Source of the DNA: Oscillospiraceae bacterium
GTDB taxonomy: Bacteria; Bacillota; Clostridia; Oscillospirales; CAG-272
Assembly (NCBI GenBank): GCA_015065075.1
Contig: SVRA01000002.1
Span: forward strand, 1 to 63,777
Direction of reading: 5' to 3'
Length of the DNA stretch: 63,777 nucleotides
Part shown: positions 1-63,777 of the stretch, in pieces
How the letters are laid out: every line of letters starts with the position of its first letter
Position numbering within the stretch: position 1 is the first letter of the stretch
The notes under the pieces: generated by a model
Databases searched by the model: none
The model's input: only the letters and a program-made list of their open reading frames with translations
Told to the model about the DNA's origin: nothing
Made by a program: the position numbers and the translations under genes

Positions 1-81
1 GCCGTCCGAAGTCTTCATTCTCTTTCTGAAGCCATGCTCCTTTTTTCTCTGACGCTTCTTGGGTTGATAAGTTCTGAGCAT
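1..81 (-). CDS. rpmH: 50S ribosomal protein L34, 5' part (gene continues beyond window start)
   Basis: The reverse complement of 1-81 translates to [27 protein letters not shown], matching the L34 signature (RT.QP..KR...HGFR.RM.T..G). A GGAGG RBS lies 8 nt upstream (90-94). It is absent from the ORF track because it is truncated. Confidence 0.85.
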
Positions 82-188
82 TTGCTGCACCTCCTTAAGT
101 AATAATCGGAAGCGTTTGTCACAGCTCGCACTTGCGAACCGAAACAGCACGTAGGCTATTTTTACGCTTTTACACAATGACATCCTAT

Positions 189-218
189 ATTATACACGAT
201 AAGTTAGTCCGTTGTCAA
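189..218 (-). promoter_or_regulatory. sigma-A type promoter for rpmH
   Basis: The minus strand reads TTGACA (218-213), an 18-nt spacer, then TATAAT (194-189), about 100 nt upstream of the rpmH ATG. Confidence 0.5.
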
Positions 219-305
219 GTGTTTTTCTAAATTTTTCTTTGTTTTTTTCGACACTTTTGACCGACGGAGTACAATTTTTCGCGTTTTTTGATTGTTTTGA
301 AGATT

Positions 306-1724
306 TTATTCGGGTATTTTGGAGATCGTCGACCTATAAACTACCACAAAAAACACTGCGCTGACGATCACGGACATTATCTCGGCGATCGGGAACGCCC
401 ACCAAACTGCAGTAACGTCGCCAAGCTGTGCGAGCAAGATCGCCACGGGAACGAGAACGACGAGCTGACGCGCGATCGAAACGAACATTGAATATATGCT
501 CTTTCCAAGTGCTTGGAAGACCGAGCCGATGATGATGCAGAATCCTGCGAATACGAACGACAGCGATATCGTTCTCAGGCAAGGAACAGCGATAGAGAGC
601 GATGCCGCGTCATGCATATTGAACAGACCGAGCAAGGTCTCGGGAAAGAGCTGGAAGGCAAGCAAGCCAAGAGACATATAACCGACGGCGTACATTATTC
701 CAAGTTTGACGGTTTTCGTCATTCTCTTGCGCTTCTGCGCGCCGTAGTTGAAAGCAACTATCGGAACTATTCCATTATTAAGACCAAAGATGGGCATAAA
801 GATAAAGCTTTGGAGCTTGAAATATACTCCGAACGCGTTTTGCGCGATCTGACCGATGGTCTGCTCCGTTCCCTTGACGATCGTCGAAAATCCGTCAAGA
901 ACTCTATTGAACATTACGTTCATGACCGATCCGATCGATGCCATAACTATCGAAGGGACGCCTATGGCGTATATTTTACCGATTATTTTTCCGTCGGGAC
1001 GGAATTTTTTGAACGAGAGCTTAATGTCGGTGTTATATTTTACGTTGAGGAAGATGCCGAGGACAAACGCCGCTATCTGACCGATAACGGTTGCTATTGC
1101 CGCTCCCTTGATGCCCATGCCGAGCGTGAAGATGAAAATGGGGTCAAGAATTATATTGATTACGGCGCCTATTCCCTGTGTCACCATTGCAAGTCCGGTC
1201 TTTCCCGTTGAGATCATCAGTCTTTCCATAACGACCTGACCGAAAACGCCGAACGACCATATATAGCAGACCGAAAGGTAATCTTCACCAAATCCGATAA
1301 CCGCCTCATTTGAGGTCATCCAGCCCATATAGCTTCTTATGCAGGTCAATCCGAGCACGAGGAAGACAATATAGCTGCAAAGTGCGAGGAAAACTCCGTT
1401 TGCCGCGATCTTGTTCGCCTTTTCGTGATCCTTTTCGCCAAGGCTCTTTGACAAAAGCGCATTTATACCAACTCCCGTACCCGTTGCGACGGCAATTATA
1501 AAGTTTTGCGCCGCAAACGCAAGCGAGATCGCAGTCAGCTCGTTTTGAGTTTCCGAGATCCTTGCAACGAATAAGCTATCTACGATGTTGTACAGCGCTT
1601 GAACGAGCATTGATGCAACCATAGGCAACGACATACTCAAAAGCAGCTTGTTGACGGGCATCGTGCCCATTTTGTTCTCTGCGGGAGCGCCGTTTGCTAC
1701 CGCCATCCTTTTCTTTTTGAACAT
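306..1724 (-). CDS. MATE family efflux transporter
   Basis: 472-aa polytopic ORF. The N-terminus (MPVNKLLLSMSLPMVASMLVQALYNIVDSLFVARI) is the typical MATE/NorM-type opening, and hydrophobic segments run throughout. Confidence 0.85.
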   Translation of the reverse strand: MFKKKRMAVANGAPAENKMGTMPVNKLLLSMSLPMVASMLVQALYNIVDSLFVARISETQNELTAISLAFAAQNFIIAVATGTGVGINALLSKSLGEKDHEKANKIAANGVFLALCSYIVFLVLGLTCIRSYMGWMTSNEAVIGFGEDYLSVCYIWSFGVFGQVVMERLMISTGKTGLAMVTQGIGAVINIILDPIFIFTLGMGIKGAAIATVIGQIAAFVLGIFLNVKYNTDIKLSFKKFRPDGKIIGKIYAIGVPSIVMASIGSVMNVMFNRVLDGFSTIVKGTEQTIGQIAQNAFGVYFKLQSFIFMPIFGLNNGIVPIVAFNYGAQKRKRMTKTVKLGIMYAVGYMSLGLLAFQLFPETLLGLFNMHDAASLSIAVPCLRTISLSFVFAGFCIIIGSVFQALGKSIYSMFVSIARQLVVLVPVAILLAQLGDVTAVWWAFPIAEIMSVIVSAVFFVVVYRSTISKIPE

Positions 1725-1772
1725 TTTCTCTCCATTTTATATATGATCTTATTTTTTGTCGCAAACAGGACT

Positions 1773-1801
1773 ATCATAACATTTTTTGACCCGAAAGTCA
1801 A
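1773..1801 (-). promoter_or_regulatory. sigma-A type promoter for the MATE gene
   Basis: The minus strand reads TTGACT-N17-TATGAT, about 50 nt upstream of the start codon. Confidence 0.45.
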
Positions 1802-1846
1802 TAGTATAATCAAATTTTTGCTCTTTATTAACATTTTTAAAATTGC

Positions 1847-1875
1847 TTGACTTGGTGGGGGAAAAATGTTATAAT
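1847..1875 (+). promoter_or_regulatory. sigma-A type promoter for holA
   Basis: TTGACT (1847-1852), a 17-nt spacer, then TATAAT (1870-1875). It is divergent from the MATE promoter. Confidence 0.5.
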
Positions 1876-1909
1876 TACTATGTATTTCAAAGAAAAGGAG
1901 GTCGGGCAG

Positions 1910-2935
1910 ATGAATATGATCAAGGAATCGGATTTTCGAAAGGAGATCAAAGCCAACCCGGGCAAAGCGTATTTGTTCTTTGGGGAAGAAGACTATATGA
2001 AGGTCGTTGATGTCAAGACCGCGATCGAAGCCATATCGCCGGATCCGTCCCTTTCATTTTTTAATGAGATAAGACTCGATTCTTTTACTTATTCTCCCGA
2101 TGCGCTTCTTGATGCCTTGATGCCGCTTCCTATGATGGCAGACAGAAAGATCATCGTTTTATCGTGGCTCGACCTTGGTGCAATGAAATCTGCTGAGATC
2201 GACTCGCTCTGCGCAGTTCTTGCGCAGCTGGATGAGTACGATTACAATACGGTAATATTGACCGTGGCTTCGGATCGGTTAGATCCCGGCAGATCTCCAA
2301 AGCAGCCCTCTGCACTGCTCAAAAAGCTTGGCGAGCATCTAACGTTGGTAAACTTCGAAAAAAACACTCCCTCCCGTCTTGCTGCATGGATAGGTAAGCA
2401 TTTCTCGCATAACGGAGTTTCGGCGTCTCCGAGCGTGTGCGCTTACGTCATCGAGCGTTGTGGAAGAGATATGTTTACTTTGGCTTCCGAGACCGATAAG
2501 CTTGCCCACTACGTGCTCTCACTTGACAGAACGGAAGTTTTGAAAAGCGATGTTGATATTGTAGCCGTACCTACCATCGAATATGACACGTATGCGTTTG
2601 CCAACGCGATAGGCGCGGGGCGAAGAGAAGAAGCGCTTAATATTTTGAGTGACTTCAAACTCAGAAGAATAGATCCCATTATTATTATGTCCGAAATATC
2701 GAAAACCGCGTGTGAGATGCTCTCTGTTTCATCATTGCGCGCCGAAGGGTTGACTTCGGGAGAGATTTCTGCAGCTTTGAGAATGCACGAATACAAGGTT
2801 TCCTTGATGCTTCGAAGCTGCCCCTCGGTAGAGGAATGCAAAAACATGGTCCGCAGATGTCGCAATGCTGACCTTGAGCTTAAGGGATTCTCTGACGGAT
2901 ATGCAGTGCTTGAAAAGCTGGTCTGCGTTATCTGA
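1910..2935 (+). CDS. holA: DNA polymerase III delta subunit
   Basis: The opening ...NPGKAYLFFGEEDYMKV... and the ~340-aa length fit HolA. The start is moved to the ATG at 1910, which follows an AAGGAGG RBS (1895-1901); the ORF-track start at 1847 lies inside the promoter. Confidence 0.75.
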   Translation: MNMIKESDFRKEIKANPGKAYLFFGEEDYMKVVDVKTAIEAISPDPSLSFFNEIRLDSFTYSPDALLDALMPLPMMADRKIIVLSWLDLGAMKSAEIDSLCAVLAQLDEYDYNTVILTVASDRLDPGRSPKQPSALLKKLGEHLTLVNFEKNTPSRLAAWIGKHFSHNGVSASPSVCAYVIERCGRDMFTLASETDKLAHYVLSLDRTEVLKSDVDIVAVPTIEYDTYAFANAIGAGRREEALNILSDFKLRRIDPIIIMSEISKTACEMLSVSSLRAEGLTSGEISAALRMHEYKVSLMLRSCPSVEECKNMVRRCRNADLELKGFSDGYAVLEKLVCVI

Positions 2936-3015
2936 TACGGTTTTTACACATTGACCTGTCAAAGCTTGAACCTCGACGTTGTCGAAAACGATGGGATCAG
3001 GGCGCAATTTATCTA

Positions 3016-3044
3016 TTGACAAATCTTATTCAATGTTATATAAT
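3016..3044 (+). promoter_or_regulatory. sigma-A consensus promoter
   Basis: Perfect TTGACA-N17-TATAAT (3016-3021 / 3039-3044) upstream of the HPr-like gene. Confidence 0.55.
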
Positions 3045-3097
3045 TATTTTGTAAGGTCCGATATGGACAAATTAACCAGAAAGAAAGGAACCACAAA

Positions 3098-3328
3098 ATG
3101 ACATTTAATATTCAAGTAAAAGAAATCAATGACGTTTATAAACTCGTTAACATTCTCATTGGCTTTGACGGATACGTTGATCTCGAATCCGGAAGATATA
3201 AGGTTGACGGAAAGTCTATCCTCGGTATTTTTAGTTTGGATCTTCGCCAGCCCATCAAGCTGACCTACGATTCCGAAAAAGACGCGGACAAGCTTTACGA
3301 GCAGCTCAAGCCCTTTATCGTTGATTAA
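3098..3328 (+). CDS. HPr-fold small protein (HPr family, lacking the His15 region)
   Basis: 76 aa. The segment VDGKSILGIFSLDL resembles the HPr Ser46 region (KSIMGVMSLG). There is no N-terminal GLHARPA/His15 motif. An RBS GAAAGGAA lies upstream. Confidence 0.55.
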   Translation: MTFNIQVKEINDVYKLVNILIGFDGYVDLESGRYKVDGKSILGIFSLDLRQPIKLTYDSEKDADKLYEQLKPFIVD

Positions 3329-3342
3329 TTTTTAATTTAGAG

Positions 3343-3362
3343 GGCGGCGAAAGCCGCCTTTT
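3343..3362 (+). terminator. rho-independent terminator
   Basis: GGCGGC-GAAA-GCCGCC hairpin followed by TTTT. Confidence 0.6.
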
Positions 3363-3383
3363 AATAATTTAAGAGGAATTTGT

Positions 3384-4775
3384 ATGAATCAGCTTGACAC
3401 GATAGCCGCGATCAGTACCCCTTACGGTAAGGGCGGTATTGCCGTCCTTCGCGTTTCGGGAGAGGACGCTATCAAGGTTGCTTCAAGGGTATTTGAAGCT
3501 AAAAGTGGAAAAGCGCTTGGGGATATAGCGAGCTCAAGGGCGGTGTACGGTTATATTTTAGAGAATTCAAACGGCAAGAGGGTACAGATAGACGACGGAC
3601 TTGCCGTCTGTTTTCGCGCACCCAATTCGTTCACGGGAGAGGATACGGTAGAGATTTCCTGTCACGGTGGAGTTTTGGTTACACAAAAGGTGCTCTCCGC
3701 TCTGCTTATGGCGGGAGCGAGAATGGCAATGCCCGGTGAGTTCACCAAACGGTCATTTATTAATGGGAAAATGAGTCTTACGAGCGCGGAGGCGCTTGGC
3801 GATCTTCTCGAGGCACAGACCGACGAGCAAATAATGCTTGCCCGTTCGGGAATGAAGGGCGTTTTGTCGGGTGCGGTCGGGGAGATATACAATTCTCTTT
3901 GCGACGTGCTTGCGGCGATCTACGCTCATATCGACTATCCTGACGAAGATCTTGCTGATATCAGTCACGAGGAAGCCTTGACGGTTGCCAAAGATAATCT
4001 CATCAGACTCAAAAGGCTGTCGAAGACCTATTCCACGGGACGAGCTGTTATGGGAGGCATACCCACAGTCATTTTAGGAAGAACAAACGCGGGAAAAAGC
4101 TCGCTGTACAACAGAATCGTCGGCAGAGATGCGGCAATAGTTACCGATATTGAAGGAACGACACGTGACGTGTTGACCGAGACCGCAAAGCTTGGTAGAG
4201 TCATTCTGCGACTTTCCGACACTGCGGGACTTCGCGAGTCTGGAGACGTGGTTGAAAAGATCGGAATAGATCGTGCTCGTCAGGCGGCGGAGTCTGCGGA
4301 GCTTGTGCTGGCAGTCTTTGACGGCAGTCGAGTGCCCGACGACAATGATGCGGAGTTCGTTGAGTATTTGCAAACGATAGGTGGAGTCAAGGTCGCGGTA
4401 GTCAACAAGAGTGATCTTGGAATATTGCCCGAGGTGAATGGCCTTTTGTCGAATTTTGAGTATATTTGTCAGGTCTCTGCGGAGTCGGGCGACGGGTTCG
4501 ACAAGCTTGCTCTTCTGATAGAACAGCTATATATCGACAATGATCTTGACACGGGCAGAGACGCTATCATATCAAACGCACGTCAAGCGGCATCGGTCAG
4601 CTCTGCTATTGAGGCGCTCGAGATCGCAGTCAATGCGATTTCGGCAGAACTTCCTCTCGAGATATGCTGCGCAGAGATCGAAAACACGCTCTCTGCCCTC
4701 GGTGAGCTCGACGGAAGAACGGTATCCGAGGATATCGTTTCTCGAATTTTTGCTAATTTTTGCGTAGGAAAGTAA
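3384..4775 (+). CDS. mnmE: tRNA modification GTPase MnmE
   Basis: 463 aa with an N-terminal DTIAAISTP..GGIAVLRVSG, a G-domain P-loop GRTNAGKSSL, DTAGLR, and the diagnostic C-terminal FCVGK. Confidence 0.95.
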   Translation: MNQLDTIAAISTPYGKGGIAVLRVSGEDAIKVASRVFEAKSGKALGDIASSRAVYGYILENSNGKRVQIDDGLAVCFRAPNSFTGEDTVEISCHGGVLVTQKVLSALLMAGARMAMPGEFTKRSFINGKMSLTSAEALGDLLEAQTDEQIMLARSGMKGVLSGAVGEIYNSLCDVLAAIYAHIDYPDEDLADISHEEALTVAKDNLIRLKRLSKTYSTGRAVMGGIPTVILGRTNAGKSSLYNRIVGRDAAIVTDIEGTTRDVLTETAKLGRVILRLSDTAGLRESGDVVEKIGIDRARQAAESAELVLAVFDGSRVPDDNDAEFVEYLQTIGGVKVAVVNKSDLGILPEVNGLLSNFEYICQVSAESGDGFDKLALLIEQLYIDNDLDTGRDAIISNARQAASVSSAIEALEIAVNAISAELPLEICCAEIENTLSALGELDGRTVSEDIVSRIFANFCVGK

Positions 4776-4796
4776 TATAAATAGAAAGATTTTGAA

Positions 4797-5564
4797 ATGA
4801 AAATACTTGCCATAGGCGATATCGTCGGTGTTAGGGCGATAGAGCATTTAAAACAAAACTTGTGGGGCATTCGGCGCAAGCTTGGCATAGATTTCGTCGT
4901 GGCTAACGGCGAGAATGCCACCGAAATACACGGTCTTAGCGCCTCGGACGCCCAAAAGATACTTGACTCGGGTGTAGATCTCATTACTATGGGAAACCAC
5001 ACCTGGTCGAAGCGGGACTTGTACAATTTTCTTGACGACAATTCCGACAAGATAATCAGACCTGCAAATTACCCAGGAAACGCTCCCGGTTGCTCTTATA
5101 CGACGGTCGACGTTGGCGGATACAGACTGCTTTGCATGAACGTTCAGGGAGTGGCGTTTATGGATCCGCTTGCCGATCCCTTTGAGGCGGTCGAATACAT
5201 ACTTGCGCGCGAGGAGGGAGAATACGATCTTTCCCTGCTCGATTTTCACGCCGAGGCGACGTCTGAAAAGTACGCTATGGCGCGCGTTTTTGACGGCAAG
5301 ATCAGTATGATCTTCGGCACACACACCCACGTTGCGACCGCCGACTGTCAGATCCTGCCCGGTGGTACAGCATACGTTACCGATCTCGGAATGACGGGAC
5401 CCGTGAATGGAATTCTCGGTACGGACAGTGAGCGCGTGCTTCGGAAGATGAGAATGCACATGCCGTCTCAATTTATCGTTGCTGACGGAGAGATCAAGTC
5501 CGACGCGGTGATCTTTGAGACCGACGGCGAAAAAATGACGAAGATCTCGCGAATAAGATTTTGA
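4797..5564 (+). CDS. ymdB: YmdB-family metallophosphoesterase (2',3'-cyclic-nucleotide phosphodiesterase type)
   Basis: The motifs MKILAIGDIVG, ANGENA, MGNH, DFHAEATSEK and GTHTHV.TAD match the YmdB/TIGR00282 family pattern. Confidence 0.85.
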   Translation: MKILAIGDIVGVRAIEHLKQNLWGIRRKLGIDFVVANGENATEIHGLSASDAQKILDSGVDLITMGNHTWSKRDLYNFLDDNSDKIIRPANYPGNAPGCSYTTVDVGGYRLLCMNVQGVAFMDPLADPFEAVEYILAREEGEYDLSLLDFHAEATSEKYAMARVFDGKISMIFGTHTHVATADCQILPGGTAYVTDLGMTGPVNGILGTDSERVLRKMRMHMPSQFIVADGEIKSDAVIFETDGEKMTKISRIRF

Positions 5565-5592
5565 TCTTTTCGGCGAATTTTACAGATTATTT

Positions 5593-5618
5593 GTGCCGCC
5601 GCAAGTGGCGGAATGGAG
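5593..5618 (+). repeat. 26-nt hairpin-plus-SD module, copy A
   Basis: TGCCGCCGCAAGTGGCGGAATGGAGG. It differs by 1 nt from copy B, and that change keeps pairing as G-U. Confidence 0.8.
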
Positions 5619-5711
5619 GACAGCGTGAAGGCGAGGGCGCCTTTATAGGTAATTTAAACCGCTTCACGCACGAATTTTGCCTTGTTGGCAAAATTCAACG
5701 CTTACTTTTTA

Positions 5712-5737
5712 TGCCGCCGCAAGCGGCGGAATGGAGG
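5712..5737 (+). repeat. 26-nt hairpin-plus-SD module, copy B (immediately upstream of the 5743 start)
   Basis: TGCCGCCGCAAGCGGCGGAATGGAGG. The stem is CCGCCGC/GCGGCGG with a 2-nt loop, and the GGAGG serves as the RBS for the ATG at 5743. Confidence 0.8.
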
Positions 5738-5742
5738 TTAAT

Positions 5743-6504
5743 ATGGGACGTATGCTTGGCGCTCACGATTCAAGTGAGCTTGACAGACCAGATCTTAATA
5801 AATGCCCCGATTGCAGATGCTTTTTTGCGGGCGATAACTGCCCCTTGTGCGGCAAGGAATGCCCCGAGGAGATGCGCGCGGGAAACAGAGCCAAGGTCAA
5901 GCCGCCAAAGCGCCGCCGCGCCGACTCGGGAAGAGTGACATTCGTGTCGTGGTATCACAGCTGGTGGTGCATAATTCTGGCGCTGATCTTTTCGCCGATA
6001 ATTGGTATCATTCTTCTCGTTACGAGCCCTCACGAAAAGTCCAAGAAAATAATCGTAGTCGTTATCGGAGTCGTCTGGTTGCTACTATCAACCTTTGGAC
6101 TTTCTATCCTTTCGGGAATATTGAATATTTTCGACAAGCCCGTTGATACTTCCCTATCCCGCGAGGAATATATAGAAAAATGTGAGACTGTGAGCGTTGA
6201 GGATTATTACAGACGTTCCAATCGCTATAAAGATGAATTTGTAACGCTGACCCTGGTCGTTTCCGAAAAATTTATCGACGCGGAGGGATACAAATACACA
6301 ACTTACTATTTTTGTTCCGACGTCGATGGAGAATATCAGATAATGATCCGCGATTGCTCGCAGGACGAGCAGTGCAACTACGCGAAGGGCGATATTATCG
6401 TGATATACGGAGAGGGCGCAGGGGAAAAAGAAATATACGACGCTCAATACGAATTGAGAACGGGAGCGTGTGTTAACGCAGCGTATATTGAGATCGTGCA
6501 GTAA
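5743..6504 (+). CDS. zinc-ribbon membrane protein, function unknown
   Basis: An N-terminal CPDC-x10-CPLC zinc ribbon, then two TM helices, then a ~140-aa C-terminal domain. The start is chosen at the ATG 5 nt after GGAGG; the upstream part of the ORF-track frame covers the repeat region. Confidence 0.6.
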   Translation: MGRMLGAHDSSELDRPDLNKCPDCRCFFAGDNCPLCGKECPEEMRAGNRAKVKPPKRRRADSGRVTFVSWYHSWWCIILALIFSPIIGIILLVTSPHEKSKKIIVVVIGVVWLLLSTFGLSILSGILNIFDKPVDTSLSREEYIEKCETVSVEDYYRRSNRYKDEFVTLTLVVSEKFIDAEGYKYTTYYFCSDVDGEYQIMIRDCSQDEQCNYAKGDIIVIYGEGAGEKEIYDAQYELRTGACVNAAYIEIVQ

Positions 6505-6539
6505 TTTTTTAAAACAAGCTACATAAAAGGAGAATTTGT

Positions 6540-8300
6540 ATGTATAACGAATGGTCACTTGACATTTTTTACAAGGGAATGAATGATCCTGCGCTCGAGA
6601 GCGATATGAAAAAGCTTGAAGGGGCAGTTTCAGACTATAAATCCGTCATTTCAGCGCTTTCTTATGACGACACGGCAGGCACTCTCCGCAGGATAATAGA
6701 TCTGAAAGAAACGATTTCTCTTCTCGTGCGCCGTCTGGCAGGGTATTTCAGTCTTCGCCGTTCCACCAACAGCGCAGACTCGGAGGTTTCGATTCCCCAA
6801 ACTAAAATTCAGATGCTTATGTCGGGCATGGCGAAGGAAAACGTCATGTTTGAAAAATACGTAGGCAATATAGAAAATCTTGATGAAATTATAGCCAAGG
6901 ATGACGTGCTCGCGGAGTATGCCTTCTATTTTGGCGAAATAAAGCAGTCTGTTTCTCACAACATGAGCGATGATGCCGAGGCCGTGTTCGCGAAAATGAA
7001 CGTTTCGGGCGGTCGTGCGTGGGGCGATCTTTTCTCATATCTCACCGCTACTGTTGAGGTGGACTACAAGGGAGGAAAGACCACGCTGGCATCTATCCGA
7101 GGTCTTGCGGAGAGCAATGATGCCGCCGAAAGAAAGGCGGCTTATGAAGCAGAGCTTGCCTGCTATAGTAAATACAAGGATTCCGTTGCGTTCGCACTCA
7201 ACAGCATAAAGGCGCAGGTCAACACCGAGGCGGAGCTTCGCGGATATGCAAGCCCTCTCGATATGACTCTTGAGCATTCGAGAATGCAGAGGGCAACGCT
7301 CGACGCGATGCTTGAGGCGATGCGTGAGTATCTTCCGAAGTTCCGTCAGTATCTCAGGCATAAGGCAGATTTGCTTGGCTATAAGAACGGTCTTCCTTGG
7401 TATGAGATCTTGGCTCCCATGGGAAATGCAGGCGAAAAGGAGTTTACGGCAGAAGAAGCACACAAATATCTTGTAGAGCACTTTGAGAGCTTTGCGCCCG
7501 ATCTTGCAGAGATGGTAGACGAGGCGTTCAAGAACGAGTGGATAGACTTCTATTCTCGTCCCGGCAAGGTTGGCGGTGCGTTTTGTTCCAATCTTCCCTT
7601 CCTCAAGCAAAGTCGAGTTCTGACCAATTTCTCTGGAAGCTTTGGATCGGTGGTTACTCTTGCTCACGAGCTCGGTCACGCTTATCACGGAATGATGATA
7701 CAGGATCACCGTCCTCTCAACACGGGATATACTATGCCCGTGGCGGAGACCGCATCCAATTTCAACGAGCTTATAATAGTTAACGATGCTATTGCAAAAT
7801 CCTCGGGCGAGGAAAAGATACAGCTTATTGAGAGTCAGATCCAGGATTGCACGCAGACGATCGTTGACATATACTCTCGTTTCCTCTTTGAAGACGAGGT
7901 TATTCGTCGCCGCAAGAACACCTTTATGTTCGCAAAAGATCTTGAAAACATTATGATAAACGCGCAGAAGGAGGCGTTTGGCGACGCGCTTGATCCCGAG
8001 TATCTCCATCCGTATATGTGGTGCTGCAAGAGCCACTACTATAGTGCGGGACTCAGCTATTATAACTTCCCCTATGCGTTCGGCGGTCTCTTCTCACGCG
8101 GACTTTACGCGAAATATCTCGAGGAGGGAGAAGCGTTTCTGCCTAAATATCGTGCGTTGCTTAAGGCTACCACGGTAGATACGGTTGAAAACGTAGCGAA
8201 GATAGCGGGAATAGATCTGACCAAGCCAGAATTTTGGAGAAAAAGTCTGCAGGTGATAGCGGACAAGATCGATGAATTTATTGCCGAGACTAGCAAATAA
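6540..8300 (+). CDS. pepF: M3B oligoendopeptidase F family
   Basis: 586 aa with the zinc motif HELGHAYH; the overall length fits PepF. Confidence 0.9.
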   Translation: MYNEWSLDIFYKGMNDPALESDMKKLEGAVSDYKSVISALSYDDTAGTLRRIIDLKETISLLVRRLAGYFSLRRSTNSADSEVSIPQTKIQMLMSGMAKENVMFEKYVGNIENLDEIIAKDDVLAEYAFYFGEIKQSVSHNMSDDAEAVFAKMNVSGGRAWGDLFSYLTATVEVDYKGGKTTLASIRGLAESNDAAERKAAYEAELACYSKYKDSVAFALNSIKAQVNTEAELRGYASPLDMTLEHSRMQRATLDAMLEAMREYLPKFRQYLRHKADLLGYKNGLPWYEILAPMGNAGEKEFTAEEAHKYLVEHFESFAPDLAEMVDEAFKNEWIDFYSRPGKVGGAFCSNLPFLKQSRVLTNFSGSFGSVVTLAHELGHAYHGMMIQDHRPLNTGYTMPVAETASNFNELIIVNDAIAKSSGEEKIQLIESQIQDCTQTIVDIYSRFLFEDEVIRRRKNTFMFAKDLENIMINAQKEAFGDALDPEYLHPYMWCCKSHYYSAGLSYYNFPYAFGGLFSRGLYAKYLEEGEAFLPKYRALLKATTVDTVENVAKIAGIDLTKPEFWRKSLQVIADKIDEFIAETSK

Positions 8301-8317
8301 GATATAGCGTATAAAAG

Positions 8318-8353
8318 CAGAAAGCTCCGCCGACTACTCGGCGGAGCTGCTTG
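8318..8353 (+). terminator. terminator-like hairpin after pepF
   Basis: AGCTCCGCCG-ACTACT-CGGCGGAGCT stem-loop 20 nt after the stop codon. The T-run is weak. Confidence 0.5.
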
Positions 8354-8432
8354 TTATATGTGATGTTTTGCACAGCAAAACTTGGTGAGTGAGAGATAGC
8401 GAACGTAAGAATCGTTTCGCTTTGCGAAACAG

Positions 8433-8470
8433 GAACCTTTGCCCAAAAATTGCAAGCAATTTTTGGCGAT
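8433..8470. repeat. 38-nt intergenic repeat, copy 1 (contains a 10-bp hairpin)
   Basis: GAACCTTTGCCCAAAAATTGCAAGCAATTTTTGGCGAT. Confidence 0.8.
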
Positions 8471-8566
8471 GGATTCGCCACGGGCAATCAAAAAAGGAAG
8501 AGCCGCACTATGTGATTTGAGAGATTTTTTACAAGGGCATCGAGCCCTCGTAAAAAATGGGAATCA

Positions 8567-8604
8567 GAACCTTTGCACAAAATTTGCAAGCAAATTTTGG
8601 CGAT
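8567..8604. repeat. 38-nt intergenic repeat, copy 2
   Basis: GAACCTTTGCACAAAATTTGCAAGCAAATTTTGGCGAT. It has 3 differences from copy 1, two of which are compensatory within the hairpin. Confidence 0.8.
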
Positions 8605-8634
8605 TAGAGTTCAATTGAACCCGTATGGGAAAGC

Positions 8635-8676
8635 AAAAAAGGAAACGTCCGAACAAGTTCGGACGTTTCCTTTTTT
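8635..8676. terminator. bidirectional rho-independent terminator (ends the tRNA operon on the minus strand)
   Basis: AAAAAA + GGAAACGTCCGAAC-AA-GTTCGGACGTTTCC + TTTTTT. Confidence 0.7.
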
Positions 8677-8750
8677 GGTGACCCGTACGGGAATCGAACC
8701 CATGTTACAGCCGTGAAAGGGCCGTGTCTTAACCGCTTGACCAACGGGCC
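8676..8750 (-). tRNA. tRNA-Glu (anticodon UUC)
   Basis: The reverse complement is GGCCCGTTGGTCAAGCGGTTAAGACACGGCCCTTTCACGGCTGTAACATGGGTTCGATTCCCGTACGGGTCACCA. It has a 7-bp acceptor stem, a CTTTCAC anticodon loop and an encoded CCA, and is near-identical in layout to B. subtilis tRNA-Glu. Confidence 0.9.
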
Positions 8751-8786
8751 TTAATTTCACCGCTTTTGCGGTGAAATTTTTTTAAA

Positions 8787-8863
8787 TGGTAGCGGGAATT
8801 GGACTTGAACCCATGACCTACCGGGTATGAACCGGTTGCTCTAGCCAACTGAGCTATCCCGCC
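8787..8863 (-). tRNA. tRNA-Met, elongator type (anticodon CAU)
   Basis: The reverse complement is GGCGGGATAGCTCAGTTGGCTAGAGCAACCGGTTCATACCCGGTAGGTCATGGGTTCAAGTCCAATTCCCGCTACCA. It lacks the three G-C pairs of initiator anticodon stems. A tRNA-Ile2 (lysidine) identity cannot be fully excluded. Confidence 0.8.
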
Positions 8864-8894
8864 ATATTTGCCGTTCGTTTGCGAACGCTTAGAT

Positions 8895-8923
8895 ATTATA
8901 CCACAAACGATTTGGCTTGTCAA
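8895..8923 (-). promoter_or_regulatory. sigma-A consensus promoter for the tRNA-Met/tRNA-Glu operon
   Basis: The minus strand reads a perfect TTGACA-N17-TATAAT with a TG extended -10 (TGGTATAAT), about 30 nt upstream of tRNA-Met. Confidence 0.7.
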
Positions 8924-9076
8924 CACTTATTTTAAAAATTCATAAAATTATTATTTTGTTAACACAATGGAAACAAAACCGCGTGGTCATGCCATTTTTT
9001 GAATTACGCTAAAATGGCGTTTTCGGAAGTCTGAGCAAGGCGGTCATTGTTGACCGCCTTGCTTTCATAGATGTCT

Positions 9077-12043
9077 TTAGTATTTAGAAACAGAAGTGAC
9101 TTCTTCTCCGTCAAGCACACGCTGTGCATCGGCAATTATTTTATCGATATAACTTCTGAGCACGTAAAAGCTTCCGTATGCTTTTTCAGAATCAGATACG
9201 TATTCTCCGCTCTCCTCATCGTAAGATATTGATTCGATCGTAATATAAGACTTTCTTTCGGTGTACTGATAGAATCTGTATACTGTGTTTCTTTCGTTTC
9301 CGTAAAGGTCCTTGCCGTAGATGGTGATCACAGCCTGGCACTTGGAATCGTCGAGCGCGCGGAACGCTGCCATTTCTTCTTCGCTAAGCTCTGCCATGCC
9401 CTCGAGAGATGCATAAAGCAAAGAGCCGTAAACCTGCTGGAAGTTTTTCATCGCTGAATATACCACTTCTCTTCCTGCCGAGTTGGTCGCGTTTATAGTA
9501 TAATCAAGCAACTTCCCGTTAGCGATTACTTTAGCAACGTAGGTCTCGTTGGATGCCAGAGTAACCACACCCCAGCTTCCCGTTTCCTCATTTACTACTA
9601 TAATATTTCCACCCTCGGTCACATAGTACGAGCCCGTGTTCCAAACGCCGATGGTACATTCCTTATAGGTTGCCTTTGCCCATGCCTTTTTGCTGCTGTC
9701 ATACGCCTGGATAGTACCATTTTCCTCGTTGTATTGAAGTTTTTTCTCGCTAAGCGGATAATAGGTCTCGGGATATCTGGTCAGATTTCCGTTGCTGCCG
9801 TATTTTGCTTCGATCTCAACCGCGCTTTTTGCCAGCAGACTTGTCTTGCTATCCGCAAAATAAATTCCGCTTGAGAGATCATCCAGAATGCTCCACTCTC
9901 CCGTTTTTGAGTTGACGAGCATATATTTTCCATCAACGGTTACGAAAACGTTTCCTGTTGCCCAGTTTCCTCTGTTGTGGCTTGCGTATTTTTTGTTCAA
10001 TTCTTTTCCGACGTGGGAGTTTTTGGAGGTCATATACAAATATCCGCTATTGGTAATGAAATAATCGGTTTTCAGATGTGATTTTCCAACTACGACGTCA
10101 GAAGCAAGAACGTTGCCCTCGGCATCAGCCATTGAAACGCCGGCATAGAGATAAAATCCTTTTTCGGCGTCGTACGCGATGTTATAAAAGTAATATGCTG
10201 TGGCGTCGTCTTTTCCATCGTCGTTGATGTCGTAATCGCTGGTTTCAACGAAAAGATATTTATCAGTTTCTGCGACTCCCGGCGAATATACCAAAGGAGT
10301 TATCAGATAATCTCCCGAATAGGTTGCTACAAGATTCTCTCCGTTACACTTAAGAACGTACTTGCCGTCGTCGCCCTTTACGATGCTGTAAACGTTATCC
10401 CCTTCGCTTATTTTGCTACCCGTTCTTTCGGAGTAGATCATATATTTCGATGCAGAGTCTTCTATTACGAAATTTACGTTGAGCTTGGGGGATTCGATAA
10501 CGATTTCGGACACGTGTCCAATATCGAGCTGAATATAGTTGGGACTGTACCATTCTATCTCATCCCATTCAAGAAAATACAAGCTACTTTCCGAGATCCC
10601 GACGATCATATCGTAAAGATCTGAATATGCGTAATAGACACCGTCAGCTGTCTTTTCACTTATCTGAATGAAGTTTTGTGCGATCATGGGATCGCCCTTC
10701 TCGTCGGCAGTGTTGTAATCGAACGATATTACGTAGGTCGGGTCGGCAAGACCGTATTTTTCGAGATCTTCGTTATCGGGTGACAGCTTTATTACCTCCG
10801 TAAATGCCGTGTCGTAGAAATTGTACAGCATATTGGAAATGTTATCACTGTTTATATAATATCCCTCGGCATATTCGAGCTCGGAAACGTATGGCAGATA
10901 CTGATACATTCCCACTCTTTCTTTGAGGGGCACGTAGGAGAAGTGACAAGCCAAAGAACTGTTGGAGTGCATCAACGAGATATAATTTTCCCAGAATTCC
11001 TCGGCATCGATCTCGCCCATGTTGTCCACGTTGGTGCCGTATATCGCTTCAAGCCCAAGCTGGATCGCTTCGTGGTCGATATTGCGGTATATGATGAAAT
11101 CTGAAACGTCGAAATGCGTATTCAACCCCATAGGATACACGATTGTGGGTGTTATCATGGACTCTATGCCCTTTAGCACCGTGTTATCCAGACCGTAAGA
11201 TGTGAGAACGTATATAGTTTCTCTTCCCTCGTACAACGCGTAGTATCCCGAGCCGTCAACGGTGGCGTCACCGATGATGACCTTGTGGCTGACGCCTTTC
11301 ATATTGGTTATAACGAACCACGCGGGAGCGTATTCGTACTCCTCACCCGTTTCTTCATCAACTCTGGTTTGGGCAACCAAGCCGTATTCGGAAAGATCTA
11401 CCGAGCCGTCCTCAAGAGTGAGGGGGGATTCAAGTCGCATCGTCGAAAGCGTATATCCGCAGGCTGACGAAAGATATGCGAATTTATTGACATCGTAAGG
11501 TGCGTCCTCGTTTCCGACTATTTCAAAAAAGTTACTTTTTTCGTTAGGTCTTTTGAAGGTGTAAGTGCCGTACTCGTTATGGACCTCGATCGAGCTTATT
11601 ATCTTTGATTTGTCCTTTGTGGAAGATGCGTCGTACGTCCACTGTGGGAACATCAGAACGTATTGAGCGTATCCGATCTCCTCGGTTCCCGATACGTCAA
11701 CGACGGCATAGACCGAGTATTCTCCCGTCTTCGCATCTATTATTACCTGCGTTCCTGCGTCGGTTTGGTAGTATCCCTCTTGGTTTCGGTCCAGAACCTT
11801 GCCGCTTTTATTGCAGAGCATATATTCACCGTCGAATTTTTTGATATAATATTTTGTTCCGTCTACGTCGGGATAAGTATATATTTCGACCAAATAATTT
11901 ACGACGATGAGTGTCAGAACGAGAAGCGCCACGGCAATGATCATCAATACTATTGCCAAGCGTTGCTTTTTCAGTGCGGAACGCTTTTTGATCTTTTTTA
12001 TCGTCGAGTTTTCGACGCTTGTGTTAAGGTTGTTTGTTGACAT
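9077..12043 (-). CDS. large membrane-anchored extracytoplasmic protein, last gene of the GldA/F/G-type ABC operon (DUF4340-like by position only)
   Basis: 988-aa ORF with a basic N-terminus plus one TM helix (LAIVLMIIAVALLVLTLIVVNYLV), 36 nt after the upstream gene. The family assignment is inferred from operon position, not from motifs. Confidence 0.5.
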   Translation of the reverse strand: MSTNNLNTSVENSTIKKIKKRSALKKQRLAIVLMIIAVALLVLTLIVVNYLVEIYTYPDVDGTKYYIKKFDGEYMLCNKSGKVLDRNQEGYYQTDAGTQVIIDAKTGEYSVYAVVDVSGTEEIGYAQYVLMFPQWTYDASSTKDKSKIISSIEVHNEYGTYTFKRPNEKSNFFEIVGNEDAPYDVNKFAYLSSACGYTLSTMRLESPLTLEDGSVDLSEYGLVAQTRVDEETGEEYEYAPAWFVITNMKGVSHKVIIGDATVDGSGYYALYEGRETIYVLTSYGLDNTVLKGIESMITPTIVYPMGLNTHFDVSDFIIYRNIDHEAIQLGLEAIYGTNVDNMGEIDAEEFWENYISLMHSNSSLACHFSYVPLKERVGMYQYLPYVSELEYAEGYYINSDNISNMLYNFYDTAFTEVIKLSPDNEDLEKYGLADPTYVISFDYNTADEKGDPMIAQNFIQISEKTADGVYYAYSDLYDMIVGISESSLYFLEWDEIEWYSPNYIQLDIGHVSEIVIESPKLNVNFVIEDSASKYMIYSERTGSKISEGDNVYSIVKGDDGKYVLKCNGENLVATYSGDYLITPLVYSPGVAETDKYLFVETSDYDINDDGKDDATAYYFYNIAYDAEKGFYLYAGVSMADAEGNVLASDVVVGKSHLKTDYFITNSGYLYMTSKNSHVGKELNKKYASHNRGNWATGNVFVTVDGKYMLVNSKTGEWSILDDLSSGIYFADSKTSLLAKSAVEIEAKYGSNGNLTRYPETYYPLSEKKLQYNEENGTIQAYDSSKKAWAKATYKECTIGVWNTGSYYVTEGGNIIVVNEETGSWGVVTLASNETYVAKVIANGKLLDYTINATNSAGREVVYSAMKNFQQVYGSLLYASLEGMAELSEEEMAAFRALDDSKCQAVITIYGKDLYGNERNTVYRFYQYTERKSYITIESISYDEESGEYVSDSEKAYGSFYVLRSYIDKIIADAQRVLDGEEVTSVSKY

Positions 12044-12079
12044 AATTTATAATTCCTGATTGGAAAATTTTTGCGTTTA

Positions 12080-13807
12080 TTATCTGTATTTTCTGCGAAT
12101 TGTTATAACGACTCCCGCAGAGAAGACAAGAACAGGAGGAATCAGCACAAGGCAATACAGCCAAGCCGACGTATTACAATCTTTGTATGCTGCCTCGTCC
12201 TTGATCTCGTAAACGTAGAGACCCTTGAGCGAAAGATTGGTCGCAACCGTTTCGTTGCCCGTGTTTCTCAATGCTGATAAAAGAACGTCGGTATTGCCGT
12301 ACGACTTAGAATCAAGAACTTCGTTAGTCAGAAACTCTGTGGAAGCCAGAGCCAAAACGTACGAGGACTTCGTGACGCTTGTAAGATTGGTCTCCTGAAG
12401 TTGCTTGGTCTCCTGCGATATAGTCATAAGCTTGAAGAGGTTAGAATCTGTGGCGATCTCATATACCTCTCCGTTCGTTAATGCGGACGCGGTGTTATAG
12501 GTCGTGAAAATGTCTAGCATAGTACGGACTACTCCGTTTTTATAGTAGCTATAGTACACGTATTCGTCTGTGGTTTCGGTTGCTGCGGCATATCTTCTGA
12601 CGTAGTTGTCGGCAGGAGCGATAGCCGTGCTGTTTCCGAAAATGACCTTTGTGGGATAAGCGCTCTTTCTCATATCCTCGGTCAGAGTTGCGCCGAGGCC
12701 TGCGGTGGCGTAATTTCCGACGACCACGCTTCCAACGCCTCCGTTGGTGCAGTTTATCTGATCCTCGATGACGTAATTCTCAGAGTTCTCGTCTCTGTTT
12801 ACGCTGACGCCCCACTCCTCAAGATATTCCTCGAGACTGGGAAGCTTCGGCGTGTCGGGGTTACAAATAAAGAAGAATGATTTCGATTGGTCGAGATATT
12901 TATCAAGCTTTTCTATCTCGGATACTTCTCCCTCGTCGAGCTCTCCGAAAGCCTTGTAATCCTCGGAAGGATCAAAGGTGATTATCATTCTGCAATTTTC
13001 GGGGATATCCTCGTTCTCAAGATCCAGGATCTGTACGGTATATCCCGCGCTCTCGATCAACGAGATGAACGTTGAATATTCTTCCTTGACGTTTCCGTTG
13101 CCGTCAAACAAAGATTCTCCGTGGTTGGAGGTAATACAGCATATAGGTGACTCAACTCTCGTGACCGACATTATCATAGCCGTCAATCTCTGTTCGCCGT
13201 TGTAAGCCCAAGGCTTGTCTGCAGTTGATTCGGTATAATAAAAGGAGTTTACTCCCTGAACGAGATATTCCGAGCCGAATTCAACTATAACGTCGGAATT
13301 ATATAAGGTTGCCGCCGAGTTGACCTTGTATTTCTGAACCGACGACGGATTTGTGGATATATCTATATACTGCACGCTGACGTGATCGGGAAATCTTTTC
13401 GCAATAGCGCGCGCGGTATAGCTTACGTATCTCGTAAGCTCGTTGTCCTCGAGGACGTCTCTGTCGGAGCAGAATACGATATTGAGCTTTATCGGATCCT
13501 CTCCTCTCGCAGCTCGCTCCTCGTTGGTCTGATCTATCATGGGAATGACGCGATCAGCGATCATATCCTTGCAATCATCCGACAAGGTGTACATATTTGT
13601 TTTGCCGCTTTTGTAAAGTGTCTGGCTTAAGTCTATATAAAACATCTGCCTGTCGCCGATCACGGAGAACAGTATATTGAAAACAACCACAGCCAAAAGC
13701 ACGACCGCGGTGATCACGGTCAATTTTTTTGGACTTTTGCGGATATATATTGCCTCGCTGTCGGCAGAAAGTTGAGAATTATCAGCTTTTTCTTGCTTGT
13801 TTATCAT
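12080..13807 (-). CDS. GldG-like ABC-transport auxiliary component, paralog 2
   Basis: 575 aa with N- and C-terminal TM helices around a large soluble domain. It is paralogous to 13842-15407: KLNIVFCSD / KITVIFCDE, AYNGEQRL / AYNGEKVL, SNHGES / ANHGEA, LDLENEDIPENC..TFDP / LDLSTEDIPEDC..TFDP. Confidence 0.6.
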   Translation of the reverse strand: MINKQEKADNSQLSADSEAIYIRKSPKKLTVITAVVLLAVVVFNILFSVIGDRQMFYIDLSQTLYKSGKTNMYTLSDDCKDMIADRVIPMIDQTNEERAARGEDPIKLNIVFCSDRDVLEDNELTRYVSYTARAIAKRFPDHVSVQYIDISTNPSSVQKYKVNSAATLYNSDVIVEFGSEYLVQGVNSFYYTESTADKPWAYNGEQRLTAMIMSVTRVESPICCITSNHGESLFDGNGNVKEEYSTFISLIESAGYTVQILDLENEDIPENCRMIITFDPSEDYKAFGELDEGEVSEIEKLDKYLDQSKSFFFICNPDTPKLPSLEEYLEEWGVSVNRDENSENYVIEDQINCTNGGVGSVVVGNYATAGLGATLTEDMRKSAYPTKVIFGNSTAIAPADNYVRRYAAATETTDEYVYYSYYKNGVVRTMLDIFTTYNTASALTNGEVYEIATDSNLFKLMTISQETKQLQETNLTSVTKSSYVLALASTEFLTNEVLDSKSYGNTDVLLSALRNTGNETVATNLSLKGLYVYEIKDEAAYKDCNTSAWLYCLVLIPPVLVFSAGVVITIRRKYR

Positions 13808-13841
13808 ATATCGTCCTCCTTTCCGTTGGACTTGCGAATTA

Positions 13842-15407
13842 TCATAAATATCTTCTCCTTACAAGAACGAAGATGCCCACGCCCGCGCAAACGACGGCAG
13901 GGATGACTGTCAGCAGCACGGTAAGGGTGTTTGCCTGACTTGTCGGCAGGCTTTCAATATCGGTATTTCCAAACGATTTGGCCGTCATATTAACGGGGGC
14001 TTTATCCATGCCCATATATCTGAAAATGTAGGTCAGAGTCGAGTTGTTCGAGAGCGCTGCGGATTTCAGTGCGCCTTGCTTGGCAAACTCGGTAGATGCC
14101 GAAGCGACAAGACAAGCCTGCTCGCTGTTTTCGCAATTCTGCGTGGCGATCGCCATCAATACGAAGGGATCCTCTGCGGCTCTTGCCACTGCTCTGCCGC
14201 CTGCCCACGCCTCAGCGGAGGAGTGTGAGGTCATCAGAGCGCTTACGGTTCTCTTTTTATTTTCAACGGTTTTTATATAGTTGCCCTTGCCGTCGAACTC
14301 AAATCCGTCTGCAAAGTCGATACAGGTCGTATTTCCGAAAGCACTCGACGCGCCGATTTCGGACAAGATTTCCGCGCCGATTCCCTCGCCTGCTTTCTCG
14401 GCAAGAACGGTATAACCGTCAACCGACAAGGAATGACTCGGGTCTTTGATCATATAGCAATCTTCGATCCCGTCCGATCCCGTTTCGTGCTTATACGTGA
14501 TTCCCCAATCTGCCATAAAGGCCTCAAGGTTAGCTCTGCCGCCCGACACGAACGTGTCCGCGGACAGGAAGATCATATATTTTCCGCCCGCGTTCATATA
14601 TTCGTTCAGCTTGTCCACCTCGGATATTGCCGAGATGCTGTCAGAAACGATAAGATCCTGCTTGGGATCAAAGGTGACGAGAAGGTCGCAATCCTCGGGG
14701 ATATCTTCGGTCGAAAGGTCGAGGTAGCTGATCGCATACCCTGCCTCTATCACCGTTCTCAAGAGCTCATAATCATCCATAGCCTCACCGTGATTTGCGG
14801 TGAAATAGCACATAGGAGTGTTTTCCTGGGTAACGAGCATAAGGCTCGATGCAAGCACCTTTTCTCCATTGTAAGCAGAGATTTCCGTAGAATTGTACGA
14901 ATCAAGAATATAAAAATCGGTAAGACTGATCGCTTTGTAATTTCCGTTGAAGGCACATACCACGTCGGTGGTTGCCGTGACTCCGTATGCGCGAGCCAAC
15001 GACGGATTTTCCCAAATGTTCAGAAATTCGATCTCTATATATCCTTCAAACATTTCCGAGAGCTCGCGAACCGATTCGAGAACGTATTTTTGTGTGGTCT
15101 CTGCAACGACGTTTTCTTCCTCGTCGCAGAAAATGACCGTTATTTTCTCGGGCTTCTGCCCATTTGCCTCAAGCTGCTTGTTCGTTTCGCTCACTGCGGG
15201 AATGACGTACTCTCCGACATAGTCCTCGCATGTTTCGCTGATGTTGTACACGAAAGAAAGGTTCATGTTCTTGTACATCCACTCGTAGCGAGCCGCTAAG
15301 GTTGCCGTGATCACGTTTATTATGACTACAACGGCCAATGCGAGCAAGGTCACTATCGTTGCAACGCTTCCGTATCGCAGCTTTCGGCTTTTGATAAATT
15401 TTTTCAT
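13842..15407 (-). CDS. GldG-like ABC-transport auxiliary component, paralog 1
   Basis: 521 aa with the same architecture and shared motifs as 12080-13807. It directly follows the ABC-2 permease. Confidence 0.6.
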   Translation of the reverse strand: MKKFIKSRKLRYGSVATIVTLLALAVVVIINVITATLAARYEWMYKNMNLSFVYNISETCEDYVGEYVIPAVSETNKQLEANGQKPEKITVIFCDEEENVVAETTQKYVLESVRELSEMFEGYIEIEFLNIWENPSLARAYGVTATTDVVCAFNGNYKAISLTDFYILDSYNSTEISAYNGEKVLASSLMLVTQENTPMCYFTANHGEAMDDYELLRTVIEAGYAISYLDLSTEDIPEDCDLLVTFDPKQDLIVSDSISAISEVDKLNEYMNAGGKYMIFLSADTFVSGGRANLEAFMADWGITYKHETGSDGIEDCYMIKDPSHSLSVDGYTVLAEKAGEGIGAEILSEIGASSAFGNTTCIDFADGFEFDGKGNYIKTVENKKRTVSALMTSHSSAEAWAGGRAVARAAEDPFVLMAIATQNCENSEQACLVASASTEFAKQGALKSAALSNNSTLTYIFRYMGMDKAPVNMTAKSFGNTDIESLPTSQANTLTVLLTVIPAVVCAGVGIFVLVRRRYL

Positions 15408-15434
15408 CTAAATTACCTCAAACAAACGACAACG

Positions 15435-16181
15435 TCAATTCCAACGGCGTTTTTCATAAACGCGGACGGTAAGGAAAAGAAATACGAACGTAAGCGACAA
15501 GTAATATACGACTGCCGCAATATCAAACACCCCGTTTGACAAATTTGAGAATCTGCCGAGCACAGAGATCCAGTTGAGCGCGGTTCTGATCCATACTACA
15601 GGAACGAACGAAGAAATAAGGCTTGTGAATATCAGTCCGAATATTGCCGCCATTGTAATTATCGCTGCCGCAAGCTGATTTTCGGTAAGCGTGGAGACGA
15701 GTGTTCCAAGAGCGATAAAGGCCGCGCCGATAAGTATGATCGCGATCATGCTTCCGACGATCTGCGCGGTTACGGGACCCACGTAAGTGGTAGAATATGA
15801 CAAATTACCTCTTTCAGCTGCCGCTATCACGTACAAAGGGATGAAATTTATGCAGGAAACCAGCATACAACCGAAAAACATTGTAAACGCCGCGAAAAAC
15901 TTACCAAGCACCATTCCCGTCAGAGAAATGGGAGCGGTCAGAAGCAACTGCTCAGTGCGCAGCTTCTTCTCTTCTGCAAAAAGACGCATAGTGAGCAAAG
16001 GAAGCAAAAGCACCAAAACGAATATCATCAAAAGGAAATACGATGACGTGTCGTAGGTTTTTGAAAGAAAAGTCGTGTATGAGAAAAGAAGCGCGGAGAC
16101 CGCGAGAAAAATTCCCACGAAAACAAATCCGAGCGGATTTGTGAAATAAGAGCGCAATTCTTTTTTATAAATAGCAAGCAT
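15435..16181 (-). CDS. ABC-2 type permease (GldF-like)
   Basis: 248 aa with ~6 TM segments. The opening MLAIYKKELRSYFTNPLGFVF is typical of ABC-2 permeases. Confidence 0.8.
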   Translation of the reverse strand: MLAIYKKELRSYFTNPLGFVFVGIFLAVSALLFSYTTFLSKTYDTSSYFLLMIFVLVLLLPLLTMRLFAEEKKLRTEQLLLTAPISLTGMVLGKFFAAFTMFFGCMLVSCINFIPLYVIAAAERGNLSYSTTYVGPVTAQIVGSMIAIILIGAAFIALGTLVSTLTENQLAAAIITMAAIFGLIFTSLISSFVPVVWIRTALNWISVLGRFSNLSNGVFDIAAVVYYLSLTFVFLFLTVRVYEKRRWN

Positions 16182-16205
16182 GATTTTTGCCCTTTCAGTT
16201 GATTT

Positions 16206-17306
16206 TTACAGATCCTCGTCAGATACTTCCTCTGCTGCCTCTGCTCTTTTTTGCTCGGCATCCTTTACGAGAGTATCTGCGAGGTCGTTTTCGAGAGTGT
16301 TTCTTGTGCGTCTGGATCGCTTTTGTGCGCTTGATTTATTGCGCTTTCCTGACTCGGCGACAGGATTGTCCTCTTCGGTCTTGTTTACTACGGTTATAAA
16401 GATGTCCTCAAGGCTCATTCCCAAGGATTCAAGTCCGATCATTGCCCAATCGTGCTCGGCGACCGTGTAGAAAAGCTTTTTGCGGACGTCAACTCCGAAT
16501 TCGCTCTCTACCATATACGTACAAGCGTCTCCGTCCTTCTGCGCGAGGAGCTCGGCGTACGAAACTCCCGGAATACTCTTTATCGTGTCGAGGACCTCTC
16601 TTTGAGGACCGCAGATCTTGACGTTGAATCTTCTGTTTCCTTCGACGACTCGGGTGATGTTCTCGGTCTTCTCGTCGGCGACGATCTTGCCCTTGTTGAT
16701 AATGATTATACGGTCACAGACCGCCTGAACCTCTTGCAGAATATGAGTAGACAGAAGAACGGTATGATCCTTTCCGAGTGAACGGATCAGGCTTCTGATC
16801 TCAATTATCTGCTTGGGGTCAAGTCCCACGGTGGGCTCGTCGAATATGATAACGGGCGGATTGCCGATAAGAGCCTGCGCGACACCGACTCTCTGTCTGT
16901 ATCCCTTTGAAAGATTGCGGATAAGTCTCTTTCTGACGTGCGAGATCTTAACCACCTCGCAAATTTCTGCCAGATGAGGCTCGCGCTCAAGCGTACAGCC
17001 CTTGAGCTCGTAATTGAACTTAAGGTATTCGTCGACCGTCATATCGAGATATACGGGAGGCTGCTCGGGAAGATATCCGATAAGCCTTTTTGCTCCGATG
17101 GGGTCGGCGAGGATGTCTATTCCGTCGATTGAAACTCTGCCTGCCGATGCCGACAGATATCCTGTCAGGATGTTCATTGTCGTACTCTTTCCGGCTCCGT
17201 TCGGACCGAGAAAGCCGACAGTCTCTCCCTTTTCAATCTCAAAGCTTATGTCGTCCACGGCGCAATTGGAGCCGTAGTTTTTGGTTAACCGTTCGATTTT
17301 AATCAT
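16206..17306 (-). CDS. ABC transporter ATP-binding protein (GldA-like) with a charged C-terminal tail
   Basis: Walker A GPNGAGKST, signature LSKGYRQR, Walker B IIFDEPTVGLD, plus a ~55-aa K/R/E/D-rich tail. Confidence 0.9.
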   Translation of the reverse strand: MIKIERLTKNYGSNCAVDDISFEIEKGETVGFLGPNGAGKSTTMNILTGYLSASAGRVSIDGIDILADPIGAKRLIGYLPEQPPVYLDMTVDEYLKFNYELKGCTLEREPHLAEICEVVKISHVRKRLIRNLSKGYRQRVGVAQALIGNPPVIIFDEPTVGLDPKQIIEIRSLIRSLGKDHTVLLSTHILQEVQAVCDRIIIINKGKIVADEKTENITRVVEGNRRFNVKICGPQREVLDTIKSIPGVSYAELLAQKDGDACTYMVESEFGVDVRKKLFYTVAEHDWAMIGLESLGMSLEDIFITVVNKTEEDNPVAESGKRNKSSAQKRSRRTRNTLENDLADTLVKDAEQKRAEAAEEVSDEDL

Positions 17307-17472
17307 CAGATTCTGACCGTTCCTTTTACAGTTTAATTAAATCAAAGTAAGCATACATATTGCATTATAACACCGATTTGTAAACTACCAATGAACACAT
17401 ACTCAAAAAAGGCGTACAAACCTTGATTTTTGTGTGTGCTTCGGGTGTTTTTTGATATTTGGCGCAAACCAC

Positions 17473-17501
17473 TTGACGAGGCGAGGTTTTTTTGATAAAA
17501 T
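17473..17501 (+). promoter_or_regulatory. sigma-A type promoter for ahcY
   Basis: TTGACG-N17-TAAAAT, ~40 nt upstream of the ahcY ATG. Confidence 0.5.
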
Positions 17502-17541
17502 AGTATTTGTGAAAATATGCACTTATAAGTAGGAGACGATT

Positions 17542-18783
17542 ATGAGCAATATCAAGGATATAAGCCTCTGGGAGTCGGGCAGAGATAAGATTGAATGGGT
17601 GCGTTCCTATATGCCCCTGCTCTCTACCATTGAGGAGGAATTCAAAAAAACACAGCCATTTGCGGGACTCAAGATCTCGATGTCTATCCATCTTGAAGCG
17701 AAGACTGCAAATCTTGCAAAGATCTTGCGCGCAGGCGGTGCGCAGGTGCGCGTTACGGGATGCAATCCCCTGTCCACTCAGGACGACGTTGCGGCGGCTC
17801 TTGTCCACGAGGGCTTTGAGGTAAACGCGATACACGGAACCGATGCGGAGGGATATACAAGGGATCTTATAAATACGATCTCGTTTGCCCCCGATCTTCT
17901 GATCGACGACGGCGGAGATCTTATGAGTCTTCTGCACGGCGAATACCGCGAATACGGCAAAAATCTCATCGGCGGCTGCGAGGAGACGACTACCGGAGTT
18001 CACAGACTGATCGCACGAGAGAAGGTAGGTCTACTTGACTACACAATGATCGACGTAAACGACGCCGATTGCAAACATTTGTTCGACAACAGATACGGCA
18101 CGGGACAGTCTACTCTCGACGGCATCATGAACGCTACAAACCTTATGATAGCAGGAAAAACCTTTGTTATCGCAGGCTACGGCTGGTGCGGAAAGGGTCT
18201 TGCGATGAGAGCCAAGGGCATGGGTGCGGTGGTCGTGATCACCGAGATCGATCCCATCAAGGCGATCGAGGCAGTAATGGACGGATTTACGGTAATGCCT
18301 ATGGATGAGGCGGCGAAGATAGGTGACATTTTCGTCACTCTTACGGGATGCGCCGACGTCATTACCGACAAGCATTTCTCTGTTATGAAGGACGGTGTTT
18401 TGCTTGCCAACAGCGGTCATTTTGACGTGGAGATCAATAAAAACCAGCTTGAAGAAATGTCGGTCCGCACGTGGGACAGAAAGCCCAACATAAAGGGCTA
18501 CGAAATGGCGGACGGCAGAATAATAAATCTGCTTGCGGAGGGTCGACTTGTCAATCTTGCCGCAGGAAACGGTCACCCTGCCGAGATTATGGACATGAGC
18601 TTTGCAATTCAGGCAAAATCGCTTGAATATCTTGCAAAAAACCGCGGAAGGCTCGAAAAGAAGCTTTACGCCGTGCCTGCGGAGACCGATCGCGCGGTCG
18701 CACAGCTCAAGCTTAAGACGATGAATATTGAGATAGACAAGCTTACCGCTGAGCAAGAAAGCTATCTTTCTAAGGTGGACTGA
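17542..18783 (+). CDS. ahcY: adenosylhomocysteinase (short, ~410-aa type)
   Basis: 413 aa with the motifs CNPLSTQDDVAAAL, EETTTGV and the NAD fold GYGWCGKG. Confidence 0.95.
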   Translation: MSNIKDISLWESGRDKIEWVRSYMPLLSTIEEEFKKTQPFAGLKISMSIHLEAKTANLAKILRAGGAQVRVTGCNPLSTQDDVAAALVHEGFEVNAIHGTDAEGYTRDLINTISFAPDLLIDDGGDLMSLLHGEYREYGKNLIGGCEETTTGVHRLIAREKVGLLDYTMIDVNDADCKHLFDNRYGTGQSTLDGIMNATNLMIAGKTFVIAGYGWCGKGLAMRAKGMGAVVVITEIDPIKAIEAVMDGFTVMPMDEAAKIGDIFVTLTGCADVITDKHFSVMKDGVLLANSGHFDVEINKNQLEEMSVRTWDRKPNIKGYEMADGRIINLLAEGRLVNLAAGNGHPAEIMDMSFAIQAKSLEYLAKNRGRLEKKLYAVPAETDRAVAQLKLKTMNIEIDKLTAEQESYLSKVD

Positions 18784-20666
18784 TGGAGCTTAAAACACAG
18801 GTTGCTGTAGTCGGTGCGGGACACGCGGGCGTTGAAGCCGCGCTTGCTTCGGCGAGAATGGGCGTGGACACGGTTTTGTTCACTATGTCGCTTGACAGTA
18901 TTGCAAATATGCCGTGTAATCCGTCTATCGGAGGCACGGCGAAGGGACACCTGGTTTACGAGATCGATGCGCTCGGCGGTGAGATGGGACGCTCTGCGGA
19001 CCTTGTTACTTTGCAGTCGAGGACGTTGAATCTCGGTAAGGGCGCGGCGGTACACTCCAAACGCGTTCAGGCAGACAGAAGAAAGTATCAGCAGATAATG
19101 AAATCGGTGATCGAAAAGACGCCCAATCTCCGCCTTATACAAGCCGAGATCGTCGAGATCATCACAGAAGAAAGCGCTGAAAGTCCTTATACTAAAAGGA
19201 TTGTAGGCGTAAAGACAAGCCTTGGGGAGATCTGGGGCTGCGAGGCGGCAATAATCTGCGGAGGAACCTTTCTCAACGGCAGAATATTCGTGGGTGACGT
19301 TAACTATCCCGCAGGCCCTGACGGTCTTCTTGATGCGAAGCGGCTTTCAAATTCACTGATCGAAAACGGCATAAGGCTGATGAGATTCAAGACGGGAACT
19401 CCCGTACGAGTCAAAAAAAGCACGATTGATTTCTCTCAGCTTGAGATTCAGGAGGGCGAGAAAGAATGTACGCCTTATTCGTGGCAAACAGATACTGCTC
19501 TTTTCGAAAACAGAACAGATGTTCCGTGCTATATCGTATATACTAACGCGCAAACGCACAAGATAATACGTGACAACATCCACCGCTCGGCGATGTACTC
19601 GGGTCAGATACACGGAACGGGACCGAGATATTGCCCGTCGATAGAGGACAAATTGGTCAGATTTGCCGACAAAGAAAGGCATCAGCTTTTCGTCGAGCCG
19701 GTTGGCGAGGATACTGAAGAGATGTATATTCAGGGCTTTTCGACTTCTCTGCCGACCTCTGTTCAGTACGAAATGCTGCGCTCGCTCGACGGCTTTGCCA
19801 ATGCCGAGATAATGAGATATGCGTATGCGATCGAATATGACTGCATAGACCCCACGCAGCTCTATGCAACCCTTGAATTTAAAGGGGTTTCGGGTCTTTA
19901 CGGCGCAGGACAGTTCAACGGAACCTCGGGATACGAGGAGGCTGCTGCGCAGGGCTTGATCGCCGGAATGAACGCCGCGTTGAGATCTAAGGGCGAAGAT
20001 CCTGTTGTTCTTAGCAGGTCGGAAAGCTATATCGGAACGCTTATCGATGACTTGACCACAAAAGGAACTAACGAGCCTTACCGCATGATGACCTCGCGCT
20101 CGGAATATAGGTTGCTTTTGCGCCAGGACAACGCTGATGAAAGACTTACCCCGATCGGAAGGCGCGCAGGGCTTGTGAGTGACAGACAATATGAAAAATT
20201 CCTTGCAAAAAGAAATGCGATCGCAAAGGAAAAGGAACGTCTTGAGACGACGTATATCTCCAAAGAAAAGGCCTCGGAATTCCTTGTGAATAAAGGACAA
20301 GACCCTGCAAAGTCAGGCGTTTCGCTTGCCGATCTTATAAGGAGACCGGACTTTGATTATGATCAGATTGCCGAGCTTGACGTCGACCGTCCGATTTTGC
20401 CAAAGGACGTTGTTTTGACTGCAAGCACTGACATAAAATACGCCGGATACGTAAAAAGGCAGCTTGCCGAGGTCAAAAAATATGAAAAAATAGAGGCTAA
20501 GCCCCTGCCGAGAGACCTTGAATATCTTGAAATAAAGGGATTGAGGATCGAGGCGGCACAAAAGCTCGATAAGATAAGACCTTTAACCGTGGGTCAAGCA
20601 TCCAGAATAAGCGGTGTTAATCCTGCTGATATATCGGTTCTGCTTATTTATCTTGGCATAAAGTGA
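18783..20666 (+). CDS. mnmG: tRNA uridine 5-carboxymethylaminomethyl modification enzyme MnmG
   Basis: 627 aa with the FAD fold VVGAGHAGVEAA and GPRYCPSIEDK. The start ATG shares its A with the ahcY TGA. Confidence 0.95.
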   Translation: MELKTQVAVVGAGHAGVEAALASARMGVDTVLFTMSLDSIANMPCNPSIGGTAKGHLVYEIDALGGEMGRSADLVTLQSRTLNLGKGAAVHSKRVQADRRKYQQIMKSVIEKTPNLRLIQAEIVEIITEESAESPYTKRIVGVKTSLGEIWGCEAAIICGGTFLNGRIFVGDVNYPAGPDGLLDAKRLSNSLIENGIRLMRFKTGTPVRVKKSTIDFSQLEIQEGEKECTPYSWQTDTALFENRTDVPCYIVYTNAQTHKIIRDNIHRSAMYSGQIHGTGPRYCPSIEDKLVRFADKERHQLFVEPVGEDTEEMYIQGFSTSLPTSVQYEMLRSLDGFANAEIMRYAYAIEYDCIDPTQLYATLEFKGVSGLYGAGQFNGTSGYEEAAAQGLIAGMNAALRSKGEDPVVLSRSESYIGTLIDDLTTKGTNEPYRMMTSRSEYRLLLRQDNADERLTPIGRRAGLVSDRQYEKFLAKRNAIAKEKERLETTYISKEKASEFLVNKGQDPAKSGVSLADLIRRPDFDYDQIAELDVDRPILPKDVVLTASTDIKYAGYVKRQLAEVKKYEKIEAKPLPRDLEYLEIKGLRIEAAQKLDKIRPLTVGQASRISGVNPADISVLLIYLGIK

Positions 20667-20673
20667 GGTTTGT

Positions 20674-21399
20674 ATGGAACATCAAAATTTTATAGATTTG
20701 CTATATAACACCTTTGAAGAAAACGGAATGAAGGATTTGCTTGATGACAATTCCGCCGAACTCCTCTACAGATTTGCCGCTCTTCTTGTCGAAACAAATA
20801 AGCACACGAATTTGACTGCAATCACTGATGAAAAAGGAATAATATTGAAGCATTTTGCTGACTCTGCGGCTATAAGCAGACACATTCCGCAAGGCGCGGC
20901 AGTCTTAGATGTTGGTTGCGGCGCGGGATTCCCGTCTGTGCCCCTTGCGATCATTAGAAGTGATCTTGCTATAACCTCGCTTGACAGCACAGGCAAAAAA
21001 ATTGATTTTGTCTTGTCTGCAAAAGAAAAACTTGGTCTCGAAAACTTGAATGCGGTTTGCGCAAGGGCTGAAGAATACGCGGCACTAAATCGCGAAAGCT
21101 TTGATGTTTGCACAAGCAGAGCCGTTGCGAGACTTAACGTTCTTTCAGAACTGTGTGTTCCTTTTATAAAGGTTGGCGGCTTGTTTGTTGCAATGAAATC
21201 AGACAAAGGCGCCGAAGAAGCAAAAGAAGCCGAAGAAGGAATAAAAAAACTTGGAGCTGCTCCGACGAGCGTCTCTTTGTACAGCTTAACTTGCGAAGAA
21301 ACAGCGATCGATCGTGAGATAAGAATTTACAAGAAAACAGCGCCAACACCAAAGCAATATCCAAGAAAATATTCACAAATACTGAAAAAGCCGCTTTGA
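20674..21399 (+). CDS. rsmG: 16S rRNA (guanine527-N7)-methyltransferase RsmG
   Basis: 241 aa with the SAM motif LDVGCGAGFP and NLTAI. Its position after mnmG supports the call. Confidence 0.9.
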   Translation: MEHQNFIDLLYNTFEENGMKDLLDDNSAELLYRFAALLVETNKHTNLTAITDEKGIILKHFADSAAISRHIPQGAAVLDVGCGAGFPSVPLAIIRSDLAITSLDSTGKKIDFVLSAKEKLGLENLNAVCARAEEYAALNRESFDVCTSRAVARLNVLSELCVPFIKVGGLFVAMKSDKGAEEAKEAEEGIKKLGAAPTSVSLYSLTCEETAIDREIRIYKKTAPTPKQYPRKYSQILKKPL

Positions 21400-21412
21400 T
21401 AAGCGGCTTTTT
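21385..21412 (+). terminator. rho-independent terminator of rsmG
   Basis: AAAAAGCCGC-TTTGATAA-GCGGCTTTTT. The stop codon lies in the loop. Confidence 0.7.
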
Positions 21413-21427
21413 GTTTCACGTGAAACA
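21412..21427. promoter_or_regulatory. parS site 1 (ParB binding site)
   Basis: TGTTTCACGTGAAACA, an exact match to the Firmicute parS consensus TGTTNCACGTGAAACA. Confidence 0.85.
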
Positions 21428-21454
21428 AGACTTGACGGTTGCGTTAGTGTGAAT

Positions 21455-21470
21455 TGTTTCACGTGAAACG
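21455..21470. promoter_or_regulatory. parS site 2
   Basis: TGTTTCACGTGAAACG, one mismatch at the last base. Confidence 0.8.
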
Positions 21471-21496
21471 GTCTTGGTTGTGTCGAGCTTGCGCTG

Positions 21497-21512
21497 TGTT
21501 TCACGTGAAACA
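21497..21512. promoter_or_regulatory. parS site 3
   Basis: TGTTTCACGTGAAACA, an exact consensus match. Confidence 0.85.
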
Positions 21513-21539
21513 ATTCCTGCTGTGACAATTTCCGTCGGA

Positions 21540-21555
21540 TGTTTCACGTGAAACG
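21540..21555. promoter_or_regulatory. parS site 4
   Basis: TGTTTCACGTGAAACG, one mismatch at the last base. Confidence 0.8.
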
Positions 21556-21623
21556 AAACTTTTGGGCGCGAGCTCGATAAAACTGCTCGGAATAAAAACT
21601 TTTTAATATTTTTTAAAAACCTC

Positions 21624-21652
21624 TTGCAAAAACGCGACGGATATAGTATAAT
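21624..21652 (+). promoter_or_regulatory. sigma-A type promoter for parA-parB
   Basis: TTGCAA-N17-TATAAT, 69 nt downstream of parS4 and 40 nt upstream of the parA start. Confidence 0.5.
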
Positions 21653-21692
21653 TAATTCAAACACTCACCAAAACAACGAGGAGGAACCCGAT

Positions 21693-22454
21693 TTGGGAAA
21701 AATTATTTCTTTTTCTAACCAAAAAGGCGGAGTTGGCAAAACCACGTCTGCGGTCAACGTGGCCGCGTCGTTAGGGATTCTTGGCTACAAGGTCCTTTTA
21801 ATAGATCTTGATCCTCAGGGAAACGCCACGAGTGGAGTTGGAATATCTAAAAAAGGATTGAAAAACTCTATAAATGACGTGCTTCTTGGGGACATAGAGG
21901 CAAAGGATGCGGTTCTCCAGACCGAATATAAAAACCTTAACATTATCCCGGCAAACATAGCTCTTGCGGGCGCGGAATACAATCTTTACCAGGAAGACGG
22001 TGCAGAAAGAATAATGAAGAATGCGTTGGCAACAATAAAAGATGATTACGATTATATAATCATCGACTGCCCGCCTTCTCTCAGCATGCTTACGGTCAAC
22101 GCGATGGTCGCAAGCGATGGAATTATCATTCCTATGCAGTGCGAATTTTACGCGCTTGAAGGACTTTCGCAGCTTACCGTTACAATAAACAGAATCAAGG
22201 CAAATTACAATAATTCGCTCAACATAACGGGTATACTTGTAACTATGTACAATTCGAGATTGTTACTTTCGCTTCAGGTAATCAATGAACTTAACAAGCA
22301 TTATGCAGACAAGCTGTTTAAGACTAAAATTTCCAGAGGAGTCAAGGTTTCCGAGGCTCCCGGCTTCGGCATGCCCGTATATTATCACGAAAAGAGAGCC
22401 AAGGGTGCGGACGAGTATTTGTCGGTGGCTAAAGAGCTTGCTTCCAGAATATAA
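21693..22454 (+). CDS. parA: chromosome partitioning ATPase ParA/Soj
   Basis: Deviant Walker A NQKGGVGKTT right at the N-terminus. A TTG start at 21693 follows a GAGGAGG RBS; the ORF-track ATG at 21624 lies in the promoter. Confidence 0.9.
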   Translation: MGKIISFSNQKGGVGKTTSAVNVAASLGILGYKVLLIDLDPQGNATSGVGISKKGLKNSINDVLLGDIEAKDAVLQTEYKNLNIIPANIALAGAEYNLYQEDGAERIMKNALATIKDDYDYIIIDCPPSLSMLTVNAMVASDGIIIPMQCEFYALEGLSQLTVTINRIKANYNNSLNITGILVTMYNSRLLLSLQVINELNKHYADKLFKTKISRGVKVSEAPGFGMPVYYHEKRAKGADEYLSVAKELASRI

Positions 22455-22470
22455 ATAAAGGAGAATTGCA

Positions 22471-23358
22471 ATGGCAAGAGGAGGACTTGGCAGAGATTTT
22501 TATTCGATACTTGACGATAATATGATCGAAGATAAAAAGGACTCTGTCTCAAAAATAAAAATAAACGATATAGAACCCAGAAGAGATCAGCCGAGAAAGA
22601 ATTTCGACGAAGAGAGCATACAGCTTCTCGCTGATTCTATATCCATACATGGCGTGCTTCAGCCCATAATCGTTCGCGAAAACTCTGATTTTCCTAACAC
22701 TTACGAGATAATTGCGGGCGAACGCCGCTGGAGAGCCGCAAAGATGGCGGGACTTTCGGAGATCCCTGCGATAACTGTTGACGGCGACGATCTCAAGGTG
22801 GCACAGATTGCGCTTGTAGAGAACGTTCAGCGCGAAAATCTCAACCCCGTTGAAGAAGCTTTTGCATATCAGGCGCTTGTTGACAGATTCGGCTTGACAC
22901 AGGAGCAGCTTTCAAAAGAGGTGGGTAAATCCCGTTCTGCTATAGCAAACATGCTCAGACTTATAGATCTTCCCGATGAAGTGCTTTCCCTTTTAAAGGA
23001 AGGAAAGATCACGAACGGTCACGCGAGAGCAATTCTCGGACTTGACGACGAGGATCAGATGATAGCCTTGGCGCAAAAGGTTTACGAAAGAGATCTTTCG
23101 GTTCGAGAGGTCGAAAAGACTGTAAGACGCTTGTTGGCAGAACAAGACGTCGAAACGCTTAAGACTACTCCTGACGAGTCTGTACAGAAAAGGGTTTATA
23201 TGCGCGATCTCGAAAGACGCGTTATGGATAAGCTCGGCAGAAAAGTCAAGATAAATCAGACCGCTAAAAAGAAGACCGTTGAGTTGACGTTTGACAATGA
23301 CGCGGACCTTGAGGAGCTTCTGACTCTTATTTGCGGCAAGGGATTGTTTAATTCCTAA
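22471..23358 (+). CDS. parB: chromosome partitioning protein ParB/Spo0J
   Basis: 295 aa with the ParB box GERRWRAA and LVENVQRENLNPVEEA, plus an HTH region. Confidence 0.9.
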   Translation: MARGGLGRDFYSILDDNMIEDKKDSVSKIKINDIEPRRDQPRKNFDEESIQLLADSISIHGVLQPIIVRENSDFPNTYEIIAGERRWRAAKMAGLSEIPAITVDGDDLKVAQIALVENVQRENLNPVEEAFAYQALVDRFGLTQEQLSKEVGKSRSAIANMLRLIDLPDEVLSLLKEGKITNGHARAILGLDDEDQMIALAQKVYERDLSVREVEKTVRRLLAEQDVETLKTTPDESVQKRVYMRDLERRVMDKLGRKVKINQTAKKKTVELTFDNDADLEELLTLICGKGLFNS

Positions 23359-23391
23359 ACGGATACATAATCATTGGAAAGGACAAAGAAA

Positions 23392-24672
23392 ATGCTTGAT
23401 ATAAATTATATAAAGGAAAACCCCGCCGAAGTAGTTGAAAGACTTGCGGCAAAAGGCAAGGACGCTGCCGAGGACGTTGCGAAGATCCTCGAGCTCGACG
23501 CTAAAAGAAGAGCTTTGATTACCGAAACTGAAGCTATTAAGGCTGAACAGAACAAGCTTACAAAGCTTATTCCCCAATACAAAAAGGAAGGAAAAGACCC
23601 CTCGGAGATCTTTGCACAGTCCAGAGCACTTGGCGCAAGGGCAAAAGAGAACGATGAGGTTCTCAAGGGCGTTGAGACCGAGCTGACCTCGTGGATGCTT
23701 GGACTTCCCAATCTCCCCGACAGAGATCTTCTGCCCGGCGGAAAGGAGAATAACGAGCCCATTCGTTTCTTCTCCGAACCCAGAAAGTTTGATTTTGAAC
23801 CCAAAAACCACGTTGATCTTTGTAATGGCCTTGGCCTTATCGACTACGAGAGAGGCACAAAGCTTGCAGGTTCGGGATTCTGGATCTATCGTGGAATGGG
23901 TGCACGTCTTGAGTGGGCATTGCTCAACTATTTCATCGACACTCATATTTCTGACGGATATGAGTTTATTCTCCCTCCTCATATGCTCGAATACGAGTGT
24001 GGCGTGACTGCGGGTCAGTTCCCCAAGTTTGCAGACGAGGTTTATAAGATCGAAAACCCCACGGACGACAGAATTCACTATATGCTTCCTACTGCGGAGG
24101 CGGCTCTTGCATCCCTTTACAGAAAAGAGATTCTCACCGAGGCAGACCTTCCCAAGAAGATGTTCAGCTACACCCCTTGCTTCCGTCGTGAAGCGGGATC
24201 TTACCGTTCTGACGAGCGCGGAATGGTGCGCGGACATCAGTTCAATAAGGTGGAAATGTTCCAGTTCACCCTGCCCGAGCAGAGTGACGCGGCATTCGAT
24301 GAGCTTGTAACCAAGGCCGAAAATCTTGTAAGCGGTCTCGGATTCCATTTCAGAACCGTAAAGCTTGCCGCTGGCGACTGCTCTGCGTCTATGGCGAGAA
24401 CCTACGATATCGAGATCAATATTCCCTCGATGGACGGATACAAGGAGGTCAGCTCCGTATCCAACGCCAGAGATTATCAGGCAAGACGCGGAATGATGAG
24501 AGTAAGACGTGCAAACGGCAAGATAGAATATATCCATACCTTGAACGGATCGGGTCTTGCAACCTCGAGAATCCTTCCTGCGCTTGTTGAGCAGAATCAG
24601 AACGCGGACGGAAGCGTAACCGTTCCCGAGGTTCTTCGCAAGTACGTTGGAACCGATGTTATCAAGAAGTAA
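23392..24672 (+). CDS. serS: seryl-tRNA synthetase
   Basis: Opens MLDINYIKENP with an N-terminal coiled coil; class II motifs FRREAGS and GSGLA. The start is chosen at the second ATG. Confidence 0.95.
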   Translation: MLDINYIKENPAEVVERLAAKGKDAAEDVAKILELDAKRRALITETEAIKAEQNKLTKLIPQYKKEGKDPSEIFAQSRALGARAKENDEVLKGVETELTSWMLGLPNLPDRDLLPGGKENNEPIRFFSEPRKFDFEPKNHVDLCNGLGLIDYERGTKLAGSGFWIYRGMGARLEWALLNYFIDTHISDGYEFILPPHMLEYECGVTAGQFPKFADEVYKIENPTDDRIHYMLPTAEAALASLYRKEILTEADLPKKMFSYTPCFRREAGSYRSDERGMVRGHQFNKVEMFQFTLPEQSDAAFDELVTKAENLVSGLGFHFRTVKLAAGDCSASMARTYDIEINIPSMDGYKEVSSVSNARDYQARRGMMRVRRANGKIEYIHTLNGSGLATSRILPALVEQNQNADGSVTVPEVLRKYVGTDVIKK

Positions 24673-24696
24673 TTTTCTATAAACAGGAGATCATAT

Positions 24697-25359
24697 ATGC
24701 TGAATGTTGTGATTGCGAGCAATCAGAGTCTTCTGGAGGAGATATGGGAATACATCGTGGATACTTATTTTTCGGTGGATATGCCGTATCTTGAGAATTT
24801 CACGGTCAAAAGCAATGCTCTCGTATCCATCAGAATGATAATTATAGGAATCACCTTTGGAATAATCGTTGCGGCGATAAGCACCGTATACACGAAGAGG
24901 TATATCGGTGATTTCGTAAGAAAAGTGATATATGAGGAGTGCTTCGATAAGGATTCGGCAAAAACGCTGTACGATCTTGGTTATCTGAAAAGTCCGGGTG
25001 TGCGTGGGTCTGTTAAGACCGGGGGAACTCTTTCGCGTTGGATTCGTTGCGTTGAGGAAGATGAATTCTTGACAGAGATCAACAAAAAACGTGAAGAATT
25101 CAACGAACTGCATAAAAACGACGAAAGGCCGCCCAAATTCAAAGCTCCCGAATTCACTCGCGACTGCAATACGATGCATTTTTATATTCCTAAAGATAAG
25201 ACATATGCTGCAGAAATAAAATTTGACAAGCGTGGAGCAAATATCGGCTCGGCGATCCTTGTGTCCTTGGCGGCTCTGTTGCTTTGTATGTTTGCGTGCT
25301 ATATAGTGCCCGACGCTATAAAGCTGGTTGATAATTTTATCACGGTTGTCGGCAGATGA
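24697..25359 (+). CDS. two-TM membrane protein, function unknown
   Basis: 220-aa ORF 24 nt after serS with hydrophobic helices at ~45-65 and ~185-205. No recognisable motif. Confidence 0.5.
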   Translation: MLNVVIASNQSLLEEIWEYIVDTYFSVDMPYLENFTVKSNALVSIRMIIIGITFGIIVAAISTVYTKRYIGDFVRKVIYEECFDKDSAKTLYDLGYLKSPGVRGSVKTGGTLSRWIRCVEEDEFLTEINKKREEFNELHKNDERPPKFKAPEFTRDCNTMHFYIPKDKTYAAEIKFDKRGANIGSAILVSLAALLLCMFACYIVPDAIKLVDNFITVVGR

Positions 25360-25459
25360 TAATATACCGTTAAAAAACGGGCAAAAAGAATGGGAATGAT
25401 CCGTTGGGGTCATTCCCATTACTCTACAAGTGCCGCAATGGCGGCAGAACGGAGAGAAT

Positions 25460-26140
25460 ATGAACAGACCGAAGGTTGCTCTTATGTGCGGAATAGACGG
25501 GGATTTAGTATCCCTGAACAAAGAATATCTTGAGGCGATATGGGAAAACGGCGGTATGGGAGTGATATTGCCGTATACAGATGGGGATACACAGATAAAC
25601 GAATACGTAGAAACGTTTGACGGATTCCTTTTCTGTGGCGGCGGAGATCTTGACCCTAAATACTATAACGAAGAAACCCATCCAAGAACGTCGAACATAA
25701 GTTCTGCGAGGGATGAGTTCGAGTTCAAAATGTTCCATGCGGTATATCCGACAGGGAAGCCGATTCTTGGAATATGCCGCGGGGAACAGGTGATAAACGT
25801 ATTTTTGGGAGGAACGCTACATCAGCATATAGAAAATCACTCGGAAAATCGTGGACGCGAAAGGGGTGAGCGCAGTCATTCTGTTTCTGTTGATGAAAAA
25901 GGACTTCTTTTTGATCTAATAGGCAAGAATAGTATACGGACTAATACCTATCACCATCAGTGCGTGAAGCGGCTTGCCGACACCCTTATGTGCGACGCGA
26001 TAAGCGAGGACGGATATATCGAGGCGTTTCATTCGCTCGAACATCCCTTTTGCTTCGGCGTGCAGTGGCATCCCGAGTTATATCACCGTATTGACGAGTC
26101 TGCAAATATATTCAAGGCTTTTGTGAACGCTTGCAGATAA
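25460..26140 (+). CDS. class I glutamine amidotransferase-like hydrolase (peptidase C26 / PuuD-type)
   Basis: Nucleophile elbow GICRGEQ, plus HHQ and VQWHPE. The start is chosen at MNRPKVAL after a GGAGAG RBS. Confidence 0.85.
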   Translation: MNRPKVALMCGIDGDLVSLNKEYLEAIWENGGMGVILPYTDGDTQINEYVETFDGFLFCGGGDLDPKYYNEETHPRTSNISSARDEFEFKMFHAVYPTGKPILGICRGEQVINVFLGGTLHQHIENHSENRGRERGERSHSVSVDEKGLLFDLIGKNSIRTNTYHHQCVKRLADTLMCDAISEDGYIEAFHSLEHPFCFGVQWHPELYHRIDESANIFKAFVNACR

Positions 26141-26182
26141 AAACAACCGAAACCGTTATCGCTCAACGGTTTCGGTTGTTTT
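26139..26182. terminator. bidirectional terminator between convergent genes
   Basis: AAAACAACCGAAACCGTT-ATCGCTC-AACGGTTTCGGTTGTTTT. It overlaps the 3' end of the minus-strand gene. Confidence 0.7.
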
Positions 26183-26927
26183 CTTTTATGGTTTCTTTGA
26201 CTATATTTGCGTTTGATTTGAGCCAATCAAGATATGAGCGGAGGTGGTCGGAGATCGGGAACTCTGTCTTGTGAGGCAAGAAGAATCTTCTCTTTCGGTG
26301 ACGTTCTTCTAACGCGTTGGTTAGAATATGACGAAATTTACCGTATTTGACTACGATGTCGTTTTCTTTGGCAAAATTGCGGATCTTTGAGAGCAATCTG
26401 CAGGAATATGCGACGTCGATTGCAAATATTCCAAAATAAAATCCTATCGCGAATGAAAAAGCGAGGTTCTTTGAGAGCCAATCGAGAGCCAATATGATAT
26501 TAGGATGTATCAAAAAGTAGTATATTGCGCCGAGAATTGCCCAAAACAGAGAAAATAGAGGACAGATTATTCCTTGTATATTCCCCAATTCGTTAGAATA
26601 ATCCCAAAGATGTACCTTGAGCACCTTGACAGAAAATATTCCTGCGATGTATTCGATGGCGGTCATACAGATCGCCATGATAAGAAACAAAAAGCCCTTT
26701 TCGAGCCAGCCGTTGCCCTTGATATACTTCTCAAGTCCCGCCAAAAGATAGAGGAGGCACAGACCAAAACCATAGAGAGGAAGCCAAGGACCTGAAAGGA
26801 ACCCCGGATTTATCCATTTGCGCTCGGGGTTTTCCTTTGAAAAGAATCTTCTGAAAAACAGTTCCAACACCCAACCGACAGAGCAACCTATACAAAATAA
26901 AAAGGAAAGCTTCAACAAAACGTTCAT
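26163..26927 (-). CDS. polytopic membrane protein (DUF1113 / 'ABC-transporter type IV'-like)
   Basis: 254 aa. The opening ...FCIGCSVGWVLELFFRRF resembles that family, with ~6 TM segments. Confidence 0.5.
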   Translation of the reverse strand: MNVLLKLSFLFCIGCSVGWVLELFFRRFFSKENPERKWINPGFLSGPWLPLYGFGLCLLYLLAGLEKYIKGNGWLEKGFLFLIMAICMTAIEYIAGIFSVKVLKVHLWDYSNELGNIQGIICPLFSLFWAILGAIYYFLIHPNIILALDWLSKNLAFSFAIGFYFGIFAIDVAYSCRLLSKIRNFAKENDIVVKYGKFRHILTNALEERHRKRRFFLPHKTEFPISDHLRSYLDWLKSNANIVKETIKENNRNR

Positions 26928-26998
26928 ATCCGAATCCTTATTTATGGAGATACAGATATTATACGCGATTTTGTTAAATATATTTGAAATTCACCTGA

Positions 26999-28165
26999 TT
27001 ATTTTTGCTTTGAACCCTTTTGCTTTGTCAATATTTTTGCTAAGATAGGGCGGTGAACGTCCATCGCTCCGAACGGGCAGAATTCCTGACAGCAAAAACA
27101 CTTTATGCACTTGCTGCGGTCAATTTTCGGTCTCCCGCCGACCATTGAGATCGCTTGCGCAGGACAGATCTGCTTGCATTTTTTACAGCTTTTGCATGCC
27201 TTGGTCTTGAGCTTGGGTTTCGCCTCAAGAGCCATCTTGGCGATTTTGCCAAAAAGTTTAGATCTGCTATCGAATAACAAACTGTTTTTCACAGCTATAT
27301 TTTTGTAATCGAGAACCACCAGCGAGTCGACGTCTCCAAAGACGCTTAGATCCTCCGCGCTTTCGGGGATAAGTCCTCGCTCTCGCGCCGCGCCTAGCGT
27401 TGGGATATCGTCGGGAGAAAGACCGATAAGCTTTGCGCATATTACGTCGAGCTTGTGAGGACTTTTGGAAGCCAAGATGCAGCCGATCTTTCGTGGAGTG
27501 CCCTTCGTAGGTCCGTTTCCTTCCATTCCCATTATGGCGTCTGCAATACAAAGCTTGATCTTAGGTGCAAAGTATTCGTCGATGTCCACTATCATTCTCG
27601 CAAAATCCGCGGAATTGGGATATCTGAAATGATATTCGGGCTTCATCGTGCCGGGAATGGCACCAAACATATTCTTCGCTGCCGCGCTCATTCCCATCAT
27701 TCCGTGAGTTTTTAACTTGCAAAAATTGATTATTGCATCGGCTTTGTCAAGATATGCCGTGTAAGTAAAATCGCGGGCCACCTTTGCGTTCTCGAAATGT
27801 GCTTCTGAATGCTCGAAATTGCGATTCAATTCTCCACCGACCTCTTCGACGGCAGACAGACCGCACACGCTGTATACACGATTCAGGAATGCAGCGTTAT
27901 AAAGCCCACCGGGGCTGTCACCCACTATAACCTTTGCGCCGCGCTCGCATAACATTTCAATAAGGGCACAGATGAGCGCGGGGTGGGTCGTGACCGCCTC
28001 GTCGGGATGCGCGAATGTGACGAGGTTTGCTTTTATGGCGATCTTCATACCATTCTCGACCCAATCTAGTCCGCCGATCGAGGAGATCAAATCGGAAAGT
28101 GCGCGTTTTACATTGTCGTGGTCGTAATTCTCGCAATGAATTACGGAAACGTCGTAATTTTGCAT
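26999..28165 (-). CDS. DUF362-domain protein with C-terminal 2x[4Fe-4S] ferredoxin domain
   Basis: The N-terminal region has KIAIKANL...HP...VGDSPG. The C-terminal Cys clusters are CKSCKKCKQICP and CIKCFCCQEFCP. The start is moved to the ATG at 28165, which follows a GAGG RBS. Confidence 0.75.
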   Translation of the reverse strand: MQNYDVSVIHCENYDHDNVKRALSDLISSIGGLDWVENGMKIAIKANLVTFAHPDEAVTTHPALICALIEMLCERGAKVIVGDSPGGLYNAAFLNRVYSVCGLSAVEEVGGELNRNFEHSEAHFENAKVARDFTYTAYLDKADAIINFCKLKTHGMMGMSAAAKNMFGAIPGTMKPEYHFRYPNSADFARMIVDIDEYFAPKIKLCIADAIMGMEGNGPTKGTPRKIGCILASKSPHKLDVICAKLIGLSPDDIPTLGAARERGLIPESAEDLSVFGDVDSLVVLDYKNIAVKNSLLFDSRSKLFGKIAKMALEAKPKLKTKACKSCKKCKQICPAQAISMVGGRPKIDRSKCIKCFCCQEFCPFGAMDVHRPILAKILTKQKGSKQK

Positions 28166-28548
28166 ATTTACCTCGCATTTTATCTCGAAAGCTTTGTTTT
28201 TGTTCGGTACAACGAGTATAACATAAAAATGATAACTTTTTGTGAATAAAAGGTCATCAAACGTGGAATATATATGCCGACGGATCCGCTTTGAGCGCAT
28301 TCACCTAATTTATTAGGAAGATTTTTGAAAAATTTGCAATTTTAAAACTCCAAAATTGCAAAAAAATGCAGTTAAATCGTTTGCGTGACAGGGTATATAT
28401 GGAGATTTTTGAATTGAATTGAAATTTGAACGATTTGAATTTGCATTTGCTTTTGTGCAATTGTTACAAAAAACATTTAAAAACATCGAGCTGTCGCTGT
28501 TGTAAATGCTTATTTTCGAACAATTTTGAAAAGTTTTTTCGGTTTCTC

Positions 28549-28577
28549 TTGACTTTTTCGAAAAAACAATGTATAAT
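28549..28577 (+). promoter_or_regulatory. sigma-A type promoter for the ABC importer operon
   Basis: TTGACT-N17-TATAAT, ~70 nt upstream of the SBP start codon. Confidence 0.55.
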
Positions 28578-28647
28578 GAGGCATAGTTTGAAGTGTTTGT
28601 ATTTTGCACTTTGACTCATAAAAAAATTTTTTTGGAGGATTTTCATC

Positions 28648-31374
28648 ATGAAAAGACTGATCGCAGTTCTTCTTGCTCTCGTGATGGTTTTCGCAGCAGT
28701 TGCTACTCTCGCAGCTTGCGATAACAAAAAGAACGACGGCAAAGAAGAAACAACTGTTGGCGGCGACGATACCACCAACAAGGGCGAAGACACAACTGTT
28801 GGCGGCGACGATACCACCAACAAGGGTGAAGACACAACTGTTGGCGGCGACGATACCACCAACAAGGGCGAAGACACAACTGTTGGCGGCGACGAAACCA
28901 CCAACAAGGGTGAAGAGACTACCACTCAGGGTGGAGAAGATGTAGAAGAAAAGATCGAATTCATCGCTCCTGCTCGTCCCTCTGACGCAGTTCTTCCTAC
29001 CGCTAAGGTAGGCGACTACACCTACAACAGCTACGCTATTTCTCTCGGTTCTAACTGGAACCCCCATGCATGGGAGACCAATGGTGACCAGTCCATTCTG
29101 AGCTACCTTACCTCTCCTTTCGTAACCATGGAGGCTCTTGACACCGAGGAAGGTCTCTACCAGTGGGTAGGCGAAATGGCAACCGCTATCAAGGACGTTA
29201 CTGCTCAGAAGCAGGACCTCCTTACCAAGTACAACGTAACTCTTCCTGAGGGCAAGACCGCTGAAGAGGTTAAGTCCGGTTACGTATTTGAGTTCACACT
29301 CAACCCCAACGCTAAGTGGGAAGACGGCACCATCATCAACGCTGATTCTTACATCTACTCTATGCAGCAGCTTCTTAACCCCAAGATGAAGAACTACAGA
29401 GCAAACCTCTACATTTCCGGAGAGTCTGCAATCGCGGGTGGTTTCGACTACTACTACTCTCTCGATGAGGGCTTCTATGTAGGCGTTGGTACCAAGTACG
29501 AGTCCAACCAGGCTGCAGTTGATGCAGGTGAAACTATCTACGTTGACATCTATGAGCTTTGGGGAACCAAGGGCTATAAGAACGAGGCTGGCGAGAATTG
29601 TCCTCAGTGGCTTCCTATGAACGATGATACCGTTTACTTCGCTGTTGACGCAGAGGGCAACAAGCTTCTTGACGAAGATGGCAATCCTGTAGACGAGATC
29701 TCCGCTAAGGATGCATACGAGTACTATCTCAGCGTCGATTACGGTCCTTATTTTGAAGTTGGCAAGGATCTTGCATACTGCCTCGCTCTCTACACCGCTA
29801 ACGATAATGTTGGCGCAAGCTGGGACGGCGTTGGTCTCATTAAGACCGGCGACTACAGCTTCATCTATGTTTGCGATACCGCAATCGACTTCAACTACTT
29901 CCTCACCTCTTGCACCGACACTTGGCTCGTTCACGAGGCTCTTTACGAGGCTGGTAAGAAGGAAGTTGGTGGCCTTATCGTTACCGACTACATGACCTCT
30001 CTTGCAACCTCTATCTCCTACGGTACCTACAAGATGACCGTATTTGAGGATGCTAAGCAGGTTGTTTACGTACAGAATGAGAACTGGTACGGCTTCGAGA
30101 AGACCGCTGACGGTAAGCTCGTTTCCTACACTCAGTTCACTGTTGACGGCAAGTACCTCCAGCAGTACATCACCACCAAGATCGTAATTGACGTTATGAC
30201 CGAGGAGGTTGCTAAGCAGAAGTTCCTTAAGGGTGAGCTTATGTCTTACTCTCCCACTGCTGCTGAGCTTAACGACTATAAGCTCTCCTCCAGACTCCAG
30301 GTTGTAGATGAGACCTACACTATGTCCTTCTTCTTCCACACCAACCTTGATAACCTCAAGGCTCTCGACAAGTCCGGTAAGAACCAGAACTCCGTAGTTC
30401 TTAGCAACTACAACTTCCGTAAGGCTATGTCCCTTGCAATTGATAGAGCAGACTTCGTAACCGCAACTCAGGCATGGACTCCTGCGTTCTCGCTTATGAA
30501 CCACCTCTATCACTACGATATTTACAATGATCCCGCTTCCTCTTACAGAAAGAGCGATGAGGCTATGCAGGCAATCGTTAACCTCTACGGCGTAGAGTAC
30601 GGCGAAGGCAAGCTCTATGAGACTCTTGAAGAGGCTCACGACTCCATTACCGGTTACAACCTCACCGAGGCTAAGGCTCTTATGAAGGCTGCTTGCGAGG
30701 AACTCGTAGAGGCAGGTCTCTACACCGCAGGTCAGAACATTAAGATTCAGATCGGTTGGGCAAAGGGCTCTCTCACTGAGGACGACACCAAGCAGTGCGA
30801 ACTCGTTCAGAAGTACCTCAATGCAGCTCTCGAGGGTAGCGGCTTCGGCACTATCACTCTTGAGCCTCTCGGTAACATCATTGACCGTTACGGCGACACC
30901 GCTGCAGGTCTTTATGCTATCGGTTACGGTGCATGGGGCGGCGCTGCGTTCTATCCCTTCAGAAACCTTCAGGTTTACACCGATCCTTCTCAGTACGACA
31001 TCAACGAGGCTGGTTGCTGGGATCCTACCACTGAGAAGCTTACTCTCACCGTTGAGGGCAAAGAGGTTACTATGACCTGGCAGGAATGGGGCAACTGCAT
31101 GATCGGTACCGGCGTATACGCTAACGCTGATAACAAGGTTAAACTTGCTATTACTGCTCGGCTTGAGGAGAAGTTCCTTGCAAAGTTCTACAGAATTCCT
31201 CTTGCAATCACTACCGTTTGCTCGCTCAGCTCCTACAAGATCGAGGACTACACCGATCAGTACAACATTATGTACGGCTTCGGCGGATTCCGTATCATGG
31301 ATTACAACTATAACGACGCTGATTGGGCTGCATACGTTGCATCTCAGCCGAACGGCGAGCTCAACTACAAGTAA
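28648..31374 (+). CDS. oversized ABC substrate-binding lipoprotein (family-5 / Opp-Dpp type by context)
   Basis: Signal peptide with lipobox LAA|C24, a 4x14-aa repeat linker, then an ~800-aa domain. It is the first gene of an operon with two Opp-type permeases and two Opp-type ATPases. Confidence 0.75.
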   Translation: MKRLIAVLLALVMVFAAVATLAACDNKKNDGKEETTVGGDDTTNKGEDTTVGGDDTTNKGEDTTVGGDDTTNKGEDTTVGGDETTNKGEETTTQGGEDVEEKIEFIAPARPSDAVLPTAKVGDYTYNSYAISLGSNWNPHAWETNGDQSILSYLTSPFVTMEALDTEEGLYQWVGEMATAIKDVTAQKQDLLTKYNVTLPEGKTAEEVKSGYVFEFTLNPNAKWEDGTIINADSYIYSMQQLLNPKMKNYRANLYISGESAIAGGFDYYYSLDEGFYVGVGTKYESNQAAVDAGETIYVDIYELWGTKGYKNEAGENCPQWLPMNDDTVYFAVDAEGNKLLDEDGNPVDEISAKDAYEYYLSVDYGPYFEVGKDLAYCLALYTANDNVGASWDGVGLIKTGDYSFIYVCDTAIDFNYFLTSCTDTWLVHEALYEAGKKEVGGLIVTDYMTSLATSISYGTYKMTVFEDAKQVVYVQNENWYGFEKTADGKLVSYTQFTVDGKYLQQYITTKIVIDVMTEEVAKQKFLKGELMSYSPTAAELNDYKLSSRLQVVDETYTMSFFFHTNLDNLKALDKSGKNQNSVVLSNYNFRKAMSLAIDRADFVTATQAWTPAFSLMNHLYHYDIYNDPASSYRKSDEAMQAIVNLYGVEYGEGKLYETLEEAHDSITGYNLTEAKALMKAACEELVEAGLYTAGQNIKIQIGWAKGSLTEDDTKQCELVQKYLNAALEGSGFGTITLEPLGNIIDRYGDTAAGLYAIGYGAWGGAAFYPFRNLQVYTDPSQYDINEAGCWDPTTEKLTLTVEGKEVTMTWQEWGNCMIGTGVYANADNKVKLAITARLEEKFLAKFYRIPLAITTVCSLSSYKIEDYTDQYNIMYGFGGFRIMDYNYNDADWAAYVASQPNGELNYK
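28744..28911 (+). repeat. in-frame 42-bp tandem repeat x4 (E[ED]TTVGGD[DE]TTNKG)
   Basis: Four near-identical 42-bp units are read directly from the DNA, with a degenerate fifth unit following. Confidence 0.95.
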
Positions 31375-31418
31375 TACTGTAAAGCAATAAATTTTAGCGA
31401 AATCTAAAAATGCGCAGG

Positions 31419-31449
31419 GTAATGGGAGGATTTATTCTCCCATTACTTT
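31419..31449 (+). terminator. terminator/attenuator hairpin after the SBP gene
   Basis: GTAATGGGAG-GATTTATT-CTCCCATTAC followed by TTTG. It lies inside the operon, so it probably gives partial termination or mRNA stabilisation. Confidence 0.55.
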
Positions 31450-31530
31450 GCAGTTTTGAGACCATGAAATTTGCGGCTTTTCAAGCAAATTTATGACCCA
31501 AGAATATAAAAATGTTAGCACATTGTTTAT

Positions 31531-31613
31531 AACCTTGGGAAAATCGCGTCAAAGCGCGGAGTATTTCGTCGGTGTGTCGGCGATGTCGGCTTTGGCTCGG
31601 TTTTCCCAAGGTT
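31531..31613 (+). repeat. 83-nt intercistronic element closed by a perfect 13-bp inverted repeat
   Basis: AACCTTGGGAAAA (31531-31543) pairs with TTTTCCCAAGGTT (31601-31613). Inside are a CGCG-TCAAAG-CGCG hairpin and 3x GTCGG. Confidence 0.7.
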
Positions 31614-31665
31614 AGGTTGCCCTTATGGGTAATCGGGAAGCCTAATTTTGAAAGGTTAATAAAAA

Positions 31666-32631
31666 ATGGTAAAGTATATTTTTAAAAGAATATTGCTGAT
31701 GATTGTGGCATTATTCTGTATCACCACAATTTGTTTCATGCTCATAAGAGCGTTGCCTATGACCCCTCCCGAGGGTCAGACCGAGGCTCAGAAGCAGCAG
31801 ATTGAAGATATATGGAATGCGCGCGGATACGATGAACCCTTGCTCGTTCAGTACGGAATATACCTCAAGGGAATATTCACCGAGTTTGACTTCGGTACGT
31901 CTTGGGTAATTAAAAAGACTGCGCCCGCATGGGATCTTCTTGCGGGAAGACTTCTTCCTACGGTTCTTGTAAACTTTTATTCGCTTATATTCGCAGTTCC
32001 GCTTGGAATACTTCTCGGTATCTATGCGGCAATTAAGAAGAATAAGTGGCAGGACCATCTCATAAGCGTTATGGTAATACTATTTGTATCGGTACCAAGC
32101 TACGTTTATGCGTTCTTGGTTCAGTATTTCTTGTATTTCAAGCTTGACTGGTTCCCGCCGGTCATTTCCTCACTTGCAGACGCGGGCGGAACTTGGTTCT
32201 CATGGACGATGTTCCACAGTATGATCCCCCCGATCCTTGCACTTTCGTTTGGTCAGATCGCGGGCTTGTGCCGTTTCACCAGAGCAGAGCTTACCGAAAC
32301 GCTGACCTCCGACTACATGCTCCTTGCGCGCACCAAGGGTCTCACTCGCTCGCAGGCAACCACTCGTCACGCGCTTAAGAACGCGATGGTTCCGATCCTT
32401 CCCTCCATTCTCGGTGGATTTATCGGAATTCTCGGCGGTTCGCTTATCATCGAGCAGATATTCTCCATCCCCGGCGTTGGTGCGCTTTATACTCAGTCAA
32501 TATTTGCCCGTGACTACGACGTATTTATGATGGACAGTATCTTCTACACCGCGATAGGTCTCTTGTCGGGTATTATAGTCGATATCAGCTACGGATTTAT
32601 CGATCCGAGAATCAGAATGGGAGAAAGATAA
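31666..32631 (+). CDS. ABC permease, OppB/DppB type
   Basis: 321 aa. The opening MVKYIFKRILLMIV is typical, with ~6 TM segments. Confidence 0.85.
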   Translation: MVKYIFKRILLMIVALFCITTICFMLIRALPMTPPEGQTEAQKQQIEDIWNARGYDEPLLVQYGIYLKGIFTEFDFGTSWVIKKTAPAWDLLAGRLLPTVLVNFYSLIFAVPLGILLGIYAAIKKNKWQDHLISVMVILFVSVPSYVYAFLVQYFLYFKLDWFPPVISSLADAGGTWFSWTMFHSMIPPILALSFGQIAGLCRFTRAELTETLTSDYMLLARTKGLTRSQATTRHALKNAMVPILPSILGGFIGILGGSLIIEQIFSIPGVGALYTQSIFARDYDVFMMDSIFYTAIGLLSGIIVDISYGFIDPRIRMGER

Positions 32632-32632
32632 T

Positions 32633-34261
32633 ATGGCAAAAGAAATTAATATTAACTTGATCCCTAAGGAAAAGCTTGCCTTGGCGAACTTGGGCGATCA
32701 TATAAAGGATCAAAAATTCGACGATAAACCAATAGGTTATTTTAAGGATGCTTGGCGTCGTTTCTGTAAGAATAAGGCATCAATCGTTGCGGCAATCATA
32801 ATTCTTATTATAGTTGTTTTCGCTATTGTTATGCCCTTTTTTGACAATGGCACGGGAACAAATTTTGACACTTATTACGCAAAAAAGACTTCCAGAAACT
32901 TCTTCCTTTCTCAATTTGGTATAGCTACCGGCGACGTTGAAAAGGATTATAACGAGCGCGCCTATATCAACGAGGTTGCAAAAGGCCTTGCTGCTACGGG
33001 AGATTGGGGTTCTGACAGAGAGAATAACCCTATAACTCTCGGTGCCGCATTGGATACGGAAAATGCTCTGCAGCCTATAACAAAGTTCAAGGAAATCAAA
33101 AAAACTCGTCAGGGCGAGGAGATAAACAATATTTACTACGCGATGGTAGATGAATATGTGTCCGTTGGTTTTATCTATAAGCAGGTTTCTTACGAAGAGC
33201 TTGAGAGGATGAAGGAATGGGAAGCGGACACCGGATATCAGCTTCTTTACCCTCTCATCGATACCAAAAGCGAATATTGCCTTGATCCCGATGATGCTAA
33301 CTGGTGGTATAAAACAGACTCCAGTGGAAATCCTGTCAACGTAGTAAAAAAAGGTACTAGGGAATTCCCCGTGAAAATCGAGTATGAAGACGTTGAAGAT
33401 ATCGTTCTTGAGGATAACTATCTTCGCTACACAAGCGGAGCAAAGAAGGGCCAGCTCAGATACGACAGACCTCAGGGTGGTGGAAGCACTGTCGAGACGG
33501 CTGAGTATCAGGTAAGAGTTCTTTATTACAACTATTATCGTTATACTCATGACAATGCTGAACCCGAGTTTCTGTTTGGAACTGACGTATCCGGATACGA
33601 TCTCGCGCAGCGTATCGCAATGGGTCTTCGCTTGTCCCTTTTGTTCTCCGTATGCATCTTCATCATTAACTTTATTCTCGGAGCTATGTACGGCGCGATT
33701 GAGGGCTACTACGGCGGAACCCCCGACCTTGTAATGGAGTTTATAGTATATATTCTTTCGGGAGTGCCGTTTATCGTCGTATCAACGCTGTTCCAGATAC
33801 ATTTGGCGGCTAAGGTCGGCGCTATCCCAAGCTTGTTGTTTGCTTTCGTAATGACGGGATGGATAGGCACGGCGGGTCTTGTAAGAACGCAGTTCTACAG
33901 ATTTAAGAATCAGGAATACGTTATGGCTGCAAGAACTCTTGGAGCTAAGGATAGCCGTATCATTTGGAAGCATATTTTCCCGAACACTCTCGGAACGATC
34001 ATTACCTCCTCGGTATTGGCGATCCCCGGAGTTATCTTCTCCGAATCTATGCTGACCTACCTCGGTATAGTAAACCTCAACTCGAGAACAAGCACCTCTT
34101 TGGGTACCGTTCTTGCACAGGCAGAGGGAACTTGGACTGAAAAACCGCACGTTATGCTCTTCCCCGCGTTGTTCATATCTCTCCTTATGATATGCTTCAA
34201 CCTGTTTGGTAACGGCTTGCGCGATGCGTTCAACCCATCACTCAGAGGAACGGAGGAATGA
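32633..34261 (+). CDS. ABC permease, OppC/DppC type with a ~270-aa extra loop after TM1
   Basis: 542 aa. The C-terminal ~250 aa is OppC-like, while residues ~75-340 are hydrophilic. The start lies 1 nt after the upstream stop. Confidence 0.8.
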   Translation: MAKEININLIPKEKLALANLGDHIKDQKFDDKPIGYFKDAWRRFCKNKASIVAAIIILIIVVFAIVMPFFDNGTGTNFDTYYAKKTSRNFFLSQFGIATGDVEKDYNERAYINEVAKGLAATGDWGSDRENNPITLGAALDTENALQPITKFKEIKKTRQGEEINNIYYAMVDEYVSVGFIYKQVSYEELERMKEWEADTGYQLLYPLIDTKSEYCLDPDDANWWYKTDSSGNPVNVVKKGTREFPVKIEYEDVEDIVLEDNYLRYTSGAKKGQLRYDRPQGGGSTVETAEYQVRVLYYNYYRYTHDNAEPEFLFGTDVSGYDLAQRIAMGLRLSLLFSVCIFIINFILGAMYGAIEGYYGGTPDLVMEFIVYILSGVPFIVVSTLFQIHLAAKVGAIPSLLFAFVMTGWIGTAGLVRTQFYRFKNQEYVMAARTLGAKDSRIIWKHIFPNTLGTIITSSVLAIPGVIFSESMLTYLGIVNLNSRTSTSLGTVLAQAEGTWTEKPHVMLFPALFISLLMICFNLFGNGLRDAFNPSLRGTEE

Positions 34262-34264
34262 TAA

Positions 34265-36466
34265 ATGGCTAACAATATCCTTGAAGTAAAAAACTTAAAA
34301 ATATCCTTCCGTACTAACAGTGGTACCGTTAAGGCGGTAAGAAATATTTCCTTTAATCTGGAAAAGGGAGAAACCCTTGCGATAGTTGGAGAGTCGGGCT
34401 CGGGTAAATCGGTTACATCCAAGGCGATCCTCGGAATTTTGGCAGGAAACTCCATAGTTGAGAGCGGTGAGATCCTTTACGACGGCCGTGACCTTCTTAA
34501 GATCTCAGAGGAAGACATGTGCAAGATCCGTGGAGATAAGATCTCTATGATCTTCCAGGATCCGCTTTCATCTCTTGACCCTATCGTCAAGATCGGAAAG
34601 CAGATCACCGAGGCAATGCTTCTTAAGAACAAGACTAACCGTAAGCGCGCAAGAAATGAGTTCAACTCTACGCTGAAGTGCCTTAAGGAAGCAATGATTG
34701 ACGCATCCGATAAGAGCCAGGCATCTGTAGCTTATATCTCCGAGATGATCAAGACGTTTGACGATTTCAATATTCTGGCAATACGTCTTGAAAACAAATA
34801 TAACGCTGCTCGTGCATACGCGGAGGAGCTCAAAGCCCAGCTTGAGCATTTCCTCTACATGTCGGAAAAGAAGCAGAAGCTTGACGTAAAGCGCGATCTT
34901 GGTGAATATATTCAGACACTCAAGAAAATTAAGAATGAATTCCTTACCGTAGATCACGACGAAAAGCTCGCAGAGTGCGTTGCTATTCTTGAAAAATGCA
35001 GAAAAGAATACAGAGTTCAGCCCGATGAACAGGGAAAACTCGCGACATATATTCTTTCGGACGAGCTCCGTGAGGTTCTCGCTACACTTTCGGGCACTTA
35101 TCTGGTAGAGATCCTTGAGCGCCCTGCTCCTAACTTCTTCCGTATAGGATACTACGTATACAAGAATCCCGGAGTTACTATCGATAAGAGTGATATCAAC
35201 GCGCTCAACGAAATGACCGTAAAGTATCTTGATGAAGACTTTATGATCAGATTTATCGAAAAAGAGACCGAGGCGATCAGATGCTCTGCCGAAAAATCTC
35301 TTCAGATCAAGAAAAAAGTTCTTGAGGATCTTGCGAAGGCGAAGGAATATTTCCTTACCACCGAGAATCTTGAGAAAAAGGCAACCGGAGAGGTCGTTGA
35401 AAATCTTTGTAAGACCGTTGCCGCTTCGATAGACAGACTTGAGTATAATAAGGATAATATTGCATATACCTTTACCTCGAGCTTGAGCTCCGCGGCTAAT
35501 AAGTATTTCATCTACGAAAAGCTTAATCCTAAGGAAGAAAAGCGTTATGCGCGTCAGAATGCAAGACGTGAGAAGCTTATAGCAAGGGGCAAAAAGATCG
35601 ATTGGAAGGTAGTTCCAAAGAACGTAAACGACCTCGAAGATCTTCGTGAAGCATGCGTTTCTGTAATAACCAGACTTGAAAATAAGTACAATGCCGATAT
35701 CGAAAACTTCGACAAGCGCGATTTTGACAAGATCGCGGTGGGACTTATAGATTATCTTAAGGCGCGCGCATCCGAGGTGGTATATACCATAACGAAGAGA
35801 ATGGCGAAGGAAAAGGCGATCAAGCTTATGGAAGAGGTTGGTATACCTGAGCCGAGAACCCGTTACAATCAGTACCCCTTCGAATTTTCGGGCGGTATGA
35901 GACAGAGAATCGTTATTGCAATCGCTCTTGTTGCAAATCCCGACATTCTTATATGCGACGAGCCCACTACTGCGCTTGACGTTACGATCCAGTCGCAGAT
36001 ATTGGAGCTCATCAATAAGATCAAGAAGGAAAGACAGCTTTCTATCATATTTATTACCCACGACCTTGGTGTCGTAGCTAATATGGCGGATAAGATAGGC
36101 GTTATGTACGCAGGTAAGATCGTAGAGTACGGTACGTCCGAGGACGTATTCTATTCTCCCGCGCATCCTTATACTTGGGCGCTGCTTTCGTCTATGCCCG
36201 ACCTTGATACGAACGAAAAGCTTGAGGCGATTCCGGGAACCCCCCCGAATATGATCTATCCTCCCGTTGGCGATGCCTTCGCGGAAAGAAATAAGTATGC
36301 ACTCAAGATCGATTTTGAGATGCAACCTCCCGTTTTCAAAATCTCCGACACTCACTCCGCATCGACGTGGTTGCTCCATCCCGATGCTCCCAAGGTTGAG
36401 ATGCCTAAGATCATAAGAGAGCGAATAGCAAGAATGAATTCCAAAGGAGGTAACGAAGATGTCTGA
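34265..36466 (+). CDS. ABC ATPase, OppD type, with a ~400-aa insertion
   Basis: Walker [10 protein letters not shown]-loop IFQDP, then ~400 aa of charged helical sequence before the signature SGGMRQR, Walker [13 protein letters not shown] and H-loop ITHD. Confidence 0.9.
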
Positions 36467-37598
36467 GAATAAATATCCCGAGATTCAGGCTGGTGAGGTT
36501 CTTCTTAAGGTTGAAGAGCTTTCTCAACACTTCGGTCCTCTGAAGGCGGTTGATAAGGTTTCCTTTGAGGTTAAGAAGGGTGAGGTCTTCGGACTTGTTG
36601 GAGAATCCGGATGCGGAAAGACCACCACGGGACGAACGATCATAAGACTCTACAACCCCACGGGCGGAAACGTATATTTTAAGGGTCAGCGCATCGGCGC
36701 GGGAACTCTTGGTTATAAGGAAGCTATGAGCAATGCTAAAAAGACGGCGGACGAAAAGATCGCTGAGCTTGAGGCAGACAGCGCAGCTAATCCTCAGAAC
36801 CAGGCAGAAAACAGTATAGCTATACAGAATATCAGCGACGAGCTCAAGAAAGAAATTGCCGAGCTCAAGATGGAAATGGCAAAGGCGAAGAGAGAAAACA
36901 AAAAGGTCGATAGAGATCTCGTTACCCAGATACAGATGATCTTCCAGGACCCTGTTGCATCTCTTAATCCCCGTATGACGGTCCGCGAAATAATTTCCGA
37001 GGGAATGGTCGTTAAGGGAATAAAGGATAAAGAATATATCGATGAGCAAGTATATGATGTTCTGGACAAGGTCGGACTTGTAAGAGAGCACGCGGGAAGA
37101 TATCCCCACGAGTTCTCCGGCGGACAGAAGCAGCGTATCGGCATTGCAAGATCCGTTGTTATGCGTCCCGAGATGATTATTGCGGACGAACCTGTTTCCG
37201 CACTTGACGTGTCGGTTCAGGCGCAGGTAATCAACCTTCTTAACGATCTTCGTGAAGAGCTTGGACTTACCATTCTCTTTATCGCACACGATTTGTCAGT
37301 AGTAAAATACTTCTCTGACCGAATCGGAGTTATGTATTTTGGAAAAATGGTCGAGCTTGCAGATGCGGATGAGCTTTTCCGCCATCCTATGCATCCCTAC
37401 ACTCGTTCTTTGCTGTCGGCAATACCGTTGCCCGACCCGAATTACGAAAAGACCAGAAGACGTATCACATACGAGCCCTTGCGCGACCACGATTATTCGG
37501 TAGAGCAGCCTAGCTTCAGAGAGGTCCTTCCCGGACATTTCGTGCTTTGCTCTGACTCTGAAGAAGAGAAGTACAGAAGAGAAAGCTCAGAGGGATAA
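36459..37598 (+). CDS. ABC ATPase, OppF type, with a ~65-aa insertion
   Basis: Walker A GESGCGKT, an extra coiled segment before the Q-loop IFQDP, signature SGGQKQR, Walker [13 protein letters not shown]. It overlaps the upstream gene by 8 nt (ATGTCTGA). Confidence 0.9.
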
Positions 37599-37601
37599 AA
37601 A

Positions 37602-38003
37602 GTGAAGAAAAAGCTGTTGCAGTATGGAATATGCGGAGCAATAGGAGCAGTCATAGCCGTTTTTATGATGGCTTTCAACGGATTGTTTCAGGTTTCCGAA
37701 GCGTCTGCGAAGGACGTTATGGCCATTGTCAGTGACGCGCTATTTCTTCCGGGAGCTTTGCTTGCTTCAATTGGTGTTCTTCTGTGGGTAGCCAAAGAGG
37801 GACTTTTCGATATGATAAGCTACGGTGTTCGTTGGGCGGCGCATTCGCTCGTGCCGGTTATCAAATTGGAAAGCCGAACCTTCTATGAATATAAAGTGGA
37901 GAAGGACAAAAAAAGACGTCCCGTTCCTTATTTTGTCATTATAGTAGGATTGGTATATATCGCTTTGGCGATAGTTGCAATCATTATTAGTGCAAATCTG
38001 TAA
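37602..38003 (+). CDS. small membrane protein (DUF3899-like)
   Basis: 133 aa with a GTG start 3 nt after the OppF-type stop, 3-4 TM segments and the motif GLFDMISYGVR. Confidence 0.5.
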   Translation: MKKKLLQYGICGAIGAVIAVFMMAFNGLFQVSEASAKDVMAIVSDALFLPGALLASIGVLLWVAKEGLFDMISYGVRWAAHSLVPVIKLESRTFYEYKVEKDKKRRPVPYFVIIVGLVYIALAIVAIIISANL

Positions 38004-38009
38004 AAATAA

Positions 38010-38044
38010 AATCCGTAACGGTCAATAGCCGTTGCGGATTTTTG
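38010..38044 (+). terminator. rho-independent terminator of the ABC operon
   Basis: AATCCGTAACGG-TCAATAG-CCGTTGCGGATT + TTTT. Confidence 0.75.
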
Positions 38045-38057
38045 TTTGTATAATCAA

Positions 38058-38086
38058 TTGACAAAAGGGTATCTGCGTGGTATAAT
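38058..38086 (+). promoter_or_regulatory. sigma-A consensus promoter for paralog A
   Basis: Perfect TTGACA-N17-TATAAT with a TG extended -10. Confidence 0.6.
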
Positions 38087-38134
38087 TCAAGTGAGATTAA
38101 TTTCACCGTGCGGTGTAAAAACGGAGGATGAATA

Positions 38135-39418
38135 ATGACGGAGCAAACCTACGATAAATATCTTGAAGATGAAAATATCATCTATATTGAAAACGAGTAC
38201 TTAAAGCTTGGTGCAAACATCGCTCTCGGCGGTGCGTTAACATACCTTGCCGAAAAGGGCAAAAAGAATCTGATCAACAGCTCCGATTGGGGCAGACAGG
38301 TGCAAATGTCATTTTACGCGCCCCCCGTCCCTTATCAACCCGAGGGGGTTCAGATGGCGGACAACTGGAAGTTTATCGGTTGGAATCCGATACAGTCGGG
38401 AGATTACTACAGAAATCGCTCGAAAGTGCTTGATTTTCGTTGTGAAAACAATGAAATTTACGTAAAATGTATTCCTATGCATTGGCCGTTGAACAACCAT
38501 CCCGGTGAGTGTACGTTTGAAGTTTGGTACCGACTTGACGGCTATTGTGTAAACGTAACCTCGCGCATTAACAATGCGCGCCCCGATACCACACAGTATC
38601 CCGCGCGCCATCAGGAAATGCCCGCGGTTTACACCAACGGCGAATGGTATAAGGGAGTTTCATACGTCGGCACGGAGCCCTTTACTGACGGAGAATTGAC
38701 AGAGCTTGTCACCAAAGATAACGGTCTTGGTTGGCCTTGGCTAAATTTCATCGCGACGGAGAATTGGTCGGCGCTTGTGGATGACAACAATTACGGTCTT
38801 GGAGTTTATATCGGAGTAACCAACCTTTCAAAGATTGGATTTTTCGGCGAAAAGGGCTGGGGAGGCCCCAAGGATTCGCAGACGGGCTATATTGCGCCGC
38901 TTGCTGCCGCTATTCTTGACCATGATATCGTATATTCTTACGATTATTCCTTGATCGTTGGTGACGTCAGCTTTATCCGCGAGGTTGCAAAGCAAAAGGA
39001 CAAGCTTGTTGACCGCAAGAAATACAGCTTTGAGCACGACAGAAATCAGTTCTACTATCATAATATCACCGACAAGGGGTGGAGAACGAACGGCTGTCTT
39101 GAATTTGATTTCAAAAAGGCATCCGAGCTCAAGAGCCCCGCGGTTTTTGTCGGTAAGGGCGAATGTAAGAAGATCCGGCTTGACGCCTGCTTTGACGGCG
39201 AGATTTCCGGAGAAATTATCTTCAATATATATAAGGGATTGGACGAAAAGAACTGCTTTTTGCTTGAGCACATAAAGCTGCCGTTCAGCATGGTTGGGAA
39301 CGGCGAAAGAAAGCTTTTTGACCTTGATATCAGCGAGATTGGCGACTGTTTCGTCGGCTTTTCGCTTAGATTTGCAAACGAGGGGCATTTGAAGCTCTAT
39401 TCGGTCGAGCTGGCATAA
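38135..39418 (+). CDS. cytoplasmic protein of unknown family, paralog A
   Basis: 427 aa with no signal peptide. It shares YIENEY.KLGAN.ALGGA.TYLAE, DWGRQVQ.SFY, WNPIQ.GD, GECTFE.WY, PAVYTNGE and GWGG.KD.QTG with the next two genes. Confidence 0.8.
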   Translation: MTEQTYDKYLEDENIIYIENEYLKLGANIALGGALTYLAEKGKKNLINSSDWGRQVQMSFYAPPVPYQPEGVQMADNWKFIGWNPIQSGDYYRNRSKVLDFRCENNEIYVKCIPMHWPLNNHPGECTFEVWYRLDGYCVNVTSRINNARPDTTQYPARHQEMPAVYTNGEWYKGVSYVGTEPFTDGELTELVTKDNGLGWPWLNFIATENWSALVDDNNYGLGVYIGVTNLSKIGFFGEKGWGGPKDSQTGYIAPLAAAILDHDIVYSYDYSLIVGDVSFIREVAKQKDKLVDRKKYSFEHDRNQFYYHNITDKGWRTNGCLEFDFKKASELKSPAVFVGKGECKKIRLDACFDGEISGEIIFNIYKGLDEKNCFLLEHIKLPFSMVGNGERKLFDLDISEIGDCFVGFSLRFANEGHLKLYSVELA

Positions 39419-39420
39419 AT

Positions 39421-39455
39421 AAAAAGCCTTCAAGCATTGTGCTTGAAGGCTTTTT
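39421..39455 (+). terminator. rho-independent terminator after paralog A
   Basis: AAAAA + GCCTTCAAGC-ATTGT-GCTTGAAGGC + TTTTT. Confidence 0.8.
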
Positions 39456-39503
39456 GAGTTACATTCTTGACGCGAAATTTTTGCTTAAAATTGTCGTTTT
39501 TTA

Positions 39504-39532
39504 TTGACTTTTACCCCCGTTCGTGTTACAAT
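39504..39532 (+). promoter_or_regulatory. sigma-A type promoter for paralogs B-C
   Basis: TTGACT-N17-TACAAT. Confidence 0.5.
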
Positions 39533-39573
39533 CAGCTTGTAGTCCTGACGGGATACAAGAAAGGAGATCTAAC

Positions 39574-40902
39574 ATGGCAGATCAGAATCCTCATTACCTC
39601 GCACTCGAGGAAGATTATAAGATCCTCGACGAAAACGTAGTCTATATCGAAAATGAATATATCAAGCTTGGCGCAAACGTTGCGCTTGGCGGTGCGATCA
39701 CGTATCTTGCCGAGCATGGAAACAAAAATATCATTAACAGTTGGGACTGGGGAAGACAGGTTCAGCTTTCCTTCTATTCGGGGCCCCGACCCTTCCATCC
39801 GGAAGGAACTGAAATGGGTGTTAACTGGACCCACACAAGCTGGAATCCTATACAGACAGGCGACTGCTTCTTCAATCGGTCCAAGGTTCTCGAATATAAA
39901 ATCGAAGGGAATACGCTCTACGTAAAGTGTATTCCTATGCAGTGGGCACTAAACAACGTGCCCGGCGAGTGTACCTTTGAGCTTTGGTACACCCTTGACG
40001 GTAAGACTGTGAACGTTACCGCAAGACTTAACAACAACCGTTCCGATAAAACACAGTATCCCGCCTGCGGTCAGGAGCTCCCCGCGGTCTATACCAACGG
40101 AGAGTTTTATAAGATCGTATCCTACATTGGAGATCGCCCCGGAACCGATGGCGAGCTGACCGAGGTCGTCAGCAGGACGACCGAAAGACGTTGGCCTTCG
40201 GAGTTTGTGCTCTACCCTGAAAGCTGGGTGGCATTACTTGACGACAACGATTACGGCCTTGGCGTATATAATCCCCATACCTGCGGCGCGATTACCGGAT
40301 TTGCAGGCAGCGTGTCCGATATGGGCTGGGGCGGAGCAAAGGACGGTCAGACGAGCGTTATATCTATGACGACACGCGTTATCCTTGATTATAATATCGT
40401 ATATACGTTCAATTATTCTCTTATCGTAGGCGAGGTTGATGAGATCAGAAAAACCGCGCTTGCATTGGATTCTAAAGCGGAGCATAGAAAGTTCAGCTTT
40501 ACCGAGGACCGTCAGAACTTCTATTATAAGGGAACAAAGGATAAGGGATACGGTAACCAAAATTGCTTGGATTTTGATTTCGAGCCGGAAACAGCGCTTT
40601 GCTCACCGCACGTGTTCGTTTCTGCAGGCAAATGCAAGAGGATCTTGTTGGATGCAGAGATTGACGGAAAGGTTGTTGAAGGCACAATTGGATTCAGCTG
40701 TTATGTTGATCCTACGAACCAGAGCGATAAGAGAGCCTTCCGAGCAGAGCGAAAATTGCCCTTTAAGCTTGATAAGAATTGCGGTAGAAGGATCTACGAA
40801 ATAGACATAAGCGCTCTTGATAAGCCGTTTTTTGATTTTAGCCTTGAGTTTTCGAGCAGCGGCCATGCAAAGGTTTATTCTATTGAATTGTCTGAAACGT
40901 AA
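39574..40902 (+). CDS. cytoplasmic protein of unknown family, paralog B
   Basis: The start is chosen at the ATG after an AAAGGAG RBS. The N-terminal ~200 aa is almost identical to paralog C. Confidence 0.8.
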   Translation: MADQNPHYLALEEDYKILDENVVYIENEYIKLGANVALGGAITYLAEHGNKNIINSWDWGRQVQLSFYSGPRPFHPEGTEMGVNWTHTSWNPIQTGDCFFNRSKVLEYKIEGNTLYVKCIPMQWALNNVPGECTFELWYTLDGKTVNVTARLNNNRSDKTQYPACGQELPAVYTNGEFYKIVSYIGDRPGTDGELTEVVSRTTERRWPSEFVLYPESWVALLDDNDYGLGVYNPHTCGAITGFAGSVSDMGWGGAKDGQTSVISMTTRVILDYNIVYTFNYSLIVGEVDEIRKTALALDSKAEHRKFSFTEDRQNFYYKGTKDKGYGNQNCLDFDFEPETALCSPHVFVSAGKCKRILLDAEIDGKVVEGTIGFSCYVDPTNQSDKRAFRAERKLPFKLDKNCGRRIYEIDISALDKPFFDFSLEFSSSGHAKVYSIELSET

Positions 40903-40980
40903 TCATAATTCTTTATAAGTTTATTAACTAAAATACAACGATCACACGGTACAACGAAGGACCGAAAGGAGATTTCTAAT

Positions 40981-42306
40981 ATGTCAAACCAAGCCCCTCA
41001 TTACCTAGCACTCGAGGAAGATTACAAGATCCTTGACGAAAACGTAGTTTATATTGAAAATGAATATATCAAGCTCGGCGCAAACGTTGCGCTTGGCGGC
41101 GCGATCACGTATCTTGCCGAGCATGGAAACAGAAATATCATCAATAGCTGGGACTGGGGAAGACAGGTGCAGCTTTCCTTCTATTCGGGCCCCGTGCCCT
41201 TCCACCCGGAAGGAACAGAAATGGGCAAACATTGGACTCATACGGGTTGGAATCCCATACAGACAGGCGACTGCTTCTTCAATCGCTCAAAGGTTCTTGA
41301 ATATAAAATCGAAGGAAACGCACTCTACGTAAAGTGTATTCCTATGCAGTGGGCGCTCAATAACGTGCCCGGTGAGTGTACGTTCGAGCTTTGGTATACG
41401 CTTGATCATAAGACGGTCAACGTAACTGCCAGACTTAATAACAACCGCTCCGACAAAACACAGTACCCCGCTTGCGGTCAGGAGCTTCCCGCGGTCTACA
41501 CCAACGGTGAGTTTTATAGGATCGTTTCCTACGTAGGCGAGCAGCCCGGCACGAACGGCAAGCTGACCGAGATTGTCAGCAAAAACACCGGGGACAGACA
41601 TTGGCCTTCGGAATTTATGCTCTACCCTGAGGGATGGGTAGCGCTCCTTGATGACAACGATTACGGTGTCGGCGTTTACAATCCCCACACCTGCGGAGCC
41701 GTTGGCGGATTTGCGGGCGGAGTTGAAAGAATGGGCATTGGCGGAGCAAAGGACGGACAGACGGGAACCGTAAGTCCGACCACCAGCGTTATTCTTGACC
41801 ATAATATAGTTTACACCTTCTATTATTCCTTGATCGTCGGTGATGTTGCTTCGATTCGCGAGACCGCACTTGAGCTCGATAAGAAGGTCGATCACAGAAA
41901 ATTCCGCTTTGACACGGACCGTCAGAATTTCTATTATAGGGGCATTACCGACAAGGGCTATGGCAATCAAGACTGCCTTGACTTTGATTTTAATCCCGAA
42001 GGTATGCTTTGCTCCCCGTTCTTCTTCGTAAAAGCGGGAGAGTGTAAAAAGATACTCATCGATGCTTGCATTGAGGGCGGAGAGATCGAAGGAAAGGCAG
42101 GATTCCGTTGCTACGCGGAGACTACAAGACCCGATCATCAGGGAACTCCCTGCTCGTTTGCATCGATTCCTTTCAAAATTTCGGGCGACGGAATTCGCAA
42201 GATCCATGAGATCGATATCAGCGGACTCGATAAGCCCTTCTTCCGTATGATGTTTGAGTTCTTGAAAAAGGGCAAGGCTAAGATCTATTCGATCGAATTA
42301 GTATAA
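40981..42306 (+). CDS. cytoplasmic protein of unknown family, paralog C
   Basis: 441 aa with an AAAGGAG RBS. No terminator lies between B and C. Confidence 0.8.
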   Translation: MSNQAPHYLALEEDYKILDENVVYIENEYIKLGANVALGGAITYLAEHGNRNIINSWDWGRQVQLSFYSGPVPFHPEGTEMGKHWTHTGWNPIQTGDCFFNRSKVLEYKIEGNALYVKCIPMQWALNNVPGECTFELWYTLDHKTVNVTARLNNNRSDKTQYPACGQELPAVYTNGEFYRIVSYVGEQPGTNGKLTEIVSKNTGDRHWPSEFMLYPEGWVALLDDNDYGVGVYNPHTCGAVGGFAGGVERMGIGGAKDGQTGTVSPTTSVILDHNIVYTFYYSLIVGDVASIRETALELDKKVDHRKFRFDTDRQNFYYRGITDKGYGNQDCLDFDFNPEGMLCSPFFFVKAGECKKILIDACIEGGEIEGKAGFRCYAETTRPDHQGTPCSFASIPFKISGDGIRKIHEIDISGLDKPFFRMMFEFLKKGKAKIYSIELV

Positions 42307-42309
42307 TTC

Positions 42310-42346
42310 AAAAACAGAGCAAAGCGAAAAGCTTTGCTCTGTTTTT
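42310..42346. terminator. bidirectional terminator between convergent genes
   Basis: AAAAACAGAGCAAAGC-GAAAA-GCTTTGCTCTGTTTTT. Confidence 0.8.
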
Positions 42347-42354
42347 GTTTGGGA

Positions 42355-43728
42355 TTATTCGATATGGGGTAATCTTTCAAGCGCCGTGGCGATCTCCTCG
42401 TCAGAGGGACGATAATCCTGCATAACTCCGTTGTGGAACTTTTCGTAGGACATCATATCAAAATATCCTGTGCCCGTAAGACCGAAAACGATCGTCTTTT
42501 CTTCTCCTGTTTCACGGCATTCCTTTGCAATGTCAAGCGCCACCTTGATCGCGTGGCTCGATTCGGGAGCGGGAAGGATGCCTTCGACACGGGCGAACTC
42601 CTCTGCCGCCGCAAAAACATCGGTCTGCTTAACCGTGACTGCTTCCATGAGTCCGTCGTCGTAAAGCTGAGAGAGCGTGCTGCTCATTCCGTGATAGCGC
42701 AAGCCCCCTGCATGAGTTGCCGCAGGCATAAAATTGGAGCCGAGCGTATACATTTTGGAAAGAGGGCAGATCATGCCCGTGTCGCAATAGTCGTAAGCAT
42801 ACTTTCCGCGAGTGAAGCTGGGGCAGCTTTCGGGCTCGACCGCGATGATGCGGTAGTCTGCCTCTCCCTTTATTTTTTCGCCCATAAAAGGAGCGATAAG
42901 ACCGCCAAGGTTGCTTCCTCCGCCTGCACAACCGATGATAACGTCGGGCTTTATGTCGTATTTGTCAAGCGCGATCTTAGTTTCAAGACCGATAATGGAC
43001 TGATGGAGCATTACCTGATTGAGAACACTTCCGAGAACGTAGCGATAGCCCTCGGTACTCGTTGCCTTCTCGACCGCCTCGCTGATGGCGCAGCCAAGAC
43101 TTCCGCCCGTTCCGGGATGCTCGGCAAGGATCCTGCGACCCGCCTCGGTCTCTGTGGAGGGTGAAGGGGTCACGCTTGCTCCGTACGTGCGCATTACTTC
43201 GCGACGGTGGGGCTTAAGCTCGTAGGAGCATTTGACCATGTAGACCTTGCAGTCAAGACCGAAATAAGAGCACGCCATAGAAAGCGCCGTGCCCCACTGA
43301 CCCGCGCCGGTTTCGGTGGTAACCCCCTTGAGCCCCTGTTGCTTTGCGTAGTATGCTTGAGCGATGGCGGAATTGAGCTTGTGGCTTCCGCTTGTGTTGT
43401 TTCCTTCGAATTTGTAGTATATCTTCGCGGGAGTGCCCAGGCGCTCCTCAAGACAGTACGCTCTAACCAGAGGAGAGGGGCGGTACATCTTGTAAAAGCT
43501 GCGGATCTCCTCGGGAATGTCGTAGTAAGCCGTGGCGTCATCAAGCTCCTGGCGAATAAGCTCGTCGCAGAAAACACCCGAAAGGTCCTCGGCGGTCATG
43601 ACCTTGTGGGTCACGGGATCGAGCAGGGGGGCGGGCTTGTTTTTCATGTCCGCGCGGAGATTATACCAGGAGTGCGGCATCTCGTTCTCTTCAATATAGA
43701 TTTTATAGGGAATCTGCTTGTCTTTCAT
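42355..43728 (-). CDS. trpB2: TrpB-like PLP enzyme (tryptophan synthase beta chain, type 2)
   Basis: 457 aa. The N-terminal extension IPYKIYIEENEMPHSWYNLRADM is typical of TrpB2, and GSHKLNSA is the PLP-lysine motif. No trpA or other trp genes are in the window. Confidence 0.85.
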   Translation of the reverse strand: MKDKQIPYKIYIEENEMPHSWYNLRADMKNKPAPLLDPVTHKVMTAEDLSGVFCDELIRQELDDATAYYDIPEEIRSFYKMYRPSPLVRAYCLEERLGTPAKIYYKFEGNNTSGSHKLNSAIAQAYYAKQQGLKGVTTETGAGQWGTALSMACSYFGLDCKVYMVKCSYELKPHRREVMRTYGASVTPSPSTETEAGRRILAEHPGTGGSLGCAISEAVEKATSTEGYRYVLGSVLNQVMLHQSIIGLETKIALDKYDIKPDVIIGCAGGGSNLGGLIAPFMGEKIKGEADYRIIAVEPESCPSFTRGKYAYDYCDTGMICPLSKMYTLGSNFMPAATHAGGLRYHGMSSTLSQLYDDGLMEAVTVKQTDVFAAAEEFARVEGILPAPESSHAIKVALDIAKECRETGEEKTIVFGLTGTGYFDMMSYEKFHNGVMQDYRPSDEEIATALERLPHIE

Positions 43729-43769
43729 AATTTACCTCTTTTCTGATTTTGCGGGGTAGGACGGGAAAC

Positions 43770-44082
43770 AAAAAATCCCCATCCCTGCTTAAATGCCGGG
43801 ACAGGATCTGAAAATCTTCCTGCGGTGCCACCCTGCTTGATGAAAACCATCCACTTTTTGACGCGAGAGCGTGATGTCGCTGCGCGCCGGCATTTGTTTA
43901 CGGAGCGCCGTCTCCGTCTTGCATACTCTGTACGCTAAAGAAAGCGTGCGTTTCAACTCGCCCTCGGAAGCCCATTCGATCCTGCTTTTTTCACCGCGAT
44001 CTCATCATCCGCGATTCTCTGTGCAAAAAGAGGCACGACCTACTTGCTCTTCGTCATCGGTTTACTTTAGTTTGATAAACTT
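43770..44082 (-). promoter_or_regulatory. T-box riboswitch leader, Trp-specific (specifier UGG)
   Basis: The minus strand shows the following elements:
- Stem I: TGA..GAAGAG..AGTA, then an AGAGA bay
- Specifier loop: GAA-UGG-G (UGG at 43974-43972)
- T-box sequence: AGGGTGGCACCGCAGG (43834-43819), whose variable base C complements a G73 discriminator
- Terminator: TCCTGTCCC..GGGATGGGG + TTTTTT (43806-43770). Confidence 0.8.
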
Positions 44083-44088
44083 GTTATC

Positions 44089-44117
44089 ATTATATCACTA
44101 GGTGGGAGCGTTGTCAA
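44089..44117 (-). promoter_or_regulatory. sigma-A consensus promoter for the T-box/trpB2 unit
   Basis: The minus strand reads a perfect TTGACA-N17-TATAAT. Confidence 0.65.
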
Positions 44118-44310
44118 TACTTTTTTGCCGAAATGTTTTATTGCAAGGGCATATTTCTGCGGCTGTAAGGATACGGATATAACAAAACCGACAGACTGTT
44201 TTGAAGCAGGCGTATATGTTGTAAAAAGATGAAACTGTGCGGCGTTTTGCTGAATTTTTGGCAGTTAAATCCATAAGGGAAAAATTTTTTCAAAAAAAAC
44301 GAAAAAGGCA

Positions 44311-44339
44311 TTGACAAATCATACTCTATGTTGTATAAT
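44311..44339 (+). promoter_or_regulatory. sigma-A consensus promoter for the 989-aa lipoprotein gene
   Basis: Perfect TTGACA-N17-TATAAT, leaving a ~165-nt 5' UTR. Confidence 0.6.
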
Positions 44340-44506
44340 ATCAATGTGAATTGTTCACCAACAACGCCATAACTGTCGGCTTTTTTGAAAGAAAGCTTCG
44401 TTTTTTGCGGAAAAATAATCCGTGAAATTCGAGATTTTCTTTATAATGGTTTGGCTTTCGGCGTTGACGTAAGCAAAAAAATATTCATGGAAAGAGGAGA
44501 AAAAAC

Positions 44507-47476
44507 ATGAAAAAGAGAATTTTGGCTATAGTTTTGGCATGCCTTATGATTTTTTCTGTTGTTTCGTTCGTAGCTTGTGACGATGCAACCGAAGAGCATG
44601 CAGAAAAGATAGCTACATTGGAGACTGCAACCGATGCGCTTAAGGCGGCAATTGAGACCAAGGCAAGTGCAAGCGATCTCAATAAGGCTGTTGCAGATTT
44701 CACCGCTGAGCTTGAAAAAGCTGCAGCAAAGGGCGACGTAGAGGCAGTTCAGGCTGCTCTTGCCGCAGTAGAAACCACCGCAAAGAACGCTCTTGATAAG
44801 GCGGGTGCAAATGCAACCGCGATCGAAGCGCTGAACGCTGCCGTAGCAGAAATCGAGGCAGCTCTTGAAGCAGCTGAGTCCTCTGTTGGTGCAGGCGTAG
44901 CAGATCTCGAAGCAGCAATCGCAGATCTGGGCACAGCAATCACAGAGATCCAGGAAACCATTGCGCTTCTCGCTACCAAGGCAGAGCTCGAGGAAGCAAC
45001 CAAGGCTCTTCAGGAAGCAATCGACACCAACTCGAAGGACATCAAGGATGCTGTTGAGAAGTTTGATGCAGCAATCAAGGCGGCTGGAGAAGACACCGAG
45101 GCAGTTAAAGAAGCTCTCGCAGCTGTAAAGGCAACCGCAGATGATGCTCTCGCAAAGGTAACCGCTCTCGGCGATATCGAGGAGCTTCTCGAAACCGTTG
45201 CTACTTTGAAGGAACTCGACATCGTTGATGTCGAAGGCCTTGAGGATGCTCTTAAGGGCTATATCAGCATTACTGATTGGGATAAGGCATCGGCAAAGAT
45301 TCACGATTATTTGAAGACTCTTAATGAAGAGTACAGCAAATATGAAGCTACCAAGAACTACTATACCGAAGAGGCATGGGACGATATCGAACTCGAGTAT
45401 GATTATGCAATACTTTGCCTCAATAGAGCTTATAGCGTAGAAAATCTCGGTACAATTGTTGAAAACTTCAAGACTGCAGCTGCAGACGTTAAGCTTATCA
45501 TAGAGCAGATCGCAGAGAAGCTTAATAACGTTGATACCGCTACTCTTGGAACTCTTAAGGCACACTACGAGGCACAGAACGGCAAGTCCCTTCTTGATGA
45601 AGGCGTGGATGCTCTTATCGCAACTGCAGATGAGAATCTCGCCGCTCTGTACAATGAGTATATGACAGAGTATACCGCAGGACATCTTCCCCTTGAAGGT
45701 GACGGTAGTGAGATCACCGCTCAGGTTGGAACCACATATCAGGGCTATGTAGATGCTCTTGACGCATACAAGGATCGTAAGGCAGCTCTTGAGACTGCTG
45801 AGGAAGAGGCAAATGAGATCAATGCACTTATAGTAGAATATGCTGCATTTGCCGACGATGAGGACGATGAGATCAACAACCCCAATACTACGGCTCTCAA
45901 TGCTCTTAAGGACAGAATCGCTGCTTGGGATGAAACATATTTCGCTGATTTCGCTAATGACACCGTAAACTACGGGCTGGTTCATCATGCTGAGTTCGAT
46001 ACGCTTTATAATGCTTATTGGCATCTTGGCGTTGATGCAGCAGGATTGTTGGCAGAATTCGCAGAGTCCCTCAACTTTGAAGTTACCCTTCTTTCTAAGC
46101 CCGCGCTTGATAACTCCTTGGAGCTTTACAATGCATACACCGATAAGTGTGAGGCAGACGGAACATCCCTTGACTATGAGTATAATGATCACAACGGTGC
46201 ATACTATCTTGTACAGTTGCTCAATATGACAACCGAATACAATACTCTCGTTGAAGAAGCTCAGGCAGCTTATGACGAAGTATATGAGAACATTACTGTT
46301 GACAACGTAACCATTTACGACATGGCTGCTATCGAAGCTATGCTTGCTTGGTATGATGTTGAAGAGTACGGCTTGGTTGACAACTTCGCAACTGAGGTTA
46401 AGGTAACCGGAACTGAAAACTATGTTACCAAGGCAACCCGCGACGATCTTCTTGAAGTAAAGGCAGCTTGCCAAGCTCTCGTAGATGCTAAGAATGAGCA
46501 GACCAATGCTGTAAATGCACTTCTCGCAGCTCTTCCCACCGCAGGTGCTGTTGGTGGTAACTCCGTAGATGGATTCATTGATCCCGCTTGCGCAGAGTGT
46601 GCAGAGGCAGGATGCGAAGCTTGCAACTTCCTTGGATACAACTTCACCGGCAACGAGATCAAGCTCTCCGACAAGGAAGCAATTGAAAACGCAAGAGAAG
46701 CTTACGATGCATGGCTCAATGGAACCAGCGATCAGGATAAGATCAACCTTGATTCTGAGCTCTTCGTAATAGATGCAGAAGCTTATGTAAACCTTGAAAG
46801 AGCTGAGCATTATATGCTTAACTGGCTGGAAAGCTTGCTGAGAGACACTGTTTACGCTGTTAAGGATCTTGACGGAACCAATCCCGACGAGGATGCGTAT
46901 GCAGGTGCTATCTGGCTCCGCGATATGCTTGTAGCCGCAAACTGTGGCGACACCACTTGCCTTACTGGCGTCTATACTCCCGATGGAGAAGAACCTTTTG
47001 AGTATGATGTTCCTGCAACCCTTGCAGCTTACGAGCTTGCCGTTTATAAGCTCGAAAAGCTCGAAGAAGTTGAGGATCTCTATGAGGCAATGAAGGCAGA
47101 TCTCGAGTCTGTTGAGCTTTCTACAACTGAGTTCACTGCTTCTTACACCACTCTTTGTGGACTTATTAATGCAGGCGAAAATATGGCAGCTGTAGATTCT
47201 CTCATCACTGCTTGGAAGACTGAAGGCGCATACAAGAACGCAGAGGATGCTTACATGCTTGCTGTTGCTAAGAATGAAGCAAAGGCAACCGTTGAGGGAT
47301 CCTATAACGATAAGGTAGCAGAATACGAGGCAGCAGGAAAAGACGCTGATACGCTCGCTAACTTTGAAAATCTCTACAAGCTTACTTGCAACGAGATCGA
47401 CAATGCTACCAGCGTAGAGGCAGTTAGCACCGTTGTAACTCGTTGGAATAACGAGCGCGTTAACTTGTTTGATTGA
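44507..47476 (+). CDS. 989-aa Ala/Glu-rich coiled-coil surface lipoprotein, function unknown
   Basis: Signal peptide with lipobox FVA|C24 and a long A/E/K/D/T/L-rich, helix-favouring sequence. A strong GAGGAG RBS lies upstream. Confidence 0.8.
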   Translation: MKKRILAIVLACLMIFSVVSFVACDDATEEHAEKIATLETATDALKAAIETKASASDLNKAVADFTAELEKAAAKGDVEAVQAALAAVETTAKNALDKAGANATAIEALNAAVAEIEAALEAAESSVGAGVADLEAAIADLGTAITEIQETIALLATKAELEEATKALQEAIDTNSKDIKDAVEKFDAAIKAAGEDTEAVKEALAAVKATADDALAKVTALGDIEELLETVATLKELDIVDVEGLEDALKGYISITDWDKASAKIHDYLKTLNEEYSKYEATKNYYTEEAWDDIELEYDYAILCLNRAYSVENLGTIVENFKTAAADVKLIIEQIAEKLNNVDTATLGTLKAHYEAQNGKSLLDEGVDALIATADENLAALYNEYMTEYTAGHLPLEGDGSEITAQVGTTYQGYVDALDAYKDRKAALETAEEEANEINALIVEYAAFADDEDDEINNPNTTALNALKDRIAAWDETYFADFANDTVNYGLVHHAEFDTLYNAYWHLGVDAAGLLAEFAESLNFEVTLLSKPALDNSLELYNAYTDKCEADGTSLDYEYNDHNGAYYLVQLLNMTTEYNTLVEEAQAAYDEVYENITVDNVTIYDMAAIEAMLAWYDVEEYGLVDNFATEVKVTGTENYVTKATRDDLLEVKAACQALVDAKNEQTNAVNALLAALPTAGAVGGNSVDGFIDPACAECAEAGCEACNFLGYNFTGNEIKLSDKEAIENAREAYDAWLNGTSDQDKINLDSELFVIDAEAYVNLERAEHYMLNWLESLLRDTVYAVKDLDGTNPDEDAYAGAIWLRDMLVAANCGDTTCLTGVYTPDGEEPFEYDVPATLAAYELAVYKLEKLEEVEDLYEAMKADLESVELSTTEFTASYTTLCGLINAGENMAAVDSLITAWKTEGAYKNAEDAYMLAVAKNEAKATVEGSYNDKVAEYEAAGKDADTLANFENLYKLTCNEIDNATSVEAVSTVVTRWNNERVNLFD

Positions 47477-47510
47477 TTCTGACTTTTGATCAAAGAAAAG
47501 TTATAATTTA

Positions 47511-47550
47511 AAAACGTCCCCTCCCGAAATTTCGGGAGGGGACATTTTTT
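47511..47550 (+). terminator. rho-independent terminator
   Basis: GTCCCCTCCCGAAA/TTTCGGGAGGGGAC perfect 14-bp stem followed by ATTTTTT. Confidence 0.85.
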
Positions 47551-47947
47551 GCTTGAAACGAAGTCACAGACAGCTGCAAAAGCTTTAGTTCTTGCCTTTG
47601 TGCTAACAATTCGGGTCGGTTTTTGTTGATCGTTAAATAAAAACGGCCTTGAGCATCATTCTCAAAGTCGCTTTTTGTTTATTTTAGATCGTTTGATTTG
47701 AATTTCTAAAATTGAGAAGACAAATCTATCAAATTTTAATTTTAACGTGTTGGTAAATTCAACTTAGCAAGGTTTGCGGTGTTTGCAATTGCTATCTGAG
47801 TCGTTTAAGGATCAAGAACCAGCTCTTGGCTATATTTACGTTGATTTGTCTGTGCCAACGCAATTCAATGCTTTTTCATATTTTAAATAACGAAATTAGC
47901 TTCTGTATACTAGATTAGGAAACACTTCCCTTGATCGACACTCCCTA

Positions 47948-47976
47948 TTGACAAAATCGAATTTATATGATATAAT
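47948..47976 (+). promoter_or_regulatory. sigma-A consensus promoter for the giant gene
   Basis: Perfect TTGACA-N17-TATAAT, ~140 nt upstream of the ATG at 48118. Confidence 0.6.
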
Positions 47977-48117
47977 AAACATGACTATACACATTATAAA
48001 ATGAGTGCATTTTCTCGGTCATATAGTCTTTTGCTTTGTTATTAAGTCGAAAAGTGAAAATGATACAGCGTTTTAGGTGTGACGTACAACCAAAAGTAAC
48101 TCGTATAGGAGGTACAA

Positions 48118-51100
48118 ATGATGAAAAATATATCAAGGAGACTCGTAGCTGTCGTTATATGCGTGGTGCTTGCCTTGGTGTTGGCGATCTGCTTTGCTTC
48201 GTGCAAAAACAAGCCGAACAAGGATGAAGAGACCTCGGCTACCACACAGGTTGGGGGAGATATCATACCCGGCGAAGACGATACCACACCCGGCGGTGAC
48301 GATACCACACCCGGCGGTGATGATACCACACCCGGTGGTGATGATACCACACCCGGTGGTGATGATACCACACCCGGTGGTGATGATACCACACCCGGTG
48401 GCGAAGATACTACCGAGGAGACCACCTCGGATCACGAGCATATTTATGACGAGGGAACGGTTACACTTGAGCCCACGTGTGCAAACGAGGGAAAGAAGGT
48501 ATACGTTTGCTCGGTATGTCAGCGTGAAAAGACCGAAGCTATCCCGCGTCTTGAGCACGATATGGGAGAGTGGGAGCAGATTATTGCCCCCGAGCTAAAC
48601 AAGGAGGGTCTTGAGCGCAGGGAGTGCAAGAATTGCGATCATTTTGAGGAGCGCGCGATAGAAATGCTTCCTGCTAAATGGTACATAACTGTTAATGACG
48701 GCTTTGGCGGCACTTCCACTGTCAGAGTAGGAGAGAATGGAGTATATTCTCTGACTACTCCCGTCCGTGTCGGATACAATTTTATCGGCTGGAAGGACTC
48801 CAACGGTAAAGATTTCGCGGCGTCGGGAACGATAAGCTCCGACGTCACTGTTACTGCGATTTGGGAGCTTGACGCTACCGAAACGATCGAGGAGCTCGTC
48901 GAGCGCGCGGCTGCGGGCGTTGATCTGATCTACATAGCGAACGATATCGTTATAGATAGACCTATTTACGTGCCTTCTACCACGAAAATATACTCGGATA
49001 AGCCCGTAAAGCTTATAAGAGACAAGGAATATCTCGGAGACCTGTTCGTTATCGGTCAGAACGCCGAGGGCGAGAACTCTATTCTTATGAACCTTGTTCC
49101 TATGCTTATTCTCGGTAGTGAGGACTATACCGGAGATACGGTAATGCTCACCATTGACGGAAACCGCGATGGAATGAAGGATGGAACGGAGGTCGTTGGA
49201 ACTGCACTCATCTTGCTCAACGGAGCACGAGTCAATATGTATAACGGAGTGTCTATCTCTAACCACCAAAAGCTTGGTAACGAGAGAACGCTAATTCTTA
49301 ACAAGTACTTGGTCGGCTCGGCAACCTATGCAGGTGGCTCGGCGGTAATGATCAGCTCGGGCTCGTCCTTCTATATGTACGGCGGAATTATGGATAATAA
49401 CTCCGCGCGCATAGATAGTGTAGTGCTTGAAGACGGTACGTCGTCTAACCTTTCAGGGTATGGCGGAGCAGTTTATAATAACGGAACCTTCCGTATGTAC
49501 GGCGGAGCAATAACGAATTGCTCAGCAAACCGCGGCGGCGCTATATATTCCGATGCAATATTGGAGATCACGGGCGGCGTTCTTGAAGGTAACTACGCAA
49601 AGAACAAGGGTGGAGCTATCTGTAGCTCGGGCTCTGACGCAAGTGATATGTTCATTGGCGTAAAGGGTGCTGAAATTGGAACTGTGGTTATCAAGAACAA
49701 CAGCGCAGGAACTCAGGGTGGAGCAATTCTCTCCTATGCGGATAGTCCCCTGATACTTTTTGGCGGCGTTCTTTTTGAGAGCAACTCTGCTCTCGGAAAC
49801 AACGGCGGCGCGATCTCGACGTCCGGTCCTATAACCTCATACGGAAATAGCTTTGTTGGAAACAAAGCTAAATATAGCGGCGGAGCGATATATCAGTCCT
49901 ATTCAAGCTCCGAGCTTATCGTTCGTATCGTTGAGCTTCACGATACCGTATTTGAAGGAAACTCGGCAAATAAGGGTGGCGCAATTACTCTTACGTCTTC
50001 TTCGGGTACAGACGTTGGAGCTTACGGCAAGCTTGTAAATTGTAAATTTATCAATAACAGTGCGCTTCATTATCTGTCCACCAAGACTGATAGCGAAACC
50101 GGAGAAGTCAAGACCTCTGTCAACGGAGGAAACGGCGGAGCAGTTTATTCTTCTCAGCACAGTAATTTTGATATCGAGGGCTGTGAGTTTGTAGGAAACA
50201 AGTCCGAGAACCTCGGCGGCGGCGCTATCGGCGCTACTGTATCCAGTACTATAAACATCAAGGATTGTTTGTTTGAAAACAATGCTTCCGTAGACGCAGA
50301 CGGCGACGAAAACGGCAAGTCCGGTGTCGGCGGTGCTATCTACGCTTATAATGGAACAGCGTTAACTGTCAGCAATACTAAATTTATCGGAAACAGTGCT
50401 AACAAGAACGGCGGAGCGCTCTATCTGTCTGACAACAAAGTACAGCTTACAGATATAGAGCTTGTCAAAAACTCTGCGGGACTTAACGGCGGAGCTATTG
50501 CTCACTATTCGAACAACGTTCTTGATATCAAGGGCGTTTATGCCGTTGGAAATACCGCAAACGGCAGTGGCGGCGTTGTATATAACAGCAGGGCAACCTT
50601 GAATTTGATCTCCGATGAGAATACTGAAAACGTATTCGGTGCACTCGGAGCAGACGACGCCGAAAGCACAGAGCTTGCCAATACGGCAGCAAACGGCGGT
50701 GCTCTCTGCGGCGGAAACAATTCGATATTTAGTATCAACGGTGCAGTTTTTGAAAATAATGCGGCTGTTGCTACCGAGATACAGGTAAACAATGAGGAAA
50801 CCGGAGAACCGTACATAGATTACGAGGACGGAAGCGGTGGAGCTGTTTACGCTTCTTACAACACAGTTCTCGATTTCCAAAATGTGAGATTTTCTTCCAA
50901 CAGTGCTAAAAACGGCGGAGCTATCTTTGCAAATAAAGATGCTTCTATGTTGTTTGATACTTTGACGTTTGAGGACAACACCGCAAACGCAAAGGAGTTT
51001 GACAAAGATGCCAGAGGCGGTGCTATCTATATGATAGACGTAACGCTTACGGCAAATAATATTGAGTTTAAGGGCAATCATGCGGATTATTACGGCGGAG

Positions 51101-54100
51101 CTATAGACGCGCATACGGGCTCAAAGGCCACGATAAATAACGTAAGCTTCGTTGGAAACAGTGCGCTCAATAACGGCGGAGCTCTGTGGCTGTATACTAA
51201 TACCGAATTTGATATCACGGGAATATACGCCTCGGGCAATCAAAGCAATTCTTCTGGTGGATTTGTATACACAAGAGGAACGCTGAACATCCGTGACGGC
51301 GGAGATATTTCCAATGTTTTTGAGGGTGTTGCCGCAGATGCGGATAGCATCAATAATGCAAAAGGCGGTGGAGCGATCTATTGCGGAGCAAGCTCCTCTG
51401 TCAGTGTTGAAAAAGCAGAATTTAAGAACCTCAGCGCATCCAACGGCGGCGCAATATATGTTACGGGTGAATTGACTGCAACCGACTGTAATTTCTCGAA
51501 CAATGACGCCGCAAACGGTGGAGCGGTCTATATAGAAAGAACCGCCTACCTTGCAAACTGTACCTTTACAAATAATACAGCAAACGCCAAAGGAGGAGCT
51601 GTTTACGTTGCTTATGATGCAGACTATAAGAATGAGCTCAAGGCAACGGTAGAAAACTCCAAATTCGTTTCCAACAATGCGACCGAGGGCGGAACAAACG
51701 AAGAAAGACGCGGCGGAGCTATTTATATCGGAGAGTATTGCATAGTTAACGTGTCGGGATCCGAATTTGAGGATAATCACGCAACTCAGTATGGCGGAGC
51801 CATCAGTGCTGCAAGAGGAGCGGAGCTTAATATCAGCAGCTCTAAGATCAAGGGAAGCAGTGCTAAAAACGGCGGAGCTATCTGGCTTTATGCAGGAACA
51901 ACTCTTAATATCTCGGATAGTGAGCTTTCAAATAATGCAGCTCAAAAAGAGGGCGGAGCTCTGTATTCCTATAATACTATCAATGCTTCGGGCACTATGT
52001 TCACCGAAAACACCGCAAATGTCGGTGGTGCTATAACGGTAGCAAGCGGAACGACCACAACTGTTGGTTGTGCCTTTGACTCCAATAAGGCGACGAGCGG
52101 CGGTGCAGTCTATGTTTCAAACGGAGTTTATTTCGATGGAACCGAGGGTGTTTCCGAGAGCGGATCTGCCTTTACTGCTAACTCCGCAAGCTACAGAGGC
52201 GGTGCAGTCTATATCGTTAATGCAGATGAGCAGACAGGAGAAAATAAGGCGGTCTTCAATTACTCGGTATTCAAGTCCAATACTGCAACCGAGGGCGGAG
52301 AAGACGCAAAACGCCGCGGCGGAGCGATCTCTATTGCAGAGTACGTCACGGTAACCGTAAATAATTCTCTGTTCCATGAAAACGCAGCGACCCAGTATGG
52401 AGGAGCCGTTAACGTAGCAAGAGGTTCCGTACTCTACGTAAACGATTCCGAGTTCTATAAGAACACTGCTAATTATAACGGCGGCGCTATCTGGCTGTAT
52501 TCTGGTACTACACTTGAGCTTTCGGGTGGTGAGTTTAACGAAAACGCTGTAAACACTAATGGCGGAGCATTGTATTCTTATAGCACGGTAACCGTTTCAA
52601 ATGCGAAGTTTAATAAGAACGCCGCGGAAAACGGCGGAGCTATCTGTGTTGCAGGAGGAGAGACTGCTATCTCCGAGTGCGCGTTTGATTCTAATACAGC
52701 AACGCTTGGCGGAGCCGTATACGTCGGAGAAGGAGCAAGCTTCCTTGACGGCATTGATACGAGTGACATTGTAAAGACCGGATCCGTATATAACGGCAAT
52801 ACCGCGGAATACGGCGGAGCGATCTATCTTGCAGCTGTAGAGGATCCCGAGAAAACACCTGACAGAGAGGCGGCTAAGGCAACTCTTGAGGAAAGCGAAT
52901 TTACTGGAAACACGGGAACAAAATACGGCGGAGCAATATATGCAAGCGCAGGTGTTGCTTTAAATACCGACAGCGTAAGCTTTAATGACAACAGCGCGTC
53001 CAACGGCGGCGCTATAAGCGTAGCAAGCAGCAGCTGTGTATACGTTGATAACGGCTCGCAGTTTGTCGGAAACGTTGCTACCGATGGCGAGGGCGGAGCT
53101 ATTCATTCTAAGGGCTCGCTTGAACTGACGAGCTCCAAGTTTATTGGAAACAAGACCGAAGCGGAGAGCAAGCGAGGCGGAGCGATATATCTTACTTCGG
53201 GATATATCAATGCCGAGGGAGTTATCTTTGAAAACAACTATGCCGCAAATAACGGCGGAGCAATAGTTATGACAAGTGCTCAAAGTGCAAGCTTCGATAA
53301 TTGTACTTTTGAGAACAACGTTTCGGGCTACAGAGGCGGTGCGATCTATATTACCGGTACCACCGACGTAAAGACTACGGCTTGTAAGTTCGAAGGAAAC
53401 GAAGCAGTCAACCGTGGCGGAGCGGTATATCTTACCACCTCAGGCGGATTTGTTGACGGTGAAATCTCTGTTGCAGATAGTAATTCTACGTTTATTGGCA
53501 ATAAATCTCTCGTTGGCGGTGCTATCTTTGTTGACAAAACCGCAACGCTTAACGGAACCGTCTTTGAAAATAACACGGCGGCTTCGGCAGAATCGGGAAC
53601 GAGCGCAAACGGCGGAGCAATCGCGGGCGAATACGGAACGGTAACGCTCAATGGAGTAAGCATCAACCGCAATACTGCGGATAATGGTGGAGCTATCTTT
53701 GATGGCAAGCGCCTTGCACTTGTTATTAACGGAGCAAATATTACCGAAAACAGTAGCGGTATCGTGATCTCGGGCGGCTCTGTCTCGGTAAGCGGAAATG
53801 TTATAATTAAAGATAATACCTCTTATGACGTATCCCTTTCGGAAGGCAAGCTTATAACGGTTGCAGACGTACTTGATCAGACATCAAGGATCGGATTTAG
53901 CGCGGTTGGTAACATTGGAGAGTTCGTAACAGCAGACGGATCAAACGTTACTGACGTTACACAGTATGCTGACATATTCTTCAACAACGACGGATATCCC
54001 GTATTCGTTAATAGCGAAGGAAAGCTTGTTTACGGATTCGTGATCTTTGAACAGCCCGTGCGCATGAACGGATATACCGTAATCACGTCGGGACAGCCCA

Positions 54101-57100
54101 CCTCGTACACCTGGTACACGTGGGTAGACGGTGCGAAGGGCGAGATCGTAGAGGGTCAGACCACGGCTACCCTTACAGGCGGAATGGCAGGTCAAAGCTA
54201 CGTATGTGTTATTGCGCTTGGCGACAAGACGGTTGAGACCCTGCCCGTTACCGTCAAGGCGGAGATCCCTTCCCAGAATCATTCTATCTGCGGAAGCATA
54301 TGCGATTGCACGGATACGACCCACGAAGAGCTCGTATGGAATGCAGTATCCGATCTTGGTGAGCTTATCTACGCCGCAGCCAAAGGAGGAAACTACTATC
54401 TTACCGAAGACATCATTGTCGATGCAACGGTTAAGATAACCGCAAACGTAAATCTCTGCCTTAACGGTAAAAAGATTTCTCGTGCAGGCGATGAAGCGTT
54501 CAGAATGCTTGAGGTCGCGGCAGGAGTGACTCTTACTCTTACCGACTGTACGAGTGAGGAACGTGTGGGATATATCGATTCTACCACGGGGCTGTGGACC
54601 GAGGGTGTATATTCGGGAGAGGAAACAGTAACCGAATACAAGCTTTACGGCGGCCTTATCACAAATGGCACGGGTGCAGGCGGTGCCGCAATATATCTTG
54701 ACGGCGGAACGCTTAACGCCTATGGAATAAACTTCGCGGGCAATACTACCGCAAATAGCGGAAGCGCGGTATGTGGAAGCGGAACTTATAATGATGTAGG
54801 ATCTGTCTTCGTAGGAAATGCTGCAAGCGGTCAGGCGGGTGCCGTACAGATCGACGGAGATATTACCCTTAAATACACGCAATTTATAAGCAATAAGTCT
54901 ACAGGCAACCGAGCAGGAGCACTTTTGATCACGGTCGGTAGAGCAAATGCATACGGAGTAGTCTTTAAGAACAACATTGCAAGCACAAACGGCGGTGCGG
55001 TCGTTGTTACGGGCGCAGAGATCTGCATTTTTGATAACTGTACCTTTGAAGGAAACGTTTCGGGTGGCAGAGCAGGTGCAATATATGCGCATAAGACGGA
55101 ACTCATAACCACGCTGTCTTGCACGTTTACTGATAACGAGGGTGTAGACGGCGGTGCTATCTACAACACGAGTACGGCTGCATACGTTGACGGATCCGTA
55201 GATGATAAGACGAAGGGCTCGACCTTTACCGCTAATAGCGCGACAAACGGCGGAGCAGTATATACTGCCGGCTCGGTGATCCTTTACGGAACAAAATTCG
55301 AAGGCAATTCCTCGACAAGCGGCGGCGCAATCTACGTTAACGGTAAGCTTGAAACTAACGATTGCCTCTTTAACGGAAATGAAGCATATTACAGAGGCGG
55401 AGCGGTATATATCGTTGCCGATGATGCGCAGACAGGAGAGAATAAGGCAGTCTTTAACAATTCTACCTTCACCTCGAACAGAGCTACCGCGGGAGGAACC
55501 GACGAAAAGAGAAGAGGCGGTGCTATCTACGTAGCAGAGAAGGTCACGGTAGCAGTAAACGGCTGTACCTTTACCGATAACGCGGCAACACAGTACGGCG
55601 GCGCGATCGACGTTGCAAACACCTCGATTCTTAACGTGACCGAGTCCGATTTCATAGGAAACAGTGCTCAGAACGGCGGAGCTATCTGGCTCTATTCCAA
55701 CACGGTGCTCAGCGTTTCGGGCGGTGAATTCAAGGACAACGTTGCTTCCTCTTACGGCGGCGCGATCTATTCCTATAATACCGTGACTGTAACCGATGTG
55801 ACCTTTACAGGTAACGTTGCAGCTGCGGGCGGAGCACTCTATGTTGCAGGCGGAGCGACCTCTACGAAGAATTGTACCTTCAGCGGCAACACCGCAACAA
55901 CAGGCGGAGCAGTATGCGTCGCAAAGGGATCGTATACCGACGGCGAGCTTGTTCTTGACGGCGAAACCGTAATCGACACTGCCAACGGTTCTGAATTTAT
56001 AGGTAATATTGCAGAAAACGGAGGCGCTATCTACGTATCGGGCGGTACTGCAAACGCGTACGGATCTACCTTTACCGAAAACTCGGCCAAGGTAGACGTA
56101 GCGGAAACTACCGATTCTGAAAGCGGCGCGGCTACATCCGTTAAGACCTATCTTGGCAACGGCGGAGCAATATACGTTGCGAGCGGTGCTGCTTATAATG
56201 ACAGAAACGCAAGCTACAACGGCAACATCGCAGCTCTCGGCGGAGCGATCTATACTGTGGGAGGAACTGTCAATTCGACAGACAGCACCTTCACAGAAAA
56301 CGCGGCTATTACAAGTGAAACTACAGTGACTGCGAACGAGACGACCGAAACCACCGTGGTTTACGGCAAGGGCGGAGCTGTCTATGTTGCAGAGAACGGC
56401 GTATTCAACTACACTGCAACAGAGAAGCTTACCTTTACGAACGGCGTTGCAAATGATTACACAGGACCTAAATTTGATGGCAACCTTGCGGCAAACGGCG
56501 CGGCGATCTATATTGCGTCGGCAGAGACTGAGGGCGCATCTGCGGGAACGGCAACTGCTATCGGCGCGACAATCATGAATCATAATGCCACCGGTAACGG
56601 CGGAGCAATTTATGCAAACGGTGTATTGAACACCGAGGGATCGGTTATATATAAGAACTCGACCCAGGGTAATGGCGGAGCGATATACGCAAATAAGCCC
56701 TACACTGACAACGGCTCTCTCTTTGTGGAGAATACAGCAAGCGGTGAGGGAGGTGCGATTCGTGCAGGAACTAACGTCACCATTGAGAATACCAAGTTTA
56801 TCCGTAATAAGTCTACGGGCAACCGTGCAGGAGCGCTTTTGGTAACAAGTGGTTCGTTGAATGCAAAGAAAGTAACCTTTGAATATAACGACGCTTACAA
56901 GGCGGGTGGCGCAGTTGTGTTAACTGCTGCTAAGGCATCTGTATTTGAAGAATGTATCTTCAATAATAATATCGATCAAACCTATAGAGGCGGTGCTATC
57001 TATATGCACAATTCCGAGCTTGTTACTACTTTGTCCTGTACATTTACAGGTAATAGTGGCAAATACGGTGGTGCGATCTACGGAACAAACTCTGCTACCT

Positions 57101-58311
57101 ATACCGACGGAAGCGCGGATGGTAACTACGGATCTGCATTTACAGGAAACACCTCTCAGACCGCAGGCGGCGCGATCTATATTCTCGGCGAATGTCATCT
57201 TTACGGCACCACTTTCAATAATAATACCGCAACAACCAACGGCGGCGCGATCTACACAAGTACTACTAATACGATCAGCAACGCTACGTTTAACCAGAAC
57301 GGTGCCGTTCTGGGCGGAGCGATCTACGTTGCCGGCGGGGCAACCTCGACAAAGGATTGTTCCTTCAGCGGCAACACCGCAACAAACGGCGGCGCAGTAT
57401 ACGTAGCAAAGGGAACGTATACCGACGGCGAGGCGATCCTTACCGGCGAGAGCGTAACAGGTGCAGAGAACGGTTCTACGTTCAGCAACAACAGTTCTAC
57501 CGGAACCGAGCTTGGCGGCGGAGCGATCTATACCGCAACCGGTGCCGTGCTTCAGGGTTCCAAGTTTGAGAATAACATCTCGGCGCTTAACGGCGGTGCG
57601 GTATACTCAACAGGTGATCTGACAACTTATTATGCAAATTTCACTAAAAATGAGACTGTGGGCAGTGGCGGAGCGATATACATTATCGGAGATGCCGAGC
57701 TTGTTGTTGTAGGCGGTACTATGAAGGAAAACAAGACCGGAAGCTCAAAGAGTGGCGGAGCGATCGCAGCCTTTGAAAATGAAAGTAAGGCAAGCCCCAC
57801 TTGTTACATCAGTGGAACTACATTTAACGGCAACTCCTCGTATAGTGGTGGAGCGATATGCCTCCGCAATACGGGCACCACAAAAACCGAGCACGTACTT
57901 GAAAACATAACGCTGACTAATAACAACGGCGGAAACGGTACTGTTTACATTTATAACAACACTAAGGTTACGGTAAGCGGACTGGTTGCAACAAACAACA
58001 CTGCAAGCCAAAGAGGTTCGGTATTCTACGTTACCTCGTCTAATGCCCCCTCACTTATTCTTAAGGATGCACAAGTGTCCGGAAACGTTGTTAAATCTGC
58101 AATTGATATAATTCATATTGCAAATAAGTCAGCGGTTGTTGACGTGTATATGGATAAAATAAGCGGAGATGACTTTATTGCGGCGGGTATTACCGATACT
58201 ACCAATATTGCCGCAGCAGGTTGGGATAAGCTTATAAACAATGCAAGCAACGGAACAGTTACAGGATACACCACTCCCGTCGATTACGGGAGCGGCGTAT
58301 CCGCAGAATAA
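48118..58311 (+). CDS. 3,397-aa surface lipoprotein made of Pmp-type (GGAI / FxxN) parallel beta-helix repeats
   Basis: AGGAGG RBS, signal peptide and lipobox FAS|C29. Then follow a 7x GGDDTTP linker, a Cys cluster, a Listeria-Bacteroides repeat (GYNFIGWKDSNGKDF) and dozens of GGA[IVL]Y...N..A units. Confidence 0.85.
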   Translation: MMKNISRRLVAVVICVVLALVLAICFASCKNKPNKDEETSATTQVGGDIIPGEDDTTPGGDDTTPGGDDTTPGGDDTTPGGDDTTPGGDDTTPGGEDTTEETTSDHEHIYDEGTVTLEPTCANEGKKVYVCSVCQREKTEAIPRLEHDMGEWEQIIAPELNKEGLERRECKNCDHFEERAIEMLPAKWYITVNDGFGGTSTVRVGENGVYSLTTPVRVGYNFIGWKDSNGKDFAASGTISSDVTVTAIWELDATETIEELVERAAAGVDLIYIANDIVIDRPIYVPSTTKIYSDKPVKLIRDKEYLGDLFVIGQNAEGENSILMNLVPMLILGSEDYTGDTVMLTIDGNRDGMKDGTEVVGTALILLNGARVNMYNGVSISNHQKLGNERTLILNKYLVGSATYAGGSAVMISSGSSFYMYGGIMDNNSARIDSVVLEDGTSSNLSGYGGAVYNNGTFRMYGGAITNCSANRGGAIYSDAILEITGGVLEGNYAKNKGGAICSSGSDASDMFIGVKGAEIGTVVIKNNSAGTQGGAILSYADSPLILFGGVLFESNSALGNNGGAISTSGPITSYGNSFVGNKAKYSGGAIYQSYSSSELIVRIVELHDTVFEGNSANKGGAITLTSSSGTDVGAYGKLVNCKFINNSALHYLSTKTDSETGEVKTSVNGGNGGAVYSSQHSNFDIEGCEFVGNKSENLGGGAIGATVSSTINIKDCLFENNASVDADGDENGKSGVGGAIYAYNGTALTVSNTKFIGNSANKNGGALYLSDNKVQLTDIELVKNSAGLNGGAIAHYSNNVLDIKGVYAVGNTANGSGGVVYNSRATLNLISDENTENVFGALGADDAESTELANTAANGGALCGGNNSIFSINGAVFENNAAVATEIQVNNEETGEPYIDYEDGSGGAVYASYNTVLDFQNVRFSSNSAKNGGAIFANKDASMLFDTLTFEDNTANAKEFDKDARGGAIYMIDVTLTANNIEFKGNHADYYGGAIDAHTGSKATINNVSFVGNSALNNGGALWLYTNTEFDITGIYASGNQSNSSGGFVYTRGTLNIRDGGDISNVFEGVAADADSINNAKGGGAIYCGASSSVSVEKAEFKNLSASNGGAIYVTGELTATDCNFSNNDAANGGAVYIERTAYLANCTFTNNTANAKGGAVYVAYDADYKNELKATVENSKFVSNNATEGGTNEERRGGAIYIGEYCIVNVSGSEFEDNHATQYGGAISAARGAELNISSSKIKGSSAKNGGAIWLYAGTTLNISDSELSNNAAQKEGGALYSYNTINASGTMFTENTANVGGAITVASGTTTTVGCAFDSNKATSGGAVYVSNGVYFDGTEGVSESGSAFTANSASYRGGAVYIVNADEQTGENKAVFNYSVFKSNTATEGGEDAKRRGGAISIAEYVTVTVNNSLFHENAATQYGGAVNVARGSVLYVNDSEFYKNTANYNGGAIWLYSGTTLELSGGEFNENAVNTNGGALYSYSTVTVSNAKFNKNAAENGGAICVAGGETAISECAFDSNTATLGGAVYVGEGASFLDGIDTSDIVKTGSVYNGNTAEYGGAIYLAAVEDPEKTPDREAAKATLEESEFTGNTGTKYGGAIYASAGVALNTDSVSFNDNSASNGGAISVASSSCVYVDNGSQFVGNVATDGEGGAIHSKGSLELTSSKFIGNKTEAESKRGGAIYLTSGYINAEGVIFENNYAANNGGAIVMTSAQSASFDNCTFENNVSGYRGGAIYITGTTDVKTTACKFEGNEAVNRGGAVYLTTSGGFVDGEISVADSNSTFIGNKSLVGGAIFVDKTATLNGTVFENNTAASAESGTSANGGAIAGEYGTVTLNGVSINRNTADNGGAIFDGKRLALVINGANITENSSGIVISGGSVSVSGNVIIKDNTSYDVSLSEGKLITVADVLDQTSRIGFSAVGNIGEFVTADGSNVTDVTQYADIFFNNDGYPVFVNSEGKLVYGFVIFEQPVRMNGYTVITSGQPTSYTWYTWVDGAKGEIVEGQTTATLTGGMAGQSYVCVIALGDKTVETLPVTVKAEIPSQNHSICGSICDCTDTTHEELVWNAVSDLGELIYAAAKGGNYYLTEDIIVDATVKITANVNLCLNGKKISRAGDEAFRMLEVAAGVTLTLTDCTSEERVGYIDSTTGLWTEGVYSGEETVTEYKLYGGLITNGTGAGGAAIYLDGGTLNAYGINFAGNTTANSGSAVCGSGTYNDVGSVFVGNAASGQAGAVQIDGDITLKYTQFISNKSTGNRAGALLITVGRANAYGVVFKNNIASTNGGAVVVTGAEICIFDNCTFEGNVSGGRAGAIYAHKTELITTLSCTFTDNEGVDGGAIYNTSTAAYVDGSVDDKTKGSTFTANSATNGGAVYTAGSVILYGTKFEGNSSTSGGAIYVNGKLETNDCLFNGNEAYYRGGAVYIVADDAQTGENKAVFNNSTFTSNRATAGGTDEKRRGGAIYVAEKVTVAVNGCTFTDNAATQYGGAIDVANTSILNVTESDFIGNSAQNGGAIWLYSNTVLSVSGGEFKDNVASSYGGAIYSYNTVTVTDVTFTGNVAAAGGALYVAGGATSTKNCTFSGNTATTGGAVCVAKGSYTDGELVLDGETVIDTANGSEFIGNIAENGGAIYVSGGTANAYGSTFTENSAKVDVAETTDSESGAATSVKTYLGNGGAIYVASGAAYNDRNASYNGNIAALGGAIYTVGGTVNSTDSTFTENAAITSETTVTANETTETTVVYGKGGAVYVAENGVFNYTATEKLTFTNGVANDYTGPKFDGNLAANGAAIYIASAETEGASAGTATAIGATIMNHNATGNGGAIYANGVLNTEGSVIYKNSTQGNGGAIYANKPYTDNGSLFVENTASGEGGAIRAGTNVTIENTKFIRNKSTGNRAGALLVTSGSLNAKKVTFEYNDAYKAGGAVVLTAAKASVFEECIFNNNIDQTYRGGAIYMHNSELVTTLSCTFTGNSGKYGGAIYGTNSATYTDGSADGNYGSAFTGNTSQTAGGAIYILGECHLYGTTFNNNTATTNGGAIYTSTTNTISNATFNQNGAVLGGAIYVAGGATSTKDCSFSGNTATNGGAVYVAKGTYTDGEAILTGESVTGAENGSTFSNNSSTGTELGGGAIYTATGAVLQGSKFENNISALNGGAVYSTGDLTTYYANFTKNETVGSGGAIYIIGDAELVVVGGTMKENKTGSSKSGGAIAAFENESKASPTCYISGTTFNGNSSYSGGAICLRNTGTTKTEHVLENITLTNNNGGNGTVYIYNNTKVTVSGLVATNNTASQRGSVFYVTSSNAPSLILKDAQVSGNVVKSAIDIIHIANKSAVVDVYMDKISGDDFIAAGITDTTNIAAAGWDKLINNASNGTVTGYTTPVDYGSGVSAE
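48268..48414 (+). repeat. in-frame 21-bp tandem repeat x7 (PGG[DE]DTT)
   Basis: CCCGGYGGTGAYGATACCACA units are read directly from the DNA. Confidence 0.95.
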
Positions 58312-58332
58312 TGACAAGGAAGGAGAATTAAT

Positions 58333-61300
58333 ATGAAATCAACCAAAAGAATTGTATGTATCATATTGGCGATCGCAACGCTTTTGGGAGCAGTTGGCAT
58401 CGGTGCTGCGATATTCTTTGTGAAGGATGACGTAGACCCGATCAAGCCCTTGGAAGAGATACCTTATTCCGAGTCCATGACTCCCAGTGTAACGCCTACC
58501 GGCACCTCCTTCTTTGAAGATACTTTCTTGGAAGTCGATCCTGAAAAGGGGGAGCATATCAACATAACGTACGACGAGTTTCCCCGAACTCAGAATACCT
58601 CCAATCTCTTAAGCCAGGGAACTGCGGTTTTTGAGATAGACGGCAAGACCGTTATGGCGGATGCGTATTACAGAGTTAAGGACGAAGCCCTTAACGACCC
58701 TAACGCAGGCCTTGGAATCCTTTTGTATCAGAGTATTCTCTATAAGATAGCAAATCCCGAGGCGGAGATGCGCATTTGCTTCACCTCGTACCGCATCTCT
58801 CCCACTGCGGCCGTATGTGTGCTCCCTCAGAGCCGATATTACGGATATATGCGCTCTCTTTACGGCAACGGTAACGATTACGACCAAAACGGATTTGTTC
58901 GTATCATTTATATGCTTGTTGAAGCGGCAAAAATGGGAATTGACGTTACTGTCATAGGTCAGCTCAATTCCTATGCCGTAAAGCAGTATAATAGCAAGGG
59001 AGAGCTTAAAAAGGTCGCGGAAGCGTCTTATGCACAGTATCTGAACAACGCTCTTTCTCAGGATTGCTACGACAAGTACGCCGATGGCAAAAAGGTATCC
59101 GATTTTATGACCTTCCGAGAGGTTGAATGGACACTTGAGGATAAGGGCGGTACCGATATGATGCATCTGAAGTCTCTTACCACCTCTAATTATCTTGACA
59201 GAGACGGCGTAGCTCATGAAAACGCAGTATTTTTCTCCAGTGCCAATATGGATGCTATCGACTATAAGGGATGTAACGGTAATAACGGCTCTCAGTCGGG
59301 CGTTACCATAACCGGACATAAGGAGATATATAATGCTACCGTCAACTATATAGATCTTATGGCGGAGTATTATGAGCAGGAGAAGCTTTATGAGCTCAGA
59401 TATCTCCTTCAAAAGAGAAATACCGAGCAGGCGGAGCTTATAGGTGCAGGAAGAGAAAACGAGATCCCCGACGAAGAGCAGATAACCTGGCTTGGAAGTG
59501 AGGGCGATAAGGTCTTTAAGCTTTATTTCTCTTGTCTGGGTGGCGATTACGATGCATGGAATACGGTAACCAATCCCTATTGTGAGCAGGTTCAAAATCT
59601 TTATGACTCTGCGATAAATTACCCCGACGAATATAGAGTGTTCACTTGGAACTGTGCTTCCTATACCCGAAGCTTCAACGTATCGCAGATCATGGACGAA
59701 ATGGTCAACAGAGCGTTTATTGATTATCCCCATCCCGACAATCGCCTCAGCATTATGGCGAAGGAATATGAGTATGACGAGCTCAGTGAGCTGAAGGTTG
59801 GGACCGATATAGGATTTTTGAAGCTTAAGAATAAGAGCACGGGAATGCACTCGAAGGACTTGATGTTCTCTTACGTCAAGGACGGCGAAAGAAAGTACGT
59901 TTCACTCCTTTCTTCATGCAATTTCCATTCCGGTGCGCTCTATTACCAGACAAACTCTATGCTTACCATTACCGAAACCGACGAAACGGGAGACACTTTC
60001 TATAAAGCTCTCGGAATCGCATCCACGGCGGGATGTATAGTTGAAGAGGGAAAGACCTTTTCTACCGATGAAAGACTTGCAGTGTCCAAGGAGTTTGGAA
60101 CGCTGCCCCAAACAGTTGAGGCGGTATTTGAGCTTAACGAGAATGCCGCTAAAGAGGATGAAAGCTACGGTATGCTTTTGAGTAACCACGATTACTGGCA
60201 TTCTCAGCTTTCCGTTGAGGTAGCAGCAGGGGGAAATCCTCAGGTGACCTTTTGGATAAACGAAAGCGTTCCTGACGAAACCAGCGTGCACGGCGACAAA
60301 ATGAAGTGCACCAAATTGGTCTTTCTTTTCGACAAAGTAGACGTAAGATCTTATAAAGAAACAAGATTGACCATTGTCCACGACAGAGAAAAGGCAGAGG
60401 TCCGTTGTTACGTTAACGGAGAGCTTAAGCAGACGCTTACTCAAGAAAGTATAATGACCAAAGCCCAGATCAAAGAAGGGGTTTCTCCCATAACTGATTT
60501 TGAAACGACTCGAAAATTCGTCGTAGGCGGAAGCTGGATGGGAAGCAACGGTCAGTGTTTTAAAGGCGTTCTCAAGGAACTTAACGTGTGGGCAGACGTG
60601 AGAAGCACGGAAGAGATAGCCGCTGAGGCAGGCACTGAGCTTGCAGGCGACGAGGATCTTCTCGTGGCGTATAACTTCAGAAAGAATGACAAAAATTCTA
60701 TTAAAGATCTTTCTGCCAACAAAAACGATCTTAAAACCGAGGTTCTTTGGCAAGATGTGTCAGAGGTAGAGGACGTTGGTGATTTTGCTTACTCCTTCGC
60801 TATCGTGGGAGATATTCAGGAGCTTTCCGAGGATTATTTTAACGACCACTATTTTAGCGACAAGGGCAAAGATGCCGACGGCAATAAAAACGGTAAGGAT
60901 CCTTACGACGATGAGTACGTTGACGAGGATACCGATCCGCTCGATAATAAGCCCGAACATGTAAAGGCACTTATCGATTGGCTTCTTGAAAACAAAGAGG
61001 AGCACAAGATCGAGTATGTGATGACTCTTGGAGATCTTACTCAAAAGAGCTACACTGCAGAATGGGACTACGTGAGATCTCAGTTCTATAGACTTGACGG
61101 TATTGTTCCGTTCTCTCTTGCGCGCGGAAATCACGATAAGGTCGAGCCCCAGATCAAAACTAAGGACGAAAACAATCAAACCGTGTGGCCCGACGAGCTT
61201 CGTCAAAACGCCTTGTTCTATAAGGCATTTGACGATGAAACGTATCGAGGACAGATAGACGGATGCTTGAACGAATGGGATATTGCCAATACTTATAAGG

Positions 61301-61806
61301 CCTTTACCGTTGCCGACACGAAGTATCTTCTTGTTTGCCTTGACTACGGGCCTTCCGACGAAGCGCTCGAGTGGGCAGGCGAGATCATTGAGGCACACAA
61401 GGATCACAGAGTAATAATCACAACTCATACGTATCTTTTCAGAGATGGAACCCTCTTTGATAAGGATGATGCATATCCCGCATCAAGATCACAGGGCGGT
61501 GTAAACGACGGTGTTGATATGTGGGAAAAGCTTGTCAAGAAATATGAGAACATTGTTCTCGTTATTTCGGGTCACGATCCCAGCGACCATATCGTATGTA
61601 CTAGAACAGAGGGAGATAACGGCAACGTAGTAACGCAGCTTCTTGTTAATCCTCAGCATATGGATTCAAGTCTGCCGTATTGCACCAATATGGTTGCAAT
61701 GCTTTATTTCTCTGAGGACGGCAAAACCGTCACCGTTCGATACTATTCAATAATGAATAACAGATACGGAAGCGTCCAAAGCCAATTTTCATTCGATATA
61801 GAATAA
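58333..61806 (+). CDS. membrane-anchored multidomain protein: PLD-like (2 degenerate HKD motifs) + LamG/ConA-like + calcineurin-like metallophosphoesterase
   Basis: N-terminal TM anchor. HLK...SSAN (~59164) and HSK...SSCN (~59848); a LamG-type end FKGVLKELNVWADVRSTEEI; and MPP motifs VGDIQ, GDLTQ, GNHD, THTY, SGHD. It starts 21 nt after the giant ORF stop. Confidence 0.7.
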   Translation: MKSTKRIVCIILAIATLLGAVGIGAAIFFVKDDVDPIKPLEEIPYSESMTPSVTPTGTSFFEDTFLEVDPEKGEHINITYDEFPRTQNTSNLLSQGTAVFEIDGKTVMADAYYRVKDEALNDPNAGLGILLYQSILYKIANPEAEMRICFTSYRISPTAAVCVLPQSRYYGYMRSLYGNGNDYDQNGFVRIIYMLVEAAKMGIDVTVIGQLNSYAVKQYNSKGELKKVAEASYAQYLNNALSQDCYDKYADGKKVSDFMTFREVEWTLEDKGGTDMMHLKSLTTSNYLDRDGVAHENAVFFSSANMDAIDYKGCNGNNGSQSGVTITGHKEIYNATVNYIDLMAEYYEQEKLYELRYLLQKRNTEQAELIGAGRENEIPDEEQITWLGSEGDKVFKLYFSCLGGDYDAWNTVTNPYCEQVQNLYDSAINYPDEYRVFTWNCASYTRSFNVSQIMDEMVNRAFIDYPHPDNRLSIMAKEYEYDELSELKVGTDIGFLKLKNKSTGMHSKDLMFSYVKDGERKYVSLLSSCNFHSGALYYQTNSMLTITETDETGDTFYKALGIASTAGCIVEEGKTFSTDERLAVSKEFGTLPQTVEAVFELNENAAKEDESYGMLLSNHDYWHSQLSVEVAAGGNPQVTFWINESVPDETSVHGDKMKCTKLVFLFDKVDVRSYKETRLTIVHDREKAEVRCYVNGELKQTLTQESIMTKAQIKEGVSPITDFETTRKFVVGGSWMGSNGQCFKGVLKELNVWADVRSTEEIAAEAGTELAGDEDLLVAYNFRKNDKNSIKDLSANKNDLKTEVLWQDVSEVEDVGDFAYSFAIVGDIQELSEDYFNDHYFSDKGKDADGNKNGKDPYDDEYVDEDTDPLDNKPEHVKALIDWLLENKEEHKIEYVMTLGDLTQKSYTAEWDYVRSQFYRLDGIVPFSLARGNHDKVEPQIKTKDENNQTVWPDELRQNALFYKAFDDETYRGQIDGCLNEWDIANTYKAFTVADTKYLLVCLDYGPSDEALEWAGEIIEAHKDHRVIITTHTYLFRDGTLFDKDDAYPASRSQGGVNDGVDMWEKLVKKYENIVLVISGHDPSDHIVCTRTEGDNGNVVTQLLVNPQHMDSSLPYCTNMVAMLYFSEDGKTVTVRYYSIMNNRYGSVQSQFSFDIE

Positions 61807-61814
61807 TAAATTTT

Positions 61815-61853
61815 GAGTCCACCTCATCTAAGTGAGGTGGACTCGTGCTTTTT
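61815..61853 (+). terminator. rho-independent terminator
   Basis: GAGTCCACCTCA-TCTAA-GTGAGGTGGACTC, followed by GTGCTTTTT. Confidence 0.8.
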
Positions 61854-61929
61854 GGGTGCGTTGGATTCCATTGAATATTTTTCTTTGAGATGCAGATACT
61901 AATTACTAATAAGCTTGGAGGATAGATTA

Positions 61930-63234
61930 ATGGAGTCGATTTGGGAAAATAATGCACCGCGGGTGCATTTTGATACACTGAAAGGCAATAAAAGCACAAA
62001 CGTTTTGATCGTCGGCGGCGGTATCGCGGGAATCTTGTGCGCTTACAAGCTGAAAAATGCGGGTATAGATTGTCTGTTGGTGGAAGCGACCGAGCTCTGC
62101 GGCGGCATTACAAAAAACACCACAGCAAAGATCACCCTGCAGCACGGATTGATCTATGACAAAATGATAAAACGCTTTGGAGAGGCAAAAGCGCGGCTTT
62201 ACGCAGAGGCACAGAACAGAGCTATAAAGAAATACTCCCGACTTTGCGAAAATATCGACTGCGACTACGAAAGGCAGGATAATTACGTATATTCTTTGAT
62301 CGACCAAAAAAAGATCGAAAAAGAAGTTGCGGCATTAACCCGTCTCGGCGTGAAAGCCGAGCTTTCGGACGCCCGCGAGCTTCCGTTTTCCGTTGCGGGT
62401 GCTGTGCGTGTGAAGGATCAAGCACAGTTTCATCCTCTGAAATTCCTATATTCGACTGCAAAAGATCTGCCGATCTACGAGCATACCAAAGTAGTAGAGC
62501 TGATGCCGCACAAGGCAAAAACCAACCATGGTGAGATCACTTACAAAAAGCTGATCATTGCAACCCATTTTCCAATGCTAAACAAGCACGGATTGTATCC
62601 ATTGAAGCTTTATCAGCACCGTTCTTACGTTATTGTGCTGAAAGGGGCACATAACGTGGACGGAATGTATGTGGACGAATCGAACACGGGGCTTTCCTTC
62701 CGAAGCTACGGAGATCTTCTGCTCCTCGGCGGTGGCGGACACCGCACGGGTAAGCAAGGCGGTTGTTGGCAGGAGCTTGAGAACTTTGCCAAAAAGTACT
62801 ACAAAAATGCAGAGATTGTCGGCAAATGGGCAACGCAGGACTGTATGACGCTCGATGATATCCCTTATATCGGTCAATATTCAAAATCCACGCCCGACGT
62901 GTTTGTCGCAACGGGATTTAACAAATGGGGCATGACAAACGCTATGGTCGCCGCCGACATTCTCTGTGACCTTGTCCAAGGAAAGCGTAGTCCATATGCC
63001 GCTGTTTTCGATCCATCACGCAGCGTTCTGCGTCCACGGCTTGCCCTCAACGCTTTTGAGTCAACGGTTGGGCTTTTGACCCCCACCGCACCACGATGTC
63101 CACACCTCGGTTGCGCCCTCAAATATAACAAAGCCGAGCATACCTGGGATTGCCCCTGCCACGGTTCTCGCTTTACCGAGAACGGCGAGCTGATCGATAA
63201 TCCTGCGACAGATGATCATCAATCAATTCAATGA
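61930..63234 (+). CDS. FAD-dependent oxidoreductase with C-terminal Rieske [2Fe-2S] domain
   Basis: Dinucleotide fold VLIVGGGIAG and the Rieske motif CPHLGC-x17-CPCHGS. The start is chosen at MESIWEN after a GGAGGA RBS. Confidence 0.85.
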   Translation: MESIWENNAPRVHFDTLKGNKSTNVLIVGGGIAGILCAYKLKNAGIDCLLVEATELCGGITKNTTAKITLQHGLIYDKMIKRFGEAKARLYAEAQNRAIKKYSRLCENIDCDYERQDNYVYSLIDQKKIEKEVAALTRLGVKAELSDARELPFSVAGAVRVKDQAQFHPLKFLYSTAKDLPIYEHTKVVELMPHKAKTNHGEITYKKLIIATHFPMLNKHGLYPLKLYQHRSYVIVLKGAHNVDGMYVDESNTGLSFRSYGDLLLLGGGGHRTGKQGGCWQELENFAKKYYKNAEIVGKWATQDCMTLDDIPYIGQYSKSTPDVFVATGFNKWGMTNAMVAADILCDLVQGKRSPYAAVFDPSRSVLRPRLALNAFESTVGLLTPTAPRCPHLGCALKYNKAEHTWDCPCHGSRFTENGELIDNPATDDHQSIQ

Positions 63235-63240
63235 AAAAGA

Positions 63241-63276
63241 CCTCCGAAACAGCAATTGCAGTTCGGAGGATTTTTT
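63241..63276 (+). terminator. rho-independent terminator
   Basis: CCTCCGAA-13 nt loop-TTCGGAGG followed by ATTTTTT. Confidence 0.75.
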
Positions 63277-63606
63277 GTTTGGAGAATTTTGATCTGCAAT
63301 GGCAAGCCATTGCGGACTCAGAACCTATACACTCGCGCAACCGCTCGGTGGCATATTCGGGTCTATCACATAAATTCGAATTTTGAGATCTACAAGGGCA
63401 AGATACGCAAGAGTGGCACGGGATGCGTGACGATGATAAACGACCACCTCTACGAAGGGCGGTTCACGCCGAGAGTCAACGGTAAACGCATATCCAAAAA
63501 CGTATACGCCAAGACACGAGAGGAATGCGAAGAAAAGCTCGCAGAGCTGATCAAAACCATGAAAGCGGAAATCGCAGAGATGAAAAAACAAGCAAAAAAC
63601 GCATAA
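63256..63606 (+). pseudogene. remnant of a tyrosine-integrase N-terminal arm/AP2-like DNA-binding domain (no catalytic domain)
   Basis: ...IYKGKIRKSG...YEGRFTPRVNGKRISKNVYAKTREECEEKLAELI resembles the N-terminal module of phage/ICE integrases, but the ORF stops after ~116 aa. Its 5' end overlaps the upstream terminator. A 57-aa product from the ATG at 63433 is also possible. Confidence 0.35.
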
Positions 63607-63612
63607 CGCACA

Positions 63613-63640
63613 GAGGGGCGACCACGAACGGTCGCCCCTC
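63613..63640 (+). terminator. terminator-like hairpin
   Basis: GAGGGGCGACC-ACGAAC-GGTCGCCCCTC. The downstream T-run is weak. Confidence 0.45.
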
Positions 63641-63679
63641 AAAATTTGCATCGGAGGAAGCAAAGAAAAGCCAAATCGG

Positions 63680-63708
63680 TTGAAAAGTTCACAAAAATAT
63701 GGTATAAT
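63680..63708 (+). promoter_or_regulatory. sigma-A type promoter
   Basis: TTGAAA-N17-TATAAT with a TG extended -10. Confidence 0.5.
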
Positions 63709-63742
63709 GATATAAATAAAACCACGAAAGGACGGAGATATT

Positions 63743-63777
63743 ATGTCTTTATACGCCTTCTATGAACAATACTTTCC
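63743..63777 (+). CDS. 5' end of an unidentified gene (runs off the window)
   Basis: The ATG at 63743 follows an AAAGGACGGAG RBS and opens MSLYAFYEQYF... This is too short to identify. Confidence 0.35.
   Translation, partial: MSLYAFYEQYF

Follow-up and report, generated by a model that had tools for sequence, protein, structure and literature searches.

Repeats of the chlamydial polymorphic membrane protein (Pmp) type, captured by the Pfam family PF02415, are known from many organisms that are not chlamydiae, among them Methanobrevibacter, which lacks an outer membrane (PMC10715098, PMC11166332). In chlamydial Pmps, the tetrapeptide motifs of these repeats are buried, and their role is structural rather than adhesive (PMC10715098). 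Gut methanogens encode 'adhesin-like proteins' (ALPs), in which an N-terminal membrane anchor is combined with β-helix and Ig-like domains (PMC11532034).

Here, we describe a gene for a 3,397-amino acid (aa) Pmp-type protein, hereafter the giant, in a 63,777-nucleotide stretch of DNA (the window) from an Oscillospiraceae bacterium. The guts of humans and herbivores harbour abundant uncultured Clostridia of the Oscillospirales type, and to our knowledge almost nothing is known about the attachment of these bacteria to particles, mucus or partner microbes. An earlier note had considered the giant gene alone; its structural claims were borne out, but it overlooked a conserved downstream partner gene and a family in which the tether is swapped. 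The features of the locus are as follows.

47948..47976, + strand: sigma-70 consensus promoter, TTGACA-17-TATAAT with an extended -10 TG, 12 of 12 positions matched
48118..58311, + strand: giant ORF, one open frame of 3,397 codons (3,397 aa)
48118..48204, + strand: predicted lipoprotein signal peptide with n-region KNISRR, h-region aa 9-25 and lipobox F-A-S-C29 (lipobox motif)
48205..48432, + strand: acidic flexible linker, Thr/Pro/Gly-rich, aa 30-105
48433..48675, + strand: two ~40-aa Cys/His mini-modules (motif spacing, alignment and model)
48676..48870, + strand: Listeria-Bacteroides (InlB B-repeat/Flg_new) domain, aa 187-251
48871..54057, + strand: β-helix 1, aa 252-1980, 47 GGA[IVL]/FxxN rungs
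51421..52626, + strand: pair of neighbouring super-repeats (~200 aa each), aa 1102-1300 and 1295-1503, with 45% mutual identity
54070..54273, + strand: Ig-like β-sandwich hinge between the helices, aa ~1985-2052 (AlphaFold model)
54280..54324, + strand: second head, H2055-x2-C2058-G-x2-C2062-x-C2064-x4-H2069 (alignment A3)
54325..58137, + strand: β-helix 2, aa 2070-3340, 30 GGA rungs
55237-55821, + strand: third super-repeat copy, aa 2374-2568, inside β-helix 2
58138..58311, + strand: C-terminal tail (…ISGDDFIAAGITD…W…LINNASNGTVTGYTTP…) and stop codon, 57 aa, soluble
58333..61806, + strand: partner gene, 1,157 aa, directly downstream of the giant
61814..61845, + strand: intrinsic terminator closing the two-gene unit, with a T run after its 14-bp stem

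Gene, anchor and fold of the giant protein

The giant gene is real, and its single uninterrupted frame, already reported from the letters alone, recurs in three faecal metagenomes (runs X1, X2 and X3, short-read assemblies only). In X1 and X2, an identical single Logan contig spans 48372-58900 with 0 differences, and in X3 one spans 48758-58900. A second strain carries 28 synonymous and 12 non-synonymous changes in the gene as well as one in-frame deletion of 3 nt, but no stop codon, which is a pattern of purifying selection. The k-mer contigs from public runs break only in the linker repeat (48330-48401), so uncertainty in the assembly is confined to the copy number of its 21-nt unit. An AGGAGG ribosome-binding site lies 7 nt ahead of the ATG, the leader between promoter and start codon measures ~140 nt, and the gene upstream ends in a terminator at 47516-47543. 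Scanning this leader against Rfam found no family; a riboswitch or leader RNA was rejected, as the scores were sub-threshold and located on the upstream terminator hairpin. None of the RNA runs searched contained the stretch. Long antisense ORFs within the gene, such as one of 880 aa on the minus strand at 53941-56583, were taken as shadow frames of the coding strand of the giant, which is repetitive and Gly/Ala/Asn-rich.

The mature protein has a mass of ~345 kDa and a pI of 4.4. Its precursor begins with MMKNISRR and an h-region followed by CFAS-C29 (...LAICFAS-C), and aa 2-33 form the sole hydrophobic segment of the giant, no hydrophobic window being found elsewhere. The lipobox previously read at Cys29 matches a G+LPPv2-type pattern, and the genome to which the window belongs encodes both Lgt (PF01790, 230 bits) and LspA (PF01252, 144 bits). 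This box is atypical, with F at -3, S at -1 and Cys at -4, and a strict PROSITE-type (PS51257-type) pattern fails solely at position -4 (Cys25). Judging from the motif, the giant is probably tethered via lipidated Cys29. A match to the PG1828 lipoprotein (E 0.004) was discarded, as it reflects the signal peptide only. The repeated GGDDTTP linker that had been noticed in the translation is encoded by a 21-nt unit present 7.2 times at 48259-48410 (93% matching), which yields ~7 G[GE]DDTTP units.

Downstream of the linker, what had been described as one Cys/His cluster consists in fact of a ~40-aa module present twice. Unit 1 reads H106/H108...C121-x9-C131-x2-C134 and unit 2 reads H147...C170-x2-C173, so the second C-x2-C pair had been correctly given, but the first spacing is x9 and not x10. 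In an alignment of the module, H47, C70 and C73 are invariant and C31 and C34 nearly so, and AlphaFold models each unit as a three-stranded sheet (pLDDT 83-91). These mini-modules are possibly zinc-ribbon-like. No Pfam or NCBIfam model matched the cluster, and other giant proteins contain the module in as many as 62 copies. The single B-repeat that follows, also anticipated from the letters, has a clear fold match to InlB (2y5p_D; Foldseek probability 1.00, TMt 0.72, rmsd 2.4 Å, 71 columns). Its Flg_new score (PF09479, 24.5 bits, E 3e-5) is just below the gathering score of 27, and Flg_new_2 reached 18.3 bits against a cut-off of 23.6.

Profile searches and structure prediction, both suggested in the earlier note, found the Pmp-type β-helix repeats that it had reported. 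PF02415 (Chlam_PMP) scored 335 bits on the giant (E 5e-106, cut-off 20.6), TIGR01376 238.6 bits (cut-off 15) and PF13229 (Beta_helix) 98.6 bits over 8 stretches. Across the two arrays there are 77 GG[AG][ILVMF] units with a modal spacing of 24-29 aa, and an FxxN stands 8-9 residues before the GGA in 44 cases. AlphaFold models of the arrays (pLDDT 88.2 and 89.2) are right-handed β-helices with regular short strands; AlphaFold2 can predict solenoids over-confidently for repeat sequences (bioRxiv 10.1101/2024.10.30.621056). The top Foldseek matches of these models were all right-handed β-helix proteins, mainly glycan lyases, hydrolases, epimerases and tailspike depolymerases, and included adhesins of Gram-positive bacteria, namely PfbA (4mr0) and the SRRP of L. 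reuteri (5nxk), although such matches are generic (E 3e-3 or weaker, TM 0.2-0.3 over whole models). We estimate that β-helix 1 would comprise ~60 rungs in total over ~30 nm, and β-helix 2 ~48 rungs over ~23 nm. β-helix 1 starts with a conserved N-cap, a helix followed by an invariant TIDGNRD motif, which matched no Pfam or NCBIfam family. Its invariant polar residues in the alignment (R301, D308, D347, N349, R350, K385, N388 and R390) could form a catalytic or ligand site instead of a passive cap.

Self-comparison in 200-aa tiles recovered the three super-repeats and the further pair that had been picked out by eye; a whole-protein self-BLASTP gave the identity match only. The three copies (aa 1102-1300, 1295-1503 and 2374-2568) are 45-55% identical, and the second pair, aa 2209-2400 and 2847-3039 inside β-helix 2, is 52% identical. 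At the DNA level, internal copies share 67.6% identity across 481 nt and 76% across 221 nt, in line with the ~70% and the old duplications proposed before.

Between the two helices, the hinge was modelled as part of aa 1860-2339 with a pLDDT of 89.2 and a pTM of 0.81. The hinge resembles Ig C2-type domains in Foldseek (3bfo, TMt 0.51) and has no Pfam or NCBIfam family; the entire module is kept in 10 homologues, and two copies are present in P0005 and P0031. The second head-like segment seen at ~54280 starts at aa 2055, where it adjoins the cap helix of β-helix 2 on its N-terminal side, and it is the sole low-confidence stretch of the hinge model (pLDDT ~56). Alignment A3 shows no variation at its H196, C199, G200 and C203 and hardly any at H210, and the segment may be a metal knuckle. 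The C-terminal tail is common to the homologues P0010, P0011 and P0013, and the region around it (aa 3240-3397) matched no Pfam or NCBIfam family. Pfam, motif and hydropathy scans agreed with the reported lack of a C-terminal barrel, LPXTG or wall-binding module: the entire giant contains no [LIVS]Px[TASG][GNSA] motif, no wall-binding or barrel Pfam domain and no dockerin.

Partner gene and relatives in Clostridia gut genomes

The partner gene starts 21 nt past the stop codon of the giant, with no terminator in between. It encodes an N-terminal TM anchor, a PLD-like N-domain, a LamG-like domain and a calcineurin-like metallophosphoesterase. By Pfam, only LamG is recognised in the partner of the window, Metallophos and PLDc being below their thresholds, and its first metallophosphatase motif is GDIQ, versus GDxH. 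Among its orthologues, Metallophos, LamG and Dockerin_1 are above threshold and PLDc_2 is weak; the dockerins were found at loci L045 and L046. A sequence search of solved structures with the partner gave no match.

What is new here is that the giant is consistently paired with this PLD-like/LamG/metallophosphoesterase gene and co-occurs with it across genomes. A partner orthologue (42-79% identity) lies directly downstream of the giant in all six loci examined, within 60 nt and sometimes split around the giant, and across loci the partner takes fused and split forms. The genes flanking the pair are unrelated among these loci, and the coiled-coil lipoprotein upstream of the giant (44507-47476) was rejected as part of the module, as it is absent at all six. 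Within the genus, the genomes with the partner are exactly the four with the head of the giant, plus two fragmentary contigs. The distribution is patchy.

From sequence comparison, the giant belongs to a large, unnamed and uncharacterised family in Clostridia gut MAGs, from which all of its family relatives originate. Its head is matched by >150 clusters (50% identity) at E < 1e-127. Members such as those of MAG Ruminococcus sp. IJA62_04535 (P0029) and Clostridia bacterium RGIG6414 are uncharacterised; they share a head of Cys-motif module(s), B-repeat and TIDGNRD cap at 33-75% identity, followed by Pmp rungs and by the same partner gene downstream. Members of the family vary between 2,040 and 4,595 aa in length and contain no, one or two hinge modules. 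In place of the lipobox of the giant, they can bear a TM helix, a dockerin, or a plain signal peptide followed by Ig-repeat arrays. Of the 34 head-sharing homologues, including the giant, 11 have a lipobox, three a TM signal-anchor and one (P0024) an N-terminal dockerin. The nearest relatives without the lipobox Cys bear the TM signal-anchor. Among the more distant homologues, about half carry a plain signal peptide with no tether in evidence; anchoring thus does not extend to the whole family. Members follow a clear modular plan of tether, linker, Cys modules, B-repeat and β-helical 'beads' with Ig hinges. Searching the literature for Pmp repeats alongside Firmicutes or dockerin gave nothing. 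The conserved partner and the swappable N-terminal tethers are more informative than the giant viewed alone.

Proposed function and competing readings

The host is a monoderm, because Omp85/BamA was absent from all 41 genomes of its genus and order (its own genome and 40 relatives), with 7/7 diderm controls positive. We consider it fairly likely that the giant is an adhesin-like surface fibre of monoderm gut Clostridia, ~50 nm long, which works with its phosphoesterase partner. The giant would be exported via Sec, after which Lgt would add a diacylglyceryl group to Cys29 and LspA would probably cleave, leaving the N-terminus tethered at the outer face of the cytoplasmic membrane. Beyond Cys29, a ~75-residue acidic linker, the two Cys/His modules and the one B-repeat would lead into two rigid right-handed β-helical rods (~30 and ~23 nm) joined by the Ig-like hinge. 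Linker, head modules and rods would together be long enough to span the wall, pushing the C-terminal tip outward to become surface-exposed. The protein grew through old duplications of ~200-aa (about 7-rung) blocks, and it would be co-transcribed with the partner from its own strong predicted promoter. The two proteins may cooperate, most likely as an accessory adhesion or surface-interaction module, in which the giant might bind a glycan or the surface of another cell.

Rather than a passive adhesin, the giant could be the scaffold on which an enzyme complex at the surface binds its substrate or carries out catalysis, which we regard as possible but rather unlikely. Its role would be to capture a polymer containing phosphate, for instance extracellular DNA, a glycan of plant or host origin, or a phosphoglycan that is capsular or teichoic-acid-like. 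The PLD-like/LamG/metallophosphoesterase partner would cleave this polymer, and dockerin-bearing relatives would plug both proteins into a cellulosome-like scaffold. The strict conservation of the gene pair with its fused and split partners, the Dockerin_1 domains in the partners of homologues, the N-terminal dockerin of P0024, the enzymes among the rod neighbours and the invariant Arg/Asp/Asn/Lys residues in the N-cap point in this direction. However, those structural matches are generic, Pfam and NCBIfam detect no lyase or hydrolase catalytic motif in the giant, and we know of no catalytic groove in Pmp-type rungs. The sub-threshold Metallophos and PLDc scores and the GDIQ motif of the window's partner likewise argue against it. 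A still wider proposal, which we think unlikely as a whole, is that the giant and its partner together make up a surface machine of gut Clostridia that has two parts, is horizontally mobile and has not been described before. If true, the ~50-nm rod would capture a phosphodiester-containing polymer on particles of food, on the mucus of the host or on other microbes and hand it to tethered phosphoesterases, attachment would be swapped among lipid, TM helix and dockerin according to the host envelope, and the basal ~40-aa Cys/His module would be a new extracellular metal-binding repeat, widespread in these bacteria.

It seems quite unlikely that the giant is secreted or shed as a matrix or biofilm component, with a signal peptide of the ordinary kind or a signal-anchor that stays uncleaved instead of a lipid anchor. 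Its atypical lipobox, which fails the strict pattern, would fit release, as would the many distant family members with a Sec signal peptide only and the three close relatives with a TM signal-anchor in place of the lipobox. Conversely, the closest relatives keep the Cys in canonical L-A-G-C, M-A-G-C or L-T-G-C boxes, close relatives without it have another N-terminal membrane tether, and the genome encodes Lgt and LspA. A long flexible linker right after the Cys is typical of tethered lipoproteins, and the giant has one immediately after Cys29. We judge it highly improbable that the gene is a pseudogene or an assembly artefact, either a chimera that fuses two genes at the second head or a repeat that has collapsed. 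All assemblies are of short-read metagenomes, contigs break within the 21-nt linker repeat, and the k-mer graph contains a few minor alternative joints, for example skipping 512 nt and 2,043 nt. The sides of these joints are, however, 20-21 nt, typical of repeat cross-talk, and the 0-difference contigs in the three runs, the purifying-selection pattern of the strain variant and the helix-Ig-head hinge kept in 10 independently assembled homologues argue for an intact gene. At 45-55% protein and 68-76% DNA identity, the internal copies are also too diverged for collapse. Finally, there is virtually no chance that the giant is a true chlamydial Pmp autotransporter (type Va), horizontally acquired, in spite of its strong PF02415 and TIGR01376 scores. 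The autotransporter barrel PF03797 had no Pfam match on the whole giant or on aa 3240-3397, and the Pmp middle domain PF07548 was absent at E ≤ 0.01 for the whole giant and E ≤ 1 for segments. The C-terminus is instead a 57-aa soluble tail. The missing barrel and the outer-membrane insertion machinery missing from 41/41 genomes refute an autotransporter identity, and with relatives that are all from Clostridia MAGs, transfer from Chlamydia was rejected as well.

The conserved phosphoesterase partner provides a concrete experimental handle on the rod, and the Pmp repeat emerges as a general rod-building unit that functions without an autotransporter.

Comparison with described surface proteins

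Chlamydial Pmps and the giant share FxxN/GGA[IVL] rungs that form a right-handed β-helix, and have only this repeat in common. The giant has the reversed polarity, with a tethered N-terminus and a free C-terminus, is 2-3 times longer and consists of two rods with an Ig hinge; unlike the hosts of Pmps, its host has no outer membrane and no BAM. PfbA of S. pneumoniae (PDB 4mr0) and the binding region of L. reuteri SRRP (5nxk/5ny0) are right-handed β-solenoids on monoderm surfaces, as is proposed for the giant, and are among its best Foldseek matches, a likeness at the fold level only (9-11% identity). In contrast to the giant, both are attached through a C-terminal LPXTG/sortase anchor, form short helices of ~300-450 aa and have no Pmp motifs.

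Pmp repeats on a tether formed by an N-terminal lipid alone had been presented as unexpected. The predicted tether is as described, but the surprise is weaker, because PF02415 repeats and N-terminally anchored β-helix proteins are known in methanogens. Similar architectures in these gut archaea also mean that no current view is overturned. The ALPs from Methanobrevibacter smithii and from Methanosphaera stadtmanae are the closest analogues of the giant (PMC11532034). They, too, are very long surface proteins, rich in Asn/Thr, from gut organisms that have no outer membrane (PMC11532034), with an N-terminal membrane anchor, right-handed β-helix domain(s) and Ig-like domains, a likeness of architecture. 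Some ALPs score for the Chlam_PMP repeat, as the giant does, and their presumed role is adhesion to cells or surfaces. They differ in being archaeal, in carrying arrays of archaeal Big domains and in having a TM-helix anchor versus the lipobox of the giant. A Cys-motif/B-repeat head and a conserved phosphoesterase partner have not been described for ALPs, whereas the giant has both.

Gene and repeat architecture of the giant protein

The giant protein is encoded by one uninterrupted reading frame, as the earlier note had described it, and its ATG is preceded at 7 nt by an AGGAGG ribosome-binding site. The gene, its parts and its neighbours are arranged as follows:

44507-47476: Ala/Glu-rich coiled-coil lipoprotein of 989 aa with a lipobox-like N-terminus (…SFVA-C24)
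47516-47543: terminator of the coiled-coil gene
47948-47976: promoter with a perfect extended -10 (TTGACA-17-TATAAT), upstream of the giant gene
48118..58311 (+): giant gene, 3,397 codons
48259-48410: 21-nt tandem repeat of 7.2 copies, encoding an acidic linker of about seven GGDDTTP units
48433-48675: Cys/His modules of the giant (aa 106-186)
aa 449-1857 of the giant: array 1, 47 GG[AG][ILVMF] units
aa 2292-3244 of the giant: array 2, 30 GG[AG][ILVMF] units
58333-61806 (+): partner gene, encoding an N-terminal transmembrane anchor and starting 21 nt after the giant's stop
61814-61845: strong terminator 3' of the partner

The N-terminus of the giant reads MMKNISRR, followed by a 16-residue hydrophobic core ending in CFAS-C29, the site at which a lipobox had been proposed. 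As a predicted signal this lipobox is atypical. The stretch is the only hydrophobic segment of the giant, and the whole protein contains no LPxTG-like motif, as had been claimed. The proposed 7x GGDDTTP linker was recovered, and so was the Cys/His cluster (C121-x9-C131-x2-C134 ... C170-x2-C173), the first spacing of which is nine residues and not the ten originally given.

The two arrays hold 77 units, mostly spaced by 24-29 residues. Since FxxN lies 8-9 residues N-terminal of GGA in 44 units, the consensus of one rung, or beta-helix unit, is F-x-x-N-x-A-x3-GGA-[IV]-Y. Profile HMMs scored 335 bits for PF02415 (E 5e-106), 238.6 bits for TIGR01376 and 98.6 bits for PF13229, and on these scores the predicted identity of the repeats, proposed as those of chlamydial polymorphic membrane proteins (Pmps), is beyond doubt. 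Super-repeats at aa 1102-1300, 1295-1503 and 2374-2568 share 45-55% identity, and aa 2209-2400 and 2847-3039 share 52%. The top DNA matches between internal copies were 67.6% over 481 nt and 76% over 221 nt, close to the roughly 70% first judged by eye, and no exact internal repeat of more than 12 residues was found outside the linker. Judged by this divergence, the super-repeats are real and old.

Two side observations concern the locus. On the opposite strand, open frames as long as 880 aa lie inside the giant gene (e.g. 53941-56583, - strand) and are most likely shadow ORFs arising from its repetitive, stop-poor codon composition. An Rfam PyrG_leader match at 47480-47554 scores 41 bits, below the gathering score of 65; it falls on the terminator hairpin of the upstream gene and is probably a hairpin look-alike rather than a leader.

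The stretch was present in 13 public metagenome runs, six of which contained at least 95% of its sampled words, and in no RNA run. A single contig covered 48372-58900 with no differences and no gaps in runs X1 and X2, and the main contig of run X3 spans 48758-58900, these three runs possibly not being independent of the source sample. Run X7, a 2025 metagenome from a different study, contained a strain about 98% identical to the window. Its 40 listed differences within 51822-57348 comprise 28 synonymous and 12 non-synonymous changes and no stops, and its sole indel is a 3-nt in-frame deletion at 55387, a pattern characteristic of a functional coding sequence. An assembly artefact is effectively excluded. 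The k-mer contigs of all public runs break only at 48330-48401, within the 21-nt repeat of the linker, into 37- and 44-nt pieces. Uncertainty is thus confined to how many copies the linker contains; the count of about seven units is provisional and may differ between strains.

Predicted structure and family

An AlphaFold model of aa 101-700, built from a 15-sequence alignment (pLDDT 88.2, pTM 0.79), comprises two three-stranded mini-domains formed by the Cys modules, a B-repeat domain, a capping helix and a regular beta-solenoid. The B-repeat domain, a single copy of which had been placed after the Cys/His cluster, resembles the InlB B-repeat 2y5p (TM 0.72, rmsd 2.4 Å). All large Foldseek matches of this segment were right-handed beta-helix proteins, including tailspikes, pneumococcal adhesin PfbA, AlgE4, K1 lyase, rhombotarget A and Hap. 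A second model, of aa 1860-2339 (10-sequence alignment; pLDDT 89.2, pTM 0.81), covers the hinge between the two beta-helices. It runs from the end of helix 1 through an Ig-like sandwich (Ig C2 matches including 3bfo, TM 0.51), a knuckle and a second cap helix to the start of helix 2, which matched a PL3 pectate lyase and the L. reuteri SRRP adhesin. The knuckle, H-x2-C-G-x2-C ... H, is invariant and is the only low-confidence segment of this model. If each rung takes about 26.5 residues and adds 0.48 nm, the estimated rod lengths are about 30 nm for helix 1 and 23 nm for helix 2. Over-prediction of solenoids from repeat sequences is a known fault of AlphaFold2 (bioRxiv 10.1101/2024.10.30.621056); in this case the modelled solenoid agrees with the HMM evidence and with published Pmp models (PMC10715098, PMC11166332), and the beta-helix fold expected by the earlier note appeared in both modelled segments.

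When the first 460 residues were used in a word-based search, 53 proteins were found; in 33 of these, aa 101-700 are shared at 33-75% identity. Over 150 proteins matched at E < 1e-127 in a full HMM search against 1.84 billion cluster representatives, many of them spanning the whole head (Cys/His modules, B-repeat and N-cap). Another 5,270 scored E <= 1e-30, some of these having only the repeats in common with the giant. None of the family matches carried an informative name. Fetched head-sharing homologues were 2,040 to 4,595 aa long, and the hinge module is absent from two homologues (P0011 and P0013), single in the giant and present twice in P0005 and P0031. P0005 (4,595 aa; L043:10001-23788) also contains an exact 619-aa internal duplication, at aa 1531 and 2826, that includes the whole hinge module, and on its contig the entire pair of giant and partner is duplicated in tandem; these duplications could mark a very recent expansion or be an effect of how that record was assembled. 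Together, the varying hinge copies and the P0005 duplication indicate that the family grows and shrinks by whole blocks, apparently recently in some lineages and anciently in the giant.

Tethers were surveyed in 34 head-sharing proteins, namely 33 homologues and the giant. A lipobox was found in 11, among them the giant and its closest relatives, and several were canonical L-A-G-C. Three had a transmembrane signal-anchor and one a signal peptide with a dockerin. Most of the remaining 19 had a plain signal peptide, often followed by Ig-like repeat arrays.

The Cys/His module of about 40 aa (consensus H-x-[YF]-D-x-G-x-V-T-x-x-P-T-C-x3-G-x3-Y-x-C-x2-C-G-x3-T-E-x-I) has no model in Pfam or NCBIfam. 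It recurs elsewhere in the window's own genome (G000:C13:6874-7104 and G000:C63:8561-8935) and in many relatives. As a tandem repeat it is very common among giant proteins of the genus and in metagenomes, with up to 62 matching stretches in the 4,548-aa protein P0111, and it may represent an as yet undescribed type of extracellular repeat that binds metal.

Partner gene and host envelope

At all six homologous loci inspected, a LamG/metallophosphoesterase gene lies 17-60 nt 3' of the giant gene. Head identities at these loci range from 75% down to 38%, the other surrounding genes are unrelated, and the pair is duplicated in tandem at one locus. The coiled-coil lipoprotein gene adjoins the giant in none of the six, and its synteny is not conserved. 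The partners align over their full length at 42-79% identity; orthologues match Laminin_G_3 and Metallophos above Pfam thresholds, two also match Dockerin_1, and the N-domain gives a weak PLDc_2 match. Fused partners are single proteins of 1,094-1,547 aa with PLD-like, LamG and metallophosphatase parts, with or without a dockerin. In three genomes (L047, G012:C62, G024:C66) the partner is split into two genes flanking the giant, with the LamG-metallophosphatase half just upstream and the PLD-like half just downstream. This pattern of fusion and fission argues for a functional link with the giant. Across 41 genomes, the set with strong partner matches was exactly the set with the giant's head, plus two fragmentary contigs. 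In the window, no terminator lies between the giant's stop and the partner's start, and the first metallophosphatase motif of the partner is GDIQ, not GDxH.

The window is an entire contig of a 1.84-Mb MAG (126 contigs, 75% complete). A head-profile scan of reference genomes found 42 loci. Clostridia MAGs of human or animal gut origin account for all of them but one, which is in Anaeroplasmataceae; among the Clostridia are Acutalibacteraceae, Oscillospiraceae, 'Eubacteriales' and 'Clostridia bacterium RGIG6414 Sheep_Rectum'. As only four of 24 genomes of other species within the genus carry the full head, the giant gene is accessory. Neither the window's own genome nor any of 40 genus and order relatives (22 of high quality) contained Omp85/BamA, and all seven diderm controls were positive; Lgt and LspA are both present in the window's genome. 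The host must therefore be a monoderm, with its lipoprotein pathway in working order; an autotransporter route is impossible in such a cell.

A probable tethered surface fibre and its precedents

The earlier description was of a real finding and a correct one. We consider the giant to be, probably, an adhesin-like surface fibre that would be tethered by its N-terminal lipid and would work together with a putatively co-transcribed, membrane-tethered phosphoesterase. In the main rival reading, which we regard as unlikely, the rod would belong to an enzyme complex that captures a substrate. This reading draws on the tight operon with the partner, on the variants with a dockerin and on the polar residues that are invariant in the cap. 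A catalytic signature was not found. Because the lipobox is atypical, the giant might instead be shed rather than anchored, which we judge less probable still. In its architecture the giant is a new form of a familiar kind of protein, and the large family to which it belongs is uncharacterised. Of the new leads, the most useful are the enzyme conserved next to the giant and the Cys/His repeat, which has no annotation.

With chlamydial Pmps the giant has only the repeat in common. It lacks their barrel, middle domain and outer membrane, which effectively excludes membership of that autotransporter family, and its polarity is reversed relative to theirs. No publications describing Pmp repeats from Firmicutes, or alongside dockerins, came up in our searches. 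PF02415 occurs in over 100 non-chlamydial species, including Methanobrevibacter (PMC10715098), and chlamydial proteins make up less than a third of its matches in UniProt (PMC11166332). The nearest analogues of the giant in function are the adhesin-like proteins of methanogens, in which a membrane anchor at the N-terminus is combined with a right-handed beta-helix and with Ig-like domains (PMC11532034).
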